Below, one piece after another: positions 1-64,000 of a stretch of 64,000 bases of DNA (positions are counted from its first letter, which is position 1; the number at the start of each line of letters is the position of its first letter). Source of the DNA: a virus. Where the stretch lies: IMG/VR virus record IMGVR_UViG_3300033155_001835, positions 2,603 through 66,602 of that record, one strand, 5' to 3'. The notes beneath the pieces are model-generated. The model was given only the letters and a program-made list of their open reading frames with translations, had not been told where the DNA came from and did no database searches. Position numbers and translations under genes: made by a program.

Positions 1-1
1 T

Positions 2-226
2 GGTGGTGTAAGTATTAAAGGTGTCTTCTCTAAACCTTCAGTTGTTCCTGTCTTTACCAAGAAGGTCTGGGACGCAGTTGGTAATATCATCCCCATTGTA
101 GAAGTCTTCTCTATGCCTACTGATGACAAGGGTGATCTTGGAGAAATGGTGTCCTACAAGAAGGATATTTACGTGAAACTAGAAGGTGGTTGGCATATTG
201 CTCAGGGAGAGTCTGATGCAACTTGA
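2..226 (+). CDS. 5'-truncated small ORF carrying tail-tube-like and decoration-protein-like peptides
   Basis: Frame 2 is open from the window edge to TGA 224-226 (GGVSIKGVFSKPSVVPVFTKKVWDAVGNIIPIVEVFS...GESDAT*). Not in the ORF track. Its 3' end overlaps the next ATG at 216. Confidence 0.75.
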   Translation, partial: GGVSIKGVFSKPSVVPVFTKKVWDAVGNIIPIVEVFSMPTDDKGDLGEMVSYKKDIYVKLEGGWHIAQGESDAT

Positions 227-509
227 ATTTAGCTTTGTTAGAGATGAGAAACCCTATAGAACTCGTGTATATGGCCGTCGCTGCGCGGCTCCTCTTTACG
301 ATATGACTGCTGATAATGAAGGATCTCTACCAAAGGTACACTCTATGAAGAAGGACATTTGTTCTGTTTGTGGTCACGAAGGCACAGACGGTCCTTGCAA
401 ACATCTCTATCCTTCTGTGCCTTCGTTTGCTCAACTAAAGAAGTGGATGCTAGAAACAATTCCTCAATTCCTGACACCTGATGGCAAACTGCAGGATGGT
501 AATATCTAA
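216..509 (+). CDS. Small QLEF-tag protein with prohead-protease-like ICSVC..G.C.H peptide
   Basis: Start reassigned to ATG 216 (GGGAGA upstream), giving MQLEFSFV like its neighbours. TAATG-coupled to the next ORF. Confidence 0.8.
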   Translation: MQLEFSFVRDEKPYRTRVYGRRCAAPLYDMTADNEGSLPKVHSMKKDICSVCGHEGTDGPCKHLYPSVPSFAQLKKWMLETIPQFLTPDGKLQDGNI

Positions 510-751
510 TGCAGACTGAGTTTTCTTTCGTGTTAGACGAGTCTGAGTGGTCTTGTCATCTTCATTCATTTGAATGTCATCCATACGCAATGTTCAAGAT
601 TGGTGACATTGTGCAGATCAGTTGTAACAATACGTTGCTTGGTCCTCATGATGCAGGTGACTATCGTTGGGCTGGCCGCGTTGTTTCTATTCAACATAAC
701 TTTCCTGGACCCTCTACAGCAATAGTTGATACGAGATTTAGATGCAATTAG
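509..751 (+). CDS. Small QLEF-tag protein (MQTEFSFV), possible hub-like peptide
   Basis: ORF track; shared N-terminal tag; overlapping start and stop codons. Confidence 0.8.
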   Translation: MQTEFSFVLDESEWSCHLHSFECHPYAMFKIGDIVQISCNNTLLGPHDAGDYRWAGRVVSIQHNFPGPSTAIVDTRFRCN

Positions 752-942
752 AACTAGGTTTTATAAGACAAGACTTACCTTGGGCTCTTAACGGACGCAT
801 TGCAGAACTGCAACGTGCAGGCTATACGCAGGCTTTTGTTGACAGATGGCTAGATGAATATTTTGAGTACCACCAAAGAATGATTTTTTCTGCCCTTGGC
901 TTCAGTGAAAAAGATATCCCTTTGGCAAAGAGGAAAGTCTGA
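742..942 (+). CDS. Small QLEF-tag protein (MQLELGFI) with portal-like peptide
   Basis: ORF track; tag; DEYFEYHQRMIFSALGFSEKDI aligns to the portal. Confidence 0.8.
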   Translation: MQLELGFIRQDLPWALNGRIAELQRAGYTQAFVDRWLDEYFEYHQRMIFSALGFSEKDIPLAKRKV

Positions 943-943
943 G

Positions 944-1219
944 ATGCAAATGGAATTTTCTTTTGTAAAGAAGTTAGAGCTACCACAACAAGTCGACCCG
1001 CCCTATCTTCCTTCTTCTATCCTTCAAGGAACTCCTACTATATGTACCTTCTCCACTAGTCTTATCTTTGAGGATACAATTGAAATAGGCAGTCCTGTAG
1101 CTCTGGACGAACAAGGTCGTGCTTACCAGGCAACATCTCACCAAATTCAAGATGTGATTGGTGTGGCAGCAGGTAAACCATGCCCTGGTATGATCAATGT
1201 GGTGATGAATGCAGACTGA
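944..1219 (+). CDS. Small QLEF-tag protein (MQMEFSFV) with capsid-decoration/cement-like segment
   Basis: Start reassigned from 896 to ATG 944 (GAGGAAAG upstream, follows the stop at 942). Contains IGSPVALDEQG...DVIGVA. Confidence 0.78.
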   Translation: MQMEFSFVKKLELPQQVDPPYLPSSILQGTPTICTFSTSLIFEDTIEIGSPVALDEQGRAYQATSHQIQDVIGVAAGKPCPGMINVVMNAD

Positions 1220-1403
1220 ATTTAACTTTGTACAACTAGAAAAACCTTACACGCCTAAAATACGCCTGTGGAAACATATGGACAAAATCCCTGAATACGA
1301 TGTAATAGGTATGTACAATGAAATGGCAGAAGACATGAAGAATTTTCATGGGATCGATATTAAAGCATACAAGCAGGAGTACTTGGGAGAATTCATCAAA
1401 TGA
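1209..1403 (+). CDS. Small QLEF-tag protein (MQTEFNFV) with capsid-like peptides
   Basis: ORF track; tag; YDVIGM and EMAEDMKNFHGID; ATGA-coupled to the next ORF. Confidence 0.8.
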   Translation: MQTEFNFVQLEKPYTPKIRLWKHMDKIPEYDVIGMYNEMAEDMKNFHGIDIKAYKQEYLGEFIK

Positions 1404-1690
1404 CAGACAAGCCACGAGCGCCCGCTACCCTTCTTATTCATTCTCTCATGGACACCCTTTGGGATCTTCAAGACAGAATGACCCACACAGGAGACTCCAA
1501 AGAAGGAATGAATGTACTAGAGGCACACGACTATTTCAGTCGAGAAAGTGACCAGGGGAGAGAATGCTCTTATGCTCTTAAAGCAAGATCCCTTTTTGCC
1601 AAACAAGACTACACAGAAATTAAAAAGCTATTTCTGGCTGCCCTTGACGCTTATCGCGCTTGTGAAGGAGACGACTTTGGCACTCCTTAA
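1400..1690 (+). CDS. Hypothetical protein (96 aa, no tag)
   Basis: GGGAGA RBS and ATGA overlap with the previous ORF. No recognisable motif. Confidence 0.7.
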   Translation: MTDKPRAPATLLIHSLMDTLWDLQDRMTHTGDSKEGMNVLEAHDYFSRESDQGRECSYALKARSLFAKQDYTEIKKLFLAALDAYRACEGDDFGTP

Positions 1691-2036
1691 ACCACCAGGT
1701 GAAAACCTAACTAAAGAAAACCCAGCATGGGTCACAGAGTACTATGCCACTAAAAACCAAGTCGGCGATGCTATAGACTGGCCTTCATTCAAACAGATGA
1801 AAGAAGACCAGCAACAGCAAATGCAGAACTGGAAAACAAAACTAAGCTCAGTCAAGATGGATGACATATTCGACGCTTTCTCTAATATAATGAACGCACC
1901 TCTAGCTTCTCCCACCATGGTAATGCACCCTGATACCTGGCAACTCATCTTGAAACACGAAGCATATATACGTATTCTAGAACTATCTACACAACTAGAG
2001 TTTCCTTTTGTAGAGGATGAACTAAAAAGGCCGTGA
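1677..2036 (+). CDS. Small protein with major-capsid-derived segment and C-terminal QLEFPFV tag
   Basis: Start probably TTG 1677 (AAGGAG 6 nt upstream) rather than 1548. SVKMDDIFDAF...TMVMHPDTW matches the MCP. Confidence 0.8.
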   Translation: MALLKPPGENLTKENPAWVTEYYATKNQVGDAIDWPSFKQMKEDQQQQMQNWKTKLSSVKMDDIFDAFSNIMNAPLASPTMVMHPDTWQLILKHEAYIRILELSTQLEFPFVEDELKRP

Positions 2037-2224
2037 TCGGTATCACTCTTTGTGATTTTGACTCTGTCCCTGGGGGCAAGGCAGCAACCTGGAAAGGTAA
2101 AGACCCCAAGGTATGCTATACTGTTGATGATTTGTATAATTTTTTGTACGATGAGTTTGCTGGCGCAGGTCAACTAGAGTTCAAGTTTGTAATATATGAG
2201 GAGTGCCCATGGCTGATGATGTAA
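2033..2224 (+). CDS. Small protein with C-terminal QLEFKFV tag
   Basis: GTGA overlap with the previous stop; tag at 2171-2191. Confidence 0.75.
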   Translation: MIGITLCDFDSVPGGKAATWKGKDPKVCYTVDDLYNFLYDEFAGAGQLEFKFVIYEECPWLMM

Positions 2225-3093
2225 ACATCTCTGAAAATAATAATCCCAAAACTGCTCTAGTAAAGCTTTCTGGGCAGATCATCAAGACAGACGGCTCTTC
2301 CTACGATTCCAACTTCTTTAAGTGTCTAGACCTACATCCTGATGACTATTCTGACATTTCCTACACTCCCAAAGAAGCAGCTAGTATTAGGTCACATCTC
2401 TTGCATCTTTCTACCGGAGCTTCTGCTGCTATTCCTCTGATCTGCGGAGGTACTGCCCATTGTCCATTTGCAGAGAGATGCCCATTTGTTCGGACGGACA
2501 ATATTCGCCGAGCAGCAGATCCGAAAGCAAAGCTTTGTACTCCGATTGGACGCCAGTGTCAGGTAGAAGTTAATCTACTGAGTCAGTGGACCAGAATGTT
2601 CATACACGAATACGAGATCGATGAAAAGAGCTTTTCTCAATTCACCATGGTCAGATTGCTTGCAGAGTGTGAGTTGATGTTGTGGAGGCTGAATAACAAC
2701 CTGGCAAAGCCTGAGAACGCAGAGTTGGTTGTAGATCAGGTAATAGGTGTGGACAAGGAAGGGAATGTCCTGACTCGCCAAGAGGTCTCAGCCTTCGTAG
2801 AGGCCAAAGAGAAGTATGAGAACAAGAAACTCAAATTGATCAAATTAATGGTTGGAGATCCACAGGAACAGTACAAGCGTGCCGCCGCCCTGCGTCAACG
2901 TGGGAAAGAGGATCCGTCTACCAATGCAGCGCAACTCCGCGCATCTCTTGATAGATTACAGAGAGAGGCTAAGGCCTTGGATTTAATGGTGAAAGAGGTA
3001 GAGGGAAACGTAATTGACGCGGAGGCTCTCCCAATAGAGGCAGAAGAAGTAAAGGATGATACCCTGTCCCCAGAGGACCTGCTCAAGGAGTAG
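2209..3093 (+). CDS. Cys-rich helical protein, candidate terminase small subunit
   Basis: GAGGAG RBS before ATG 2209. C..CPF..CPF..C..C cluster, helical core and charged C-terminal coiled coil, upstream of TerL. Function inferred from position only. Confidence 0.45.
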   Translation: MADDVNISENNNPKTALVKLSGQIIKTDGSSYDSNFFKCLDLHPDDYSDISYTPKEAASIRSHLLHLSTGASAAIPLICGGTAHCPFAERCPFVRTDNIRRAADPKAKLCTPIGRQCQVEVNLLSQWTRMFIHEYEIDEKSFSQFTMVRLLAECELMLWRLNNNLAKPENAELVVDQVIGVDKEGNVLTRQEVSAFVEAKEKYENKKLKLIKLMVGDPQEQYKRAAALRQRGKEDPSTNAAQLRASLDRLQREAKALDLMVKEVEGNVIDAEALPIEAEEVKDDTLSPEDLLKE

Positions 3094-3103
3094 TGGTATC
3101 AGT

Positions 3104-6100
3104 TTGGCTAACGCATTCATCCAACAGCTATATGCAGAAGGTATAGTTTCAGGAGAGTTATCAGCTCCTGAGTCTATTCGTGCGCGTGCAGCACATGTTG
3201 CGAAGCAGTCTGGATTCACCTTCGTTACAGAAGGGAAACCTCTTTTTCGAAAAGGGGAGAGATGGAAAGTAGGGTCTGTTAAATATAAGACTCATACTCG
3301 CTTCTATGCTCAGACACAAGCCATCAGAGAGAACTGGGAAGCCAGAGCTTCTTCTGTTTTTGGGAGACCTCTATCTACAGAACGTCTAGAGAACCTTACA
3401 GCAGTGATACAAGCCCACGAGGGCGCAGAAGCTTTCTATCTTGGCAAGACAGGACACCAGCGCTTTGGTAGTCATGCATCAGAGTCAGTCATCCAGAGTG
3501 AGCTAGAAGTAGCACGCAGGATGGGTCCACAGACAGCAGCAGATACTGTTAGATACAGAAGGTGGGAAAGTGAACAGCTAGTTGGTATGGCAACACATCA
3601 GACTCCATACTGGAACACATATAGACAAAGAATGGGATCTATTCTGGACGAGTTCGAAAGCCAAGGTGCTGTAGTAGGTTCAGGTTGGCAAAAGAGAGGA
3701 GGTCGAAGGTACCGTTCTGTTGCTGAACAGTTTAAGCTTGACCCAAATAAAAATGTAACACTTTTCCATGGTACTAACGAACTGTCTGCACAGAGAATTG
3801 CAAAGGGTGTGTTTGAACAAGGTGCAGATAGAAACTATGTTGAGTATCATCGTTTGGCTAAAGCTCAAGCAATTGAATCTTGGGCTGCTCCCCGTGGCCC
3901 TGTTGCCGGTGGGCTTATAGGTGACAGGCCACTATCTGCACTAGAGCAAAAACAGTTTCATACTCCAGCATTACTTGTCACCGAAATACCTTCTAAGTAT
4001 GTAGGAATACAGTCTGGCACCGGACAGTTTGATGAAAATATTGTATGGTCAGAGGGCTTGAAACAAGCAAAGCATAGAGTGGTTACTGGAGAAGAAGCCT
4101 TGCAGAGAATCTCTGAACAGAACTTAACTGTTCAGGAATACTTTGAGGAAGAGAGTTTCAAAAAGCAGGCGGCTGCGAAGTCTTCGGCTATGGCCCGTAC
4201 TGAAACTGCAATGGCCAAGGCAGGCAAAGCTACTGCATTAAACCCTGACGAGGCCTGGGCAGCCTTTCTTGACGAGAAGACTCCGGGTACTCCACGAGGC
4301 CTACCTCCTCCTGTAGAAGCTACTAGAGGCTTCAAACGTATATCTCGTTGGAAGATAGGACTAGGTGTAGGAGCAGCGGCCCTAGCGGGGTACGGAATTA
4401 CTAAACTACTCCCAGATGAGAACAGAGGTTACTACTCCTTTGATGGTTTCCAGCATGCTGGTACTGCACCAGGCATCCGTAGAGATATGACTCCATTTGG
4501 TTCCAAATATGACAGAGTGCGTAAGCTTGCAGGTATGATGGAAGAGACCTTTGAGATGATGACATCACGTAAGGGTTTCAAGCAGGCCTTACAGAGTGCA
4601 AAGCTAGTCAAGACATTTGAAGAGGGTTCCTTTGCTACAGCAGGTCTATATAGAGCTTCCTACAAGGGTAAGTCTTTTAGGTTTGTCAAGAAGGAGATCT
4701 CTCAGGAAGCAAAAGAAGAGCTGATGCGGAATGCAGCTAATCCAGAGAAGTATGCACGTGGTCTTGATCTGGAGCATGAAGCTAAGTTCCTTCGTGAGTT
4801 AGGAGAAACACCAGCGGCTCCTTCTCTTTATGGTCACTTCGATGATGCATTATATATGGAGTACATGCCAGGAGAGAGAATGGGTGACTGGGCAGTCAAT
4901 AACCCAGCTGCTGTTATGACTAGACAAGCCAAAGAAGATATAGAAGAGACAATCTACCAGGCAGCAAAGAAGGGTTTTACAAACCTAGATATCCATGGCG
5001 GTAATATTCTATTTGATCCAAAGACAGGCAGAGGTTCTTGGATTGACTGGGGCCTAGCTACACGAGAAGCGTCAGGTGTTGTAGGTCAGTCTTCTGAAAT
5101 GAGTGGTAAGTTTCTTGGTACCACTGGTGTCGCTGTACCGCTCCTTGAGCAGAAGGCTCATATGATGCAGGGCTCTATAAGAAAGGTATCCAGCTCTTTT
5201 GCTTCTGTACCAGCTGGTCCCCGCGCAAAGCTTTTAGCAGAACAGAACGCTTCAGAAGGTATGAAGCATGGTGGAATGGCTCAAAGAAAGCGTTCCTCTA
5301 TTACAGAGTTTGGTTCTAAATGGAAAGGTATGTTTGGTAGACTTTTTGGTGGCAAGTCAAAGGCAGCTTGGAAAGGAGGAGCCCGTCAGCTTCCAGAAAG
5401 ATTGCAAGTGGTAGCTAGAGATTGGCAGGGTGTTACTGCACGTCCAGAACGATTACAACAGTTTCTACATGCAGATATTGAGGCAAGTGGTCTCAGTAAT
5501 GCACTCCAAAAAAATCTTAAGAAAGAAGCAAGTCAGTTTCTAAAGGGAGCTAAAGCACAAGAACACTATGTCATTGCCAACCCAAGAGCGATCAAAGAAG
5601 GCGCGGCAGAAGAAGGTGTTTCTTACCTAGCTCGATATAAGGGTGTTATGCGCCATGAACGTTTTCACCAATCTATTGCTAAACATAAAGTTAGAGACTC
5701 TTTGAGACTTCTAAATGATTCTTCTTTTATCCCTGAGCATTTCCATAAATTTGCAGGCAAGAATGCTGCTGAAGAGTATTTTGCATATGCTATGGAACAA
5801 CCTTTAGTTCGTCGTCAGTCAGGATACAAACACGCTATGGCTCTCTTCAAGGGTAATGATGCTGCCTATACTCGTATTGAAGCGTTACACGGAAAAAATG
5901 TAGCATCGCAGTTGCGTAAGGTTTTAACAGATTTTGGTTCTGGCTATAGAGGATTGCAAGCTTCTTTTAGCAAGACAGTTGCTCAAGCTGCTAGACCAAG
6001 AGCAGGCATCAAATTGACCAATTCAGCTAAGGACCTTAAACTAGCACAAGAAAACATATGGGAATGGGCAAGAGGCGGCGGTCAACGTCACACTCGTCCA

Positions 6101-6148
6101 ACAGGCAGTCACGTACAACAACTATCTAACTTTGGAGGTATTCTATAA
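3104..6148 (+). CDS. Polyvalent protein: zincin-like, ADP-ribosyltransferase-like, Ser/Thr kinase, zincin
   Basis: Frame is open from 3056; likely start is TTG 3104 (TTGGCTAAC, as at 20003 and 37774). Motifs: AHEGAE; LFHGT..I..GVF; EGSFA..VKK..E..LYMEY..DIHGGNIL..IDWGLA; RHERFH..EEYFA. Confidence 0.75.
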   Translation: MANAFIQQLYAEGIVSGELSAPESIRARAAHVAKQSGFTFVTEGKPLFRKGERWKVGSVKYKTHTRFYAQTQAIRENWEARASSVFGRPLSTERLENLTAVIQAHEGAEAFYLGKTGHQRFGSHASESVIQSELEVARRMGPQTAADTVRYRRWESEQLVGMATHQTPYWNTYRQRMGSILDEFESQGAVVGSGWQKRGGRRYRSVAEQFKLDPNKNVTLFHGTNELSAQRIAKGVFEQGADRNYVEYHRLAKAQAIESWAAPRGPVAGGLIGDRPLSALEQKQFHTPALLVTEIPSKYVGIQSGTGQFDENIVWSEGLKQAKHRVVTGEEALQRISEQNLTVQEYFEEESFKKQAAAKSSAMARTETAMAKAGKATALNPDEAWAAFLDEKTPGTPRGLPPPVEATRGFKRISRWKIGLGVGAAALAGYGITKLLPDENRGYYSFDGFQHAGTAPGIRRDMTPFGSKYDRVRKLAGMMEETFEMMTSRKGFKQALQSAKLVKTFEEGSFATAGLYRASYKGKSFRFVKKEISQEAKEELMRNAANPEKYARGLDLEHEAKFLRELGETPAAPSLYGHFDDALYMEYMPGERMGDWAVNNPAAVMTRQAKEDIEETIYQAAKKGFTNLDIHGGNILFDPKTGRGSWIDWGLATREASGVVGQSSEMSGKFLGTTGVAVPLLEQKAHMMQGSIRKVSSSFASVPAGPRAKLLAEQNASEGMKHGGMAQRKRSSITEFGSKWKGMFGRLFGGKSKAAWKGGARQLPERLQVVARDWQGVTARPERLQQFLHADIEASGLSNALQKNLKKEASQFLKGAKAQEHYVIANPRAIKEGAAEEGVSYLARYKGVMRHERFHQSIAKHKVRDSLRLLNDSSFIPEHFHKFAGKNAAEEYFAYAMEQPLVRRQSGYKHAMALFKGNDAAYTRIEALHGKNVASQLRKVLTDFGSGYRGLQASFSKTVAQAARPRAGIKLTNSAKDLKLAQENIWEWARGGGQRHTRPTGSHVQQLSNFGGIL

Positions 6149-6543
6149 TGACAGTAGCTCGTGGTCTTTCAAGTGGTGTCAGTTGGTGGCGAAGTCGTTG
6201 GGCTGGTGCAATGGCTCAGGGTGTGGGTAAGTTTGCATATGGTGCTGGCAAGGCAGGATATCATGGCGCTGGCGGTATGGCTCAATGGGCTATGCGTAAA
6301 CCTAGTCATGCTATTGGTTTAGCAGGTGTTGGCGCGGGCCTTTATGGTGCATCTGCTGCTGTTGGTACAGGAGAGTCAGGTATGGATGCTGCTGAAGCAT
6401 CAGCTATTATGCAACAGCATGGTGGACCATCTACAGGGTTTGCACCAGGTATGGGAGCCATGAAGAGACAGAGTGATAGGTCTATGTTTATGGAAAGTAC
6501 ATTCGGCCTTACACAAGGACTACATAGAGGGAGGCATAGATAA
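6148..6543 (+). CDS. Gly/Ala-rich basic protein, possibly virion-internal/ejected
   Basis: GGAGG RBS, TAATG coupling, glycine-zipper-like GLAGVGAGLYGA. Confidence 0.7.
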   Translation: MTVARGLSSGVSWWRSRWAGAMAQGVGKFAYGAGKAGYHGAGGMAQWAMRKPSHAIGLAGVGAGLYGASAAVGTGESGMDAAEASAIMQQHGGPSTGFAPGMGAMKRQSDRSMFMESTFGLTQGLHRGRHR

Positions 6544-7205
6544 TGGCTACTGTTTGGCCTCTAGGACCCACACCTGAGCCGTTGAAGTTTCAATCTCCTG
6601 GTTTTTGGCAACAAAGAGCTAATCGTAAAGCAATGGGTCGGTATGGTGCTGTTACGTCTCCTGGGCGTATAGGGAGGGCTTCTGGTGCTGTACGTAGCTA
6701 TATGGGATCCAAAGTACATCGTAGTGGTGTAAGATGGGCGAAAGAAGCATACGGTATTGGTTCAAAAGGAGTTGGCCGTGTTGGTGGATACGCATTCGCA
6801 GCCTACATGGCTTACGAAGGTTATCAACAAGACGGAGCATGGGGCGCTGCTAAAGGTTTAGCCCGAGGCGCTGCAGAGACATATGCAATGGGAGCAGTAT
6901 GGGGAGCTATTGGTGCTCCTGTAAAAGCGGTAGGTGCAGTGGCTGCAACCATGCTTGCAGGTCATGCGTTTTACAATATGGCAGCAGGCGGTCCTTCTCC
7001 TCAACAATTCCTTGCTAGACCGTACGTCCGTGAACATCAGCGAAAACATGCTAAACTTGAGATGGGCAGGCCTGTGCTTGACCAGTTTGGCAGTTTATCT
7101 ACTATGAGGTCTAGAAGTGTATCTGCTATACAAAATTCAAAGATTAACGGTAGAACAGGGTTAGGTAATGAGGCAGCTCTCATGTACCGGCCTTACTTTC
7201 GTTAA
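6543..7205 (+). CDS. Gly/Ala-rich basic protein
   Basis: ORF track; hydrophobic Gly/Ala helices; C-terminal TMRSRSVSAIQNS..LGNEA. Confidence 0.75.
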   Translation: MATVWPLGPTPEPLKFQSPGFWQQRANRKAMGRYGAVTSPGRIGRASGAVRSYMGSKVHRSGVRWAKEAYGIGSKGVGRVGGYAFAAYMAYEGYQQDGAWGAAKGLARGAAETYAMGAVWGAIGAPVKAVGAVAATMLAGHAFYNMAAGGPSPQQFLARPYVREHQRKHAKLEMGRPVLDQFGSLSTMRSRSVSAIQNSKINGRTGLGNEAALMYRPYFR

Positions 7206-7216
7206 GGAGTAATCAT

Positions 7217-7732
7217 ATGCCTACAATGTTACAAAGAGGGTTTGGCTGGGGTGCAGATCGCTTATTCGGTCTTACAACGGCTATGGGTAAAGCTGGTGGT
7301 CTGACTTCTGCAGCAGGATCCGTTGGTGCTAGACAAACAGCAATGGCTTATGGTGCCCGTGGTGCCTCTGTAGGTTCTCAAGCATTTGCAGGTATTGCTG
7401 GCGCAAACCGTGCTGGTGCTCGTGCAGTAGTCGGCGGTGTTGCTGGTGGTACATATGGTGCCTTTTCAGAGAATACTAGCATTATGGGTGGCGCTGCAAT
7501 GGGCGCTGGCCTCTTTGCTGGCGCTCCTCTTGCAGTTACCAGAGGTGGATCAAGACTCAGAGCTATGGGCGGCATTTATGGTCAGGCTCGTGGCATGGGA
7601 ATGGGCCGAGGCCAAGCTGCTTGGGGTGTTGCTGCTGGTCAAGGCAGAAATGCAAGTCAATATATTGGTAATACTGCAAACCGTGCTCTGGGCAGAATAA
7701 ACAGCAGTCTTAAAGCTAAAGCTGGATTCTAG
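7217..7732 (+). CDS. Gly/Ala-rich basic protein
   Basis: AAGGAG RBS; GxxxG-rich segments (VGGVAGGTYGA, GGAAMGAGLFAGA). Confidence 0.75.
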   Translation: MPTMLQRGFGWGADRLFGLTTAMGKAGGLTSAAGSVGARQTAMAYGARGASVGSQAFAGIAGANRAGARAVVGGVAGGTYGAFSENTSIMGGAAMGAGLFAGAPLAVTRGGSRLRAMGGIYGQARGMGMGRGQAAWGVAAGQGRNASQYIGNTANRALGRINSSLKAKAGF

Positions 7733-7740
7733 GAGCGAAT

Positions 7741-9741
7741 GTGCTACTTGACCTCAATCAATGTGATCCAACCTGTAAGAGCTGTGTCTCTCTTTATTTT
7801 AAGAAGCACAAAGTAAAGCAAGGTACTGAAAAGCCTTTCAGAATTACTTGTGAAGGTATTCCTCTTAATTATATCCCTGACAGTATATTAGCAGCAATTG
7901 GTGGCGACCCCGAACTGGCTATCTCTACTTATGATCCTGTCGTATGGGCTCGTAAGTTTCTAGACTGGCATTGTGAAGATCCAGATGGTGAAGTTTGGAA
8001 AAGAAAAACGCTTGAGCATAGTCTACCTCCAGAAGCCGCATCCTATGATAAAGAGAGAGCCGAAGCTGGTAAGTCTATTTTCCATAGACCTTATCAGGCT
8101 GACATGCTCCGTTGTGCCGCAAAGTATAAAGCGTTCCGTATTGGCCGTCAGGCTGGCAAGACAGAGACTCTTTGTATTGCTATTTTGTGGGCGCTATATA
8201 CACACGAAAAGTTTAAGGTTGTTTTAATTTGTCCTTATCAAGCACAGGTAGAAATGATCTTTGGTCGTCTAGAAGACCTAATTTCCTCTAGCTCGCTACT
8301 GAGTGATGCTATCGCAAGAAACGCAAAAGCTCCTAACTTTCAGATCAAGCTCTTTAATGGTTCTCGTGTAAATGGCTTCACGGCTGGTACACGTTCTGGC
8401 CAAGATGCTGGTGCTGCACGTGGTCAGCCTGCAAACATGCTAGTGTTCGATGAGGCCGACTATCTTTCTCCTGGTGACATTCAGGCAACTCTAGCTACGA
8501 TTGTTAACTTCGATAAAGCTACTGTATGGATGTCCTCAACACCAACGGGTCGTAGAGAGAAGTTTTACGAATCTTGCAACAATCGAATTTATCGTGAGTT
8601 CTACTACTCCTCTATGGTCAACCCCAACTGGACTCCTGAGAAGGATGAGTTCTTCAAGTCTGAATATACAGACGAACAGTACAGACACGAGATTCTTGCT
8701 GAGTTTGGCGAGCAAGAGGAAGGTGTATATCAGGTTAAGTATGTAGAGGCTGCACAGGCAGAGTATGAATATGCAGAGATGACGCCGCAGCCTACATGGA
8801 CCTATATGATTGGTGTGGACTGGAACGACGTGAAGATTGGTACCACTATTGCAATCGTTGGTCACAACCCTCATGACGGTCTTTTTTATATCGTAGATAA
8901 GCATACTATTAGTCGTGCAGAACGTACTCAGTTGGCAGCATGTAATAAGATTGCAGAGCTGAACCGTCTGTGGCGTCCAGCAGCTATTTATGTAGACCAA
9001 GGTTATGGAGCTACACAGATTGAAGTACTCCAAGGCTTTGGCGCTACTGAGCTGCGCACCAAGGGTCCGAACCATCCTGATGCTCGTCTACGTAATATTG
9101 TTAAGGGTTATGACTTCGGTAGCAGTATCGAAATTCGTGACCTCTTCACCAAGCAGGCTATCAAGAAGCCAGCCAAGCCATTCTTGGTAGAGACTTCTGT
9201 TCGTCGCTTTGAGCAACAGCAAATGCGCTATCCTGCTTCTGATGAGAAGTATACTGCACAGCTTCTTGGTTATGTTATCCAACGTGTTTCTATCACAGGT
9301 CGCCCAGTCTTTGAACAGCAGAACGAGAAGGCTGGAGACCACTTGCTTGATGCTGTCAACTTAGCTCTTGTTGCATTCGCTCTTGAGAAGAGTGAGTTTG
9401 GTAAACCAACTTACATGCAACACATTGCTTTTGGTGGTCAATTTGGAGATAATAAGAAACAGCGACCAATTACCGATGCAAGAGATAATCGTCCGAAACA
9501 AGGAAGGGCAGCGGTGATGACTGATGGTAATCAACCTATTATCCCTTCTGCTCAGGGTGACTTGCCTGCTGCAAACCATTCTGTAGAATCAGGCATAGGT
9601 CTTTGGAATTGGCCTGGATTCGGCCATGATGCTCCAAAGCCAAGAGTACGCACATTAGGTGAAGCGTTTAATCAAGCACAAGAAAGAGTCACAGGGAGAC
9701 CTTCTCGTAGACGCCCCCGCCCACGTCGTGCTAAATTCTAG
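7741..9741 (+). CDS. terL: Terminase large subunit
   Basis: RPYQ Q-motif, Walker A GRQAGKT, Walker B LVFDEAD, coupling motif STPTG, RNase H-like nuclease GVDWN..DQGYG..DHLLDA. Confidence 0.95.
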   Translation: MLLDLNQCDPTCKSCVSLYFKKHKVKQGTEKPFRITCEGIPLNYIPDSILAAIGGDPELAISTYDPVVWARKFLDWHCEDPDGEVWKRKTLEHSLPPEAASYDKERAEAGKSIFHRPYQADMLRCAAKYKAFRIGRQAGKTETLCIAILWALYTHEKFKVVLICPYQAQVEMIFGRLEDLISSSSLLSDAIARNAKAPNFQIKLFNGSRVNGFTAGTRSGQDAGAARGQPANMLVFDEADYLSPGDIQATLATIVNFDKATVWMSSTPTGRREKFYESCNNRIYREFYYSSMVNPNWTPEKDEFFKSEYTDEQYRHEILAEFGEQEEGVYQVKYVEAAQAEYEYAEMTPQPTWTYMIGVDWNDVKIGTTIAIVGHNPHDGLFYIVDKHTISRAERTQLAACNKIAELNRLWRPAAIYVDQGYGATQIEVLQGFGATELRTKGPNHPDARLRNIVKGYDFGSSIEIRDLFTKQAIKKPAKPFLVETSVRRFEQQQMRYPASDEKYTAQLLGYVIQRVSITGRPVFEQQNEKAGDHLLDAVNLALVAFALEKSEFGKPTYMQHIAFGGQFGDNKKQRPITDARDNRPKQGRAAVMTDGNQPIIPSAQGDLPAANHSVESGIGLWNWPGFGHDAPKPRVRTLGEAFNQAQERVTGRPSRRRPRPRRAKF

Positions 9742-9755
9742 TAAGGAGGATCACC

Positions 9756-10193
9756 TTGAGTTTAGACCTCTATAGTGAACCCAATGTAGATAACAAGATT
9801 GAGACGCTATCTCCTTTCACGGTTACGTTTGACGGTCGTGTTGGTGGAAAGCTGGATAGATTAGTTTATGTCCGCAACGATAATATTCTTCGTTACTACA
9901 CCAATATAGCAGTTACACCCTGTACACTAACCGGGGATAGTCTTGTCGACGATTCTACCCCTGGCTATTACTGGAGACTGATGGTTAAAGACATCCGTCC
10001 TACTAACGAAGAATGGAACTTACTTACGTCAGGAGCAACAGTGTCTCTTGGTGCAGACCTTGGCAGCAGTGGTGATGGCGATATTATTACCTTCTTGCCT
10101 TTATGGATTCGTGTAGCTATTCCGCGTGCTCAACGCATCCAAGCAATCACAAATGTAGTAATACGTATCACTGCAACGGAGAACGTAGTCTAA
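9756..10193 (+). CDS. Hypothetical virion protein (beta-rich)
   Basis: AAGGAGG RBS plus TTG start; lies in the head module. Confidence 0.7.
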   Translation: MSLDLYSEPNVDNKIETLSPFTVTFDGRVGGKLDRLVYVRNDNILRYYTNIAVTPCTLTGDSLVDDSTPGYYWRLMVKDIRPTNEEWNLLTSGATVSLGADLGSSGDGDIITFLPLWIRVAIPRAQRIQAITNVVIRITATENVV

Positions 10194-10849
10194 TGGCGAA
10201 CAAAAAAGATGTTACAATCCCTCAGCCTGGCGATATAGGCGGCGACTTTAATGAGTCTGATGAGATTCTTAACTATCGTCCTCGTATTGAATACGTAGAA
10301 CCTGACCCTGAGTATTTCAAACCAGATGTTGAAGAGGTTGTCACTATTGATGATGTACGTGATCGTACACAAAAGCTTATCAATGGTCTAGATGCTGTTG
10401 CGAAGTTGGCTGATATAGCACAAAAACGAATTGACCAAAGAGTAAAGAATAGTGGTGGATTGACAATGAAGCTAGATCCTAAAAGGGATCACCAGACTAT
10501 TGCAGCTATGAAGCGTAGATTCCCAAATGCAGACCCTAGTCAGATTACCTATGATGATTATAAGAAGGCGCTAGACTGTCTGCAAAAGTCTACTGCTCCT
10601 GTACCTCAAGTTACTGCTGCTGATATTAGAGCAGCTAAATCTGACCCTAACAGAACTAACTTTGGTGGTGTAAACAATAAGAGTGGAGAGAATAGAGCTG
10701 AGCTTTCTGCTCCTGGTATGGAACCTATGGATCTTGATAAGTTCCAGAAGAATGCAGTTATTGCGTTACACAAACTTATGGAGCCTTTAATTCGAGGCAC
10801 AGCAAATGGTGCTATTTCAGTACACAAGATAGACACTCCACACAAGTAG
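10193..10849 (+). CDS. Hypothetical protein
   Basis: Start reassigned to ATG 10193 (TAATG coupling, GGAG upstream). Confidence 0.7.
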   Translation: MANKKDVTIPQPGDIGGDFNESDEILNYRPRIEYVEPDPEYFKPDVEEVVTIDDVRDRTQKLINGLDAVAKLADIAQKRIDQRVKNSGGLTMKLDPKRDHQTIAAMKRRFPNADPSQITYDDYKKALDCLQKSTAPVPQVTAADIRAAKSDPNRTNFGGVNNKSGENRAELSAPGMEPMDLDKFQKNAVIALHKLMEPLIRGTANGAISVHKIDTPHK

Positions 10850-10856
10850 GATAACT

Positions 10857-12371
10857 ATGGCAAATGCGACTACACCCTCAAGTGCTAAAAACGTAAAGCC
10901 CCGCTTTGACTTCAGCGGAGTAGATCCTTCTACTGTGAATGTAGACACTCTTGATCTAGGCACTAACCAATCGGATTGTGCTATTATCGCTCAGACGTTC
11001 GAGCGCGGTGCTCATTCTACTCCTTCAGAAGCTGCAGTTTTTGCTACCATTAGTCGCACGTTACAAAACAACAAAGCTTTCGCTATCTCTTCTAGTGCCT
11101 CTTTCAAAACATACTTAGGTGCTCCACAAGAAGATGCAGCTACTGTTGCTCAACAATCAAACCAGTATGCTGCCGCAGGCGCTAGTATCTCTGGTGGCGG
11201 CGGTTCTAGTGCACAGACTCAACAGTTTATGCAGTCCTTAAATATAGGCACTCAACAACAGACAACACATGGAGATTCGTTTGGAGAGAAATTACTAGAT
11301 AAAGCACGCGAATGTATTCCTTGTGGCGTACGTTTGTCTGCATTCTTAGAACTCCAGCCTAATGTTGATTTATTGGGTAGTTTTGAAACTTATTTAAAAA
11401 CAGCTCTTGGGAACTTGCAAAGTGTTGCTGATCTACTAAACAACTTTGACACCTATGGAGACTTGTGCGCCCTGCTCAACCTTTTCTCCTTTATGTGTAT
11501 CCCTGACCTACAACGTATTATTGCTTTGTTTATGGCCCTCTTTATCCTTGAGGTACCAGAGCTGGATGGTCTTATTGGTTTGTTAACCTCTCTAGTCATG
11601 CCTATCTTCGCTCCTATCCTTGTAGGTATCTCTACTCTCTTGGATCAGTTTGTAGTACTTATTACTAATCCACTTGCCTGTGTAGTAGATGCAATCAACC
11701 TACAGATAAAAAAGCTTGGCTTCGAATCTACTCGCGAGGGTAGAAGGTTAAAGAAGGATCTTAAGGACGCTTCGACGAAAAGCAAAGAAGTTACAAAAGA
11801 GATTAACAACGGTATCAAAGAAATGAAAAAGCAGTTGCAGGAGGGTATACAGAAAGTTAAAGCAAGGATGAGTTTCTACACCCAGCAGATTAATGCAATG
11901 TTGGGTGAAATGGGAGGCGGCGATGCTGCCTACCTCCAAGCCAAACTTAAGGTATTGCAATTGGTTCGTCTGATTGCTTTTGTTACTGCTATTATTAACG
12001 CTCTAACCAGAGGCCATGCTGCTTGTTCTAATACAGGCAAGAATGCAGAGGCTCCTGAGATTGAGAACTTTTATCAAAACTTCCTTAATCCACAAGCCCC
12101 TTTCAATATCTATCTCGATAATAATGGTAATTTAAAGATCGATGAAGATTTTGGCGACCTCGGTGATGAACTAGAGGACTTGAATGAAACAGGAAATGTG
12201 TTTCAATTTGAGGGGGAGTCTTTGCTGGACACTACAGTGCTGCAAGCTGTTGAGGAGGTAACTGTCTCGTTGACATCACCTACACAGGTCGCAGTTCCTT
12301 GCAAACTGGAGACAACTGTTTCTGATGTAGGAAAGGTCAATCAGTGGATGGAACAACTTAACCAATCATGA
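10857..12371 (+). CDS. Hypothetical protein with hydrophobic helices and coiled coil
   Basis: 504-aa ORF; CIPC/CIPD motifs, long hydrophobic stretch, K/E coiled coil; immediately upstream of the portal. Confidence 0.75.
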   Translation: MANATTPSSAKNVKPRFDFSGVDPSTVNVDTLDLGTNQSDCAIIAQTFERGAHSTPSEAAVFATISRTLQNNKAFAISSSASFKTYLGAPQEDAATVAQQSNQYAAAGASISGGGGSSAQTQQFMQSLNIGTQQQTTHGDSFGEKLLDKARECIPCGVRLSAFLELQPNVDLLGSFETYLKTALGNLQSVADLLNNFDTYGDLCALLNLFSFMCIPDLQRIIALFMALFILEVPELDGLIGLLTSLVMPIFAPILVGISTLLDQFVVLITNPLACVVDAINLQIKKLGFESTREGRRLKKDLKDASTKSKEVTKEINNGIKEMKKQLQEGIQKVKARMSFYTQQINAMLGEMGGGDAAYLQAKLKVLQLVRLIAFVTAIINALTRGHAACSNTGKNAEAPEIENFYQNFLNPQAPFNIYLDNNGNLKIDEDFGDLGDELEDLNETGNVFQFEGESLLDTTVLQAVEEVTVSLTSPTQVAVPCKLETTVSDVGKVNQWMEQLNQS

Positions 12372-14749
12372 AAATCTTTGGCTTCGATATCAACTGGAAC
12401 AAAGCACCAGCAGATCAGGTAATCGTTCGCACGGTTGCACCTGCAACAATTCCTGTCTCTAAAATCCCTACTGTTAAAATTGGTTCTCTTTCTTATGCAC
12501 AACAGTTTGCGCAAGGACGCGGCCATTTTCAGTCTGCAGAGTATGACTTATCCGAAATTGGTAAGATAGAAGATACTGATGGCTTTGTCCGTCAGGCTTT
12601 CAAAAAGAAAGAAGGCTTGATGTTCAAAGAGGGCGTTGGATGTAAGGGAGCTAACAAACGTACAGTCCGTTATTACAAGACTCGTATGGCTCAAATAGCT
12701 CAGGCATCTAGTGTTCCCACAAGTATTCTATTGAAGCGAGTGGCGCGTAGTCTTATTCGTACCTCAAACGCCTTTCTTGTTAAGGTTCGTGACCCAAACA
12801 AGTCTGGTGGTAGTATGCGTACTACTGCTGATGGTAAGCGTTTAAAGCCAATTGCTGCCTACTTCCCAGCTGCACCAGAAACAATGCGTGTAGATTTGGA
12901 CGCAAATACAGGCAAAATACGTAAATGGCGACAAGTTCTTCCAGATGGACGTTGGAAAGACTATCAACCAGAGAATGTTGTTCATTTCGCAATCGACAAG
13001 CGAGAGGGCTTTTTCTTTGGAGTTCCTTCTATTATTCCTGTTATTGATGATATTCGTGCCCTTCGCCAGATCGAAGAAAATATTGAACTACTTTTATATC
13101 AACATCTCTTTCCTCTTTTCCATTACAAGGTAGGTACTGAAACAGCTCCTGCTGGATATACCGAGGAAGGAGTAAGGGAAGTTGACGCAATAGAGACTCA
13201 GATTAGCATCATGCCTTCTGAGGGCGCTATCGTTACTCCAGAGCGTCATGAGATTAAAGCTATTGGCTCTGAGGGTAGAGCTGTTAGAGCTGAAGGTTAT
13301 CTAACCCACTTCAAGAAACGTGTCTTTGCAGGTCTAGGCGTCTCTTCTGTAGACATGGGCGATGGTGATACAACCAACAGAGCTACTGCTCAAACCCTTT
13401 CTCGTGCAATCATTGATGCTGTTAAGGCTATCCAAGATGATCTTGAAGCACAATGGAACCAGCATGTCATTTCCGAACTACTTCTTGAAGGCGACTTTGG
13501 TGCTCGTGTTCTTGAAGAAGAGGATATGGTCTTCTTACAGTTCACTGAAATTGATATTCAGAACAAGATGGAGATTGAGAAGCATGCTATGGAGCTATGG
13601 AAGGCCAGCTTGTTGACATTTGATGAAGCCAGAGGCGCAATGTCTCATGAGCCTATTCCTCTTCCAGAACATGGTGAAGAGCAGGATCCAAAGAAGTACC
13701 CTGAATGGTTCTCTATTTACTTCAAGCTTATCGAAGAGCCTCTTAACCTTATTCGTGCCGTCGATGAACCTTTCAGTATGGCTGCAAGAGCTATGGCTGA
13801 AGCACGTGGTGCGGCTATGACCGAGAAGGGCAGACAAGAGCAGATTGCAGGTAAGAAAGAAGAGGTTAAAGCTCAAGCAGAAGAGGATAGGAAGACCAAG
13901 ATCGCTGTTGTTAAAGCAAAGCCAGCCTCGCCTCCTTCTACTAAGAAGAAAGATCACTACCTCTCTACTGCTTTCAAGGACCTTGAGTCTGATACTGTTG
14001 ATCGTATCCAAACTAGCATCACCTCCAGAGGAGTTGTTGATGCTGAATACCTTCTATCACTAGCTCGTATATGGGCTGCGGATACTGTAGAGAAACTACA
14101 TTCTCTAGCTGTGGGTCAGTTAATCCTTGGTTTTAATGATCAAACTAACATGCAAGCATCGAACGCTGAAGTCTTACTTTCTGTAGGTCGTCAGATCATT
14201 TTGGACCGTATTGACTACCGTATCAACAAACTGGTTGTTAATACTGTGAACCTTGTCTCCCGCCGAGTTGACGAGAACCTTGGTGATGTTAAACTGGCGG
14301 AAGCATTGCCGGATGTAGCCCGCGAATTGCATATTGCATTTGATGCAGTTAGATATCGTACGGACTTCATCTGGGATGTAGAGATTCGCAAGGCCTACGC
14401 TTTCGGTCGTGTCCTTGGTATGAGACATCTAGGCGAGTATGGTTTTGAATATCATGCCCATTCAGATAGTTGTGAACGTTGTGCTGCAATAGATGGCCGA
14501 GTAATGCCTGCCATGGCTGCGGGGATCGACGACGTACCTCCTCTTCATCCAAACAGTCGGATGAAGTTTAAGATCGTTAGAGAAGACCCAAGCATTGTAG
14601 ATGTAACTGACGCAACAAAAGAAGGTATTGAACAGATCATGGTACCGTGTCCTGAGTGTGGCAAGTCAGCAACCTGGCAATCGAAAGCAGCAAATTACTA
14701 TTGTGCGGCATGTTCACATTCATTTGTTGAAAAGGATATCAAGGAGTAA
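12368..14749 (+). CDS. Portal protein fused to MuF-like domain and Zn ribbon
   Basis: Position between TerL and protease; portal-type segments (NAFLVKVR, VVHF..FFGVP, FAGLGVS, LTFDEAR). C-terminal CERC..DG..PPLHPNSR and CPEC..CAAC. Confidence 0.88.
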   Translation: MKIFGFDINWNKAPADQVIVRTVAPATIPVSKIPTVKIGSLSYAQQFAQGRGHFQSAEYDLSEIGKIEDTDGFVRQAFKKKEGLMFKEGVGCKGANKRTVRYYKTRMAQIAQASSVPTSILLKRVARSLIRTSNAFLVKVRDPNKSGGSMRTTADGKRLKPIAAYFPAAPETMRVDLDANTGKIRKWRQVLPDGRWKDYQPENVVHFAIDKREGFFFGVPSIIPVIDDIRALRQIEENIELLLYQHLFPLFHYKVGTETAPAGYTEEGVREVDAIETQISIMPSEGAIVTPERHEIKAIGSEGRAVRAEGYLTHFKKRVFAGLGVSSVDMGDGDTTNRATAQTLSRAIIDAVKAIQDDLEAQWNQHVISELLLEGDFGARVLEEEDMVFLQFTEIDIQNKMEIEKHAMELWKASLLTFDEARGAMSHEPIPLPEHGEEQDPKKYPEWFSIYFKLIEEPLNLIRAVDEPFSMAARAMAEARGAAMTEKGRQEQIAGKKEEVKAQAEEDRKTKIAVVKAKPASPPSTKKKDHYLSTAFKDLESDTVDRIQTSITSRGVVDAEYLLSLARIWAADTVEKLHSLAVGQLILGFNDQTNMQASNAEVLLSVGRQIILDRIDYRINKLVVNTVNLVSRRVDENLGDVKLAEALPDVARELHIAFDAVRYRTDFIWDVEIRKAYAFGRVLGMRHLGEYGFEYHAHSDSCERCAAIDGRVMPAMAAGIDDVPPLHPNSRMKFKIVREDPSIVDVTDATKEGIEQIMVPCPECGKSATWQSKAANYYCAACSHSFVEKDIKE

Positions 14750-14756
14750 TCGCTGT

Positions 14757-16514
14757 ATGGATAATTTTGTTAGATTTAGAGATGCCTTAAATGTGAAGCC
14801 TCTTGAGATTAGTCAAGATGTGAAAGATTTTTATGCAGGTCTAGGCACTAGCCAAGCTGCTGTTCAGCCTCTGCGTGTACGTATTGCAGCAACTCATGCT
14901 GGCAAGATTACTCGTAACAACGGTTTTTATCTACCACACAAAATGGCCGCAGGCGTTTCTTCTTTTACGGACCAATATGCAAAACCAATTCAGATTCATC
15001 ACCAGGATGATTTAGACCCAATTGGACGTGCAGTTGGAGCAGCATATGTAGACATGAGTAGAGGGTTCCGTGATTCGGTACAAGACTCATACTCTAACTC
15101 TTCATTTAAACAATTGCAGGACTTTGTAGATGGGCGTCTTTCTTACAAGGATGCATGCGCCTTCGCCACTAAGTTCTTCATCAATGATATGGTTGTAAAC
15201 TCAGACCCTGATTATGAAGGTCTTGGCTATATCGAACTAGTTGCTGACATTACAGATCCACTAGCTATCCAAAAGATTATAGATGGACGATACCTCACTG
15301 GTTCTACAGGCGCTACTACTAACAAGGCAATTTGCTCTGTTTGTAAACAAAATTGGGCTGCCGAAGGAAAATGTGAGCACCGACCTGGCAAGGTGTACGA
15401 TTCCGCTAAGTGCGTACTAATTGCTGGAGATTTGACGTATGACGAGTACTCTTTTGTTAACAAACCAGCCGATAGACACTCTCGTGTTATCGAGGTCAAT
15501 GTTAACGGAATTCAAGATTTTGTTACAATGGATGAGCAGGCAGAGTGTAGCATCCCAGAAATCACTCTGGTTGTTGATCGACATCAACACAAACAATCCG
15601 AGGAGGATCAAAACATGTTATTTAAGGATGCCATGGAGCTTGTCCGTAAGAGTGAGAAGTTTGACGAAGTGAAGGACCTAGAAGATAAGGTCAAGAAGTT
15701 TGTTGACGAACACAAAGACCTTGATGAAGCTAAGCTTTTCGAGCTGCTTACACCACAGGATGATAAGCAAGAAGAAAAGAAAGAGGTTAAGGACGACGTG
15801 AAGCAGGAAGACAAGAAGGAAGAAGTTAAGGATGACACTCCTGCGGTCCTCACTGCTGACCTTGTACAGAAGCTTATTGCTGATGCACTTGTTGCTAAGG
15901 AAAAGGCTGATGAAGAGTCAAAGAAGGCTGCTGAAGAGCAGAAGACTGTTGTCGAAGACGCGGTTAAGAAGGCTACTGTTGAGCTGACTGTCGAAAGAGA
16001 TAAGCTCCAGAAGAATCTTGACGTGGCTCGTAAGGAGATCCGCTATCTCCATTCAGACATTGAGAATTTGACTAATAGTATGGCTGACAGTGTAGAAGAA
16101 GTACGCAACGCACGAGTTAAGCATATTGTCGATCTCAAGGTTTTGGCTGATGAGAAGGCTGACGTAGAAGCTCTGACTGTTGAGTTGAAGGATAAAACTA
16201 ACGATGACCTACAGGGAATGCTAGTAGATCTAGGTAGTAAAGTTGACACTCAGAAAATCGCGGATACACTTAACTCTGGATTATCAAATAACCCATCTGG
16301 CACCGTTGATGACCCAACGCTGAAGCAAGATGCTTCTATCGGAACTGAGACTAAAGAGACTGGAGAAATTGTAGTTACTGATGAACTTGCTGCGCAAGTT
16401 AGATTCCAGTGGCTCCAGATTAATAAGGCTCAGGGTAAGAAAGCAGCGGACGCATTCATCGATGATTGTAAGACACAAAAGATTCTACCTGCTGAGTGGC
16501 CAGAAAAGAAATAA
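14757..16514 (+). CDS. Prohead protease-scaffold fusion
   Basis: AAGGAG RBS before ATG 14757. HK97-like protease pattern (THAG..N, H..PIGR, YLTGSTG, ICSVC..CEH, EYSFVNKPAD) followed by an acidic/Lys coiled coil. Confidence 0.85.
   Translation: MDNFVRFRDALNVKPLEISQDVKDFYAGLGTSQAAVQPLRVRIAATHAGKITRNNGFYLPHKMAAGVSSFTDQYAKPIQIHHQDDLDPIGRAVGAAYVDMSRGFRDSVQDSYSNSSFKQLQDFVDGRLSYKDACAFATKFFINDMVVNSDPDYEGLGYIELVADITDPLAIQKIIDGRYLTGSTGATTNKAICSVCKQNWAAEGKCEHRPGKVYDSAKCVLIAGDLTYDEYSFVNKPADRHSRVIEVNVNGIQDFVTMDEQAECSIPEITLVVDRHQHKQSEEDQNMLFKDAMELVRKSEKFDEVKDLEDKVKKFVDEHKDLDEAKLFELLTPQDDKQEEKKEVKDDVKQEDKKEEVKDDTPAVLTADLVQKLIADALVAKEKADEESKKAAEEQKTVVEDAVKKATVELTVERDKLQKNLDVARKEIRYLHSDIENLTNSMADSVEEVRNARVKHIVDLKVLADEKADVEALTVELKDKTNDDLQGMLVDLGSKVDTQKIADTLNSGLSNNPSGTVDDPTLKQDASIGTETKETGEIVVTDELAAQVRFQWLQINKAQGKKAADAFIDDCKTQKILPAEWPEKK
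15615..16514 (+). CDS. Nested in-frame scaffold protein (internal start)
   Basis: AGGAGG at 15601-15606 precedes in-frame ATG 15615, exactly at the protease/coiled-coil boundary. Confidence 0.6.
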   Translation: MLFKDAMELVRKSEKFDEVKDLEDKVKKFVDEHKDLDEAKLFELLTPQDDKQEEKKEVKDDVKQEDKKEEVKDDTPAVLTADLVQKLIADALVAKEKADEESKKAAEEQKTVVEDAVKKATVELTVERDKLQKNLDVARKEIRYLHSDIENLTNSMADSVEEVRNARVKHIVDLKVLADEKADVEALTVELKDKTNDDLQGMLVDLGSKVDTQKIADTLNSGLSNNPSGTVDDPTLKQDASIGTETKETGEIVVTDELAAQVRFQWLQINKAQGKKAADAFIDDCKTQKILPAEWPEKK

Positions 16515-16541
16515 TCGAACTTTTAAGGAGGAAAACCCTAA

Positions 16542-17942
16542 ATGGCTTTCGACGAACTAAATAGGTATTCCCCAACCCATAAGGTTTGGGATCACGTAGG
16601 AAATATCATCCCGGATATCGAGCACTCCGAGGGTGAAAGACCAGCTCATGAATTCCACCCCGCAGCATGGCTGCCAGTACAGTTCTATGATAAGCATTAT
16701 GAGAACTGGATGGTTGTTATGCCAGGTAAGTGCCTTGCCCTAGACCCTGATGGCAATCTAATGTCAGGTGAATATGGTTTGACCGGCGCATCTGTAGTTT
16801 ATTCTGCTAGTGATGTTGGTGCAGGTACTATCGATGTTGCAACTGGTTTGCCAGTTACGACTGCTAAGACTGTTGTTCTTTCAAACCTTTCAGGTACTCT
16901 TGCTGGTACCGCAGCTACCGCAGGTACTGGTGGCGTAACTTCTGGTTTTATGGGTCGCGCAGGAGTAGATTTCGTTGACGGTACACAGAAGTACTTTGTT
17001 GGCGTAGCTCCATATGCATACCTACAGTGGGCTGGTGGAGACGGTTTCAACCCATCTCAGTATCAGCAACACAACTACAACATGCAGCACCAGGTTGCAG
17101 TTCTTTGCGACTATGTCATCAAGCTTCCTTTGATTCCAGCTCAGGCTGCATCAGAGGGTGTCGAAGTGGCTGTTGCAGTGCTTAACCTAGTCTTTGGTAC
17201 AGCTGATACGCATACCAGAGTTCAGGCTCAAGCTAATGCAGAGGGTCGTTACAACCCAACTACTGGTACTGTTCCAGTTTCTCTAACTGCTCCAGTTATT
17301 GCTCTTGCACTAGATAATGAGAACGTTGCTAAGAACACTGCACGTACTACCATTACTTTGCAAAGCACTAGTGCTTCTGATGATTTGTCTAGCATTTTGG
17401 TTACAGAGAAGGGTTCTGTTTCTGCGGTAACGCAGGCTGGCGACTTCTTCGTTGACTACCTTGTTGGTGTTATCTTCATCTACAGTGCAGATGGCGCAAC
17501 CATTCCACCTGTCATCACTGGCGCTGGTGGTACAGTTAGTATCACTTATTATCACACCAATGCTGCTCCTGCTGTTGTGAGCACCTTTGCTTCTGTTCTT
17601 GCTGAGGGTATTGTTCCTGGCGACTTCCTAAAAGTCGGCGCTGACTCTAACCTCGTTGTAGCAGCACCAGCCACCGATAACATCTGTGATATCGTTGGTC
17701 AGGTTCTAGCATTGGACAACAACTTCCCTAAGGACAGTCTTGAGCGTGTTAGGACTGCTTATAGTCCTGCAATCGGTACGAACCCTGCTGGTTCCATGGC
17801 TAATGCAGTTGCAGGTGGCCCAGCTACTAACCTCGGACAGATGGACCAGATGCCTGGTTCCGCAACGGGTGGATACCCAGACTTGCTTCACTATGCCGGT
17901 GGCGCTGATACGCTAGTCATCGTCAACTTGATTAGTCGATAA
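16542..17942 (+). CDS. Capsid decoration / minor head protein
   Basis: Strong AAGGAGG RBS; lies between scaffold and MCP; Ala/Gly/Thr/Val-rich; beta-tulip-like PGKCLALD and PGDFLKV..IVGQV segments. Confidence 0.7.
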   Translation: MAFDELNRYSPTHKVWDHVGNIIPDIEHSEGERPAHEFHPAAWLPVQFYDKHYENWMVVMPGKCLALDPDGNLMSGEYGLTGASVVYSASDVGAGTIDVATGLPVTTAKTVVLSNLSGTLAGTAATAGTGGVTSGFMGRAGVDFVDGTQKYFVGVAPYAYLQWAGGDGFNPSQYQQHNYNMQHQVAVLCDYVIKLPLIPAQAASEGVEVAVAVLNLVFGTADTHTRVQAQANAEGRYNPTTGTVPVSLTAPVIALALDNENVAKNTARTTITLQSTSASDDLSSILVTEKGSVSAVTQAGDFFVDYLVGVIFIYSADGATIPPVITGAGGTVSITYYHTNAAPAVVSTFASVLAEGIVPGDFLKVGADSNLVVAAPATDNICDIVGQVLALDNNFPKDSLERVRTAYSPAIGTNPAGSMANAVAGGPATNLGQMDQMPGSATGGYPDLLHYAGGADTLVIVNLISR

Positions 17943-17969
17943 CAACCAAATATAGGAGGAAAAGGAAAC

Positions 17970-19232
17970 ATGGAATTCAATCTCAAAGACGCTTCCCATG
18001 ACGAGTTTAGGTGGCTATGGGACAACAACGGAAGCTATGGTCCTGACAAGGACAACGTTGTTAAGCTTAAGGATGCTCTAAGCGTACCTAATGCTCCAAT
18101 GCTGTTCCCTAAGGTGATTCAGAATATCGTTAAGGAAGCTGCTGAGCCTCTATTGGTTGCTACTTCTTTGCTACAAAGAATCAACTATAGCTATGGACAG
18201 ACTATTACCTTCCCCGCAGTCGGTGCACTAGTTGCAGCAGACATCGCTGAAGGTCAAGAGTACCCAGAGCGTAGCCTCCAGATGGGAGGAGCAACTGTCA
18301 CGGCAACTATCGGTAAGTCCGGTCTTGCAGTGAAGGTAACGGATGAAATGATTCGTTACAGCCAGTTCGACGTAATTGGCATGCATCTCCGTGCTGCTGG
18401 TAGGGCTCTTGCAAGGCATAAGGAAGTTAAGTGCTTTAACTACATCCGTGCGATGGGTGTTACTGCATTCGATAACCTTGAGCCAAGCAACTCTGTGTTC
18501 GGTGTTACAACTGGACGCGACATGAATGGTGCTCCAAACGGTTCTGTTACTATGGATGATGTCTTCGACGCATTTGCTCAGGTCATTACTCAGGGTTTCA
18601 TGCCTAATACTCTCTTGATGCACCCTCTCACATGGACTATGTGGGTTAAGGACGCACAGCTCAGGGCATTTGTCCAGGCAAACGGTGGCGGAGTCTTCTT
18701 CGCTAACTGGACTGGCAACCCAATGGGTCGCGCTCCATGGGACAACAGTAATCAAGGTGGTCTAGGTACTGCTTCTGGTCAAATGCTTCTGCCAGGACAG
18801 AACTTGAGCGGTGGAGCTACACCTCATGGTCAGTCTGCTAGCCCACTATTGAACTACCCACAAACTCTAAATAGCGGTCCAGTGCTGCCGAGCTACATGA
18901 ACGTTCCGTTCCGTATTATCGTCAGCCCATATGTGCCTTACGATCCACGTCGTAGGCTCACGGACATCTATATGTTTGACGGTTCCGAGCTTGGCGTACT
19001 TATCGTAGATGAGGATGTCACCACGGAAGAGTGGGATGACCCAAAGGTAGATATCAGGAAGATCAAGCTGCGTGAGCGTTACGCAATTGGTATCCTGAAC
19101 GAGGGTCAGGGCATTGCTGTTATGCGCAACGTACATGTTGTACCTAACGACATCGTTCTACCTGCTCAGGCACAGGTTACGGTATCTGGTTCTATTCAGC
19201 CAATTCCACCTTCAACACCACTAAGCCTGTAA
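17970..19232 (+). CDS. Major capsid protein (HK97 fold)
   Basis: IAEGQEYPE, KSGLAVKVTDEMI, LLMHPLTW, IKLRERY; strong RBS; followed by a terminator. Confidence 0.92.
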   Translation: MEFNLKDASHDEFRWLWDNNGSYGPDKDNVVKLKDALSVPNAPMLFPKVIQNIVKEAAEPLLVATSLLQRINYSYGQTITFPAVGALVAADIAEGQEYPERSLQMGGATVTATIGKSGLAVKVTDEMIRYSQFDVIGMHLRAAGRALARHKEVKCFNYIRAMGVTAFDNLEPSNSVFGVTTGRDMNGAPNGSVTMDDVFDAFAQVITQGFMPNTLLMHPLTWTMWVKDAQLRAFVQANGGGVFFANWTGNPMGRAPWDNSNQGGLGTASGQMLLPGQNLSGGATPHGQSASPLLNYPQTLNSGPVLPSYMNVPFRIIVSPYVPYDPRRRLTDIYMFDGSELGVLIVDEDVTTEEWDDPKVDIRKIKLRERYAIGILNEGQGIAVMRNVHVVPNDIVLPAQAQVTVSGSIQPIPPSTPLSL

Positions 19233-19247
19233 TCTGAAGAACATAGA

Positions 19248-19277
19248 TTGACAAAGATAGCTCCAGGGACCTAAAAT
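19248..19277 (+). promoter_or_regulatory. Candidate sigma70-type promoter overlapping the terminator
   Basis: TTGACA (19248-19253), 18-bp spacer, TAAAAT (19272-19277). Confidence 0.5.
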
Positions 19278-19304
19278 GGTCCTTGGGGCTTTTCTTTTCT
19301 TTTT
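19259..19304 (+). terminator. Rho-independent terminator after MCP
   Basis: AGCTCCAGGGACC-TAAAAT-GGTCCTTGGGGCT hairpin followed by TTTCTTTTCTTTTT. Confidence 0.85.
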
Positions 19305-19320
19305 CAAACAGGAGTTATAA

Positions 19321-19998
19321 ATGCAGATCAAACTTAGTATGTTTGGACCACCAATGTGGTTTCTTGGTGATCCCAAGAACCTTACTGTCAACTTAAACTA
19401 TATGAATCCTGGACCAGTTGAACTAAACTTCGGTTCTCTTTCTACAGATGAACAACAGAAGGTTTTACAGAGTGTGCAGAATGGGCAACTGGAATGTGAT
19501 ATTACATATGCTCAACTCTATCAAGAATGGGCAACTAGTGGTCCTGCAATAGAGGTTCCTCAAGATCCACAAGTCGAAGCTATTCGTCAGCGAATAAGCG
19601 GCATGAGAGAACAACTAGAAACTGAGAGAAAAGTTAGAGAGAATAAAGACCAAGAGAAGTGTAGCTATTTGCTTAGCGGTAGTGTTCGTGCAATGAAGGC
19701 TGCTATTACTGGCATGAAAGACATCAAACTAGTACATAGGTTACTTGTTGAAGAGAAGGTGGGCAAGAAGAGAAAAGGAGTTGTTACAGCTCTAGAAAAG
19801 AAACAACATCAATTAGCACTTGCTGTACAAGCACGAGTAGCAAAAAAGATTAACTCAGCCACGAAGCTGCAGAACAAGACACGTATCCCTGGAGAGACAA
19901 TCAAATTCAATGTGGTAGAATCAGAGCAGGAATCTGTGGTTCTTACTCCAAGTGATTTAATTGCCGCAGCTACCGAGGAATCTGCAGGTGGTGAATGA
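19321..19998 (+). CDS. Hypothetical head-associated protein
   Basis: AGGAG RBS; helical; EKVGKKRKGVVTALEKK segment; follows the MCP. Confidence 0.75.
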   Translation: MQIKLSMFGPPMWFLGDPKNLTVNLNYMNPGPVELNFGSLSTDEQQKVLQSVQNGQLECDITYAQLYQEWATSGPAIEVPQDPQVEAIRQRISGMREQLETERKVRENKDQEKCSYLLSGSVRAMKAAITGMKDIKLVHRLLVEEKVGKKRKGVVTALEKKQHQLALAVQARVAKKINSATKLQNKTRIPGETIKFNVVESEQESVVLTPSDLIAAATEESAGGE

Positions 19999-20002
19999 GT
20001 AA

Positions 20003-21784
20003 TTGGCTAACATTGCAAACATTGTTGATCTAGTCCATCCAGCCGTATCTGGCCTTGGTGTCATTGTCACCGACCAGATTTGGGTTCTTTTTGATCGTGA
20101 GATTGATGAAACTACCGTCAATGGCGGTAACTTCTTTGTTTCTGGTCCTGATTTTGATAGTTGGTCTGGGCCTGATCTCCAACTATTCCTTGATGCAGAA
20201 CAGCTAGGTGACGAGGCAGAAGTCCTCCAGTCGCCTGGTTTCCATGGTTTAGTACAAGGTACGATGACCTTCGAGCGTCTTGCGACCGATTCACTCACAG
20301 TTGTGAGCGGTCTTGATACTGCAGGCTCTGGCCTACTTTATCGCTCTAAGGCAATCTTCACTCCGACCAATAGACTACAAGCTAATCACGAATATTCGGT
20401 TTACCTCTCAGGTGACGAGGATGATACTGATGCCTACCAAACCGGCCTCTCTTCTCGTACTGTATTTGACCCTGTTACTAGTGGTAGCAACACTGGTACA
20501 GGAGAGGTAGAGTTCGAAGGTGGTTATATTGGTAACGCTCCACTGGACACTTACCGTATTGAAATTACAACTAGTGGTGAGATAGGAACCTCTCGCTTTA
20601 GCTTTGTAAGAGACTTTGACCCTCTATCTGTCTACGGACCCTTTAGGACTAAAAAGAGCGGTGTGCTCCTGTCTGACGGCGTCACAGTGTACTTTGATGA
20701 TGGAGACTACCATATTGGAGATGCTTGGTCTGTTGTAACCAAAGAGAGAGATGTCTTTGAAGGCAATATGTACTGGCCGTTCCAAACTGGTAGTGGCAGC
20801 ATTACAGAGATTCCAACCACTACAGCTACATCTATTTTAGGTGATCCAGCTCCTGCTGCTTCTTCTAGTTCTTCTACTACATCTTTGAGTGTATCTTCCA
20901 CTGTACCTGCTGATGGTGCAAGCCACCTTACAGTTCCTGTTGGCGAGTACGACATCACTATCTCTTTTAATAACAACATCGATCCGTTAACGGTAGTTAG
21001 TGGAGTAGATTACAGTGTGTATACTGAGTCCGTAACAGGAGAAACTGATCTGCCAGCTTCTGGTACTTGCGTTGCTAGTGCTGCTGTAAGTGGTTCAGAC
21101 CTTACCCTTACTGTTGCTTCCGGCTATCTTCTTCGTAACAATCTCGTTACGGTTACACTGGATAGCACCATCGCTTCGACTGCTGGTACTGCTCTTGGTA
21201 CTGACTACGAATTTACTTTCACTACTGAATACTCTACGATGTATTGCACTCTGCGTAAGCTCAGGCTTATGGTTGGTGCTTACATTGGTAGCGTAGGAGA
21301 TGACACAGTTAATCTTGCTATCTTTGTAGCATCTAGAGAAGCTGACCTACTTACTTGGAACAAGGATACCCCAACTGACGAGTACTATATGTTTGCTCGT
21401 AGTCAGTGGACATGTTGTAGAGCTGCACAGATCCTGTTGATGAACACCATAGGTGGTTCAGGTGCGCTTAAGTCTAAGCGTCTTGGTGATTTAGCAGTTG
21501 AATATGACACCTCTTCAGATGTAAGTAAGCCTTTGAATAACGCAGAAGACTGCTTGCTCAGATGGGAGGGCGCTCTAGCCGCAGGTGGGCGTCAAGTTCA
21601 GACACCAATGATGACAGTCAAAGGTCAATACGATATAGATAGGCATCCGGTTGGTCGTGGTTGGTTGCATACTCGTGATGTTCACAATACTCAGACTCCA
21701 GCAGCTAACAAGAGACTCCGTCTGTGGAATTCTAGACGTTACAGAAACATTCATTCTCGCCGCCGTGGGTGGTGGGAAAGGTAA
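20003..21784 (+). CDS. Head-tail adaptor with N-terminal Ig-like domains
   Basis: Ig-like patterns (VHPA..IWVLFDREIDETTV; STVPADGA..ISFNNNIDPLTV..YEFTFTT). C-terminal YCTL..SKRLGDLAVEY is typical of head-completion proteins. Confidence 0.65.
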   Translation: MANIANIVDLVHPAVSGLGVIVTDQIWVLFDREIDETTVNGGNFFVSGPDFDSWSGPDLQLFLDAEQLGDEAEVLQSPGFHGLVQGTMTFERLATDSLTVVSGLDTAGSGLLYRSKAIFTPTNRLQANHEYSVYLSGDEDDTDAYQTGLSSRTVFDPVTSGSNTGTGEVEFEGGYIGNAPLDTYRIEITTSGEIGTSRFSFVRDFDPLSVYGPFRTKKSGVLLSDGVTVYFDDGDYHIGDAWSVVTKERDVFEGNMYWPFQTGSGSITEIPTTTATSILGDPAPAASSSSSTTSLSVSSTVPADGASHLTVPVGEYDITISFNNNIDPLTVVSGVDYSVYTESVTGETDLPASGTCVASAAVSGSDLTLTVASGYLLRNNLVTVTLDSTIASTAGTALGTDYEFTFTTEYSTMYCTLRKLRLMVGAYIGSVGDDTVNLAIFVASREADLLTWNKDTPTDEYYMFARSQWTCCRAAQILLMNTIGGSGALKSKRLGDLAVEYDTSSDVSKPLNNAEDCLLRWEGALAAGGRQVQTPMMTVKGQYDIDRHPVGRGWLHTRDVHNTQTPAANKRLRLWNSRRYRNIHSRRRGWWER

Positions 21785-22383
21785 TGGCCAATAATTTCTA
21801 CGACACTGCAACCCCTTCAACCTCTTTCTATTCTGGATCCACAGGCACTGAGCCTGACATGCGAGCAGAACTAGCAAAGATGTTTGATGGTACTCATCCT
21901 GAAGTCGCTAAAAAACAATCAGGTATGCTTCGTCGTATGCGCCGTGATACCAATGGGAACAAGATTCTTTGTCCTTGTGTTGACTTTGTTACAAAAGAAC
22001 CTGATAAGGATCGCTTTTGTCCTGTTTGTTATGGAGAGGGGTTCTACTGGGACGAAGAGGCACTAGATATCTACAGGGTTGTAGAAGATTCAGATGTTGA
22101 CAACGCACTACGTGACCAGCTCAAGGAACCGGGCTTGCTGAACATAGCACTCGTGGTATTCTATATCCGTTACAACTCTAATATCACTAGAGATGACAAG
22201 ATAGTACAGTTGGTGCTTGACACAGAAGGGGATGCGGTAGAACCAGAACAACGCAGGGATATTTGGCGTATCAACATAGCATGGGACTTGCGGTGCGATA
22301 ACGGTAAGTTAGAGTACTGGAAAGTATTCACCCATCGTGAAGATGTACGTTACCTAAATGCCCCAAGTTATGGAGATATCTAA
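21784..22383 (+). CDS. Head closure / neck protein
   Basis: Start at ATG 21784 (TAATG coupling); CPC..CPVCYGEG; position in the neck module. Confidence 0.6.
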   Translation: MANNFYDTATPSTSFYSGSTGTEPDMRAELAKMFDGTHPEVAKKQSGMLRRMRRDTNGNKILCPCVDFVTKEPDKDRFCPVCYGEGFYWDEEALDIYRVVEDSDVDNALRDQLKEPGLLNIALVVFYIRYNSNITRDDKIVQLVLDTEGDAVEPEQRRDIWRINIAWDLRCDNGKLEYWKVFTHREDVRYLNAPSYGDI

Positions 22384-23135
22384 TGTCCCTTAAGCCAAAT
22401 ACTAACAATAACTCTGAACTGCGTACTGATCTGTTGCCTGAATCTCTCACTGAGACTCCTGATCAAATCAGAATTATTGCGCAACAAGAGTTCCAACGTG
22501 TTATTGAAGATGCAGAACAGATACCTTTAACTACAACTCCAAGACCTACTAAAAACATTGTAGAGGTTATGGAGCTAATAAGTAAAGCATTTATTGACTA
22601 TGAGACACGTACCAATGCAGCTGCTGAAGTACAAATTAGAGTGACTTATGAGAGACCTGATTTGAACATTGATTTAGAAACGATTTCAATGGAGCTAATC
22701 AAAAGAGATCCAGGAATGTTTGGTCGTGGAAGACCCGGTGGTAATAGTATTCAGAACAGACGACCTATACTACGTGAGATAATTAATGACCCAGACAACC
22801 CAGGATACAAAAGAGCAGTAATGGGGTTTTGGTATGACAATACATTGCAACTAACTTGTTGGGCTCGAACAGCTAAGACAGCAAATGAGCGTGCATTATG
22901 GCTCGAAGATGTAATGGAAGAGTATGCATGGTTCTTTGCTTATAGTGGCATCAACAGGCTCTTGTATGACGGTAGACGTTCTGAAGTTGTACACGATATT
23001 AGCAACAACAGGATCTATGGTAGACCTGTTAATTACTTTGTAAGAACTGAAAAGATTAGAAACGTAAGTCAAAAGACACTTGAACTGATTCAAATCAATA
23101 TGTCCAGCCTCGTTAACGAGGTTAACGTGACTTAA
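22383..23135 (+). CDS. Tail completion / terminator protein
   Basis: Directly precedes the sheath; LTCWART..ANERALWLED pattern. Confidence 0.6.
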   Translation: MSLKPNTNNNSELRTDLLPESLTETPDQIRIIAQQEFQRVIEDAEQIPLTTTPRPTKNIVEVMELISKAFIDYETRTNAAAEVQIRVTYERPDLNIDLETISMELIKRDPGMFGRGRPGGNSIQNRRPILREIINDPDNPGYKRAVMGFWYDNTLQLTCWARTAKTANERALWLEDVMEEYAWFFAYSGINRLLYDGRRSEVVHDISNNRIYGRPVNYFVRTEKIRNVSQKTLELIQINMSSLVNEVNVT

Positions 23136-23154
23136 ATCGAGGAGGCAGAATTTA

Positions 23155-25038
23155 ATGGCCTATGACAATTTGTCTGGAATCTTCCCTCTGTTGGTTGATG
23201 GTAACCTACAGATTTCAGCTGTTAATCAAAATCCAGTAGTTTGTGTAATCGGTACGGCAAGCCGTGGCGATAGTGAGTCTCTATATGCAGTAGCTGGTGT
23301 TTCACAGTCAGCTTCAGACTTCGGTCGTGCTGACGGTAGTCTAATCCGTGGTCTTTATGAGGCCGTTGCAGGTGGAGCACAGAACATCCGTTTGCTCCGT
23401 ATTGGTGCTAAACCAGCCATTTTGTCTGGTTTCGGTGATAGTTTGACTGTCACTACTAACTCTAAGGACGCAGGTGCAGGTGCAGAATTCCTTATTTATT
23501 GGGATGACACTGCACTCAGACTACGCATTTGGCGAGCATCTGATGACCTACTAGTTTACGACAATAACCCAGTTTATCCTTCTGCAGCTATTGATGAGAA
23601 CATCATCTCTGTCACTGGTACAGCAGTTACTGGCAGTGGTGATATTGGTACTCTGCTAGCACCTCTCACTCTTGCAGACGCAGATGGTGTGAGTGCTGCA
23701 GTTTACACTGCTGGCGACGACGGTATCCTTTTGAGCCGTATGGAGCTTTTTGAGGCTCTATTTGTATCCTACAAGCTACTAGAGAATGAAGATCTAGATA
23801 TGATTCTTCCGCAGAACGCTTATGTCGATGACTCTAGTGTCACAGACATGACAACTGCTGAAGTCACTGCCCTAAACGTTGGTGCTCCATGGGCTGCTAG
23901 CTCTGTTTACCCAACTCCAGGTACTTTCTTTGACACTCTTGGCGAGTGTTTTGCTCAAGAGTATCTAGGCGAATGGCACTTTTGGTGGGACCTAGACAGA
24001 GATGGCGTTGCAGAGGTCTTCCCTAATGTTGGTTCTTCTAGTGCAAGTCTAGACGCATTTGGTAATGCTCTTGATGCTTCTGATTTCCATGAGGCTAACT
24101 TCGCTTACCAGCTAGCAGACTTCTGTTTCCGTCAGTCCGAGGACAACGCAGAAATGCTTGGTACTGTTGGCATGCTACCTCCTCTTTCTTGGTCCCTCAA
24201 GGATGTTAGCAATTGGGTCGGTCGCGTTCCAACTCTTACCACAGATAGCGCAGGTAACTCTGTTATCGCACTAGGTGGTAACGGTACTGGTCTACTTGGA
24301 AACAAGTGGATGGCAGGTCGTCTTGGTGTTGGTGGCACTGGTCTCCCAGGTCACACCATTAATGGTATTGATGGTATGGCAGAGGGTGGCTTTATTGCTA
24401 CTGACTCTGGTTGGCCAGATGGTTCTCAGGAGAAGGATGTAAATGATCACCTAGTAGACATCGGTAAGTACATTTCTGTTGTCGGTGGTCAGGCTATCCT
24501 GTCTAACAACAGTAATCCAACTGCATATGCTGCAACAGCAGCTAACGTATATGGCGGCTTTGTTTCTTCATTGCCTGGTAACAGCGCACCAACAAACAAG
24601 GTACAGCCTGGCGTAAGACTGCCTTTCCGTATCAGTGTAGCCAAGCTAGACCTGCTTGCAGGTGCAGGCTACGTCATGCTTCAGCAGAAGCCAAAGGGTA
24701 TCGTTGTAAGTGATGCTCCAACCGCTACTCGTTCTGACAGCGACTATAAGCGTCTAACCACAATGAGAATTGTGAAGGCATCTATTGACGGAGTGCGTGC
24801 CGCAGGTGAACCTTACATTGGTGAACCAATCACCGGACCACGTCTTGCAGCTCTAGAAACTGCTATCCAGCAGATTCTGGTTAAGCTACAGAAGGCAGAG
24901 TTCTTGAACAGGTTTGAGGTTGCTGTTACTTCAACGCCATCTCAACGTGTCCAGGGACAGGCTAATGTAGAACTACTGCTTGTACCAGCATTCGAGTTGC
25001 GCCAGATCACGGTCACTGTAGCTCTTGCTGCACAATAA
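23155..25038 (+). CDS. Contractile tail sheath protein
   Basis: VIGTASRG N-terminus, SAPTNK, RLTTMRIV, C-terminal LVPAFELRQITVTV. Confidence 0.9.
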   Translation: MAYDNLSGIFPLLVDGNLQISAVNQNPVVCVIGTASRGDSESLYAVAGVSQSASDFGRADGSLIRGLYEAVAGGAQNIRLLRIGAKPAILSGFGDSLTVTTNSKDAGAGAEFLIYWDDTALRLRIWRASDDLLVYDNNPVYPSAAIDENIISVTGTAVTGSGDIGTLLAPLTLADADGVSAAVYTAGDDGILLSRMELFEALFVSYKLLENEDLDMILPQNAYVDDSSVTDMTTAEVTALNVGAPWAASSVYPTPGTFFDTLGECFAQEYLGEWHFWWDLDRDGVAEVFPNVGSSSASLDAFGNALDASDFHEANFAYQLADFCFRQSEDNAEMLGTVGMLPPLSWSLKDVSNWVGRVPTLTTDSAGNSVIALGGNGTGLLGNKWMAGRLGVGGTGLPGHTINGIDGMAEGGFIATDSGWPDGSQEKDVNDHLVDIGKYISVVGGQAILSNNSNPTAYAATAANVYGGFVSSLPGNSAPTNKVQPGVRLPFRISVAKLDLLAGAGYVMLQQKPKGIVVSDAPTATRSDSDYKRLTTMRIVKASIDGVRAAGEPYIGEPITGPRLAALETAIQQILVKLQKAEFLNRFEVAVTSTPSQRVQGQANVELLLVPAFELRQITVTVALAAQ

Positions 25039-25055
25039 TAGGAGGATTGAACTAA

Positions 25056-25736
25056 ATGGCCCCCGTTTCAAGTCCATATTCTAGGAGCTACAATAGCTTC
25101 AGCGGAGTCGATATTAAAGGCGTCTTCGCAAACAAAGTCATCGCGTCTCTGCAGGCTATCAGCTACAGTATCACGCGCGAAAAGGCACCTATTTACACAA
25201 TGGGTTCTGCTGATCCTCGTTCTTTCTCAAGAGGTAAGCGTGGTATCGCTGGCACACTAGTGTTTGTCGTGTTTGATCGTCATGTATTGCTATCAGAACT
25301 TGGTGGCTATGCTACAGGCGGGGGACTTCGTTTCCAGTCTGACATCGACGACATTCGTCCTGAGTTTAAGGTGAAGGCGTCCCTACAGTCTAACCTTACC
25401 TCTACCAGCGGCGTAACACCTGCTGATACTGTAGACTCGCAAGAGAGCAACATTGCTACTGTTGGTGGCGATCAAGAGGTTGCTGGAGCCTGGTATACTG
25501 ACCAGATTCCTCCTTTTGATGTCACTCTAGCAGCAGCTAATGAGTATGGCGCTCTTGCAGTTATGAGGATCTTCGGCGTGGAACTGCTTAACGAAGGCTA
25601 CGGTGTTTCTATTGATGATATCGTGTCTGAGCAACAGCATACCTATGTTGCACGTCAGATCATCGGTTGGCAGCCAGTTGCTAGTAAGAATGCAGATCTG
25701 ATTGCTAATCAGGGTGGAGTTTCTACTGGCGCGTAA
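25056..25736 (+). CDS. Tail tube protein
   Basis: Follows the sheath; SFSGVDI, ISYSITREKAPIYTMG..RGKRGIAGTLVF, DQIPPFDV; followed by a terminator. Confidence 0.85.
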   Translation: MAPVSSPYSRSYNSFSGVDIKGVFANKVIASLQAISYSITREKAPIYTMGSADPRSFSRGKRGIAGTLVFVVFDRHVLLSELGGYATGGGLRFQSDIDDIRPEFKVKASLQSNLTSTSGVTPADTVDSQESNIATVGGDQEVAGAWYTDQIPPFDVTLAAANEYGALAVMRIFGVELLNEGYGVSIDDIVSEQQHTYVARQIIGWQPVASKNADLIANQGGVSTGA

Positions 25737-25785
25737 TCACTAGTTGCGCTACACTAGTTATGACATCAGCACAAGTATTGGGCAC

Positions 25786-25816
25786 AAGCCGTCCTTCGGG
25801 GCGGCTTTTGCTTTAC
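25786..25816 (+). terminator. Rho-independent terminator with UUCG tetraloop
   Basis: AAGCCGTCC-TTCG-GGGCGGCTT followed by TTGCTTTAC. Confidence 0.85.
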
Positions 25817-25844
25817 TTGACAGCGAATTCTTGACCGTTACCCT
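25817..25844 (+). promoter_or_regulatory. Candidate sigma70-type promoter
   Basis: TTGACA 25817-25822, 16-bp spacer, TACCCT 25839-25844, directly after the terminator. Confidence 0.35.
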
Positions 25845-25861
25845 ATGGGTAGGTGATTTGA

Positions 25862-26800
25862 ATGGCAGACCCACTACTCTATCCATGGCCAGAAGATGCT
25901 AATGCTCCCCAGCTTGCTGGGTCAGTCTTTGTGAATAACACAAGCTATTCTGGTTGTGACATTAAAGTAGTAGTCAATCTGTATGACCAGGGTGTTGGGA
26001 TCCAAAAGCAGATAACAGATTTGAGAGATCAGCTGAAGTCAGACCAGACAGAGCTAGATAAGGTAGAGACTAATATAAGAAAGCGTGAGATCACGGCATT
26101 CAGTTCTAAACCTGGTACACAGGGCTTTCATCGAGCAATGTCTTCAAGAGCATCCTTAGTTGCTCGTCAGGCTCGCTTAAAGGATTCGATTGTTTCAACA
26201 GAAGACCGTCTGAAGACGCTTAATCTACAAGCCCCTAATTTATCTACTAAAACTCTTGCTGAGGCACAGACCCTTGCCATCTCTATCTACCGTGATAAAC
26301 AGGCTGTGCGTGCTTGTGGTACTGTATATCCCAAGGCTTTTACACGTGGACCTCGTGAGATTGCAGGCTCTATTATCTTCACGGTTTTCAATGAGCACGT
26401 CATGCACCGCTTCCTAGAAGCACACGCTACAGACTTTGATGCTGTACGATTCACTACTGCTATTCTAGACCAGCTTCCTCCAGTCGATATCACTGTTTCG
26501 TTTGCTAATGAGTTCGGCGCTGTATCCCGCATGGCTCTGTATGGTGTTGAATTTTTGACAGAAGGACAGACAATGTCTATCGAAGACTTGTTAACTGAAA
26601 ACGTGGTTAGCTTTGTAGCTAGAGACTTCGACCCAATGAGAGCTGTTGGACAGCGTAAGATAGACGAAAGCAGTTATATGTTACAACAGCAGATGGGTAA
26701 GAAGGCAAGTGATCTCATTCTAGAGGAAGATCACCAGGCATTTACTCAAGCGCTAGACCCATTTGAACGTTTCAGCCGTAGACGTAATCCATTTGTATAG
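25862..26800 (+). CDS. Tail tube paralog (tube initiator-like) with coiled-coil insertion
   Basis: SYSGCDI, RGPREIAGSIIF, DQLPPVDI, ANEFG match the tube; about 80-aa helical insertion. Confidence 0.75.
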   Translation: MADPLLYPWPEDANAPQLAGSVFVNNTSYSGCDIKVVVNLYDQGVGIQKQITDLRDQLKSDQTELDKVETNIRKREITAFSSKPGTQGFHRAMSSRASLVARQARLKDSIVSTEDRLKTLNLQAPNLSTKTLAEAQTLAISIYRDKQAVRACGTVYPKAFTRGPREIAGSIIFTVFNEHVMHRFLEAHATDFDAVRFTTAILDQLPPVDITVSFANEFGAVSRMALYGVEFLTEGQTMSIEDLLTENVVSFVARDFDPMRAVGQRKIDESSYMLQQQMGKKASDLILEEDHQAFTQALDPFERFSRRRNPFV

Positions 26801-26810
26801 GAGTGACTAA

Positions 26811-27578
26811 ATGAGTAGAAGCCAAGTACAAACCAGTATTTACGATCTAGACTACTTCAGTGGCGCACAGATGTTTCTTTACATTGGAGATGTATGGGTG
26901 GACGAAGTAACTGGTCTCCAATATTCAACCAGTCAAGTAAAAACTCCTATCTATGGATATGCTTCACAACTATATGATGATTGTGCAGCTGGTCATGTTA
27001 TCACCCAAGGTAGCTTTAGTATCAACTTTAAAGAGGCAGGATACTTGTGGGCAGTGTTAAGGCGTTGGCACAATCTTGGAGCTAAAGCTGCGAATTTTCC
27101 CGTGGCTAAAGCTGACCAAAGATTGTTGGCTGGCAGAAACGCTAGTCTTGATAACAAACCTGTAGCAGGTCCTAATACACGTAAAGTAAAGAGAAGAAGT
27201 ATTGAAAGCATCACACAAGGTAATGCTACTAAGGGTGAGACTTACAAGTTTTACCAAAATCTAGCAGGCTATGCTACCACACAGGTTAAGAATCCTAGAG
27301 ACAGAGCTTTTGAAGATGTTGTTGAAGCATTTGAAGATCAGATTTGGGCTCCTAAAATTAGCAACAACACGCTCAACTCACAACTAAGACGTACTGACTC
27401 TAATGAGTTTGATGGTTTTGATATCTTTGTAGTCTTCGGCAACTATGCTACTCCAGGTGCAAACCACACTGTCCAAAAGATTACAGATGTTCGCTTGCAG
27501 TCCCAAAGTAAAATGATTAAAATTGACGGTGAACCTATTCAGGAGTCTTATAATTTCATCGCTCGATCAGTCGTCTAA
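26811..27578 (+). CDS. Tail tube paralog
   Basis: YFSGAQ, KTPIYGYAS, QGSFSINF, ESYNFIAR resemble the tube. Confidence 0.7.
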   Translation: MSRSQVQTSIYDLDYFSGAQMFLYIGDVWVDEVTGLQYSTSQVKTPIYGYASQLYDDCAAGHVITQGSFSINFKEAGYLWAVLRRWHNLGAKAANFPVAKADQRLLAGRNASLDNKPVAGPNTRKVKRRSIESITQGNATKGETYKFYQNLAGYATTQVKNPRDRAFEDVVEAFEDQIWAPKISNNTLNSQLRRTDSNEFDGFDIFVVFGNYATPGANHTVQKITDVRLQSQSKMIKIDGEPIQESYNFIARSVV

Positions 27579-27586
27579 GGTAATCT

Positions 27587-27928
27587 ATGGAAGTCCAACT
27601 CGCACATCTTCATATCAAAAGCAAAGGTCCCGATGGTGAAGCCCTTGACACAGTTTACATCCTAGAGAACATTACTATTACACAGTCAAGAGCAACTATG
27701 CCTGTCTATGAGATAGGCCTGGCCCAACCGCATCACATTGCACTGGGTAGATCAACAGCAGAGATCAAGGCAACAGGCTACCAGTTTCATCATGGTCCTG
27801 TTGATCCTAAAGCTACTATGCCCATTAGGTGCGTAGATTGTAATAGACCTGTGACTATCACTGGAGAGATACTTGATCCAGATTATGATGAGAACTTTAG
27901 TCACTTGGATAGTATCGAAATCGAATAG
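27587..27928 (+). CDS. Small protein with partial tube-like segment and CxxC
   Basis: ITITQSRATMPVYEIG..HIALGRS resembles tube ISYSITREKAPIYTMG..FSRGKR. Confidence 0.6.
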   Translation: MEVQLAHLHIKSKGPDGEALDTVYILENITITQSRATMPVYEIGLAQPHHIALGRSTAEIKATGYQFHHGPVDPKATMPIRCVDCNRPVTITGEILDPDYDENFSHLDSIEIE

Positions 27929-27937
27929 GAGTATATA

Positions 27938-28357
27938 ATGTCTGAACAAGAACAACAGGAACAACAAGAAGAGAAGAAGGAAGAGGAGCAGCCAGGACTA
28001 AAGGATCAAATGTTTGGTCTTGAGGGCTCTCCATCACCAGAACAGGTAGAAGCCTGGAAGGGCGAGTTTGGCGATGTTTATGTCTCAGGGTTCTCCCCCA
28101 CAGAAATATTTGTTTGGCGTTCTATCACACGTCCTGAATGGGTACAGCTACAAGAATTTGCTGGTGATCCAAAGAACCAGATAGACCAGTACAAGTTTGA
28201 AGAACTAGTGTGTGATACTTGCATTCTTTGGAAGTCTGTACAAGGTAGTTGGGATATTGGTAAGGCTGGTACTCCAAGCTCTCTTCAGGAACAGATTCTG
28301 CAGAACTCTAACTTTGTGTCTCCTCAGCATGCGAGTATGCTAGTTCAGAAGCTGTAA
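27938..28357 (+). CDS. Tail assembly chaperone
   Basis: Acidic 139-aa ORF; WK.EFGDVY, FVWRSITRPEW, ILQNSNF; lies between tube genes and tape-measure-position genes. Confidence 0.7.
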   Translation: MSEQEQQEQQEEKKEEEQPGLKDQMFGLEGSPSPEQVEAWKGEFGDVYVSGFSPTEIFVWRSITRPEWVQLQEFAGDPKNQIDQYKFEELVCDTCILWKSVQGSWDIGKAGTPSSLQEQILQNSNFVSPQHASMLVQKL

Positions 28358-29277
28358 TGAAACAGCTTTACGAAGTCCGAGAAAAACATGGCGGTGTCTT
28401 CGTGACCTGCTTCGATGACGGACTTCTTGTCCCATGGAAACCTCTATCTATGGGTGACTTTATTCGTTACACCCTTGACCACAATCGCAAGCTACATTTA
28501 CCTGTGTGGCTTGAGGATGAAATATTCCGCAAGTGTGTAGTGGATAAGTCTATTCTACGTCAGATGGACTTTCTGAAGGCAGGTGTAGTTTCAACTGTCG
28601 TGTTGAATATCTGGCAATACTCTGGCCCAGCGAGCATTGATGGTTTTAACAATGACCTTCATGCTGCAAGGTCAGTACTGAATGCAGATGGGGTGAAAGC
28701 AATCCATGATCTTGTACAAGTAATCTCAATGGCTTTTCCTTATAAGCCTGAAGAGATATATGACATGGACTATGAAACCTTTTTGTTTCGCCTTGCTCAA
28801 TCAGAAAAGAAGCTTATGGATTTGAATGCTCTCAAAGAGCCTATTGCTATGCAAAATACTAGCCAGCCTAATATGGCTCAGTCAGCTTTAGAAGAGTTTG
28901 CTCAGGAGCAAGCAATACGTCAGGGAGGAGCACCACCTGAACCTGCTGTGAATGCTAAACGTTTGTGGGATGAACAACAGGGTCATGGAGCTGCTGAAGA
29001 ATTATGGAAACAACACCTCAAGAAGGTTCAACGGGCTCCTAAGAAGAAGGTGCCTGTGCAACGAACAGATGAGAAGTGGTGGAAGAAGTCTCCTGTGTTA
29101 GAAGCAAAGGAGCGCCACAACATCGACTTCAATACAGAAGCGGCTGAAATGACTGCGTTTGGATCAACAGGACATGAAAAGCAAGACGCCTTTCTTGATC
29201 ATGCTAAGATGATAGAAGATGCTCAATGGATCTATGCAGATCTGATTAAGGAGCTTGAGAAGAAAAACGCCAGGTAG
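28357..29277 (+). CDS. Second tail assembly chaperone-like protein
   Basis: TAATG coupling; N-terminus resembles the preceding chaperone (HGGVFV..WKPLSMGDF..CVV..IWQYSG). Confidence 0.6.
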   Translation: MKQLYEVREKHGGVFVTCFDDGLLVPWKPLSMGDFIRYTLDHNRKLHLPVWLEDEIFRKCVVDKSILRQMDFLKAGVVSTVVLNIWQYSGPASIDGFNNDLHAARSVLNADGVKAIHDLVQVISMAFPYKPEEIYDMDYETFLFRLAQSEKKLMDLNALKEPIAMQNTSQPNMAQSALEEFAQEQAIRQGGAPPEPAVNAKRLWDEQQGHGAAEELWKQHLKKVQRAPKKKVPVQRTDEKWWKKSPVLEAKERHNIDFNTEAAEMTAFGSTGHEKQDAFLDHAKMIEDAQWIYADLIKELEKKNAR

Positions 29278-29287
29278 GTGCTAACCT

Positions 29288-32200
29288 TTGCCTATGTATC
29301 CATACACCCATAATATAGGTAACATGTCTTTTGAAGACATGAGGGCCGTCTCTACCCCCTCGTCTACTCCTTCATGGACTTCTGGTGCACAACCTGTACC
29401 TATCACAACAGCAGAACAAGCATGGGGCTGGACTAAGTTTGGTCTCGGTGTAGGTGCAATAGCTCTCCTCGGTAGATACCAAGTAACACCACAAAAGCGC
29501 GGCTTTGATTATATGCTCGGAGCTATTCGTGCAGTTGAAGAGTATTCCCCTGGCCGAGTTTTCCGTACATTTCAAGTAAGTCATATGATGTCAGCACTGG
29601 AGACACCTTCTCTCCAGATGCGCTATTTCTCTCCTGAGCACATCTCGACTTTACGTAAAACCGTTCCTGGGCGTGCTTGGTTAGAACATCTGTCTAAACT
29701 AACTGGACGTTCAATTACTGGTCAAGACATCATGGCCGAGGGCGTAGGTTTCCGTTATGAGGCAGGTCAACTACGCACAGGTCGTTATGGTGGAGAAACA
29801 CTTCTTCGTCACGCTGGTGTTATCCGTGCTCCTACTGGAGCAGGCGGTCGATTCCAAGAAGCGTATGCTCGTTCTTTATCAGGTGGCCCTCTTACTCGCG
29901 GTCTTGATGCACCTACTACTATGGGTGCTACTCGCTTCGAGACCCAGTTTGCTGATGACGCTTTTAGACAACGTATTAAATACAGAAATGCTGCTGGGGT
30001 ATTACAGCGTGAAGCCTTCATGTTTACTGGTGGACACACACGTATCCAGGCAGGAAAGCGTTTTGTCTCTGGTTACGGAACTGCCTTAGCAGAACGTATT
30101 AACCAGCTTGCAAGAGCACCTTTCGAGCTTCCTGGAATCTCTGCAGTGATGAAGAAGGTTCCAATTGTTAATCGACTGAAGTTCGGCGTTATCCCATCTA
30201 GTGGTCTAAGAACTGTAAGTAAGATTACAGCTAAGTTAGGTATCCTTGGTACGGCTACATACATGGCTTATAACGAGCTTGATTACCAAGCTCGTGAAGC
30301 AGAGGTTCTAGATGAAACAGTCCTAGGCGAAGGTATTTCAGCTGGTGTAGCAAAGTTGTGGACAGGAGTTCAAGTAGGCCTCTCTAGAGCTGCAGAGTGG
30401 ACTGGTGCACATTCTTACAAGGATTGGCAAGAAGACACTGCACCTGGTAGTACAGAACTATCTCGTCTCCTAGCTTTCCCTTTGATTGGCGCTGCTGCTG
30501 GCTTAACTGTTGGCTACTCTCAACGAGTACTTCGTCAACGTGCTCTTTCCAAAGCAGGTCTATCTCTTGGACAAGCTTCTGCTGCTGCTGGCGCACGTGA
30601 TGCTTTCTTCAAAACTTCTATCTATGGTGGCCAGGTCCCAGAAGAGATCATGGGCGCTCTGGACAAAAGGTCTATTGCGCTTGTTGAAGCAGAGACTGCC
30701 AAAAGAGCAGCAGGTTGGGAAGGCCGCTTTGTTAGCAAGATAGCTAAGACTCAACAGCGTAGAACTGCAATGGGTGCTCTTACGAGAGGCCTTGGCAAAG
30801 TTACACCTGGCAGGCTTCGTTGGCTACTCGGTGCAGCAGCTGGTGCTAGTCTCGTAGTACCTTTCCTCCCTGGTGCCATGGCTCCTAGTGAAAGACCAGA
30901 AGAGTTGGAGGCACTATATGGTGGTCAGAAGAGAGTAGCTATCCGAAAGGGTAGATGGTGGGAGTTTGGTAGAACACCATTTGAAGGTAAGCGTATTGAT
31001 AGATTCCAGCAGCATTGGTATCCAGCTATGTTAGCTAGAGCAAAAGAGAAGGCGATTTGGGGAGACGATGCACCTAGTCCACTAGAGCGTTGGTGGATTG
31101 AGAACATGACCTACGAGCTGGAGAAGAAGCATTACAAAGAGCGCCCTTATCCTATCACAGGTCAGGCCTTTGAAGATGTTCCGTTCATCGGACCTATCCT
31201 AAGCAACACCATTGGTCGTCTTGTTAAGCCCTCTATCCGTATGCACGAAGAAGAGTGGACACGCCAAGGAGAGGAAGGCGAAGAAGTAAAGCGTATGCCT
31301 CTCAAATATAATGAGACCACTTTACCAGGAGAAAAGACACCAGGCGCACCTGTGTCTCCTTACGACACTAAAGGCATGATGGGTGAGCAGATCTATCGCA
31401 TGACGGAAATGGTAGGTTTGCCTGGCTTCACCATGACCGCTATCAAAGAAGCTATCACAGGAAGATCAGATACCTTCGATCAGGAGCAACAGTTAGAATC
31501 AGCTGTAAGAATGTATGGAGCTGAGAGGGAGTATTGGGATAAAGAACTAGGTGGCGGCTTAGGTACTACTGAGCTTATTCGTCGTCTCTACCCTCACCGT
31601 AGGCGTCAAATAGATCTATACAATCCTATTCGTAACCAGATGCCTGCTTGGATGCCTGGCCCAGGCCAAAGAGCACCTGACTTTCTTCATGGTGATCCTT
31701 ACGTTAAGATTCCTGAGGGAGAGTCTAGACTTCCAGGCCCTGGTTATCAGGCTTTGCATCCAGAGTTAAAAGGGATCGGCCCTGATGACTATCCTGCAAT
31801 CCATCGTTTTGCTATCCTTGCTGACGTTGCTCCATACACAGATAAGTTCAGAGCATCTATTGGCCATGTCCGAGCAGCTATCAAACGTAAGCAGCTTACT
31901 GCTGAAGAGATCGCTTTGTATAAAGAAAGGATGGGAGAGGTATCAGCCCGCAAGGTACGTCGTCAATTTACTCCTTACAAATACAAGGAAAGAGCTAGCA
32001 CACCAATAGAGAAGATGCTTGCTGCTGCTAATAAGGATCAAGCTGCTGTAGGAGACCAGGTTGACCCTTCTTGGTTCCAACAAGCTGTAGGTACATACTG
32101 GGAGACTCTTACTCATAATGCTGATACACCTCTGGAAAGTCTTACACCAGTCTCACCTACTGCCAAGCTGGTTCACCAACGTACTGCTGTTGAGGACTAT

Positions 32201-33220
32201 GAAAAGTTTCAGGTATGGGGCACAGAGAATGCATTCTGGGGTCATCCAATCAGAGACTTCTTTGGACCTTTCTTTAATCAGACAGCACACAACGCAGGCT
32301 GGGAAGGTATCCCACAACATGTCGAAGAGCGTAGAGACTTGGAAGAGTATTTTGACATTCTAGAATACGTCAAGTACACACGCCTCAAGACCGCTGCTCG
32401 TGTGTCTGGTAATAGTCGAGCTGTAGCTGAGTACGAGGATAAGCGTAGAGAAACTTTGTTTGGTATCAATCCATACACTTTCAACTTCTCTCACATCTTT
32501 AGATCACTACCTCGCCGAGAGAGAGACTATTTTAATGCTTTCTCAGAGGCTGACATGGAAGAGCGTGTACAGATTATGAAGATGGTCCCTGAGAATGAGC
32601 AGGCTTTGCTTCTAGCTAGATGGCGTCTTAAAGACAACACAGATTTACAGAAAGCAATGAAGAAAGGCTTGTTGAGTGAAGAACAAGTAGAGAAAGCTGA
32701 CGCGATCCAGGAACAACTGTTCGAGGATAAGGGGACAGAAGGTTTTCCAAAGACTCAGGACCTGTGGGCAGAATACATTGCTACTCGACTACCTGAAGAG
32801 AGTTATCCCGATTGGTACAGACGTATGAAGCTGCTAGAAAAGAAACTAGATGGCAAACCTCTTCCAGGACCAGACTGGGTTGGTTGGCATCCTGCTGTTG
32901 ACTTAGATGACATAAAGCTCAAGATAGTGCAAAATGAAGGTGAAAACGCTTACGATTACGACTTGTGGCCTGACCGTATCAGAGCAGTAGCTCGAAGGCC
33001 AGTTATCACTGAGGCAGCCGAAGCACTAGATGAGGATGTAGGAGATGCATCAGACTTGCGTGCTCGTATCATAGATGTGCTTTCTGCTAACAACATTTCT
33101 GCATCGCATATTAGCTTAACCAGAGTTGTGGAGAATGGACAAACAGAGATCAATCTAGATCTTGCAGAAGATCGTCTTCAGTCTAATCGGGCTGACATTA
33201 GGAGGATGTTGAATGGCTAA
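29288..33220 (+). CDS. Large tape-measure-position / ejected protein (1310 aa)
   Basis: Follows the chaperones; several Gly/Ala hydrophobic helices; Trp/Pro-rich blocks. No classical TMP repeat seen. Confidence 0.55.
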   Translation: MPMYPYTHNIGNMSFEDMRAVSTPSSTPSWTSGAQPVPITTAEQAWGWTKFGLGVGAIALLGRYQVTPQKRGFDYMLGAIRAVEEYSPGRVFRTFQVSHMMSALETPSLQMRYFSPEHISTLRKTVPGRAWLEHLSKLTGRSITGQDIMAEGVGFRYEAGQLRTGRYGGETLLRHAGVIRAPTGAGGRFQEAYARSLSGGPLTRGLDAPTTMGATRFETQFADDAFRQRIKYRNAAGVLQREAFMFTGGHTRIQAGKRFVSGYGTALAERINQLARAPFELPGISAVMKKVPIVNRLKFGVIPSSGLRTVSKITAKLGILGTATYMAYNELDYQAREAEVLDETVLGEGISAGVAKLWTGVQVGLSRAAEWTGAHSYKDWQEDTAPGSTELSRLLAFPLIGAAAGLTVGYSQRVLRQRALSKAGLSLGQASAAAGARDAFFKTSIYGGQVPEEIMGALDKRSIALVEAETAKRAAGWEGRFVSKIAKTQQRRTAMGALTRGLGKVTPGRLRWLLGAAAGASLVVPFLPGAMAPSERPEELEALYGGQKRVAIRKGRWWEFGRTPFEGKRIDRFQQHWYPAMLARAKEKAIWGDDAPSPLERWWIENMTYELEKKHYKERPYPITGQAFEDVPFIGPILSNTIGRLVKPSIRMHEEEWTRQGEEGEEVKRMPLKYNETTLPGEKTPGAPVSPYDTKGMMGEQIYRMTEMVGLPGFTMTAIKEAITGRSDTFDQEQQLESAVRMYGAEREYWDKELGGGLGTTELIRRLYPHRRRQIDLYNPIRNQMPAWMPGPGQRAPDFLHGDPYVKIPEGESRLPGPGYQALHPELKGIGPDDYPAIHRFAILADVAPYTDKFRASIGHVRAAIKRKQLTAEEIALYKERMGEVSARKVRRQFTPYKYKERASTPIEKMLAAANKDQAAVGDQVDPSWFQQAVGTYWETLTHNADTPLESLTPVSPTAKLVHQRTAVEDYEKFQVWGTENAFWGHPIRDFFGPFFNQTAHNAGWEGIPQHVEERRDLEEYFDILEYVKYTRLKTAARVSGNSRAVAEYEDKRRETLFGINPYTFNFSHIFRSLPRRERDYFNAFSEADMEERVQIMKMVPENEQALLLARWRLKDNTDLQKAMKKGLLSEEQVEKADAIQEQLFEDKGTEGFPKTQDLWAEYIATRLPEESYPDWYRRMKLLEKKLDGKPLPGPDWVGWHPAVDLDDIKLKIVQNEGENAYDYDLWPDRIRAVARRPVITEAAEALDEDVGDASDLRARIIDVLSANNISASHISLTRVVENGQTEINLDLAEDRLQSNRADIRRMLNG

Positions 33221-36200
33221 CGAAGAAGGCAGTGGAGTTCTACAGAAAGCAGCTTTTATTGTTCCTACTGCTGTCGGGGTCAGAGCGTCTTATCTTTCAG
33301 CTAAGAACGCTGGCGCATTCTCCTCTTTTGGTCAACCTGTTGTCCCTATCCAGCAAGCTAATGCTGCTGTGCAAGAGTTTGCAAGTAAGTATCTAGCAGA
33401 CGATCCTGCCCTTACTCGTTCTATCAACAAGTGGCACCTTGATGCTATTCAAGATATGTCAACAGGTACAAAGCTTTCTGCAGATGAAGTACGTAGCTCT
33501 ATACTGCGAGCCTCTAGGCTTTCGGATCCCACGGGTGGTCTTACTAATTTCTTCCAAGCTCGTCTAGCTTATGGTGCTACTGGAGAAGAAGTACTATCTG
33601 ACTTAACACGTGCCCTTCGAGAGAACAATTCTATCTATGCTCAAAGAGCAACAAACATCTTTCTTGAAGATCTCAATGTGATGGAAGAGATGGTAGATAG
33701 AGGAGTGCCTACGCAGACCACTGCATTCACTGAACGTGTGAATCAAAGCAAAGTCAGAGTAAATGTAAGTTCTCTCGATGACATAATGAGGGCTGACATT
33801 GCACGTATCGAAGAGCTTACTGGTGCTAGTGTGAGTATAAAACAAGTCTCACGACCAGGTACCGTGCTTGGTGCCGAGCTGCACATGAAGCTTTCAGGTC
33901 TTACTTTCGCAGGTCAAGAAAAGCCAGGTTCACTTACTTTAAGAATCCCTCGGCCTCTGCCTGATCAGCCAGGTATGATTGTTAGGGGTACAACTCAGCA
34001 GTCACGCTACATCGCAGGTACTTACGGACTTGTTGATGAGGGAATGTTGATACAGTCATTTAACCATGAGCAGTGGAACCTTCGTAGAGCAGCAGAAGAT
34101 CTTATTCCATCCATGATGAGAGAGAAGAGGTTGACGCAGAGAGCAGCATGGGGAATGGTTGGTGAGTTCGAGAAGCGTATGATGGAAGCACCTGAATGGA
34201 TTCCTTCAATAGACCCAGGTGTGCATGCTGGTGTAGAAGAGTATGTGAATATGCGTTCTCAGGTCCAGCGTCTATGGGCTGTAGGAGATGAACCTAATAC
34301 TGTAAGGGCTCTTACAGAGTTTGAGTATGCTGGCTTAATGGAGCGGGGAGGAGTGAACCTTCCTGACGGCGGGCTTAAGCCTCTTTATCCTGGTCATTCT
34401 CCAGCACAAATAGCTAAGGGTGTAGCTTCAACAGTAGATGTGCGAGGAGCGCTATCAATGGTACCCGAGGCTGTTCCTTATGGTAGGCGTCCACTTCAGT
34501 TTCTCCGTTCTGGTTTTACTCCTACAGATGCAGCTTTGGAAGCTATAGAGTCTAGTAAGACACATCAGTATTTTAGCTGGGCAGCAGCAGATACAGGTAT
34601 TAGTGCTCCTATGATGAGAGCAGCTTATGTCTCTGCTGACCTTGACCCACGTCTTGCAGGTACTGGCGTAACTTCTGAAGGTCAGTTACTCATCTCTAAT
34701 CGCATGCGTGATCAGAGAGCTGTTAATCAGTGGCAACAGTTTGATGTAGCTTCAGACCAGTTACAAGAGTTAGGTGATCTTATCAAAGGTCAGACTGGTA
34801 GTAAATGGGATATCAATCAAACCCTCCCAGGTGGCACAGTATTAGGACGAGGGCCAGATGGACGACCTGTTGTACTTCCACAGGATATGCATATCAGTAC
34901 AGCTACAGCTTTTGCCAAGGATAAAGCTAAAGGCGACTTCATTCGCGTGATGGGGATGAAAGAAATAGAACGTATGCGTTATTCGAAGGTCTTTGGTGGT
35001 GCGAAGGGAATGGCGGTTTCTGTTCCTCAACAGTATATCGAAGATGTTTTGACTCAGCATGCTGGTATGGCTCAGTCCAGAGGTGATATTTTCAGTGGTA
35101 TCGACACTATTATCACGATGGATGAACTGAAAAAGAATCGGGGTCTGCATTACAACCAGATGTTTACATCCTTGTGGGATTTTAATCAACAGAACATGAA
35201 AAGTGGTATGGCAAAGGGTTCTAGGTTTGCTAAGACACCACAGGCCGTTATTGCTGAGATCAGACGTGCAGTCCTCGATGCTGACAAGTTCGATCACGAA
35301 AAAGCATTAGGTCGTATTATGGGACTCGCTAGAAAAGCTAATCTTACACCTCACCAAATGGGTCGTGTCTTTGGCGCTGTGCCAGATATCTTTGACGACC
35401 TTTCTGCTCTAGGTCCTCTTTCTGCTGCTGAAGCTGCAGAGATTAAGTCTGGAGTTGCTACAGGTGCGACTCAGCTTTACTTCGAGGGTCTAGGTGGTCC
35501 AGGAGCAGGACGTACTGCTACTATCGAACCACGTATGTTTGAACTCCTCGGCTCTCCTCATTTCGGTTCTGCTGGACTAGGTTTACAATCCGAAGTGGCA
35601 GAGCGCATGATTGCTACTTATCCAGAACGATTTATGGAGCAGAGAGAGATTACTAAGTCACTTCGTAGCGTTATGAAGCCTGGCAAGGGAACCCTCGGAG
35701 AAGCTGCTGGAGATTTACTTTTAAAGATGGATGAAGAGATTTTACCTCTTAAGTCAACTACCTTAGGTATCTCTGGTGTAGGCAACATCTACATTCCTGG
35801 TGCTGCAGAAGTATCACAACTTTCTGAGTATCAAACGGCTGCGGGCAAGGGCGTTCTTTCTCCTCTTGGACATTCCTATCGTGATGTTATTGAAACAGCA
35901 GCAGCATATGAATCTAAAGATGTAACAGCTGATGTTATGCAACGCAAGCTTGGGTCATTACAAAACGCTCTTGTTGGCGCACGTGTTGCTACTGTTACTG
36001 GCACAAAGGGTGCTTTACGCAATCGTCTTCCAGGTAGTGTTTTCCTAACAGCGGTCCAGCCTACTCTTACTGAGAAGCTTGCTCCGAACGTTGTAGGTAT
36101 CACAGCGCCTTATGCTGAGCAGGTTTTCACAGAAATGGAGAAGTTGAATCTCTATGATGACTTTGAGCTGAAGCGAATGAGACTTAAGTTCCTCAAAGGT

Positions 36201-37757
36201 GAAATGATTGCAGGAGTATTAGGACGACATCCATACATTGGTCCATATAGTTCTCAGGCTGTAAAGTTCCAGATGGTTGCTGGTAGTGATCCAATTGCTA
36301 TGATTAATGAACGTTTACAAAATGCAGTCGCTTTCCAAGGGGAATTAGATGACGCTTCTGTAAATAAGTTTTTGGAGCATTCAAAGCGTGCATATCGGGG
36401 AAGCAAACTGACCCATCGTAGAGCACTTGAGATGGGAGCAGAGAAGCTTGGTAGTCCTATCCGCCTCTCTCCTTTCGTTGGTATAGCTGGTGATGTTGAT
36501 GGCGACGTTATCTCTGCTATGTTTGCTGGTCCACAACTAGAGAAGTCGTTGACTAGCCATATAGATAGCGATGCCGCTTTGCGTGCTTACGAAGAATATT
36601 CAATTAGAAGTCAGGTCTTAAAAGCAAAAGCTGGTCCAGCTGATATCACATTGCGTAAGGCAATGGCTGGAGATGCTATCAAGTTAGGCATCACTGAGGG
36701 CGGCAGACTAGGTAGACTTTCTGTCAGCTTACAGCAGCATCGTGCTGCCTTGTTAGCAGGAGCTGGCGGTTTAACTGATCAAGCTCGTATGGATGCTCTT
36801 GGTTTGCTGGAATGGATGGAGCAAACACCTATTTCTGGTAAACACATCAAGACTGGTTCAGAAGCACAAATGATTCACTTGTTAGATGATATTCAAGAAT
36901 CACTTGATAAGAAGTCGGCGAATGGTATATCTGATGCAGCTAATAGAGTGATGACTGAAGCTAAGATGACAGGTAAGCGAGCTTTGAGACAAGGTTTTAC
37001 AATCGCAATGGAAGATATCGATACAGGTGAAGTCACTACGCGTTTTATTCGTGGTACAGATATCGACAAAACAGCTAAGAACATTATGAAAGCTAGTGGT
37101 GCTTTCGAAGCTTCTGCTTCAGGTCGCGCTTCAGCAGCTAGATTGCGTGAGATGATTATGGGCAGAGGTGGATTCTCTACAGGACAAGAAGCCGCCCAAG
37201 TGATGGACCCTCGTGTATTAGAGCAGTCGCCAATGGGAGGCTTGTTCTCTCGTGTGACTGAAGAGACCAGCACTTTTTCTAACCTAGCTAATCGAGGTCA
37301 GGCACTTTCAAACAAGGTGGGAGCCGCTGGACGTTCTATGTTAAAGCATGCTCGCCCTCTTGCAATTGGTACTGGCTTAGGATTAGGTCTTGCAGCAGTA
37401 TTGAGTGAGCCTCCTCGCATTCTGCCACCAGGTGCTAATGTTGCACCTACTGGTATAATCAACGCTAATACAGGTGGCTCAAACATGGGTACAGATATAC
37501 ATCCTGAGGGTCATGTACAAGGAGCACCTACAGCCCCATCGCCTATGGGACAAGGCAGTGCACCAGTTGCTCCTGGTTCAGGTTCAGGTTATCGTGTTAA
37601 TATACGTGGCAATACGAATACGAGTATAGATCAGAGGTCGTTAGCACAACAACTACGTGGAGCGGGTGGCGGCAGAGCAAGAGTCAACTCAATAGTCCAT
37701 GATCAGCGTAGTACTATGACCCCTCAAAGACTTTCCTCTATGCTTCGTGGCGATTAA
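33213..37757 (+). CDS. Large virion protein with two-barrel RNA polymerase-like motifs (1514 aa)
   Basis: AGGAGG RBS; EGQLLIS, KVFGGAKG, GRHP, GDVDGD (36489-36506), LGRL..QTPISGKHIKTG in RNAP order; C-terminal glycine-rich hydrophobic helix. Confidence 0.6.
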   Translation: MANEEGSGVLQKAAFIVPTAVGVRASYLSAKNAGAFSSFGQPVVPIQQANAAVQEFASKYLADDPALTRSINKWHLDAIQDMSTGTKLSADEVRSSILRASRLSDPTGGLTNFFQARLAYGATGEEVLSDLTRALRENNSIYAQRATNIFLEDLNVMEEMVDRGVPTQTTAFTERVNQSKVRVNVSSLDDIMRADIARIEELTGASVSIKQVSRPGTVLGAELHMKLSGLTFAGQEKPGSLTLRIPRPLPDQPGMIVRGTTQQSRYIAGTYGLVDEGMLIQSFNHEQWNLRRAAEDLIPSMMREKRLTQRAAWGMVGEFEKRMMEAPEWIPSIDPGVHAGVEEYVNMRSQVQRLWAVGDEPNTVRALTEFEYAGLMERGGVNLPDGGLKPLYPGHSPAQIAKGVASTVDVRGALSMVPEAVPYGRRPLQFLRSGFTPTDAALEAIESSKTHQYFSWAAADTGISAPMMRAAYVSADLDPRLAGTGVTSEGQLLISNRMRDQRAVNQWQQFDVASDQLQELGDLIKGQTGSKWDINQTLPGGTVLGRGPDGRPVVLPQDMHISTATAFAKDKAKGDFIRVMGMKEIERMRYSKVFGGAKGMAVSVPQQYIEDVLTQHAGMAQSRGDIFSGIDTIITMDELKKNRGLHYNQMFTSLWDFNQQNMKSGMAKGSRFAKTPQAVIAEIRRAVLDADKFDHEKALGRIMGLARKANLTPHQMGRVFGAVPDIFDDLSALGPLSAAEAAEIKSGVATGATQLYFEGLGGPGAGRTATIEPRMFELLGSPHFGSAGLGLQSEVAERMIATYPERFMEQREITKSLRSVMKPGKGTLGEAAGDLLLKMDEEILPLKSTTLGISGVGNIYIPGAAEVSQLSEYQTAAGKGVLSPLGHSYRDVIETAAAYESKDVTADVMQRKLGSLQNALVGARVATVTGTKGALRNRLPGSVFLTAVQPTLTEKLAPNVVGITAPYAEQVFTEMEKLNLYDDFELKRMRLKFLKGEMIAGVLGRHPYIGPYSSQAVKFQMVAGSDPIAMINERLQNAVAFQGELDDASVNKFLEHSKRAYRGSKLTHRRALEMGAEKLGSPIRLSPFVGIAGDVDGDVISAMFAGPQLEKSLTSHIDSDAALRAYEEYSIRSQVLKAKAGPADITLRKAMAGDAIKLGITEGGRLGRLSVSLQQHRAALLAGAGGLTDQARMDALGLLEWMEQTPISGKHIKTGSEAQMIHLLDDIQESLDKKSANGISDAANRVMTEAKMTGKRALRQGFTIAMEDIDTGEVTTRFIRGTDIDKTAKNIMKASGAFEASASGRASAARLREMIMGRGGFSTGQEAAQVMDPRVLEQSPMGGLFSRVTEETSTFSNLANRGQALSNKVGAAGRSMLKHARPLAIGTGLGLGLAAVLSEPPRILPPGANVAPTGIINANTGGSNMGTDIHPEGHVQGAPTAPSPMGQGSAPVAPGSGSGYRVNIRGNTNTSIDQRSLAQQLRGAGGGRARVNSIVHDQRSTMTPQRLSSMLRGD

Positions 37758-37773
37758 TTAAGGAGTTAGGTAA

Positions 37774-40700
37774 TTGGCTAACGCAAAAGCAGCAACCACA
37801 GTAAAATTTAATGGACAACAAACTTTTCCATATCGTCGAGCTGATCCAGGTCGGATCGAAGAAGATGATTTTTACATCAACGATGTTGCTCTTAGTATTC
37901 CTCCAGAAGATATTCATGTTGAAAAACGTGCGTTTAACCATGAATGGCAAACTCTTCGTACACCTATTGCTCGCAAAGCTAAGTCTGGCCATAGTACAGC
38001 GCGTGTAAGTTTTGACATTATTTTCAAAGTTAGTCATCAAGATACAATGCTAAGTTTGATAAACCTTGTAGCAGGCCTACGCGCCGCCCCTTTCTGTGTT
38101 ATCCACAGTCTGTATCTAGAAAGAGTTCTTGGTATACCAGATGCATCTGGACCAATAGCTTCTAACGTGAAACCAACTAACAGAACTATTCAATTTAGAC
38201 CTATCATGCTTGCTCTAGTCAATATGACCTTTTCTACTCTTGGACATGAGAACAAGCCTGACTGTATTCGTGGTTCGTTTGACTTTATGTGGTTTAACTA
38301 TCTACCTTTGACTAAAACTATTGCTTTTAAGGCTGGTCCTTTTCTTGCAACTCCAGGACATGCTTGGGAGTCTCAAATTTGGGCTGAGTTCTATAAGCCA
38401 ATAGCAGCACAATCAAGACCTATCAGTTGGCCTCATGATGAAAATTCTGCAGATCGTTTAACAGAGTTTCAATGGAGAGAGTTTTTAACTGTTCCAAAAG
38501 GAGATCCTACAGGTTCTGAAATAGCAAAGAAACTTGCTGATACTTTGCAAAAGAAACCAAACGCTATTGTTGAAGAGCTGAATATAATTATCGCTGATGC
38601 CCAAAGCAGTGATAGACCAAACCCTGGTTTGCTTACCTCAGGTGTTATGGATGTTCTCGCAAGACGACTTGTTAAGAAGGGCGTTCTTAATCTGAGTGAT
38701 GCTATGCACGCAGCATTAAACGATAAGAAAAAGAAAGGTTTTGTAACAAACACAGCGGGAGATATTCTTTTTCCTCTTTTTCGTGACCTCAATGCTCAAA
38801 AACAAATCACTTCTCGTGATATAGAAAAGATTAAAACAGCTGTTGCTACACTCTCTCAACGTTCAAAGAAGCTTCAAGGTATTGCACAAAGAGGAGACAT
38901 AGGTGCAAGGTTTGCAGGTGAAGGCTCATACAAGAAACTACTTGATAAGGATACAATACTTGGTAAGGGCGGTGCTAAATTTAGCACTGGTGGCCTTCAG
39001 CTTTACGGACGCAAGAAGAACTATTTTGTTAACCATAGTTTGGAACAGAACAATGCGTTCAAAGAACAGCCAGCTACTATCCAGCAGATTGTTGTTAGTT
39101 TTGAAAATGTTCTAGCCTCTATTCCGATGGTTGGTTACAGGTATCCTCTTCTGCAACATGTTGGAAGTATGGATGCCCGCGTTTCGATTTTAATCAACGC
39201 AAGAAACAAAGCTGCTGGCGAGATCAATAGTATGTACGACAGCATTGAGACTATGGCTTTGCGTTACAAGCAGATTCCAGCAGGTTTCACTAACCTTTAT
39301 ATCAGAAATGATTTTCTTGGATTGTTTGGTTTGAGTGAATTTGTCACAGAACAAATCACTACTGAAACTTTACCTGCCCAGCCTGGACGTAGCATAGTAT
39401 CACTTGGATTAACCTTGGCAGGTATCACTTCAAGCACTCGCGTGCAAGACCCTGAAGACCTACAAGAAGAACGTGTAACAGGAGATGTAGGTGTCTTTAA
39501 GGTTGCTTGGAAAATCATCAACAATAATCTTGCTCCAACAGGTGCAGGCGCTGGGAAAATCACTCCTGTTGTGCCTCCTGATAGCACAGCCTATAAGATT
39601 GCCAGTGAAGTATTATTTCCAGGTTTTGGTTCTAGTGTACGACTAGTGTTACGAGGACCGAAGCAAGGTTTTGGTAGCAGAAGGAACAAACCAATTGAAG
39701 CAGAATACTACATGAGAAAGGTTAGTAAAACGACAGGAGCTAAAAGGAGTGCTGCTTATTACAGTGTTGTTGCAGAAGCACGAGAAGCTTACAACGAGTT
39801 TGTAAATCAAATACATAGCAGGATTTGGAAGAATGATTCTACAGATGGCAATAAGTATTATCATGCTTTGTTGCAACTAAAAGAAGAAACCAAGGGTTGG
39901 GGATATGTCCCTGGCATTAATCAAATTGTGAAAGACGTTAATGCTCGTGCTAGTGCTTATCGAGCTGATGGCAGTTCGAGAACAAGTCTTCGTAGTGCTG
40001 GCGCAAAGCAAGACAAACAAGCTTTGAAACAGCAAATAGCTGCGCTTCGAATTGCATCTAAAATCAAAGGTAAGAAATATGTTGATAACGGTGACTCAAG
40101 AGGCATGACTAGAGGACCTGCACTTACTCCTTTTGCAAGCGGACAAGTAGGTCATTTGAAAGATACTTTGAATCAGCAACAGCAACGCATTACAGAGTTA
40201 GGTTTGAATAAATACCTGCTTAAGATGCGCAAGATTTTTGCTAAGGTCACTGGTGAACTACGTACTCTAGATGAGTTCAAGGATGTATCTGAAATTGTTC
40301 ATTCTAAAGGTTTAGGCAAAGGTTTGATGGCCTATCCAGATTTCAAATCTCAGCTCTCTTCTGTTGCTGGCCATTACGAAGGCAAAACCAGTAACGGTAT
40401 CCTTATGAAGTACGAGCCTGATTGTTATTTCTGGGATCCTGTAACTAACGGAGGAGCTAGTAGTCCACTCAACGGCATCATCGACGACTATACTCTTGTA
40501 GAAGCTAAGCGTTATAGTTTAGAAATTTGGAAGAACGCACAACAATCAGTAGATGGTTTCTTCAAAACTAAATATTTAGATGCTCTTCGTGACCCAACAC
40601 ATCTTGGTCCATACGATGTCTTAACAAAAGACTTCTCTGGCACTGAACTAGCTAAGCCTTTCTATGAAAATACAGACATAGTTAATGCTACTAGAGGCGA

Positions 40701-43700
40701 AGGTGTGTCTATTTCTAAGAGTGTGGTCTGTGATCCAAACGCTAAGTTTCCTGTGAACTGGTACCCTTCTGATGCTTCAGAACGAGTAATCAAAAGTGAT
40801 CAGATGCAACTACACACGACAAATATGAACCAACTGTGGACAGGAGTAAGCCAGTCTGCAGGTGGGGCTGGCCAGGGCGGCTCTCCTGGACCTACTTCTG
40901 GTCAAGTTACTCAGGCCCCTGCTGGTGGAAAGACACCTGCTGCTGGTCCTGCACAACAAAATGTTCCTGCATTGCCAGCTACCTCTGGAGCACTTGCCAA
41001 GAAAAATAAATGGCCAAAACTCAATGAGTTGAGAACAGAAGTGCAACCTTTGTTTGAAAGTTTGTTAGATCAGTTGAAAGCTCTTGGTTACTATCCAAAA
41101 ATCAAGGAAGCGTATCGATCTGGTAGAAGGCAAAAACAGTTAGCTGAGACAACAGAGTATGCAGGTAAAGGCAAGAATGCAGGCCGAGCAGGCGCACACA
41201 CATGGGGTCTTGCTGCTGATATTATCAACAATGTCAAAGGGTATGCTTACAGTCCAAATCCAGCTAATGCAAAGTTCTTTTTAGCTATGCGTAAGATTGC
41301 TAACTCACTAGGTCTTGTCGGTGTTAGTAGAATAGCAAAGAAAGGTCAGCATGGTTATGGCTTTGCTAAGTTCGGTGTAGTCTGGGATCCTGCACACATA
41401 CAAGTTCCTTGGAACCAGACTCAAAAAGGATGGAAACGAGACGTAATGAAAGAGCATGGTAGCAACCGTGTTCCTAATGCTCAGAGTCGCAGATACCGTC
41501 CAAAGGCAAAACAACGTACTGATGCTTACAAGAAAGAACAATTAAACACTAATGTTACCTCTACTCTTTCTTCTCCGATGAGAGAGTCAATCCGTGCATT
41601 TGAAGATGACTTGTTGAACGGCCAAGCTCAATCTATGATGCGAGCTTATCCTACTTTCAAACTCTACTTCATTGAAGATGACTCTAATGCTCGTAGACGT
41701 TTAGCTTTCGACGACTTCTTCTCTTATGGAGCAGTACAGTCTATCCGTGTAGTCCGTAGTAGAAAGATTGCTGCTGACTATTGTGAATTAATGCTTACCA
41801 ACATCTCTGGTGTATTAAGTAATCGCAAGTTTAGACAAGATCGAAAGGGCCAGGATCAACCTCATGCTCCTAGTGGCCAAGTAACTACAGAAGCTAAGAG
41901 TGCAATGAAAGCTGATACCAGGCAAGAGAACCCTATTGCATCTTTGTTGTTACAGGAAGGTATTGATATTCATCTTAGAATGGGATACACATCAGACCCT
42001 GATAGATTAGCTGTAGTTTTCAACGGCACTATTGTTGAAGTTCAGTTCTCTGAAACTGAAGACCTGGTACGTGTGGTAGCTCAGAGTCATGCTATTGAGC
42101 TTGTCCAGGATATCAAAGGTATTGAAAAGCCAAAAACTAAAAGTTCGTTTCATTCGTTTGGTTGGGACTTCTGGGGTTTCTCTAATGATGCATCTACAGG
42201 ACGTATTTTAGAGGAGATGTTAGCTGAGCCTGAAGTTCTCCATTTTGGACGTTGGACACCGTTTGGTGCTGGTGGTGGGTTTGGAGGTACAGCAGCCAGA
42301 GATTTGTTGACTCAACGTTGGACATGGAATCCTCGTCCTGCTGATGACAATATTTTTGCACCTGGGCCAAAGCAAGATATGAAACAGCTTGGTACAAAAG
42401 GAATATCACATACTGGGTTCTTTACTTTCTTTGAAAAGATGCAGTACATTATCTATCGTACTACCATTTGGGACATCTTCCAGGAGATGACTTTACGTCA
42501 TCCTAATTTTATTACCTCTCCTGTTCCTTATAGTGACAAGGGTAGTGAACGTATGACGATGTTCTTTGGTTTACCAAACCAGCTTTATTTTGCTCGTCAT
42601 CCAACTGCCGATGAAGAAAGGAAAGATGCAAAACTAACAAGACTTCAGGATAAAGTAATTGCTAATGTGATGGACAACGCTAGTAGGCAGTTCCAAAAGA
42701 AGTCTCTTTTTGGTAAGGTTCCTGGTGCTATCTCTTGGTTCGGTACTGTTCTTGCTCCTAGTGTTTCTACTAAGCTTGCTAAACCATTAGCAGACTATAC
42801 TGTTAGTACTGCAATACGCCATAGCCCAGCAGGCAAGGTTATTCAGAATGTAGTATCCAACTTTTATCGTCAAGCACGACTTGAAGCTGCAAAGCAAGCT
42901 GGATATATCAAGCCGTTCAGACAGTACCATTTGGTCACAAGTAGTAACCATATCATTTCGAACAATATCCGTGCTAGCAAACGTGATGTAGCTAACACTA
43001 TTGTAATCAAATATGGTAAAGAAGTTAAGATTCAGAAAGCAAGCGGCGACAAGATCGATGGTGTTTCTATCAAGGGTGAGGAGCAAGAGTTCACACTTAA
43101 GCTTGATTGTGCATTGCCTACAGAAGAGATCCGTACCCAAATGGGACAGTTCATCAACGTTACCAATGAAGAGTTAGCTAAGCGTTATGCTCTCGGCCTA
43201 CTTATACGTAATCTGAAAGACATTTACAAAGGTGAATTGATTATTGTAGGTAACCCAAGTATCAAACCATACGATGTGTGTTATATTTTTGATGAATATA
43301 CAGACATGATTGGTGCTGTCGAGGTTGAAGAAGTACAGCATGTGTTTGACCAACATCATGGTTTCCGTACTGAGATTAAACCAGACATGTTGGTACAAGC
43401 AGCCGAGTGGTCTTTGATGAGCACTAACGAAGCAGCAGGTGTTGTTATGGAAGGAGCCCTTCGCAACGTATTTGGTACAACTGGCGCTAGCATAGGCAAG
43501 CAGGTAACCAAGGGTCTTGTTGGTGGCCGCGACAGTGGGTTAGCTGGAGCTGCTGCTTCTATTCTTTCTTTCGGTACTGGCCTTACTACGTTAGGTGGGT
43601 TCTTGGGTAAAAAGATTGTGAATTATACTCAGCTAGCACATCCTGTCGTAATGTCTCCTCTTAAGCATCATGGTAGAATATTTGCAGGTGGCGTACCAAC

Positions 43701-43881
43701 ACGTAAGATTCCTACTTCTGTCTGGGATACTATGTTCGGCAAATGGGATTCTGCTATCGATATTGGATACGAAGATTGGACAGAAGATTGGTGGGATAGT
43801 ATCAGTGGTTGGACAAGAGACAAGGTTGGAGCTAATTCAGTAGGAAGCTTCTTCCACAACGGTGGAGAAACATTGGAGTAA
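37774..43881 (+). CDS. Baseplate hub-like protein with M15 peptidoglycan peptidase domain (2035 aa)
   Basis: EAYRS..Q..HTWGLAADI..DPAHIQ (about 41100-41410). C-terminal GELIIVGNPSIKPYD..VQHVF is gp27/hub-like. Confidence 0.75.
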   Translation: MANAKAATTVKFNGQQTFPYRRADPGRIEEDDFYINDVALSIPPEDIHVEKRAFNHEWQTLRTPIARKAKSGHSTARVSFDIIFKVSHQDTMLSLINLVAGLRAAPFCVIHSLYLERVLGIPDASGPIASNVKPTNRTIQFRPIMLALVNMTFSTLGHENKPDCIRGSFDFMWFNYLPLTKTIAFKAGPFLATPGHAWESQIWAEFYKPIAAQSRPISWPHDENSADRLTEFQWREFLTVPKGDPTGSEIAKKLADTLQKKPNAIVEELNIIIADAQSSDRPNPGLLTSGVMDVLARRLVKKGVLNLSDAMHAALNDKKKKGFVTNTAGDILFPLFRDLNAQKQITSRDIEKIKTAVATLSQRSKKLQGIAQRGDIGARFAGEGSYKKLLDKDTILGKGGAKFSTGGLQLYGRKKNYFVNHSLEQNNAFKEQPATIQQIVVSFENVLASIPMVGYRYPLLQHVGSMDARVSILINARNKAAGEINSMYDSIETMALRYKQIPAGFTNLYIRNDFLGLFGLSEFVTEQITTETLPAQPGRSIVSLGLTLAGITSSTRVQDPEDLQEERVTGDVGVFKVAWKIINNNLAPTGAGAGKITPVVPPDSTAYKIASEVLFPGFGSSVRLVLRGPKQGFGSRRNKPIEAEYYMRKVSKTTGAKRSAAYYSVVAEAREAYNEFVNQIHSRIWKNDSTDGNKYYHALLQLKEETKGWGYVPGINQIVKDVNARASAYRADGSSRTSLRSAGAKQDKQALKQQIAALRIASKIKGKKYVDNGDSRGMTRGPALTPFASGQVGHLKDTLNQQQQRITELGLNKYLLKMRKIFAKVTGELRTLDEFKDVSEIVHSKGLGKGLMAYPDFKSQLSSVAGHYEGKTSNGILMKYEPDCYFWDPVTNGGASSPLNGIIDDYTLVEAKRYSLEIWKNAQQSVDGFFKTKYLDALRDPTHLGPYDVLTKDFSGTELAKPFYENTDIVNATRGEGVSISKSVVCDPNAKFPVNWYPSDASERVIKSDQMQLHTTNMNQLWTGVSQSAGGAGQGGSPGPTSGQVTQAPAGGKTPAAGPAQQNVPALPATSGALAKKNKWPKLNELRTEVQPLFESLLDQLKALGYYPKIKEAYRSGRRQKQLAETTEYAGKGKNAGRAGAHTWGLAADIINNVKGYAYSPNPANAKFFLAMRKIANSLGLVGVSRIAKKGQHGYGFAKFGVVWDPAHIQVPWNQTQKGWKRDVMKEHGSNRVPNAQSRRYRPKAKQRTDAYKKEQLNTNVTSTLSSPMRESIRAFEDDLLNGQAQSMMRAYPTFKLYFIEDDSNARRRLAFDDFFSYGAVQSIRVVRSRKIAADYCELMLTNISGVLSNRKFRQDRKGQDQPHAPSGQVTTEAKSAMKADTRQENPIASLLLQEGIDIHLRMGYTSDPDRLAVVFNGTIVEVQFSETEDLVRVVAQSHAIELVQDIKGIEKPKTKSSFHSFGWDFWGFSNDASTGRILEEMLAEPEVLHFGRWTPFGAGGGFGGTAARDLLTQRWTWNPRPADDNIFAPGPKQDMKQLGTKGISHTGFFTFFEKMQYIIYRTTIWDIFQEMTLRHPNFITSPVPYSDKGSERMTMFFGLPNQLYFARHPTADEERKDAKLTRLQDKVIANVMDNASRQFQKKSLFGKVPGAISWFGTVLAPSVSTKLAKPLADYTVSTAIRHSPAGKVIQNVVSNFYRQARLEAAKQAGYIKPFRQYHLVTSSNHIISNNIRASKRDVANTIVIKYGKEVKIQKASGDKIDGVSIKGEEQEFTLKLDCALPTEEIRTQMGQFINVTNEELAKRYALGLLIRNLKDIYKGELIIVGNPSIKPYDVCYIFDEYTDMIGAVEVEEVQHVFDQHHGFRTEIKPDMLVQAAEWSLMSTNEAAGVVMEGALRNVFGTTGASIGKQVTKGLVGGRDSGLAGAAASILSFGTGLTTLGGFLGKKIVNYTQLAHPVVMSPLKHHGRIFAGGVPTRKIPTSVWDTMFGKWDSAIDIGYEDWTEDWWDSISGWTRDKVGANSVGSFFHNGGETLE

Positions 43882-43883
43882 TT

Positions 43884-44306
43884 ATGTCAAGTACAGGAAC
43901 CGTATTTCAAACTAGAGCAAGTGTGTCTGAATTTGGTGAGTCAAGTCGTCGTACAGAAAGCGATATTGGCGCTGCGCCAGGTATAGAAGGTACTCCACAT
44001 CGCACATCTGGAACAGTTAACAAAGTGCATGATACAAAACCTCGACTTGTAAAAGCTAACGATGAAGATGGTTCTCCTTTAGCTAATGGTAGATGGATTC
44101 ATTTAGATCACAGTGCTGGAGAGATTGCAGAAAGATGGGGTACTGTCAGGGTAGGCTTTAAGGTTCGAGTTACTTCAACTGGTCCAGCAGGTGGTTCAGC
44201 TGATGCGAAAGTTATTGGTGCAGAAAATGAAGACGTAGAAGAGTCCCATGTTCCTAATGATGCTGCAACTGGTTTGTGGGCTATCTTTCATGGTCATTTC
44301 GCATAG
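43884..44306 (+). CDS. Putative baseplate spike N-terminal OB-fold-like protein
   Basis: Follows the hub; GTVNKVH..RWIHL..VGFKVRV pattern. Confidence 0.45.
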   Translation: MSSTGTVFQTRASVSEFGESSRRTESDIGAAPGIEGTPHRTSGTVNKVHDTKPRLVKANDEDGSPLANGRWIHLDHSAGEIAERWGTVRVGFKVRVTSTGPAGGSADAKVIGAENEDVEESHVPNDAATGLWAIFHGHFA

Positions 44307-44314
44307 AGGTTAAA

Positions 44315-44644
44315 ATGGCAAATCCAAAAACTAGAGTGTTTCGTGTAAGCAGTTCTTCCAAGGCGGCTATCGTTATTGAAGACGAACAGGTTCGTATGAT
44401 TGGAAACAAGGATCACTTCATTGTATGTGATGGTAAGGGTATTTCAATGAAGGGTCCAGTAAGTTTCATTAGCGACTCTATGTCTAGACGTACACTCGGA
44501 GTCTTTGCTGGTATCAATGATTTTTTAGAACAGATTCCTCAAACAATCATTACACCTATTCCATCTAAGATACCTTTTCCGCCTGTCTTTATTTTGAAGA
44601 ACGTAGTTCAGGATATAGCTTTCTTTCTAGCTCTACTCGTATAG
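44315..44644 (+). CDS. Putative spike-associated protein
   Basis: Start reassigned to ATG 44315 (GAGG RBS); short beta repeats followed by a Pro-rich tail. Confidence 0.45.
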   Translation: MANPKTRVFRVSSSSKAAIVIEDEQVRMIGNKDHFIVCDGKGISMKGPVSFISDSMSRRTLGVFAGINDFLEQIPQTIITPIPSKIPFPPVFILKNVVQDIAFFLALLV

Positions 44645-44654
44645 GAGGAGTACA

Positions 44655-45125
44655 TTGCCAGGATTTTATGATGACATAGATGTTGCTTTTGGATGGAACG
44701 GAGATCTCAATCTTGGTCATGATGGAGATATTGAAAGCACAAAGAGTAATGGTTTACAATCATTACTGGATCAAATCCATTCTATTTCAGCATCAACCTT
44801 GTTGGATTGGAAAGTATACCCTAACAGAGGTCTTGGTTTGGATGACTTTATAGGTGAACCAAATACACGTTATCAAGCTGACCGCATTCATGACAGAGTT
44901 CGTTTAGGACTTACTAGTGCGGGTCTTGTGGCTGAAGAAGATTTGCAGGTTCGGGTAGTTCCGGTTCATATTCACAAGGTGCTTATTCTTATCAAAATCA
45001 ATGCTATTTCAACCGCTTATAATCAGTTGCAGGATGGAGAGTTTTTACAAACTGCAATTGTTTTTGACTCAATGGAACAACAAGTCTTTTTCTTAGATAA
45101 GACGCCTGAACTTATTTCACAGTAG
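44655..45125 (+). CDS. Baseplate wedge protein, gp25-like
   Basis: GDL..GDI, YPNRGLGLDDFIGEPN; precedes the J-like gene. Confidence 0.75.
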   Translation: MPGFYDDIDVAFGWNGDLNLGHDGDIESTKSNGLQSLLDQIHSISASTLLDWKVYPNRGLGLDDFIGEPNTRYQADRIHDRVRLGLTSAGLVAEEDLQVRVVPVHIHKVLILIKINAISTAYNQLQDGEFLQTAIVFDSMEQQVFFLDKTPELISQ

Positions 45126-45136
45126 GAGTGGATTAA

Positions 45137-46363
45137 ATGCCTTTGTTTGCTAGAAGTTACCAAGAGTTGATGGCTGATTCTCTAGAAGATTTAGCTAACA
45201 ATACAAACATTACCAAGTTATCGGCTGGTGGTATCGCTAGAGCTTTACTCGAAGCTATGAATACAAGACTAGCTGAAGCGTATGAGATCTTTGATCTTAA
45301 CATGGCTCGTGCTTTTGTTTCTTCTGCTCCAGGTCAGTTCCTAGAGTTGATTGGTACTCTTCTCGGTGTAGAAAGAGAGCCATCTTTTGCTGCTAATGCA
45401 GATGCAGATACACAGGTTATCAAGTTCTATGTTAACACTGGAACCTTTGGTGCATTGAATGGTGGCAACGATATCACTCTTTTGCAGGGTACTGTAATTT
45501 CTACACTAGCAAGCAATGGTGGTATCTTATATAAAACTACAGAGACAGTCACTTTAAATGTTGCTGATACAGATCAGTGGGTTGGTGCAATAGCTGTACA
45601 ACCAGGTGAGGATGCTAATGTGGGTACTAGCGTTCTTGTTTATCACGACTTCACTAATTATACCGACAGTGACAATAGCACATTGTTGGTAACGAATGTA
45701 CACCAAATTGCTAATGGCAAGAATTTCGAATCTGATGCTAATTATCGTTACCGTATTGTGAACAAAGCCCTTGAGGCTGAAGCAGCTAACAATACTGCGA
45801 TTAGGTTGGCTGTGCTTTCCACCCCAGGAGTCGCTGACGCCGTGCTCCTGCCGCGTTACAGAGGTATTGGTACCGTGGGTGTCATTATTCAGTCTGTCCT
45901 TCCTACAGTCTCTGATAGCCTTATAGACGCAGTTACTGCTAACGTGTTTAAGGTACAAGCACTAGGTGACCTTACTTTTATTCGTAAGCCATTTGAGACA
46001 GGGGTTACCATGAAGGTGACTGTACATTATGACCAGCAACTAACTGAAGAGGAGCTTCAGGAAATAGAAAATCTTTTGGAAGATGCAATCATCGAGTATA
46101 TTAATGAACTTGATATTGGTGAAGACTTTTTTATTAATCGTTTAGCTGCCGACCTTTTTGCTGTCTCAGACCACATCGCTAATCTGGGTGAGCCAGGTAT
46201 TCCTTTCGACGAAGTATATGTGTGGACAGAGTCTAAACTAGAAGACAATAGAATGCGTCAAAAGCTTTTGGCAGACTATGAATCAGAAGATGATGAGAGG
46301 GTTATTGTAGAACCTACTGTAGCAACACCATTTACATTTATTCGTTCTTTCGTGAGGCGGTAA
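45137..46363 (+). CDS. Baseplate J-like protein
   Basis: GGIARALLE, APGQFLELIG, ESDANYRYRI, PGVADA. Confidence 0.88.
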   Translation: MPLFARSYQELMADSLEDLANNTNITKLSAGGIARALLEAMNTRLAEAYEIFDLNMARAFVSSAPGQFLELIGTLLGVEREPSFAANADADTQVIKFYVNTGTFGALNGGNDITLLQGTVISTLASNGGILYKTTETVTLNVADTDQWVGAIAVQPGEDANVGTSVLVYHDFTNYTDSDNSTLLVTNVHQIANGKNFESDANYRYRIVNKALEAEAANNTAIRLAVLSTPGVADAVLLPRYRGIGTVGVIIQSVLPTVSDSLIDAVTANVFKVQALGDLTFIRKPFETGVTMKVTVHYDQQLTEEELQEIENLLEDAIIEYINELDIGEDFFINRLAADLFAVSDHIANLGEPGIPFDEVYVWTESKLEDNRMRQKLLADYESEDDERVIVEPTVATPFTFIRSFVRR

Positions 46364-46366
46364 TCA

Positions 46367-48013
46367 GTGGCTGAAAAAGGTAGATCGACCCAGAGCTTAG
46401 CTAATACTTTTCCTCCATGGTCTAACGTCCGTGCAGATGAGCAGAGCCTTGGCTTTCAGTTGTTGAATGCAGCTGGTAAGCACATGGATGATCTGCACAA
46501 ACAGCGTTCTCATATTGAGGACAATCTTTATCTGACCACCTCTATCATTTCGGATATTGATGTCTACTATCGTTACAAACTACCTGGCACTTGGGACTTC
46601 AGTAAAGAGGATGATGATGATACCGAATTCACCTTCACCCCTCCTGTTGTTAGTGGTTACTATGACACCACAGCTGTTAGGGTCGAGGTCGCAGACGATA
46701 ATGATATCGAATCCTTCTGGTACAACCTCCAGCCGAATCGTCTTTCTCTTAACACCACTGCAAGTGGAGAGCATGTATTAGCTAGTGGTCATTTTGGTGA
46801 AGTCAGATTTAAGCTACCTGCTGACACATCAGATATCTCTGGTGTTCTGTACGCGCCTAACCAACTCACTATCACTGTAGATAACGGTACTGACTTTGTA
46901 GGTTTAGATGATCACAATAACGTACGTAGAATGCTAATTCAGGTGGAAGGTGAAACGAGAGAAGGTGCCGCAGTAACAGAAGAAATAGCTTTTGTACATA
47001 ATGAAACTATACAGACAGACCATGATTTTAGGTCAATCAGTGATTACGGTTTGAGAGCTTTTGGGGCTAATGAACCAGTAAGTACCTCTATTATTTTTAA
47101 GTCTGCCAACTTCAATGCTGAAGACTATCAAATCAATTACGAACTAGACTCTACAATTTATGATGACGATATGCCTCTATTTTGGGCTCTAGGTTCTGGC
47201 GTCACCTCAAGTACACCTACGCTAGATTTGAACAAGTACGATATTGATGACTTAGAATTACGTATGGAAGGCTTCACAACGAAGCATTCAATTCTGCAAC
47301 AGGAGTTGCAGAGTACTGTTGGTGACAGTATCACACCCCTGGACCTTGCGGTTGAACCACACTCTGACAGAATTTGGGTTGTAACTTCTGGTATGTTGTA
47401 TGTGTATAATGCGCGTATGCCTTATCCTGATACTAGTCAACTTTCTGATAAGGATTATAGTGCAGCATCAGTGATTGAACCTAATACGTACTATGTTGTT
47501 ATAAACGAAGAAGTAGAATTGAACTATGTATGGCGTAGGCCTACTACAGGTATGGTTGCTCACAGAGCATGGGTAGTTAAGCCTGATGGAACTCAAAAGA
47601 GTCTAGAAGAGGGCTCTGAAGTTGTCTATCACACAGACAGATCTTCCTGGGTCTTTGATGAGCCAGTAAAGCGTATAATGCGCGCCACTGAATTCTACAC
47701 ACTAGACCAGTATGGCGATTGGGTATTTTATTTAGAAACTACTTACACAGATGAAACTACCTCTATCGATAAGCGCATTGTTTCTGTTTTGTCTCAACAA
47801 GCACTAGCTGAATACAACCTTACTACTCTCGGACTAACCACTTCTGTTATGGGTGTAGATTTTGATAGTGAAGATAAACTTTGGGTGTTAGATACTGATG
47901 GATTTAAACACCAACTAGATAGACATTGGGACCGTATGTTAGTAGATTTTAACAAAAAAATTCTCTATTTCCATGAGAATTATGACAAGGTCCGTATATT
48001 TGGAGGAGACTAA
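46367..48013 (+). CDS. Baseplate wedge-associated structural protein
   Basis: Follows J; acidic and beta-rich; N-terminal FPPWS..LLNAAG. Confidence 0.55.
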   Translation: MAEKGRSTQSLANTFPPWSNVRADEQSLGFQLLNAAGKHMDDLHKQRSHIEDNLYLTTSIISDIDVYYRYKLPGTWDFSKEDDDDTEFTFTPPVVSGYYDTTAVRVEVADDNDIESFWYNLQPNRLSLNTTASGEHVLASGHFGEVRFKLPADTSDISGVLYAPNQLTITVDNGTDFVGLDDHNNVRRMLIQVEGETREGAAVTEEIAFVHNETIQTDHDFRSISDYGLRAFGANEPVSTSIIFKSANFNAEDYQINYELDSTIYDDDMPLFWALGSGVTSSTPTLDLNKYDIDDLELRMEGFTTKHSILQQELQSTVGDSITPLDLAVEPHSDRIWVVTSGMLYVYNARMPYPDTSQLSDKDYSAASVIEPNTYYVVINEEVELNYVWRRPTTGMVAHRAWVVKPDGTQKSLEEGSEVVYHTDRSSWVFDEPVKRIMRATEFYTLDQYGDWVFYLETTYTDETTSIDKRIVSVLSQQALAEYNLTTLGLTTSVMGVDFDSEDKLWVLDTDGFKHQLDRHWDRMLVDFNKKILYFHENYDKVRIFGGD

Positions 48014-48783
48014 TGAGCCAGACTTGGAACTATTTGCAACCAACTGCGCCTACAGGATTTAGCCAATCTGATATAAAGGCTTGCTACCAGTTCGACGGGC
48101 CTACGTTAGGGTTAACAGACCGGACGGCTAACGGGCACGATCTGATTGACGTTAGTCCAACAACTGGTTTAGCATGGGTTGCCATGCAGGCGGCACTCGG
48201 ATGCAATGGTCGCTTCCATGCTTGGGATGCTAATTTCATGTACACGGCAGAAGACGTTGCTTTGATGACGTTGGGTGCGTGTACAGGAGAGTTAGTGTGG
48301 ATGCCTTGCGGTAGTGGTTCTCTAGCGCAGCCAACTAACGGAATGCTGACTATCACATCTTACCCCGCAGATGTTGGATCTGTTGGTAACACTACGTTCA
48401 GTTTTGGCCGAACTGACCAAAGGAACCTAGCAGAACGTGGGATGCTGTTTATCGGTTATGACTCAGGACTTGGAGTGTGGACGGAGGTGTTTTCGCCTAA
48501 TGGTGTCTGTCCAGGTATTCATGGGCAGATGACTTATACTGCGATAACCCGTGCTGCTGATGGTAAGACTTATAAGATTTATCATGATGGTGTGCATGTA
48601 GACACAATTGCCGCTCCTGCTGCACCCGATGGTGGCACAGACTCGGCTTTAATCATAGGCGCGATAGATACTACTGCTAATGAATACGGGCGTGGTGTCA
48701 TCTGGCAATCAGTGAGGTGGAGTCACGGAGAAATGACTGAAGGTCAGATTGATGAAACGTACCTCCAACTGAGGACCGCCTAA
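48013..48783 (+). CDS. LamG/concanavalin-like domain protein 1
   Basis: YQFDG..DRTANGHDL, TRAADGKTYKIYHDG, LIIGA. Confidence 0.7.
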   Translation: MSQTWNYLQPTAPTGFSQSDIKACYQFDGPTLGLTDRTANGHDLIDVSPTTGLAWVAMQAALGCNGRFHAWDANFMYTAEDVALMTLGACTGELVWMPCGSGSLAQPTNGMLTITSYPADVGSVGNTTFSFGRTDQRNLAERGMLFIGYDSGLGVWTEVFSPNGVCPGIHGQMTYTAITRAADGKTYKIYHDGVHVDTIAAPAAPDGGTDSALIIGAIDTTANEYGRGVIWQSVRWSHGEMTEGQIDETYLQLRTA

Positions 48784-49550
48784 TGGCCTTCAACTTTCTG
48801 GACGACGTGTTACCTGTGGGTGCAAGTAATCTAAAGCTGTTGTATAACTTTGATGGTTCGCTTGAAGCTTACCCACCAACGCAACCAGCAAATACCTTGC
48901 AAGACCTAAGTGGAAACACAGTCAACCTAACACTGAATAACTATGGTTATCCAGTGTACATCGAGCCGTTTTCAGTGACAGCGCAGGGTGAGTCTGTGCT
49001 AATGTCGCTGCACAATCGCTACCTGCATTCCGTTACCACACACTCCGGGGTTTTTAACACACTCGGCGAGATCACTGTTGAGTGGATCGGATATTCTCAT
49101 GTGTGCGATATAGACTATGAGCGTTGGCTTTGTTGCCTCGGCGACTATAGTAGTTCCGTTGAGGCTGAGAATTGTGTGTTCGGATTGTTCATGCATGATA
49201 CGAATAGTGCCGATCTCGCTGGGCTCAACGCATTCCACGAATACGGTGCTGGTCTAAACGAGATCATCCCGTTTGATTGGGTTATACCGCCTGTAATGCA
49301 TTATGGGTGTGTGACTCGCGCCGCTGACGGTAAAACTTATAAGCTGTATATGGATGGTATCCATCTTCAGACATCGGTTGCCGTCAATGCTCCAACGGGT
49401 GGAACAGGCTCTGTCACTCTATGGGTGCAAGCTGGTGGTACTACTAAGGGGTATGCTAAGCTAGCTCTCAACTCCTTTCGTTGCTGTCATGATGAATTTG
49501 ACGCCGCTCAAGTTGCGGAGAGTTATGCAAGGGTCTTGGTGGCGGCATGA
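48783..49550 (+). CDS. LamG/concanavalin-like domain protein 2
   Basis: YNFDG..DLSGN, ITVEW, TRAADGKTYKLYMDG. Confidence 0.7.
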   Translation: MAFNFLDDVLPVGASNLKLLYNFDGSLEAYPPTQPANTLQDLSGNTVNLTLNNYGYPVYIEPFSVTAQGESVLMSLHNRYLHSVTTHSGVFNTLGEITVEWIGYSHVCDIDYERWLCCLGDYSSSVEAENCVFGLFMHDTNSADLAGLNAFHEYGAGLNEIIPFDWVIPPVMHYGCVTRAADGKTYKLYMDGIHLQTSVAVNAPTGGTGSVTLWVQAGGTTKGYAKLALNSFRCCHDEFDAAQVAESYARVLVAA

Positions 49551-51559
49551 CAATCACTAAAGACTATTGTAGATGGGCGTATATTGACTTGCTGCCAGCA
49601 GGCGCAGATTCTGATCTAGTTGAATGTCATTACAAGTTTGATGGGCCAACAAATGGACTAACAGATTTATCAGGTAAGGGCCACCACCTGACTGAATACA
49701 ACGGTGAAGCAGAGGTATGGGTTAACACTGAAAGGTCGCTGGGTGTTGGTGGTCTTCAGATTCATCGGTACAGCGATTTTAGGGGGCCAACTGGGCTTTA
49801 CCCTTCAACGTTGGGTGCCTGTACTTTTGAAGCCATTATCACGCAACAAGAAATGAGTGGGTATAATGAGGTGTTGTTTGTTGTTAGCGGCGTACCTGGT
49901 ACTACAGAGATTGAGAATTTTTGTCTGAAGGTCTACTTTTGGACGGGTTATGGTTATTTAAGAATTGGGCACGAATCCGGCAACGGTAGTGACAAGATTG
50001 TTAATTTTCTTACGTTCCTACCCACTCTTGGGCTAACAACACATATCGCTGTCACACGCGCTGCTGATGGTGTAACAACTAAGTTGTACATCAATGGTCA
50101 GTACATTAATACGGAAACCAACTCGCTTGCCCCGACAGGTAGCAGCTCGGCTAATGTCACCATTCGCGTCGGTGATACTGATTACACCAGAGCTATGTAT
50201 GGCATTGTCCATTCTCTTCGTTGGACACATGAGGAGTGGTCTGCTGCCCAGATCTTGGAGTCGTATGAAGCGACTCGTGTCGAGCCGTGCAGTGATGTAC
50301 CGCCAGTTTTCACACCTACTCCTGCTGATACGGCTACAGATATTGCTGTAGATACAAATCTAACAGTTGATGTCACGTCTATTCAAGGAGTTGATGATAG
50401 TACTGTAGAATTTACTGTTGGTGCGACTACTGTTTGGACAGGTGATGCAGCTACGAATAGCTGGACGGGTGTTAAATCTGTTATCGCTGATGGTTTTAAT
50501 TATGTATTAACCCCTCCTGAACCATTTGTAAATGATGAAGTAGTCAGCTGGGGTGCTTATGCAGAAGATCCAACTGGCAACAGTGCTCTTGGACTTTGGT
50601 CATTTACGATAGTTTCTGCTGTTACATTAGAGGTTAGCTATCAAGTAAATGTAGATCCAATACATCTTGTTGGTTTCCCAGAACCACGTAACGTATGGAA
50701 TCAGTTTGATGAACATGGAGCTACGGTAGCTCTCAAAAGAAATACTGGTGAAACTAACTGGTCTTACAGAAGGCGTATTCTAGATACTTTTATACATATA
50801 GCTAATTGCAGTTACCAGGGTTTAGTACATGGCATCACTAGAGAGACGAGCCTATCTCTTAGTATGCCTATTGTTATTAACCCAAAGGTTAGTCTAGTAA
50901 CCACTGGTTTCTTTGCTTCTGACCCTTATGTAAAGATTGACGGTGCCTGGATCTACCTTTATTCTGACTATACTAACGGTGTGTTGGACCACAAAATTGA
51001 TCGCTTTATTGCTGGAGATAACTACGAGCACCTTACTCGTCTTGTAGATTTCATTAACACAACTACATACTTTGAGGCTTCTCTGGTAGCTACTGCTGAT
51101 CCATACATGTCTTCTATGTGTTTGTTAAACCAATCCAATAGACAGGAAGTGAAGAGTGAAGAAATAGCGGTATCTACTAGGTTCAAGTTGGACAACACAA
51201 AGCTAGTGAACGGCTCTCTTATTTTCTCGGACTACGATACGTTTGCTATTGAACAAACAACAGAAGCAAGCGTAAACGCAACAGGTAAATACTGGATAGA
51301 TTATCCAAAAGGTATAGTAAGAACATATCGTCCACCTCAGTCTGGTAGTGCTATTGGATATCATTACACAGCCTATCCATTTAAACCTATTGCTAGTCCT
51401 GTTGTTTTACACGACATCAACAGTGAGGCATTTAGAGTGAAAATGTTTGAACAGGTATTGTTGGACGATGGGACTTACACACATGGTATTCCCACTGAGT
51501 TAGGTACTGATATTATTAACGAACTTCTATCGGTAAGACCGATGTATTGGGGTGTATAA
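49547..51559 (+). CDS. LamG + Ig-like + baseplate-associated domain protein
   Basis: Third LamG copy (HIAVTRAADGVTTKLYING), Ig-like linker, C-terminal domain paralogous to the next gene. Confidence 0.7.
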   Translation: MTITKDYCRWAYIDLLPAGADSDLVECHYKFDGPTNGLTDLSGKGHHLTEYNGEAEVWVNTERSLGVGGLQIHRYSDFRGPTGLYPSTLGACTFEAIITQQEMSGYNEVLFVVSGVPGTTEIENFCLKVYFWTGYGYLRIGHESGNGSDKIVNFLTFLPTLGLTTHIAVTRAADGVTTKLYINGQYINTETNSLAPTGSSSANVTIRVGDTDYTRAMYGIVHSLRWTHEEWSAAQILESYEATRVEPCSDVPPVFTPTPADTATDIAVDTNLTVDVTSIQGVDDSTVEFTVGATTVWTGDAATNSWTGVKSVIADGFNYVLTPPEPFVNDEVVSWGAYAEDPTGNSALGLWSFTIVSAVTLEVSYQVNVDPIHLVGFPEPRNVWNQFDEHGATVALKRNTGETNWSYRRRILDTFIHIANCSYQGLVHGITRETSLSLSMPIVINPKVSLVTTGFFASDPYVKIDGAWIYLYSDYTNGVLDHKIDRFIAGDNYEHLTRLVDFINTTTYFEASLVATADPYMSSMCLLNQSNRQEVKSEEIAVSTRFKLDNTKLVNGSLIFSDYDTFAIEQTTEASVNATGKYWIDYPKGIVRTYRPPQSGSAIGYHYTAYPFKPIASPVVLHDINSEAFRVKMFEQVLLDDGTYTHGIPTELGTDIINELLSVRPMYWGV

Positions 51560-51562
51560 CTA

Positions 51563-52501
51563 GTGGCTGAAAGTACTGCTGGATATCAAGTCAATATCTC
51601 TTTTACCCAAGAGGTTGGAACACCTGATCTGATACATCGTTTAAACCAGTTTGATGAGCACGGTTCCATACTTAGTCTTGATAGATTAAGAGGAGAGAAG
51701 AACTGGCAGTACAAGAGACGCATTCTGGATACCTTTGTTCATATGGCCAACTGTAGTTATCAGGGTTTGATGTATGGCATCACACGTGAGTTAGGATTGT
51801 CACTCTTCAACGCAATAGAGATCAGTCCAGTGCTAGATGTAGACGGTCAATACATTACTGCTGATCCTTACATCAAGTTTGACGGCGCTTACCTTCTTCT
51901 TTATTCCGACTTCACTAATGACGCACTAGACTGGGCCGTTGATAGATATCAATCTGGTGGTAACTATGAACACATTGGTGCGCTTGTTGATATGGTTAAC
52001 TCTACTTCAAGGTTCCAAGCTACTCTACGTGCAGGTATTGATCCTTACACACGTTCAATGTCTATCCTTAATCAGTCTAACCGAGAGATAGTAAGGCTGG
52101 AGTTCTTGCCTGAGAGCACTCGTTTCAAGCTAAAGAATGATCGGCTAGTCGAGGGAAGTGTTTTCTTTGCTAACAAAAAGACCTTCAAGACTGAGGTTAC
52201 AACTACTGCTAACATATCTACAAGAGGCGAATATCATGTAGACTATTCAAAAGGTATAGTGACAGTGTATACTACTCCTAATCCTCAGGAGTCTGTAAGG
52301 TATCAATATAGTAAGGTTCCTTTGGTTGCTACAGCCAGTCCTGTAATTTTGAATGATATCAATAACGAAACCTTTAGGGTAAAGATGTTCGAACAATTTC
52401 TACAAGACAATGGTAATGAAGCTCATGGATTACCAACTGAACTTGGTGTAGATATCATCAATGAACTTATGAGTGTAAATCCTATGTACTGGGGAGTGTA
52501 A
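51563..52501 (+). CDS. Baseplate-associated protein, paralog of the preceding C-terminal domain
   Basis: Shares NQFDEHG..GE.NW.Y.RRILDTF.H.ANCSYQGL..PMYWGV with the 670-aa protein. Confidence 0.75.
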   Translation: MAESTAGYQVNISFTQEVGTPDLIHRLNQFDEHGSILSLDRLRGEKNWQYKRRILDTFVHMANCSYQGLMYGITRELGLSLFNAIEISPVLDVDGQYITADPYIKFDGAYLLLYSDFTNDALDWAVDRYQSGGNYEHIGALVDMVNSTSRFQATLRAGIDPYTRSMSILNQSNREIVRLEFLPESTRFKLKNDRLVEGSVFFANKKTFKTEVTTTANISTRGEYHVDYSKGIVTVYTTPNPQESVRYQYSKVPLVATASPVILNDINNETFRVKMFEQFLQDNGNEAHGLPTELGVDIINELMSVNPMYWGV

Positions 52502-52504
52502 GTA

Positions 52505-55500
52505 ATGACTGTCACAGGCATCAGATATCTCTGCGATGGCGCAGGCTGGGGTTACTCCGTTTGTTCCAATGGTCGTTATATTGTTGTTTGTTCCAACGCC
52601 CCTCGTTTAGCGATCTGGGTGTGGCGAAGGAATGATGCGGGAATTCCACAACTCCTCTTGCAGACATATACTCCAGTCACCCCCTCAGTCGAGGCTTACA
52701 TTACTACGTGCGCTTGCTGGTACAATGAAGTCGAAGCCCGACTTGAGATTGCTCTCGGTACGCCTGGTGATTCAAACCCTACGCGAAAGTGTGGATCGGT
52801 TCTTTTCATGGATTGGCCTGACTCTGGCACCGTTGCTGGAGATATGAACGAGCTAGGTTTGGTATCGGCGGATCTGGTTGACCAATTTGACCCACAAGGC
52901 ATCGGCCAAGGCGTGGCCATGTGCAACGGACGCTGCATTGCTCTCGGATTAAGTGCCGGCAAAAGTGCATTATTTATTTCTAGGACAGGTGATGTCTGGT
53001 CAGTAGACAAGTTGGACACTACCACTTATGACAGGTGGTGGAATTTTGACTCACCTGGGGTTGAGCTTACTCAACATCCAACGGAGCCAGGCTCTGTAGT
53101 CGGTGTTATCAGCTGTGCCTATTACGGCACCTATGGTGCACATTTTGTGGTCAAAAGCACGGGGCCTGGCGATACCTGGAGCGATCTGGCGCGTTTGGAT
53201 GGCAACGAGGGGGGCGGAACGTGGTACACGGGTAGAACAGGCTGTATTGGTCCCGGCGCAAACGGTAACCTAACGGTTGTCGGTGAGTGGCGGCAAAACC
53301 CCGAGGGTTTTGCCATCTGGAATCGTGACCCAGCCGACCCAACCGATATGACCTGGATTTATGAAGGCGCGGTGAAGTGCAACAATCGCCAGCTTCCCTA
53401 TGGGTTGGTAGTTGGCTACAACTTTATCGCTGGCGGCGAGAACTACACCTACTTAGGCGTGGGGCGTGTAGGGCCAATCAACGCTACTGTGTTCGATGGC
53501 CCAGTGCCTGGCGCATGGGCTATTAACGAATTTGCAGAGTTTTACACTGCTGGCCCTGGGTATCATGTCAATGAGGACTCCATTCTCCACCCGAATGGTA
53601 TGGCGATCTCGTACCAGGAAGGTGGGATCGTCCGTGTGATCGCGGGTTGCTACAATTTCAATCCGACGTACCCTGCGGGTACCGTAACAGGTGGATTCAC
53701 TGAATACAATGGTGATGATGACTGGCCTTCTCCTCCTACAACACCTCCTGTTGCAGTGCCAACACCTGTTGATGGTGCTACAGATGTTTCTGTTGAAGCA
53801 TCTTTAATAGTTGATCTTACAGATGAAGAATCAGACATTGATGCATCTACTGTGATCATTACTGTAGATGGTACTATAGTTTGGACTAATGATGCTGAAG
53901 CTAACGGTTGGACAGGTGTCAAGTCTGTCATTGCTACTGGTTATAGTTATCTTCTTACACCGCCTATTTTCTTCTCAGGTGAGTCAACAATCGTTTGGTC
54001 TGTATATGCAGAAGATGGTGACAGTAACTCCCTAAGTGATTCTTGGACTTTTGTGACAGCAATACGAAGCCTTGCTATTCTAGGGTATCAAATGGAGGTT
54101 GGTCCTGTGATTGGATCTGGAGTCTTAACATACACAGCTCCTGTTAATTCAGCTCGCGCTGAAGCAGGAGAAGAAGCATATCCAACAGCAATTGGATCAT
54201 TCTCTGCATATACAACAACTATCCATCCTGCTACTCAAGAGCTTATCAAGGGTTGGCAATGGGATAAGCGTACCTGGTCCGATGACGATAACGACAATGT
54301 TGTCATGACAGTGCCTGCGAACTATGATCCAAGTATATCTGGCATAACCCAAACCTATTTCCAATCTGGTATTGGTAGCAATAGAGATCTTGAGTTGATG
54401 GATATAGACTCGCTTCCTTCTTCTGGGATTAACGAAACAAACATCTTCCATGTATGGGCACCAGAGATTAACCACGGTTACTACTACGACTATGAAGAGG
54501 AAGGTTATCTTTTTAGTGATGACTCTGAAATTGAAAACATTTCTTACAGTGGTGTTGCAACAGGTATTGGTTATGATGTAACTAGCGGCTTTAATACAGT
54601 TACTCTTTCTAGTCAACTTAAGGTTGGCGTACCTGTGCATGTTACTCAGTACACATGGAACAGCGAAGAGGGTAAGTATGACTATGCCCTTCAACTAAGA
54701 AAGCGTGTAGAGTTTAGTGGTACAAGAGATGTCGATCTTGCTCGTCAAGATACTTACGACACTACAGCTAACAGAATTTCTTGGGACTTAATCGACCGTG
54801 ATGAACAAGAGTTTATGATTACTCGTAGTGGTGAGACACCACAAATTCTTCTGAACAATCAGTATGTTGAACAAGTAGGCGACGGACCAGAGGCTAGTGG
54901 GCTTGAGTTTGTTGATTGGTCAACAGGTGAAGCTGGTCAACAATTCCATACTGTATTTGCTCCTATCGACGATACGATGGGTGCAGAAGTTTGGTCTTAC
55001 GCCACTGTCGGTTCTGGACAGCAATGGGAATGTATTGATGCTAGTCTCACTCCTTCTGGCTATCAAGTTAAGATTGATTATGATCTTGGTATTGTTGAGT
55101 TCGGAGACCCAAGTATCTCAGGTCAGTACGCCCCACCTGCTGGTGAAACAATAGGAGCCCGCTACTGGAAGACATTGCGTGTCGAATATGAGCCAGAGCA
55201 ATCGTGTGATACTGTAATCGCATCTGAAGCTAGTGTTAATCCAATCTACCGTCAGAGCGCGCGTGGTTTTGTCTATCTTAGTACTCGTCTAGCAGATCCT
55301 GTATCTATTGAACTAGCTGCTAATTTGACAAGGATTCAAACCAACATCTATGGTCCTTTGTATATTGGTAATACTTATGCTCCTATTATAGCTACTGTAA
55401 AAGATTCTAAAGGATTAGAGCTTGAAGGACAAACTGTTACTTTCTTTATCACCAGTTCTCCTGAAGCAGGTTCTTTTGGTGGGACCAATATATCCACTAC

Positions 55501-56494
55501 AGCTGTTACAGATTCTGAAGGAGAATCAAAGGCTTACTACAACCCACCACGTGGAGTAAGTGACATTGGAACCTATGTTGAAGCAGATGGCTGGACAGCT
55601 GAGGATAACCCAATAGATCCAACTTACTCTGGTCTTGGACAGATCACCACATTGCGTACTAACGGTCTTTTGATTGAGGGTGGCATCAACGATATTTTCT
55701 TGTATCAAATACATGTAGATGATCCACTGCAAGGTTATTTTGATCCTACACTGAGTGATAACTTTGAGACACAGGTCTCTGGTTACTATACTCAGTTCTT
55801 CCAGGAGGAAGGTATCTATGGCTACACAGGTATGGATCCAACTTCTTCTGGCGCTCTAAGTAATTCTGTAGATTGGGAAGATAATCGTCGTCTCTTGTGG
55901 GACTTGTCGAGACCTAGTATTTTCACTGCTAGTGCAGGGTCTGGTCGTAAGCAGCTAGTTTCTGCTTATGATGCTACAATGTTGAATCCTCATACGTTCC
56001 AAGAAGGAGCGGTAGGTCCTATTCAACCAGTGAATGTGAGTAGCGTTAGTGCAACAGAATATGATGTAGTGTTCGATACTACAGCAGTAAGTATTCCGCA
56101 GCCAACAGCTAGTCAAGATACAACACCAAGCGGCACCCTTCATTCCTATTTCTTGGTTGCTCCTACTACAGTAAGTATGCAGGCCCAGGTCTTTAACCAA
56201 CGTCTAAATAGGAATATACTAAGCAATGAGATCTCAGTGAAATTGAGTATTCCTTCATATATGAATGGCCTATGGATTTTAGATGCTATCAACCAAAGCC
56301 ATATTGATGAGGTTTCAGATCTTTTAGCTAGCGGTATTACGGCTAGTGGACAAAGAGTTCCTCTAGGTTTTAGACTGAGATCTTCTAGAGTGACTCTTGC
56401 AGCAGCACTAGACGGTGTTACATTCCTGGATGTGAATGAACCAACAAGTTCAGGGTTAGGATATCAGGTACAAGTAGGACATATTTTCAGTTAG
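52505..56494 (+). CDS. Large virion appendage protein (variable N-terminal beta domain, Ig-like linker, acidic core)
   Basis: 1329 aa; Trp/Cys/Gly-rich N-terminus; Ig-like linker; IDYDLGIVEFG; Big-1-like ATVKDSKG..GQTVTF..TDSEG. Confidence 0.7.
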   Translation: MTVTGIRYLCDGAGWGYSVCSNGRYIVVCSNAPRLAIWVWRRNDAGIPQLLLQTYTPVTPSVEAYITTCACWYNEVEARLEIALGTPGDSNPTRKCGSVLFMDWPDSGTVAGDMNELGLVSADLVDQFDPQGIGQGVAMCNGRCIALGLSAGKSALFISRTGDVWSVDKLDTTTYDRWWNFDSPGVELTQHPTEPGSVVGVISCAYYGTYGAHFVVKSTGPGDTWSDLARLDGNEGGGTWYTGRTGCIGPGANGNLTVVGEWRQNPEGFAIWNRDPADPTDMTWIYEGAVKCNNRQLPYGLVVGYNFIAGGENYTYLGVGRVGPINATVFDGPVPGAWAINEFAEFYTAGPGYHVNEDSILHPNGMAISYQEGGIVRVIAGCYNFNPTYPAGTVTGGFTEYNGDDDWPSPPTTPPVAVPTPVDGATDVSVEASLIVDLTDEESDIDASTVIITVDGTIVWTNDAEANGWTGVKSVIATGYSYLLTPPIFFSGESTIVWSVYAEDGDSNSLSDSWTFVTAIRSLAILGYQMEVGPVIGSGVLTYTAPVNSARAEAGEEAYPTAIGSFSAYTTTIHPATQELIKGWQWDKRTWSDDDNDNVVMTVPANYDPSISGITQTYFQSGIGSNRDLELMDIDSLPSSGINETNIFHVWAPEINHGYYYDYEEEGYLFSDDSEIENISYSGVATGIGYDVTSGFNTVTLSSQLKVGVPVHVTQYTWNSEEGKYDYALQLRKRVEFSGTRDVDLARQDTYDTTANRISWDLIDRDEQEFMITRSGETPQILLNNQYVEQVGDGPEASGLEFVDWSTGEAGQQFHTVFAPIDDTMGAEVWSYATVGSGQQWECIDASLTPSGYQVKIDYDLGIVEFGDPSISGQYAPPAGETIGARYWKTLRVEYEPEQSCDTVIASEASVNPIYRQSARGFVYLSTRLADPVSIELAANLTRIQTNIYGPLYIGNTYAPIIATVKDSKGLELEGQTVTFFITSSPEAGSFGGTNISTTAVTDSEGESKAYYNPPRGVSDIGTYVEADGWTAEDNPIDPTYSGLGQITTLRTNGLLIEGGINDIFLYQIHVDDPLQGYFDPTLSDNFETQVSGYYTQFFQEEGIYGYTGMDPTSSGALSNSVDWEDNRRLLWDLSRPSIFTASAGSGRKQLVSAYDATMLNPHTFQEGAVGPIQPVNVSSVSATEYDVVFDTTAVSIPQPTASQDTTPSGTLHSYFLVAPTTVSMQAQVFNQRLNRNILSNEISVKLSIPSYMNGLWILDAINQSHIDEVSDLLASGITASGQRVPLGFRLRSSRVTLAAALDGVTFLDVNEPTSSGLGYQVQVGHIFS

Positions 56495-56506
56495 AGGTGA
56501 CTACCA

Positions 56507-59149
56507 TTGAGTGACAAACTAAGAACCACATTCCCAATTTCCGTAACCTTCACCGAAGGTGAGCTACCTTCTTCAGCCAAAATGAATGGACTGGCAAGGC
56601 AAGCAAAAAATGGTTTGGGTATTATAGAATATGTTGTTGGTGATGTATGGAACCAGGCTGGAGATCCTATCATTGGTTCTGATGCTGATGCAATGTTAAT
56701 GATTCCTAGTCTTGGAAGGTATGCAGGTCCAACTCGCTACACTAATCCACGCATTCCTTACTTGCCTGATATTGAGGAATATACATACGTTGCAGGTCTT
56801 GCAGACAATGGTAAGTTTTGGTTTCGTTTACCATACCCACCAGCAGGTAGTACTACTTATTCATGGTCTAATGGTAACAATGCTGTTCCAGAAATTCATT
56901 TGGGAGATGTGACTAGCGCTGGCAAATGGTTTATAAATGTCGATGCGGGAGGGCAAATTTGGACTTACCTTCCTTTGACCACAGGAGATCGTCTTACATA
57001 CAAGCCAAACATAGCAGGAGACTTAGGGGCTGCAACTTGGAATGTAATTCCAGATCCAGATACTGATTCCGGTTATGGTTTTCGTGGTGTGAAGCTTGTA
57101 TACAAAAATGGTTTAGATGATTCTGAAGGTTATGAAGTTTATTTACCACCTAGACAACCATTAAATACAAGACGTATTAACAACTCTCCTCAAGACCTTG
57201 TACATAGTGGTCACTCTTATAATATCTCTACAACGCCAGCTTCTGAACGTCTTGTTTGGCAAGCTGATAGTGTAGATGGCGAAACTGGCACAAATGCTGA
57301 ACATTACAGATATACATTACCAACGATTGTAACTAACAATTGGAGTTCTGGTTCTAATATTCCAGCTGGATTAGTATATTTGTGGGATCCATACACGTCT
57401 GAGACGATTATAGATGGTCTTGCCTTTGCGGCGGAAGCAGCAGGTACTCCTCGCAAATGGATGTTGATGGTAGTTGGTGCGAACCTTAGTACTTGGATTG
57501 CTGGTGCTGGGTCAACAGCTTATCCTGAAGCTCGTTTAAAAAGTCCTGCGAATGGTGGTACCAGTGATAGTCATGCAGCTTCTCATTATCCTAACGATGG
57601 TCTTCGTCTCATAACTGTCGGTAGTGATTTGTCTTCCGTCGTTTCATCTTTGCAAACAACGTTACTTAATCATTCCCATGCAGCTACAGGATCGGTTGTT
57701 AATCATACTATTTTAGGAGATGTTTTTGATAAGACTTATTGGCCTTATTTTTATCCTTCTCCATGGATGTTTGATGATCATCCACAATATTTACATAGAC
57801 ATGGTACAGGTATGCATAGTGGTGATTATCGTGATGAGAATCATGGTGCAATGCTTGGCGATCTTCTTATGGGAGCTACCTCGCCCTGGGCTGGTCATAA
57901 TACATTAGTAGCTGATTCTTTTGGTATTATTTTTGGAGAAGATAACAATGGAGCTAAGCTTTACTTTGACTGGTCTGCTACATCTCTTGCTGTAGAACTT
58001 AATAGTAGTGTTCCTTCCTTTCGTATTCAAAGTAATGTGACTGGTTCATATATGAACATGGCACCAAGTCATGCTGATCAGGCTTTCTTTTTTGAATCTA
58101 CTGGTGATATCTATTTTGATTCTCCATACAAGATTGTTCACACTACAGCAGATGCCGCGCTTGGTCGTCACGAAACACGTACACCTGATGGTAGTCATGC
58201 GACTTTGCAAACTGGTGGTGGCATTAGTCTTGCTTACTTGAGCCATCTTTCTTTACTTAATCCTGCTGGCAATTTCGACAACAACCTTGCTGCCGAACCT
58301 ATCATTGATGGACAGAATGTTATCTTCGGCATGATGGGTGATGGTGATGGTAACTGGGGCGGTTGGGCTGAACCTATTGGTATGCAGGTCACACGTGTTA
58401 CTACCAGATCTCCAGAGAGAACAAGTGAACATAGAATTGATTTTGGTAATGTAAATAGTACTGGTCTTTTGTTCCCAGCTTCTGATCCAGCAATGTCGTT
58501 AAAGGTTGATGTTAATGGCGCTGACACAGCTAGCGCAGGTGTAACATTAGGTAATGCTTATGCTAATTATTATACTCAGTCACATTCAAGATGGATTGTT
58601 GTAGGACTTATGAATCCAGCCGGTGGAGATGCTAGTAATACATATGCTGAAGATGAGTTAGACCTTAGCGGTGGATGGGCTAACTATCTAGGTATGGAAC
58701 AGGGAGAAGAAGGTTGGTGGGAAGGCAATGTTGTTGGTCAGGATTATTACATTAGATTTACAGCAACTGATCTTCCTGATGGCTGTATCATCAGCCAAAT
58801 CGCTGTACGCTGGGTACACTACCATGAAGATGCATGTCAGTTGTTGCTTTCTAAAGAGTCTGTCTATGCAGCTAAAAGCGCAACAGGCGGTACTCCATTA
58901 CATAGTGGCATATTAGAACCAGGTGCTGACCATACAACTGGCGCTGGGAACTGGGATGAAAGTACTTCAATTTTCAATGCAACGGATTTGGATGCTTCAG
59001 AGGCTGTGCGTACTATCGATAACTCACATGAATATTTGGCTTTTAGATTTACCTCACAAGCATCTGCTAGTCAACCATGGCAGATTAAGCCTGTTGTAAC
59101 TATGGAAATTACACATAACACTGCTTCTAAGTGGCCTGTTGTAGATTAA
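56507..59149 (+). CDS. Putative tail fibre / receptor-binding protein
   Basis: FTEGELPSSAKMN N-terminus; HSH and DDHPQYLHR fibre-type motifs; beta-rich C-terminus. Confidence 0.6.
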   Translation: MSDKLRTTFPISVTFTEGELPSSAKMNGLARQAKNGLGIIEYVVGDVWNQAGDPIIGSDADAMLMIPSLGRYAGPTRYTNPRIPYLPDIEEYTYVAGLADNGKFWFRLPYPPAGSTTYSWSNGNNAVPEIHLGDVTSAGKWFINVDAGGQIWTYLPLTTGDRLTYKPNIAGDLGAATWNVIPDPDTDSGYGFRGVKLVYKNGLDDSEGYEVYLPPRQPLNTRRINNSPQDLVHSGHSYNISTTPASERLVWQADSVDGETGTNAEHYRYTLPTIVTNNWSSGSNIPAGLVYLWDPYTSETIIDGLAFAAEAAGTPRKWMLMVVGANLSTWIAGAGSTAYPEARLKSPANGGTSDSHAASHYPNDGLRLITVGSDLSSVVSSLQTTLLNHSHAATGSVVNHTILGDVFDKTYWPYFYPSPWMFDDHPQYLHRHGTGMHSGDYRDENHGAMLGDLLMGATSPWAGHNTLVADSFGIIFGEDNNGAKLYFDWSATSLAVELNSSVPSFRIQSNVTGSYMNMAPSHADQAFFFESTGDIYFDSPYKIVHTTADAALGRHETRTPDGSHATLQTGGGISLAYLSHLSLLNPAGNFDNNLAAEPIIDGQNVIFGMMGDGDGNWGGWAEPIGMQVTRVTTRSPERTSEHRIDFGNVNSTGLLFPASDPAMSLKVDVNGADTASAGVTLGNAYANYYTQSHSRWIVVGLMNPAGGDASNTYAEDELDLSGGWANYLGMEQGEEGWWEGNVVGQDYYIRFTATDLPDGCIISQIAVRWVHYHEDACQLLLSKESVYAAKSATGGTPLHSGILEPGADHTTGAGNWDESTSIFNATDLDASEAVRTIDNSHEYLAFRFTSQASASQPWQIKPVVTMEITHNTASKWPVVD

Positions 59150-59157
59150 GGTAAATT

Positions 59158-61449
59158 ATGACTCTAGCTTCTCAAGGTTTTCAAACACAAGTTAGTTCGG
59201 TTCCGTTTTCAACGGACATACCTACTCGTGTAAACATTAAGAAGAGGAGAGAGATTGTTACTTACAGAACGTTGAGTAATAGAGACAACATCAATATTGC
59301 ATATCTGATTGGACAAGAAATAACACCTAGTAACAATTTGTTTGTATCAGACAGAAGCACTTCTCTTACACAGAATCGTATTCCTAGCACACAAGATGTC
59401 ACAGTAGCTGTTACAAAGGTGCTTAACCTTAACGTAGATAAGTTTCTTGTTACAGATCAGTTTACAACAGAAACGGCTACCAAGCCCGAGGTGCCTCTTT
59501 TCTATACACATACGCTTGAAAACTTCAATGAAAATGTAGATGACTTCAATGAGTTAACCCTGCTTTCTATTGAGTTTGCCGATGAGACTCTTCAGCCTAT
59601 TAGTTTTACCGAATACCTTTTGGAACCTGCTACTGGCCTTCTCTACAATAATATTGAAAACTCATACAATGATGCAGATGGGTCTTTCGATGTGACGTTC
59701 GTTAAATATACAGTGAAGCAAGTTGTTGGTAGTGAAACAACAATTTCTATCTATCACGAACTAGTAAGTAATACTCCAATTTATAGTCTTGCTGATTTCG
59801 ATGATGTTGATATCTCTGGTAATATTCTTGCTGGTCGAAAGAAGTACTTGGTTGAAGAGCTTCCTGGTAGACAATACTTTGTTATCACGTTGCCTATAAC
59901 TGACAGGTATGCTTACAAAGAAACACCTGAGTCGCGCATCAAGGTTCTCAACCCTACAGCTATTGATACTGATGCACCTTGGAATTTGCGTGTCAGCAAT
60001 GGTGAGTTTGTTACTTCGTTACGTAAGACAGAAACTTCATCTGTCAACCATAAGTATCACATTCCTGAGTTTAACAGTCAGACTTTCTTCCCTTACCCTC
60101 CTTACAAACTACAGGTGGAACAGAAGGCTACCTGGCTATATGACACCTTAATCAAGGTGCCTAAGAATGTTGCTTACAATGAACCACTTGACTTACATAT
60201 CGACATCATTGTTATCGATGTAGATAATGAAGTGAAGTATGCCTACAGTACCAACAGCGCTAAACAGGGCATTCTCTATCAAGGATCCACTAGATATACA
60301 GATGGTGTCTTGAGTGTAGATGCTCTGGGTGGTTTTATTGAACTTACAGATAAGGTTCGTGATGATGACGAAATTCTTGTTTCCTATTACACAGAAGAGA
60401 ACGAATACGAATTTACCACTATTGATTTCAATCCAGTCAACAATTTGGACATTCTTAATCAACGTGTCATTCTTTATGTCAATCCAGAAGTGGTTGGTAT
60501 CACTGGTGCTCTAGATAGAACTCTGTATTACTTGATAGTCAATTCTCTAGGTGAGATTACATACTCTAGTCAGGTTGCAGAACATCTTGGTAGTATTTTA
60601 GATCCTGCTACAGCCAAGATGGTTTCTGAAGACTTCAATGCTGATGGTACTCCTAGTCGTACCTTCTACTATGATGTACCTACCGAGGAAGCTGCCTCTG
60701 GAGTTCATGTCCGCGTGACCAGTGGTATTCTTACAGACCAGCTTGAAAGCTTTTCGTTTGTCGATAAGTACACTGTTGAAAGTGTATTGTTAGCTTCTAC
60801 CATCTTCCCATCTGGTGCAGCTGGTTTGAACTATCAAGAAAACCCACGCTACTTGGTGCTTGCTGATGTATATGTAGGTGAGTCTGAGACTCCAGATGGT
60901 CTGTCCCGCCTTGATGTCAGAGTACAGGGTGGCGGTATCAAGAATGAGTATGTCGAAACAGCTATGCAACAAAACGCTGAGGTTGCCTGGTATAACGATT
61001 TTAATGCTCGCAGACCATATCCTGGTGCTGGTGCATTCATGGCTGAACTACCTCAGACGTTACTCACAGAGCATGGTGGTACTTTTACCCAAGACCAGCT
61101 TAATGATATCGTCGGTAGACACATGAAAATGGGTGGTTATCCTATTGTCAAGACTTACGGTATTGATCCAACCATTACAGAGGAGACAGTAGGTTCTGGA
61201 TATGTTACAGTGAATTGGCCAAGTTATGGCTCTGCTGTAACATACAATGTTTATATTTCGACTTCACTTAATGTTGGTTTGATCGCAGACAATAACGCTC
61301 CAATTGCCGATGTTGCTTCTGGCAATCAATACACAGCGAGCGGCTTAACTCCTTCTACCAAATACTACCTTAAGGTAGGAGGCATAGATGATGACGATGA
61401 ATCGTTCGGTCCAGTTGTGTCAGCTACAACTACTGCCGTAGTCGCATAA
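59158..61449 (+). CDS. Virion structural protein with C-terminal FN3-like domain
   Basis: DVRVQGGGI; VTVNW..YNVY..SGLTPSTKYYLKV FN3 signature. Confidence 0.7.
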   Translation: MTLASQGFQTQVSSVPFSTDIPTRVNIKKRREIVTYRTLSNRDNINIAYLIGQEITPSNNLFVSDRSTSLTQNRIPSTQDVTVAVTKVLNLNVDKFLVTDQFTTETATKPEVPLFYTHTLENFNENVDDFNELTLLSIEFADETLQPISFTEYLLEPATGLLYNNIENSYNDADGSFDVTFVKYTVKQVVGSETTISIYHELVSNTPIYSLADFDDVDISGNILAGRKKYLVEELPGRQYFVITLPITDRYAYKETPESRIKVLNPTAIDTDAPWNLRVSNGEFVTSLRKTETSSVNHKYHIPEFNSQTFFPYPPYKLQVEQKATWLYDTLIKVPKNVAYNEPLDLHIDIIVIDVDNEVKYAYSTNSAKQGILYQGSTRYTDGVLSVDALGGFIELTDKVRDDDEILVSYYTEENEYEFTTIDFNPVNNLDILNQRVILYVNPEVVGITGALDRTLYYLIVNSLGEITYSSQVAEHLGSILDPATAKMVSEDFNADGTPSRTFYYDVPTEEAASGVHVRVTSGILTDQLESFSFVDKYTVESVLLASTIFPSGAAGLNYQENPRYLVLADVYVGESETPDGLSRLDVRVQGGGIKNEYVETAMQQNAEVAWYNDFNARRPYPGAGAFMAELPQTLLTEHGGTFTQDQLNDIVGRHMKMGGYPIVKTYGIDPTITEETVGSGYVTVNWPSYGSAVTYNVYISTSLNVGLIADNNAPIADVASGNQYTASGLTPSTKYYLKVGGIDDDDESFGPVVSATTTAVVA

Positions 61450-61460
61450 GGAGTTACAGA

Positions 61461-62006
61461 ATGAGTGTTAGCATAATTTGGTCCTTAACAAACGGAGGAG
61501 ACGCTATAGGAGCTGTAGTCGATCTTGGCAACAGCCCTAATGGTGCTAACTCAGGCGACCAAGAAATCTTTGTTCGTCATGATGCTGTCAACGAGATCAC
61601 TAGTGTTGGTCTTTTCATGCGTGCATACTCTGGTCCATATGGTGGAGGAGCTACAGCTATTGCTGATGAAGCTGAGCTGATTAGTTGGGGAGACGATAGT
61701 ACAGCAGCAGGCTTTGGTGGCTTCCAAGCAAATCTACTTGCTACTACTGCATACCCATCTAGTGCTTGGCCTGTCTACAGTAGCAAGAGCCCCACAGGTG
61801 GTTTTGTCCACAGAACAGGAGTGGGCGATAGTGAAGGTAATGCTTTCACTCTTCCAACCACCACAGGTGCTGACATTGCAGGAGAGCTTCAGGCTGGATC
61901 TTCTCCTAATGTACGTTTTAAAGTACGTTGCCAAATCCCTGCCGATGAAGACACAGCTGGTGTTCGTCAGTGGGATCATGTACTTGCTTTTTCATTTACT
62001 AGCTAG
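61461..62006 (+). CDS. Hypothetical virion protein (beta-rich)
   Basis: AAGGAG RBS; 181 aa. Confidence 0.7.
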   Translation: MSVSIIWSLTNGGDAIGAVVDLGNSPNGANSGDQEIFVRHDAVNEITSVGLFMRAYSGPYGGGATAIADEAELISWGDDSTAAGFGGFQANLLATTAYPSSAWPVYSSKSPTGGFVHRTGVGDSEGNAFTLPTTTGADIAGELQAGSSPNVRFKVRCQIPADEDTAGVRQWDHVLAFSFTS

Positions 62007-62015
62007 GAGAAAAAC

Positions 62016-62465
62016 ATGGATGCAAGAGGCGAAGATCGTTGGGTCAAATACTATGCAGACCTAAGTGTGATGGTTGGTACTGATGCAGAGATAGCAGCTA
62101 AAACTGCTAGTTGGCGTAACACTCAATTAACTGATATGGTTGGTGCAGCTATCTACAAGGATAGTTACAAGTGTGAAATTCGTGGTGCAGGTGAGTACTG
62201 GCAATCAGATCAGATGGAATCTGTTTTCCCAGTATCTGGAGCAAGTGTGGTTAAGCGTAGAATCATGCGTTTGATTACTTCAGACGATACTCATTTCCGT
62301 GTAGCTGTCGGCATAGATACTGCCAGGGTTGAATTCAATAGCGGTATGTTTGAGGGTGGTATCTTTTTCCCTGTCAACAAAAACCTTCATGATAGATGGT
62401 TGGTTTTGGAATACGATGTACGCAGCAAGACCGCTAGATATTACTTCAAGGATCACAGAGTGTAA
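62016..62465 (+). CDS. Hypothetical protein
   Basis: AGGAG RBS; 149 aa. Confidence 0.7.
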   Translation: MDARGEDRWVKYYADLSVMVGTDAEIAAKTASWRNTQLTDMVGAAIYKDSYKCEIRGAGEYWQSDQMESVFPVSGASVVKRRIMRLITSDDTHFRVAVGIDTARVEFNSGMFEGGIFFPVNKNLHDRWLVLEYDVRSKTARYYFKDHRV

Positions 62466-64000
62466 TGAGTCAATCATATTTGGACAAGTTTAGAAGTGCG
62501 TTGCCATTAAGGCAGGGTAATCAGATCCTTAAGCTATTAATTAGCAAGAAGGATTCTGGTGAAATTCGTACTGTTGATGAGTTCAAAATCCAGTTGCAGA
62601 AATTAACTGCAGAGATTTTAGCAGAACGTATTACTCCTACACTCAAACTATTCGATGCTGTTGCAGGTATTGACACCAGCTCTGCACAGTTCAACGAAAT
62701 GCTGGATAGAATTCAAGATGATCTAGAAACAGCATTTGCAGAAGCAGATAACATTGATGAGATTGTTGCAGCCCATCACCAATTGGTTAATGGCGTAGCT
62801 CTCAAGGCACTTCGTTTTGGTGTCAATGAGCTTGAATCTAAAATCAGTCTGTATGAGTTCCTTAATAGAAGCAAGAAGGGTTTTGATGACGCACTGTTTA
62901 ATACCTTTCGTGAGTCACTTAACCTTATCACTTCACGGTCTGACACCGCAGCTAGTCTGGTATTTGTAGACCCAAAGAAGCATGACACGATTTTTTCAGA
63001 TGAGGATGCACAACTGGACCTCATTGGAGAGCGTCTTATCCTGGGTGCAGATCAGAACAACTATCTATCAATTCAGAAAGCTGTATGGCTTTCGAATACG
63101 AATAGTATTCGTAGTGAATTAGATGCTACATTCAGAAACTCAAAGACCTCCAACATTGTAGACAACACCAACAACACCTTCTGGGTCGTGCCTATTCTTC
63201 TAAGCTCTATCCGTACCAGTGGTGTACCTATGGAAGTCAATCTACAACTACCAGCAGCTCAAGATGTCAACTTCATTGAAATTGAACCTGCTACAAGCTT
63301 CCCTATGGTACTGACAGGTGTCGATTATTACGATACCAGCAATACACGACAGTCAGCTGGTACCTCTGCTGTTACTCTCACAGGCCCTACAAGGATCAAT
63401 TTTAGACGTATTACGACTAGCAATTTGATACTTAGATTCTGTCAGGATAACTATCAAGAGGTACAGTTTGTACAGAAAGTAGGAGAGTCTAACTTTCATA
63501 AGGCTGTACTAGGTGAGTCTTCCAGTACAGTTGATATGAATTCTGTTAGTGAAGATTTGCAAGAGATGCTAACCTCAGATTTTATTCTTTCTACTGTAAT
63601 GAATGTACCTACTACCTCGGGAGACCAAAAGAAGTATTATGAATACCAACTTGGGTTTGATAATATCCGTGCAGGCTTTGCTACATTCAATGAACGTAGT
63701 ATTCACGTAAGTGAGAAAAAAACGATTAAGAAGCCTGGTCAGGTTTCTATCCGTGTACAAGAAACCCGCCCGACGCAAGCTACTGACTCATTTGATGTAG
63801 TGTTAGGAGACTATAATTATCCTCCAGGTTCAACTGTAGAGAATGCAAAGTTCCACCATGGTGTTGTTGAGTACTGGTTAGTTATGCAGTCTTACACACA
63901 GGATGACTTTTTAATTGCTACTGATACGATTCCTCTTTTTCCATTAGGGGCTACTCGTGTACATCATGAGCAGGTTTATTTTGAAGATAGTACAGATGGG
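62465..64000 (+). CDS. 3'-truncated large structural protein
   Basis: TAATG-coupled ATG 62465 (MSQSYLDKFRSALPLRQGNQILKLL...). Appears open to the window end, which would explain its absence from the track. Helical N-terminus, then beta-rich. Confidence 0.75.
   Translation, partial: MSQSYLDKFRSALPLRQGNQILKLLISKKDSGEIRTVDEFKIQLQKLTAEILAERITPTLKLFDAVAGIDTSSAQFNEMLDRIQDDLETAFAEADNIDEIVAAHHQLVNGVALKALRFGVNELESKISLYEFLNRSKKGFDDALFNTFRESLNLITSRSDTAASLVFVDPKKHDTIFSDEDAQLDLIGERLILGADQNNYLSIQKAVWLSNTNSIRSELDATFRNSKTSNIVDNTNNTFWVVPILLSSIRTSGVPMEVNLQLPAAQDVNFIEIEPATSFPMVLTGVDYYDTSNTRQSAGTSAVTLTGPTRINFRRITTSNLILRFCQDNYQEVQFVQKVGESNFHKAVLGESSSTVDMNSVSEDLQEMLTSDFILSTVMNVPTTSGDQKKYYEYQLGFDNIRAGFATFNERSIHVSEKKTIKKPGQVSIRVQETRPTQATDSFDVVLGDYNYPPGSTVENAKFHHGVVEYWLVMQSYTQDDFLIATDTIPLFPLGATRVHHEQVYFEDSTDG

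Follow-up and report, generated by a model that had tools for sequence, protein, structure and literature searches.

Background

The virion RNA polymerases (RNAPs) and their non-virion counterparts in the jumbo myoviruses PhiKZ and AR9 are multisubunit enzymes of four or five polypeptides, and gp66 of phage phi14:2 is a protein of about 2,180 residues. As the cited source describes it, gp66 is a one-chain two-barrel RNAP that is packaged in the virion and adjoined by giant virion proteins, and the motif of the crAss-like enzymes is given there as DFDxD (10.1101/2020.03.07.982082). For the Thermus phage P23-45 (and also P74-26, G20c, and TSP4), gp96 is reported as a virion two-barrel RNAP fused to the tail tape measure (PDB 8H2M/8H2N; PMC10770324). 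In phage 0305phi8-36, gp146 carries the annotation 'hypothetical tape measure protein', and mass spectrometry is reported to have placed it in the virion (PMC2147016). The tape-measure-linked virion RNAP is already known from P23-45, and the protein described here, P0001, is read as a variant of it: a very diverged one-chain RNAP that is probably carried in the particle and injected to begin phage transcription.

Results

The candidate polymerase gene (P0001; 33213..37757, + strand, as are all features below) was found in the window, i.e., the whole stretch of 64,000 nucleotides of viral DNA that was analysed. It is a single ORF of 1,514 amino acids, assigned from its translation, family, and fold, and starts with ATG, with AGGAGG 8 nt upstream. 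The motifs quoted in an earlier note on this DNA were all recovered by translation of the ORF, in the same order and places: SEGQLLIS from residue 488 (nt 34674), KVFGGAKG at residues 592-599 (nt 34986-35009), LGRHP at residues 1003-1007 (nt 36219-36233), AGDVDGD at residues 1092-1098 (nt 36486-36506), LGRLS beginning near residue 1166, EQTPISGKHIKTG beginning at residue 1203, and RPLAIGTGLGLGLAAVLSEPP, a hydrophobic, Gly-rich segment, at residues 1381-1401. P0001 was unannotated and had no match in any sequence library searched, and the Pfam RdRP profile PF05183 matched 0 of 32 members of its family at E <= 0.1.

The P0001 family comprised 175 cluster representatives, nearly all of 1,400-1,650 amino acids. 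Conservation was evaluated with an alignment of 121 members (20-65% identical to P0001) and with a smaller alignment of 17 sequences (A1); residue numbers in P0001 are the position in the modelled fragment +199. R774, P862, P1007, D1094, D1096, D1098, E1203, and K1210 were invariant in 121/121 of the aligned members, and K592, K598, R1005, and S1013 were conserved in at least 90% of them. The conserved positions of P0001 were those of active-site elements, not of the surface. The pattern [RK]xP.{20,110}DxDxD, a filter slightly wider than the {20,100} used in Supplementary Data 4 of PMC10770324, was present in 117 of the 119 full-length homologues, and the other two retained DxDxD. The bare DxDxD was common, being found in 14 of the 211 ORFs (>= 80 aa) of a complete relative, G001, with [RK]xP 20-100 residues upstream in 4 of the 211; therefore, the motif on its own is weak evidence. 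Conservation across the family, as it appears in the aligned sequences, lifts it above chance. As for the DxDGD of the earlier note, the three Asp held in every sequence (121/121), but the Gly is a variable position: among the 98 homologues with RHP...DxDxD, the fourth position was Ala in 66 and Gly in 26, and DKDAD was the most frequent form.

The AlphaFold2 model of residues 200-1380 (pLDDT 89.5; pTM 0.88) was a compact enzyme of approximately 1,150 residues, with a connector of approximately 170 residues and a C-terminal region. The Foldseek search of the model against PDB gave 114 matches at E <= 0.001 (best match, 8txo_I; 1.5e-5), and every one of the best 50 of the 114 was an RNAP beta or beta' chain. 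Among the matches listed, the structures were two-barrel RNAPs, the N-terminal half of the model resembling beta/Rpb2 and the C-terminal half beta'/Rpb1. In these structure comparisons, QDE-1/RDR2 and the non-virion enzyme P74 gp62 scored higher than P23-45 gp96, and 6VR4, the solved crAss-like structure (phi14:2 gp66), was absent among the matches listed, an absence that has no bearing in either direction. In BFVD, the top match was a 'minor tail protein' (E 1.8e-10); matches were also obtained with two fragments (801/802 aa) of a protein from ME3 (E 3e-7 and 2.6e-6), whose lengths add up to that of ME3_36, and with an entry 'RNA dependent RNA polymerase [Podoviridae sp.]' (E 6.5e-6), which is possibly of the phi14:2 gp66 kind. 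The earlier note would have given up its reading if the double-psi beta-barrels were absent or the Asp motif unconserved; a confident two-barrel-like model and an invariant Asp triad were obtained, and the model, the Foldseek matches, and the conserved residues support a divergent single-chain RNAP.

The beta/Rpb2-like half (residues 200-808; 33810..35636) includes the Lys-bearing barrel, in which the KVFGGAKG hairpin (34986..35009) lies in a region of two adjoining strands (fragment positions 391-396 and 400-405). K592, G596, and K598 were invariant in the 17 sequences, and K592 and K598 are the candidate basic pair of the beta-type barrel by analogy with the features of the two-barrel family described in PMC7824862. 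The beta'-type double-psi beta-barrel (residues 941-1117; 36033..36563) carries R1005-H-P1007 (36225..36233), the [RK]xP element preceding the metal site, assigned from its conservation in the 121 sequences, and D1094-V-D1096-G-D1098 (36492..36506), the predicted Mg-binding triad. The candidate bridge helix (LGRLSVSLQQHRAALL) and the helix-loop-helix trigger element (36702..36908), with EQTPISGKH (36819..36845) as its tip, were assigned from the model helices (fragment positions 966-982, 990-1009, and 1019-1033, the second and third being joined by a loop) and from the invariant residues (T1205, P1206, I1207, S1208, and H1211 in the 17 sequences). The bridge-helix and trigger elements proposed in the earlier note are consistent with both, and the assignment remains a putative one.

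The N-terminal hydrophobic Ala/Gly-rich segment (AAFIVPTAVGV; residues 13-23; 33249..33281) was recognized from the A1 consensus (SxFKTAxIxxPxAxGxG). ME3_36 and the orthologue in L007 begin with similar segments, which may have a role in the membrane or in assembly. The C-terminal module (residues 1365-1514; 37305..37754), recognized by profile matches to the tape-measure-slot proteins of isolates, consists of a Gly-rich hydrophobic helix (residues 1382-1398; 37356..37406), a Pro/Gly-rich linker, and a terminal motif of roughly 50 amino acids (GYxVNIxG...NSxVxDxRSSLTPQ). Among 353 ORFs, the C-terminal profile matched the C-termini of 0305phi8-36 gp146 (E 2e-10), MTATph1 CDS0031 (E 9e-7), and KLEB27-3 gp034 (E 9e-4), and gave no match to ME3_36; hhalign of A1 with gp146 gave E 2.7e-4. 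The C-terminal membrane-like helix that had been noted earlier is present, but it is short and weakly hydrophobic, with no 19-residue window at Kyte-Doolittle 1.6; the hydrophobic segments of P0001 are short, and all are below a mean of 1.6. The polymerase core is followed by only approximately 180 residues, a length that falls well short of a classical tape.

The gene order was sheath, tube paralogues, small chaperone-slot ORFs, three giants, and baseplate. The tail sheath gene was identified at 23155..25038 (phrog_16991 tail sheath, E 5.6e-73); therefore, the tail is contractile. The upstream giant P0157 (1,310 aa; 29288..33220), of which the stop overlaps the P0001 start, is by synteny the counterpart of 0305phi8-36 gp145 and ME3_35; it had 206 homologues, and its confident structure model resembles no known fold. 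The downstream giant P0158 (2,035 aa; 37774..43881) is the baseplate hub, the counterpart of 0305phi8-36 gp147, with tblastn matches to the hub genes of 0305phi8-36, ME3, KLEB27-3, and MTATph1 and a match to phrog_20474 (E 1.6e-65); its cell-wall peptidase-like domain was narrowly below the cut-off (VanY, E 5e-5). The trio of giants was retained in relatives at 26-31% identity and in four isolates, and the phage belongs to the myovirus lineage of 0305phi8-36 (a Bacillus phage), Acinetobacter ME3, and Bacillus KLEB27-3. The tape-measure position named in the earlier note was borne out by gp146, the annotated tape measure encoded by the syntenic gene of 0305phi8-36, with which P0001 has the C-terminal module in common. 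In the same slot, ME3_36 has REP...DHDQD and KLEB27-3 gp034 (annotated as 'structural protein') has RYP...DYDGD. With hhalign, the RxP...DxDxD of these two was set in register with the P0001 family (E 8e-4 and 0.012, respectively), although the links are weak (probabilities, 24% and 3.5%); tblastn with P0001 found none of gp146, ME3_36, and gp034. The slot proteins of 0305phi8-36 (gp146) and MTATph1 have no DxDxD; thus, the slot alone does not imply a polymerase.

P0001 has 0 Cys in 1,514 residues versus approximately 10.8 expected at the Cys background of 0.72% in the other ORFs of the window, and 115 of the 119 full-length homologues have none. P0157 has 0 Cys, as do the slot-1 and slot-2 giants of the four isolates (6/6 checked); three hubs of the isolates were checked, and each has 5-10 Cys.

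The complete genome of G001 (188.7 kb) has one copy of the P0001 family, and the profile search of this genome gave no match to PF00623 or PF05183; no second, non-virion RNAP paralogue was found in it. PF05183 does match the separate RNAP of 0305phi8-36 (E 1.1e-20), and the PF00940 search was run without a positive control. G001 yielded no conserved promoter-like word. This genome encodes its own Pol III alpha and a protein with a DEDPD motif, which we take to be a DnaG/toprim-type primase.

Discussion

It is quite likely that P0001 is a single-chain two-barrel (cell-type) DNA-dependent RNA polymerase serving as a virion enzyme. The virion location is suggested by the gene position, the shared C-terminal module, and the annotations of the counterparts in other phages, and we infer the incorporation into the particle, ejection, refolding, choice of template and promoter, and catalysis. 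The beta-like half (approximately residues 200-808) would supply the barrel with the two lysines (K592 and K598), followed, after the connector, by the beta'-like barrel, which would carry R1005-H-P and bind Mg through D1094/D1096/D1098, and then by the bridge-helix-like helix and the trigger-like helix-loop-helix with K1210/H1211 at its tip; this core would be framed by the N-terminal hydrophobic segment and the C-terminal module with which tape-measure-slot proteins end in the 0305phi8-36 lineage. The chain would enter the tail with the help of the C-terminal module and the upstream cysteine-free giant, would be driven out through the tube, largely unfolded, by sheath contraction, and would fold once on the cytoplasmic side; there it would transcribe the first phage genes without the host enzyme, possibly helping to pull the DNA in. 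The folded model could not pass the tail tube; thus, unfolding and refolding must be assumed.

We regard it as unlikely that P0001 is an active two-barrel RNAP of non-virion type, made in infection for middle or late transcription (or for early transcription after its translation), with its gene merely inside the tail operon. The gene position is constant between the tail-assembly and hub genes in relatives down to 26% identity and in the isolates, the C-terminal module of P0001 also closes the tape-measure protein in the virion of 0305phi8-36, and the KLEB27-3 record labels gp034 a structural protein. The strict absence of Cys, common to P0001 and the neighbouring virion-protein counterpart and not to other genes, is hard to account for in a cytoplasmic enzyme, and a late-operon product would be unable to make the first transcripts unless carried in. 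Also quite unlikely, in our estimation, is an injected two-barrel enzyme with a main job other than gene expression, as a membrane-anchored motor drawing the genome in by transcription, a primer-maker, or an RNA-templated enzyme such as QDE-1; this role and ordinary early transcription are compatible with each other, and the data do not separate them. Primer-making is unneeded because of the presumed primase and Pol III alpha of G001. It is very improbable that P0001 has a polymerase-derived fold but no longer polymerises, and instead works structurally in the tail or in ejection, as a tape measure or pore former. Its slot and its C-terminal module, both of the tape-measure type, would fit such a role, and the slot tolerates non-polymerase bodies in 0305phi8-36 and MTATph1; clusters of tape-measure and minor-tail proteins are also among the language-model look-alikes, but their scores (0.80-0.81) are at the chance level. 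A dead enzyme, however, would not retain the Asp triad, P1007, E1203, and K1210 in 121/121 sequences, or R1005 and the two Lys in at least 90% of them.

Comparison with known systems

P23-45 is a siphovirus with a gp96 of 5,002 residues, whereas the P0001 phage is contractile-tailed and P0001 is 1,514 residues long; the polymerase of gp96 is N-terminal on a very long tape, whereas P0001 has approximately 180 residues past the core (PMC10770324). As described in the same source, the gp96 tape bears membrane and metallopeptidase domains, whereas the peptidase-like domain is here on the separate hub, and gp96, a flat enzyme that lacks a clamp, has a connector of 67 residues, in contrast to the approximately 170-residue connector and C-terminal region of the P0001 model (PMC10770324). 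The P23-45 group has a second, non-virion RNAP (P74 gp62), and no such paralogue was found in G001. The eukaryotic RNA-silencing polymerases QDE-1 (Neurospora) and plant RDR2 (PDB 2J7N, 7Y7P, 5FSW, and 7W84) have no sequence-level kinship with P0001, which comes from a phage tail operon and has extra terminal modules. The RNAPs of PhiKZ and AR9 are split, recognisable by sequence, and encoded outside the tail operon. phi14:2 gp66 is like P0001, as we read it, in being a one-chain two-barrel RNAP with giant neighbours and, presumably in the case of P0001, in being packaged; its phage is podovirus-like, whereas the present one is contractile-tailed. Within the lineage, 0305phi8-36 gp146 differs in its 2,537 amino acids without DxDxD and in the separate PF05183-type RNAP of its phage, and KLEB27-3 gp034 (2,434 aa) has the motif at 1893-1937 behind approximately 1,800 more residues; the records annotate none of gp146, ME3_36, and gp034 as a polymerase. 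All three, like P0001, occupy the slot between a gp145-like giant and a gp147-like hub and have 0 Cys; the C-terminal module is common to P0001, gp146, and gp034, and RxP...DxDxD to P0001, ME3_36, and gp034.

Gene organization around the putative polymerase

The source record is a 66.6-kb viral sequence (CheckV completeness, 35%), of which the window represents bases 2603-66602. The window carries the structural half of a large phage with a contractile tail, and its long ORFs all lie on the + strand. The large terminase (7741-9741, +), the portal (12368-14749, +), the major head protein (17970-19232, +), the tail sheath (23155-25038, +; E = 5.6e-73), and the baseplate wedge (45137-46363, +) were assigned with PHROGs. 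Three paralogues of 226, 312, and 255 aa in the tube slot (25056-27578, +) each matched phrog_9206; this family is labeled 'major head protein', yet the three genes are located directly 3' of the sheath gene, at the position expected for the tube, and genes annotated as 'major structural protein' occupy the same post-sheath position in Acinetobacter phage ME3 and in 0305phi8-36. Three giant ORFs fill the interval from the small ORFs that follow the tube genes to the baseplate: P0157 (1,310 aa; 29288-33220, +), P0001, the candidate polymerase (1,514 aa; 33213-37757, +), and P0158, the hub protein (2,035 aa; 37774-43881, +; the listed start is TTG). The ATG start of P0001 overlaps the stop codon of P0157 and is preceded by AGGAGG 8 nt upstream. 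In P0158, residues 1085-1182 resemble VanY-type D-Ala-D-Ala carboxypeptidases (E = 5e-5; 23.5 bits, just below the 25-bit cut-off), and residues 1288-1906 are similar to the hub or 'endolysin' giants of the isolates. Upstream of the terminase, a 1,030-aa ORF (3056-6148, +) gave a weak ABC1 atypical-kinase-like match (E = 1.7e-4, below the cut-off).

Sequence family and conserved residues

P0001 was nearly silent in conventional searches. Nothing except FIMAH (E = 0.057) was obtained from Pfam, no family was obtained from PHROGs, and tblastn against 50,697 phage records gave no match. In a phmmer search of the PDB sequences, the best match was an unrelated protein (E = 0.54), a profile of 121 members found no RNA polymerase (RNAP) among the PDB sequences, and the protein-atlas comparisons gave scores of only 0.77-0.83, which is the chance level. 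When 32 diverse members of the family were compared with Pfam, PF05183 (RdRP/YonO) was not matched at E <= 0.1; judged by this profile, P0001 is not a member of the Pfam RdRP/YonO family. The 13 Pfam families that did appear in the comparison were rejected as noise, each having been matched by one member with E of 0.012-0.095. A weak profile match to calmodulin/EF-hand-like sequences (E = 0.008) was seen at residues ~1285-1330 (window positions ~37065-37200); it is probably a mere helix-loop-helix resemblance, because the loop is devoid of acidic calcium ligands.

The protein is nonetheless frequent in metagenomic data. A word-indexed search recovered 17 relatives with 33-97% identity, and an exhaustive phmmer search with residues 200-1380 against 1.84 billion cluster representatives (50%-identity clusters, no length limit) gave 175 matches at E <= 0.001, 127 of them at E <= 1e-30. 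The full-length matches were nearly all 1,400-1,656 aa, and the longest among the 150 listed was 1,656 aa. In the alignment of 121 sequences (20-65% identical to P0001; P0001 numbering), R774, P862, P1007, D1094, D1096, D1098, E1203, and K1210 were invariant, and K592, K598, R1005, and S1013, among others, were conserved in at least 90%. The motifs on which the earlier note had based its polymerase reading all occur in the P0001 translation, with their coordinates and order correct as well. The conservation of DxDGD, which it had named as a check, holds for the three aspartic residues (121/121) and fails for the glycine; at this fourth position, Ala is found in 66 and Gly in 26 of 98 homologues.

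The element R1005-H-P1007 is located 86 residues ahead of D1094. Chaban et al. (PMC10770324, Supplementary Data 4) filtered two-barrel polymerases by the presence of [RK]xP 20-100 residues before DxDxD. With this window widened here from {20,100} to {20,110}, the pattern [RK]xP.{20,110}DxDxD fitted 117 of the 119 full-length homologues, and the remaining two retained DxDxD. The weight of the argument rests on the invariance and the context and not on the motif, because bare DxDxD is present in 14 of the 211 ORFs of G001, a complete 188.7-kb relative genome.

Predicted fold and active site

Residues 200-1380 of P0001 were modeled with AlphaFold2 from an input alignment of 51 rows (mean pLDDT, 89.5; pTM, 0.88), and only the last 30 residues were of low confidence. 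Foldseek against the PDB gave 114 matches at E <= 0.001; the 50 listed were all beta, beta', or Rpo132 chains of multisubunit RNAPs, and the best was the E. coli beta subunit (E = 1.5e-5, probability 1.0). In a second structure search independent of Foldseek, in which the model was aligned to all 48,161 PDB representatives, two-barrel polymerases occupied rows 1-18, including PEP beta (Z = 11.8), Pol I A190 (11.4), AR9 nvRNAP (11.4), QDE-1 (11.2), maize RDR2 (11.2), PhiKZ nvRNAP (10.7), and P74 gp62 (10.0, 399 residues aligned); for P23-45 gp96, Z was 8.3 and 7.6. The phi14:2 gp66 structure (6VR4) was not among the structural matches listed, which is not evidence against similarity. In BFVD, an 'RNA dependent RNA polymerase [Podoviridae sp.]' matched the model with E = 6.5e-6.

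The model contains two double-psi beta-barrel (DPBB) domains in one chain with the beta-type domain first; in the two-barrel superfamily, the active site is formed where two such domains meet. D1094, D1096, and D1098 fall inside the stretch matched by DPBB domains, and K592 and K598 lie in a strand-turn-strand on adjacent strands of the beta-like half, where they form a candidate basic pair. The barrel carrying the aspartic residues is followed in the model by the helix LGRLSVSLQQHRAALL and then by a helix-loop-helix with the loop PISGKH; the helices span model residues 966-982, 990-1009, and 1019-1033 (P0001 numbering is the model residue +199), and the loop holds the invariant K1210. The structural matches to beta'/Rpb1 and QDE-1 reach model residue 1149. 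In the model, these post-barrel helices fit a bridge helix and a trigger loop, which we give as a candidate assignment. We conclude from the model that P0001 adopts the predicted fold of a two-barrel RNA polymerase and retains the full complement of active-site residues, and we infer that it is active. The polymerase reading of the earlier note is thus supported by the two-barrel matches of AlphaFold2 and Foldseek together with the Asp triad, invariant throughout the 121 sequences.

The tape-measure slot

The terminase and the hub protein of the window matched those of MTATph1, KLEB27-3, 0305phi8-36, WH1, Edson (all Bacillus phages except MTATph1, which is a Moorella phage), and ME3, with 25-33% identity. 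In the isolates, the shared gene order is the tail chaperone genes, a gp145-like giant (slot 1), a second giant (slot 2), and a gp147-like (gp27-like) hub gene; the same order was found in the window, in the loci of two metagenomic relatives (L005 and L007), and in the four isolates 0305phi8-36, ME3, KLEB27-3, and MTATph1. Metagenomic relatives that share 26-31% identity with P0001 also retain the giant trio. The slot-2 giant of 0305phi8-36 is gp146, whose record reads 'hypothetical tape measure protein; identified as virion protein by mass spectrometry'; its counterpart in KLEB27-3, gp034, is annotated as 'structural protein'. Hardies et al. (PMC2147016) called gp146 the tape measure by correlation with the tail length and observed that only its last 60 residues align with the prophage (BtI1) counterpart.

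A profile built on the 150 C-terminal residues of the family was searched against 353 ORFs (the loci of the isolates and G001); the E-values are for this small database. It matched residues 2447-2542 of gp146 (E = 2e-10), MTATph1 CDS0031, a 313-aa ORF just upstream of the hub gene (E = 9e-7), and the C-terminus of KLEB27-3 gp034 (E = 9e-4), and it did not match ME3_36 among the same 353 ORFs. With hhalign, the P0001 family and gp146 were aligned with E = 2.7e-4, and both proteins have a Gly-rich hydrophobic segment ~100 residues from the end. The shared slot order and the matching C-terminal module make P0001, at the level of sequence, the positional counterpart of the tape-measure-slot protein of this lineage, with the same end module. 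The tape-measure position assigned in the earlier note is therefore borne out by the gp146-like gene order and the common C-terminal module; of the membrane-like C-terminal helix that it had also proposed, the hydrophobic Gly-rich segment is present, but it is short and weakly hydrophobic. According to the model (pTM, 0.88), P0001 is predicted to fold over ~1,150 of its 1,514 residues into a compact enzyme, unlike a long extended tape whose length sets that of the tail. In the MTATph1 locus L029 (4946-12302), the slot-2 gene CDS0027 (1,309 aa) is separated from CDS0031 by a transposase gene and two small ORFs, and from this layout an insertion may have split the slot-2 gene.

Distribution of the polymerase motifs among the slot proteins

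ME3_36 (1,603 aa, 'hypothetical protein') contains REP...DHDQD at residues 1174-1221, and KLEB27-3 gp034 (2,434 aa) contains RYP...DYDGD at residues 1893-1937. When a 32-sequence profile was used with hhalign, RHPxIGPYSxQ...DxDxD came into register with both proteins, weakly in ME3_36 (E = 8e-4, probability 24%) and in gp034 (E = 0.012, probability 3.5%); a 17-sequence profile gave no meaningful match with ME3_36 (probability 1.2%). Foldseek against BFVD matched two pieces of one ME3 protein (801 and 802 aa; E = 3.3e-7 and 2.6e-6), the summed length of which equals that of ME3_36. The top BFVD match (E = 1.8e-10, TM 0.42) came from an uncultured siphovirus and is named 'minor tail protein'. 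The model was also matched by a further ME3 protein, A0A172Q0S6 (798 aa; E = 2.2e-8; TM on the target, 0.50), so that ME3 could have a second two-barrel polymerase of smaller size. The Microcystis phages MaMV-DC and LMM01 were among the BFVD matches as well (E = 5.6e-4 and 8.1e-3).

DxDxD is absent from 0305phi8-36 gp146 and MTATph1 CDS0027. A separate RdRP/YonO-like polymerase of 0305phi8-36 was matched by PF05183 (E = 1.1e-20), and the same search gave no match in G001, ME3, KLEB27-3, or MTATph1. The three carriers of the slot polymerase (G001, ME3, and KLEB27-3) hence lack the separate PF05183 enzyme, and 0305phi8-36 lacks the slot motif; MTATph1 has neither a PF05183 match nor RxP...DxDxD in the two slot giants examined (CDS0026 and CDS0027). 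From these few phages, there is a hint in the sequences that the slot polymerase and the separate PF05183 RNAP are complementary in distribution. PF00940 (T7-type RNAP) had no match in five records, but the control genomes were equally without a match, so that this negative carries no information.

The P0001 family is represented once in G001, where a second large protein with [RK]xP...DxDxD was not found and PF00623 had no match. The genome encodes its own Pol III alpha, RNR, and RecA. Three of its proteins carry inteins, namely Pol III alpha, ribonucleotide reductase, and an AAA protein, and genes for TnpB/Cas12f-like and ClpB-like proteins, IMP dehydrogenase, and adenylosuccinate synthetase are also present. 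The 'direct terminal repeat' of G001 may be the assembly overlap of a circularly permuted genome, because it is only 54 bp.

Absence of cysteine

P0001 has no Cys in 1,514 residues (10.8 expected) and P0157 none in 1,310 (9.4 expected), the expectation being taken from the other 39 ORFs of the window (123/17,172; 0.72%). Cys is likewise absent from 115 of the 119 full-length homologues of P0001, with a maximum of one in any. The six giants of slots 1 and 2 that were checked in the four isolates, namely gp146 (0/2,537), ME3_35, ME3_36, gp034, CDS0026, and CDS0027, all lack it, whereas 5-10 are present in the three hubs checked. From these counts, we read the absence as a property of the two slots and not of polymerases. 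Proteins that have to pass the envelope in an unfolded state tend to avoid cysteine, and we take the absence to favor passage through the tube and the periplasm.

Proposed role and alternatives

On the whole of the analysis, we consider it likely that P0001 is built into the particle by means of its tape-measure-type C-terminal end, would be expelled together with P0157 on sheath contraction, would fold inside the cell, and would then transcribe the early genes independently of the host enzyme, as gp96 of P23-45 does. For gp96, the role as a virion polymerase transcribing early genes without the host enzyme is shown in PMC10770324. Unfolding must be assumed for P0001, because the model is a compact enzyme, closer to QDE-1 and the non-virion P74 enzyme than to the flat gp96. 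Three further observations speak against the mechanism: only ~180 residues follow the core, so that P0001 cannot be a classical tape; the hydrophobic segments of P0001 are short and weak; and no promoter word was found in G001 (no 11-mer occurred at more than six sites, no pattern was seen near the ends, and nothing firm on promoters was obtained). A non-virion two-barrel polymerase is an unlikely alternative; the cysteine counts and the tape-measure-type end stand on the side of a virion polymerase. An injected motor or primer-maker, compatible with early transcription, is likewise an unlikely alternative. A dead enzyme kept as structure would suit a protein of this slot, but the active-site residues are invariant, a strong argument against it.

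We regard as rather improbable a bolder form of the virion polymerase, in which the P0001 chain itself would occupy the tail lumen, a Cys-free 170-kDa enzyme stored unfolded or extended instead of a classical tape and folding into an active machine only on arrival. As parts of this same doubtful proposal, the chain would be held at the hub by the tape-measure-type C-terminal module and shot across the envelope with P0157; one polypeptide would have two structural lives, and selection would have made a large enzyme competent for translocation; ejection, transcription, and wall cutting would be joined in one device made of the three giants; and the slot would hold the polymerase body as an exchangeable cargo, present here, in ME3, and in KLEB27-3 and absent from 0305phi8-36.

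ME3 gene 36 and KLEB27-3 gene 34 are the probable counterparts in cultured phages, so that the polymerase idea can be tested at the bench. If the virion polymerase is true, host-independent early transcription would be added to a whole phage lineage in which these genes are not recorded as polymerases, and the question would be raised of how a 170-kDa enzyme crosses the tail tube, for which the total absence of Cys is a concrete clue. It would also suggest that injected enzymes generally enter by way of the tape-measure slot, and would bear on phage annotation and on how phages evade the control and defence of the host during the first minutes after infection.

Comparison with known systems

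In the accessible parts of the literature, no polymerase was found to be described for the gp146 slot in the 0305phi8-36/ME3/KLEB27-3 lineage. The ME3 genome paper mentions no RNA polymerase, and for 0305phi8-36 only the YonO-like enzyme is listed in the accessible part of Iyer et al. The terms 'ME3', 'Acinetobacter', 'Microcystis', and 'LMM01' are absent from ten supplementary files of PMC10770324, where the P0001 family may sit under another name in Supplementary Data 3 (alignments of 23 RNAP families).

P23-45 gp96 is a polymerase fused to a long tape with membrane and metallopeptidase domains, whereas P0001 is a protein of 1,514 aa with ~180 residues after the core, and the peptidase-like domain is encoded by the next gene (P0158) here and not within the same protein as in gp96. 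In the model, P0001 has a connector of ~170 residues and a C-terminal region, whereas gp96 is clamp-less and flat with a short connector; judged from the model, the two architectures probably differ. The tail is contractile, unlike that of the gp96 system. P0001 is thus not a member of the gp96 type, having no long tape, the peptidase-like domain elsewhere, and a contractile tail. The linkage of a cell-type RNAP to a tail tape measure has been studied experimentally in one case, P23-45, a siphovirus of a thermophile; a similar arrangement is now seen in a large unannotated family (175 representatives of 50%-identity clusters), missed by Pfam, PHROGs, and BLAST, in contractile-tailed phages of ~190-235 kb.
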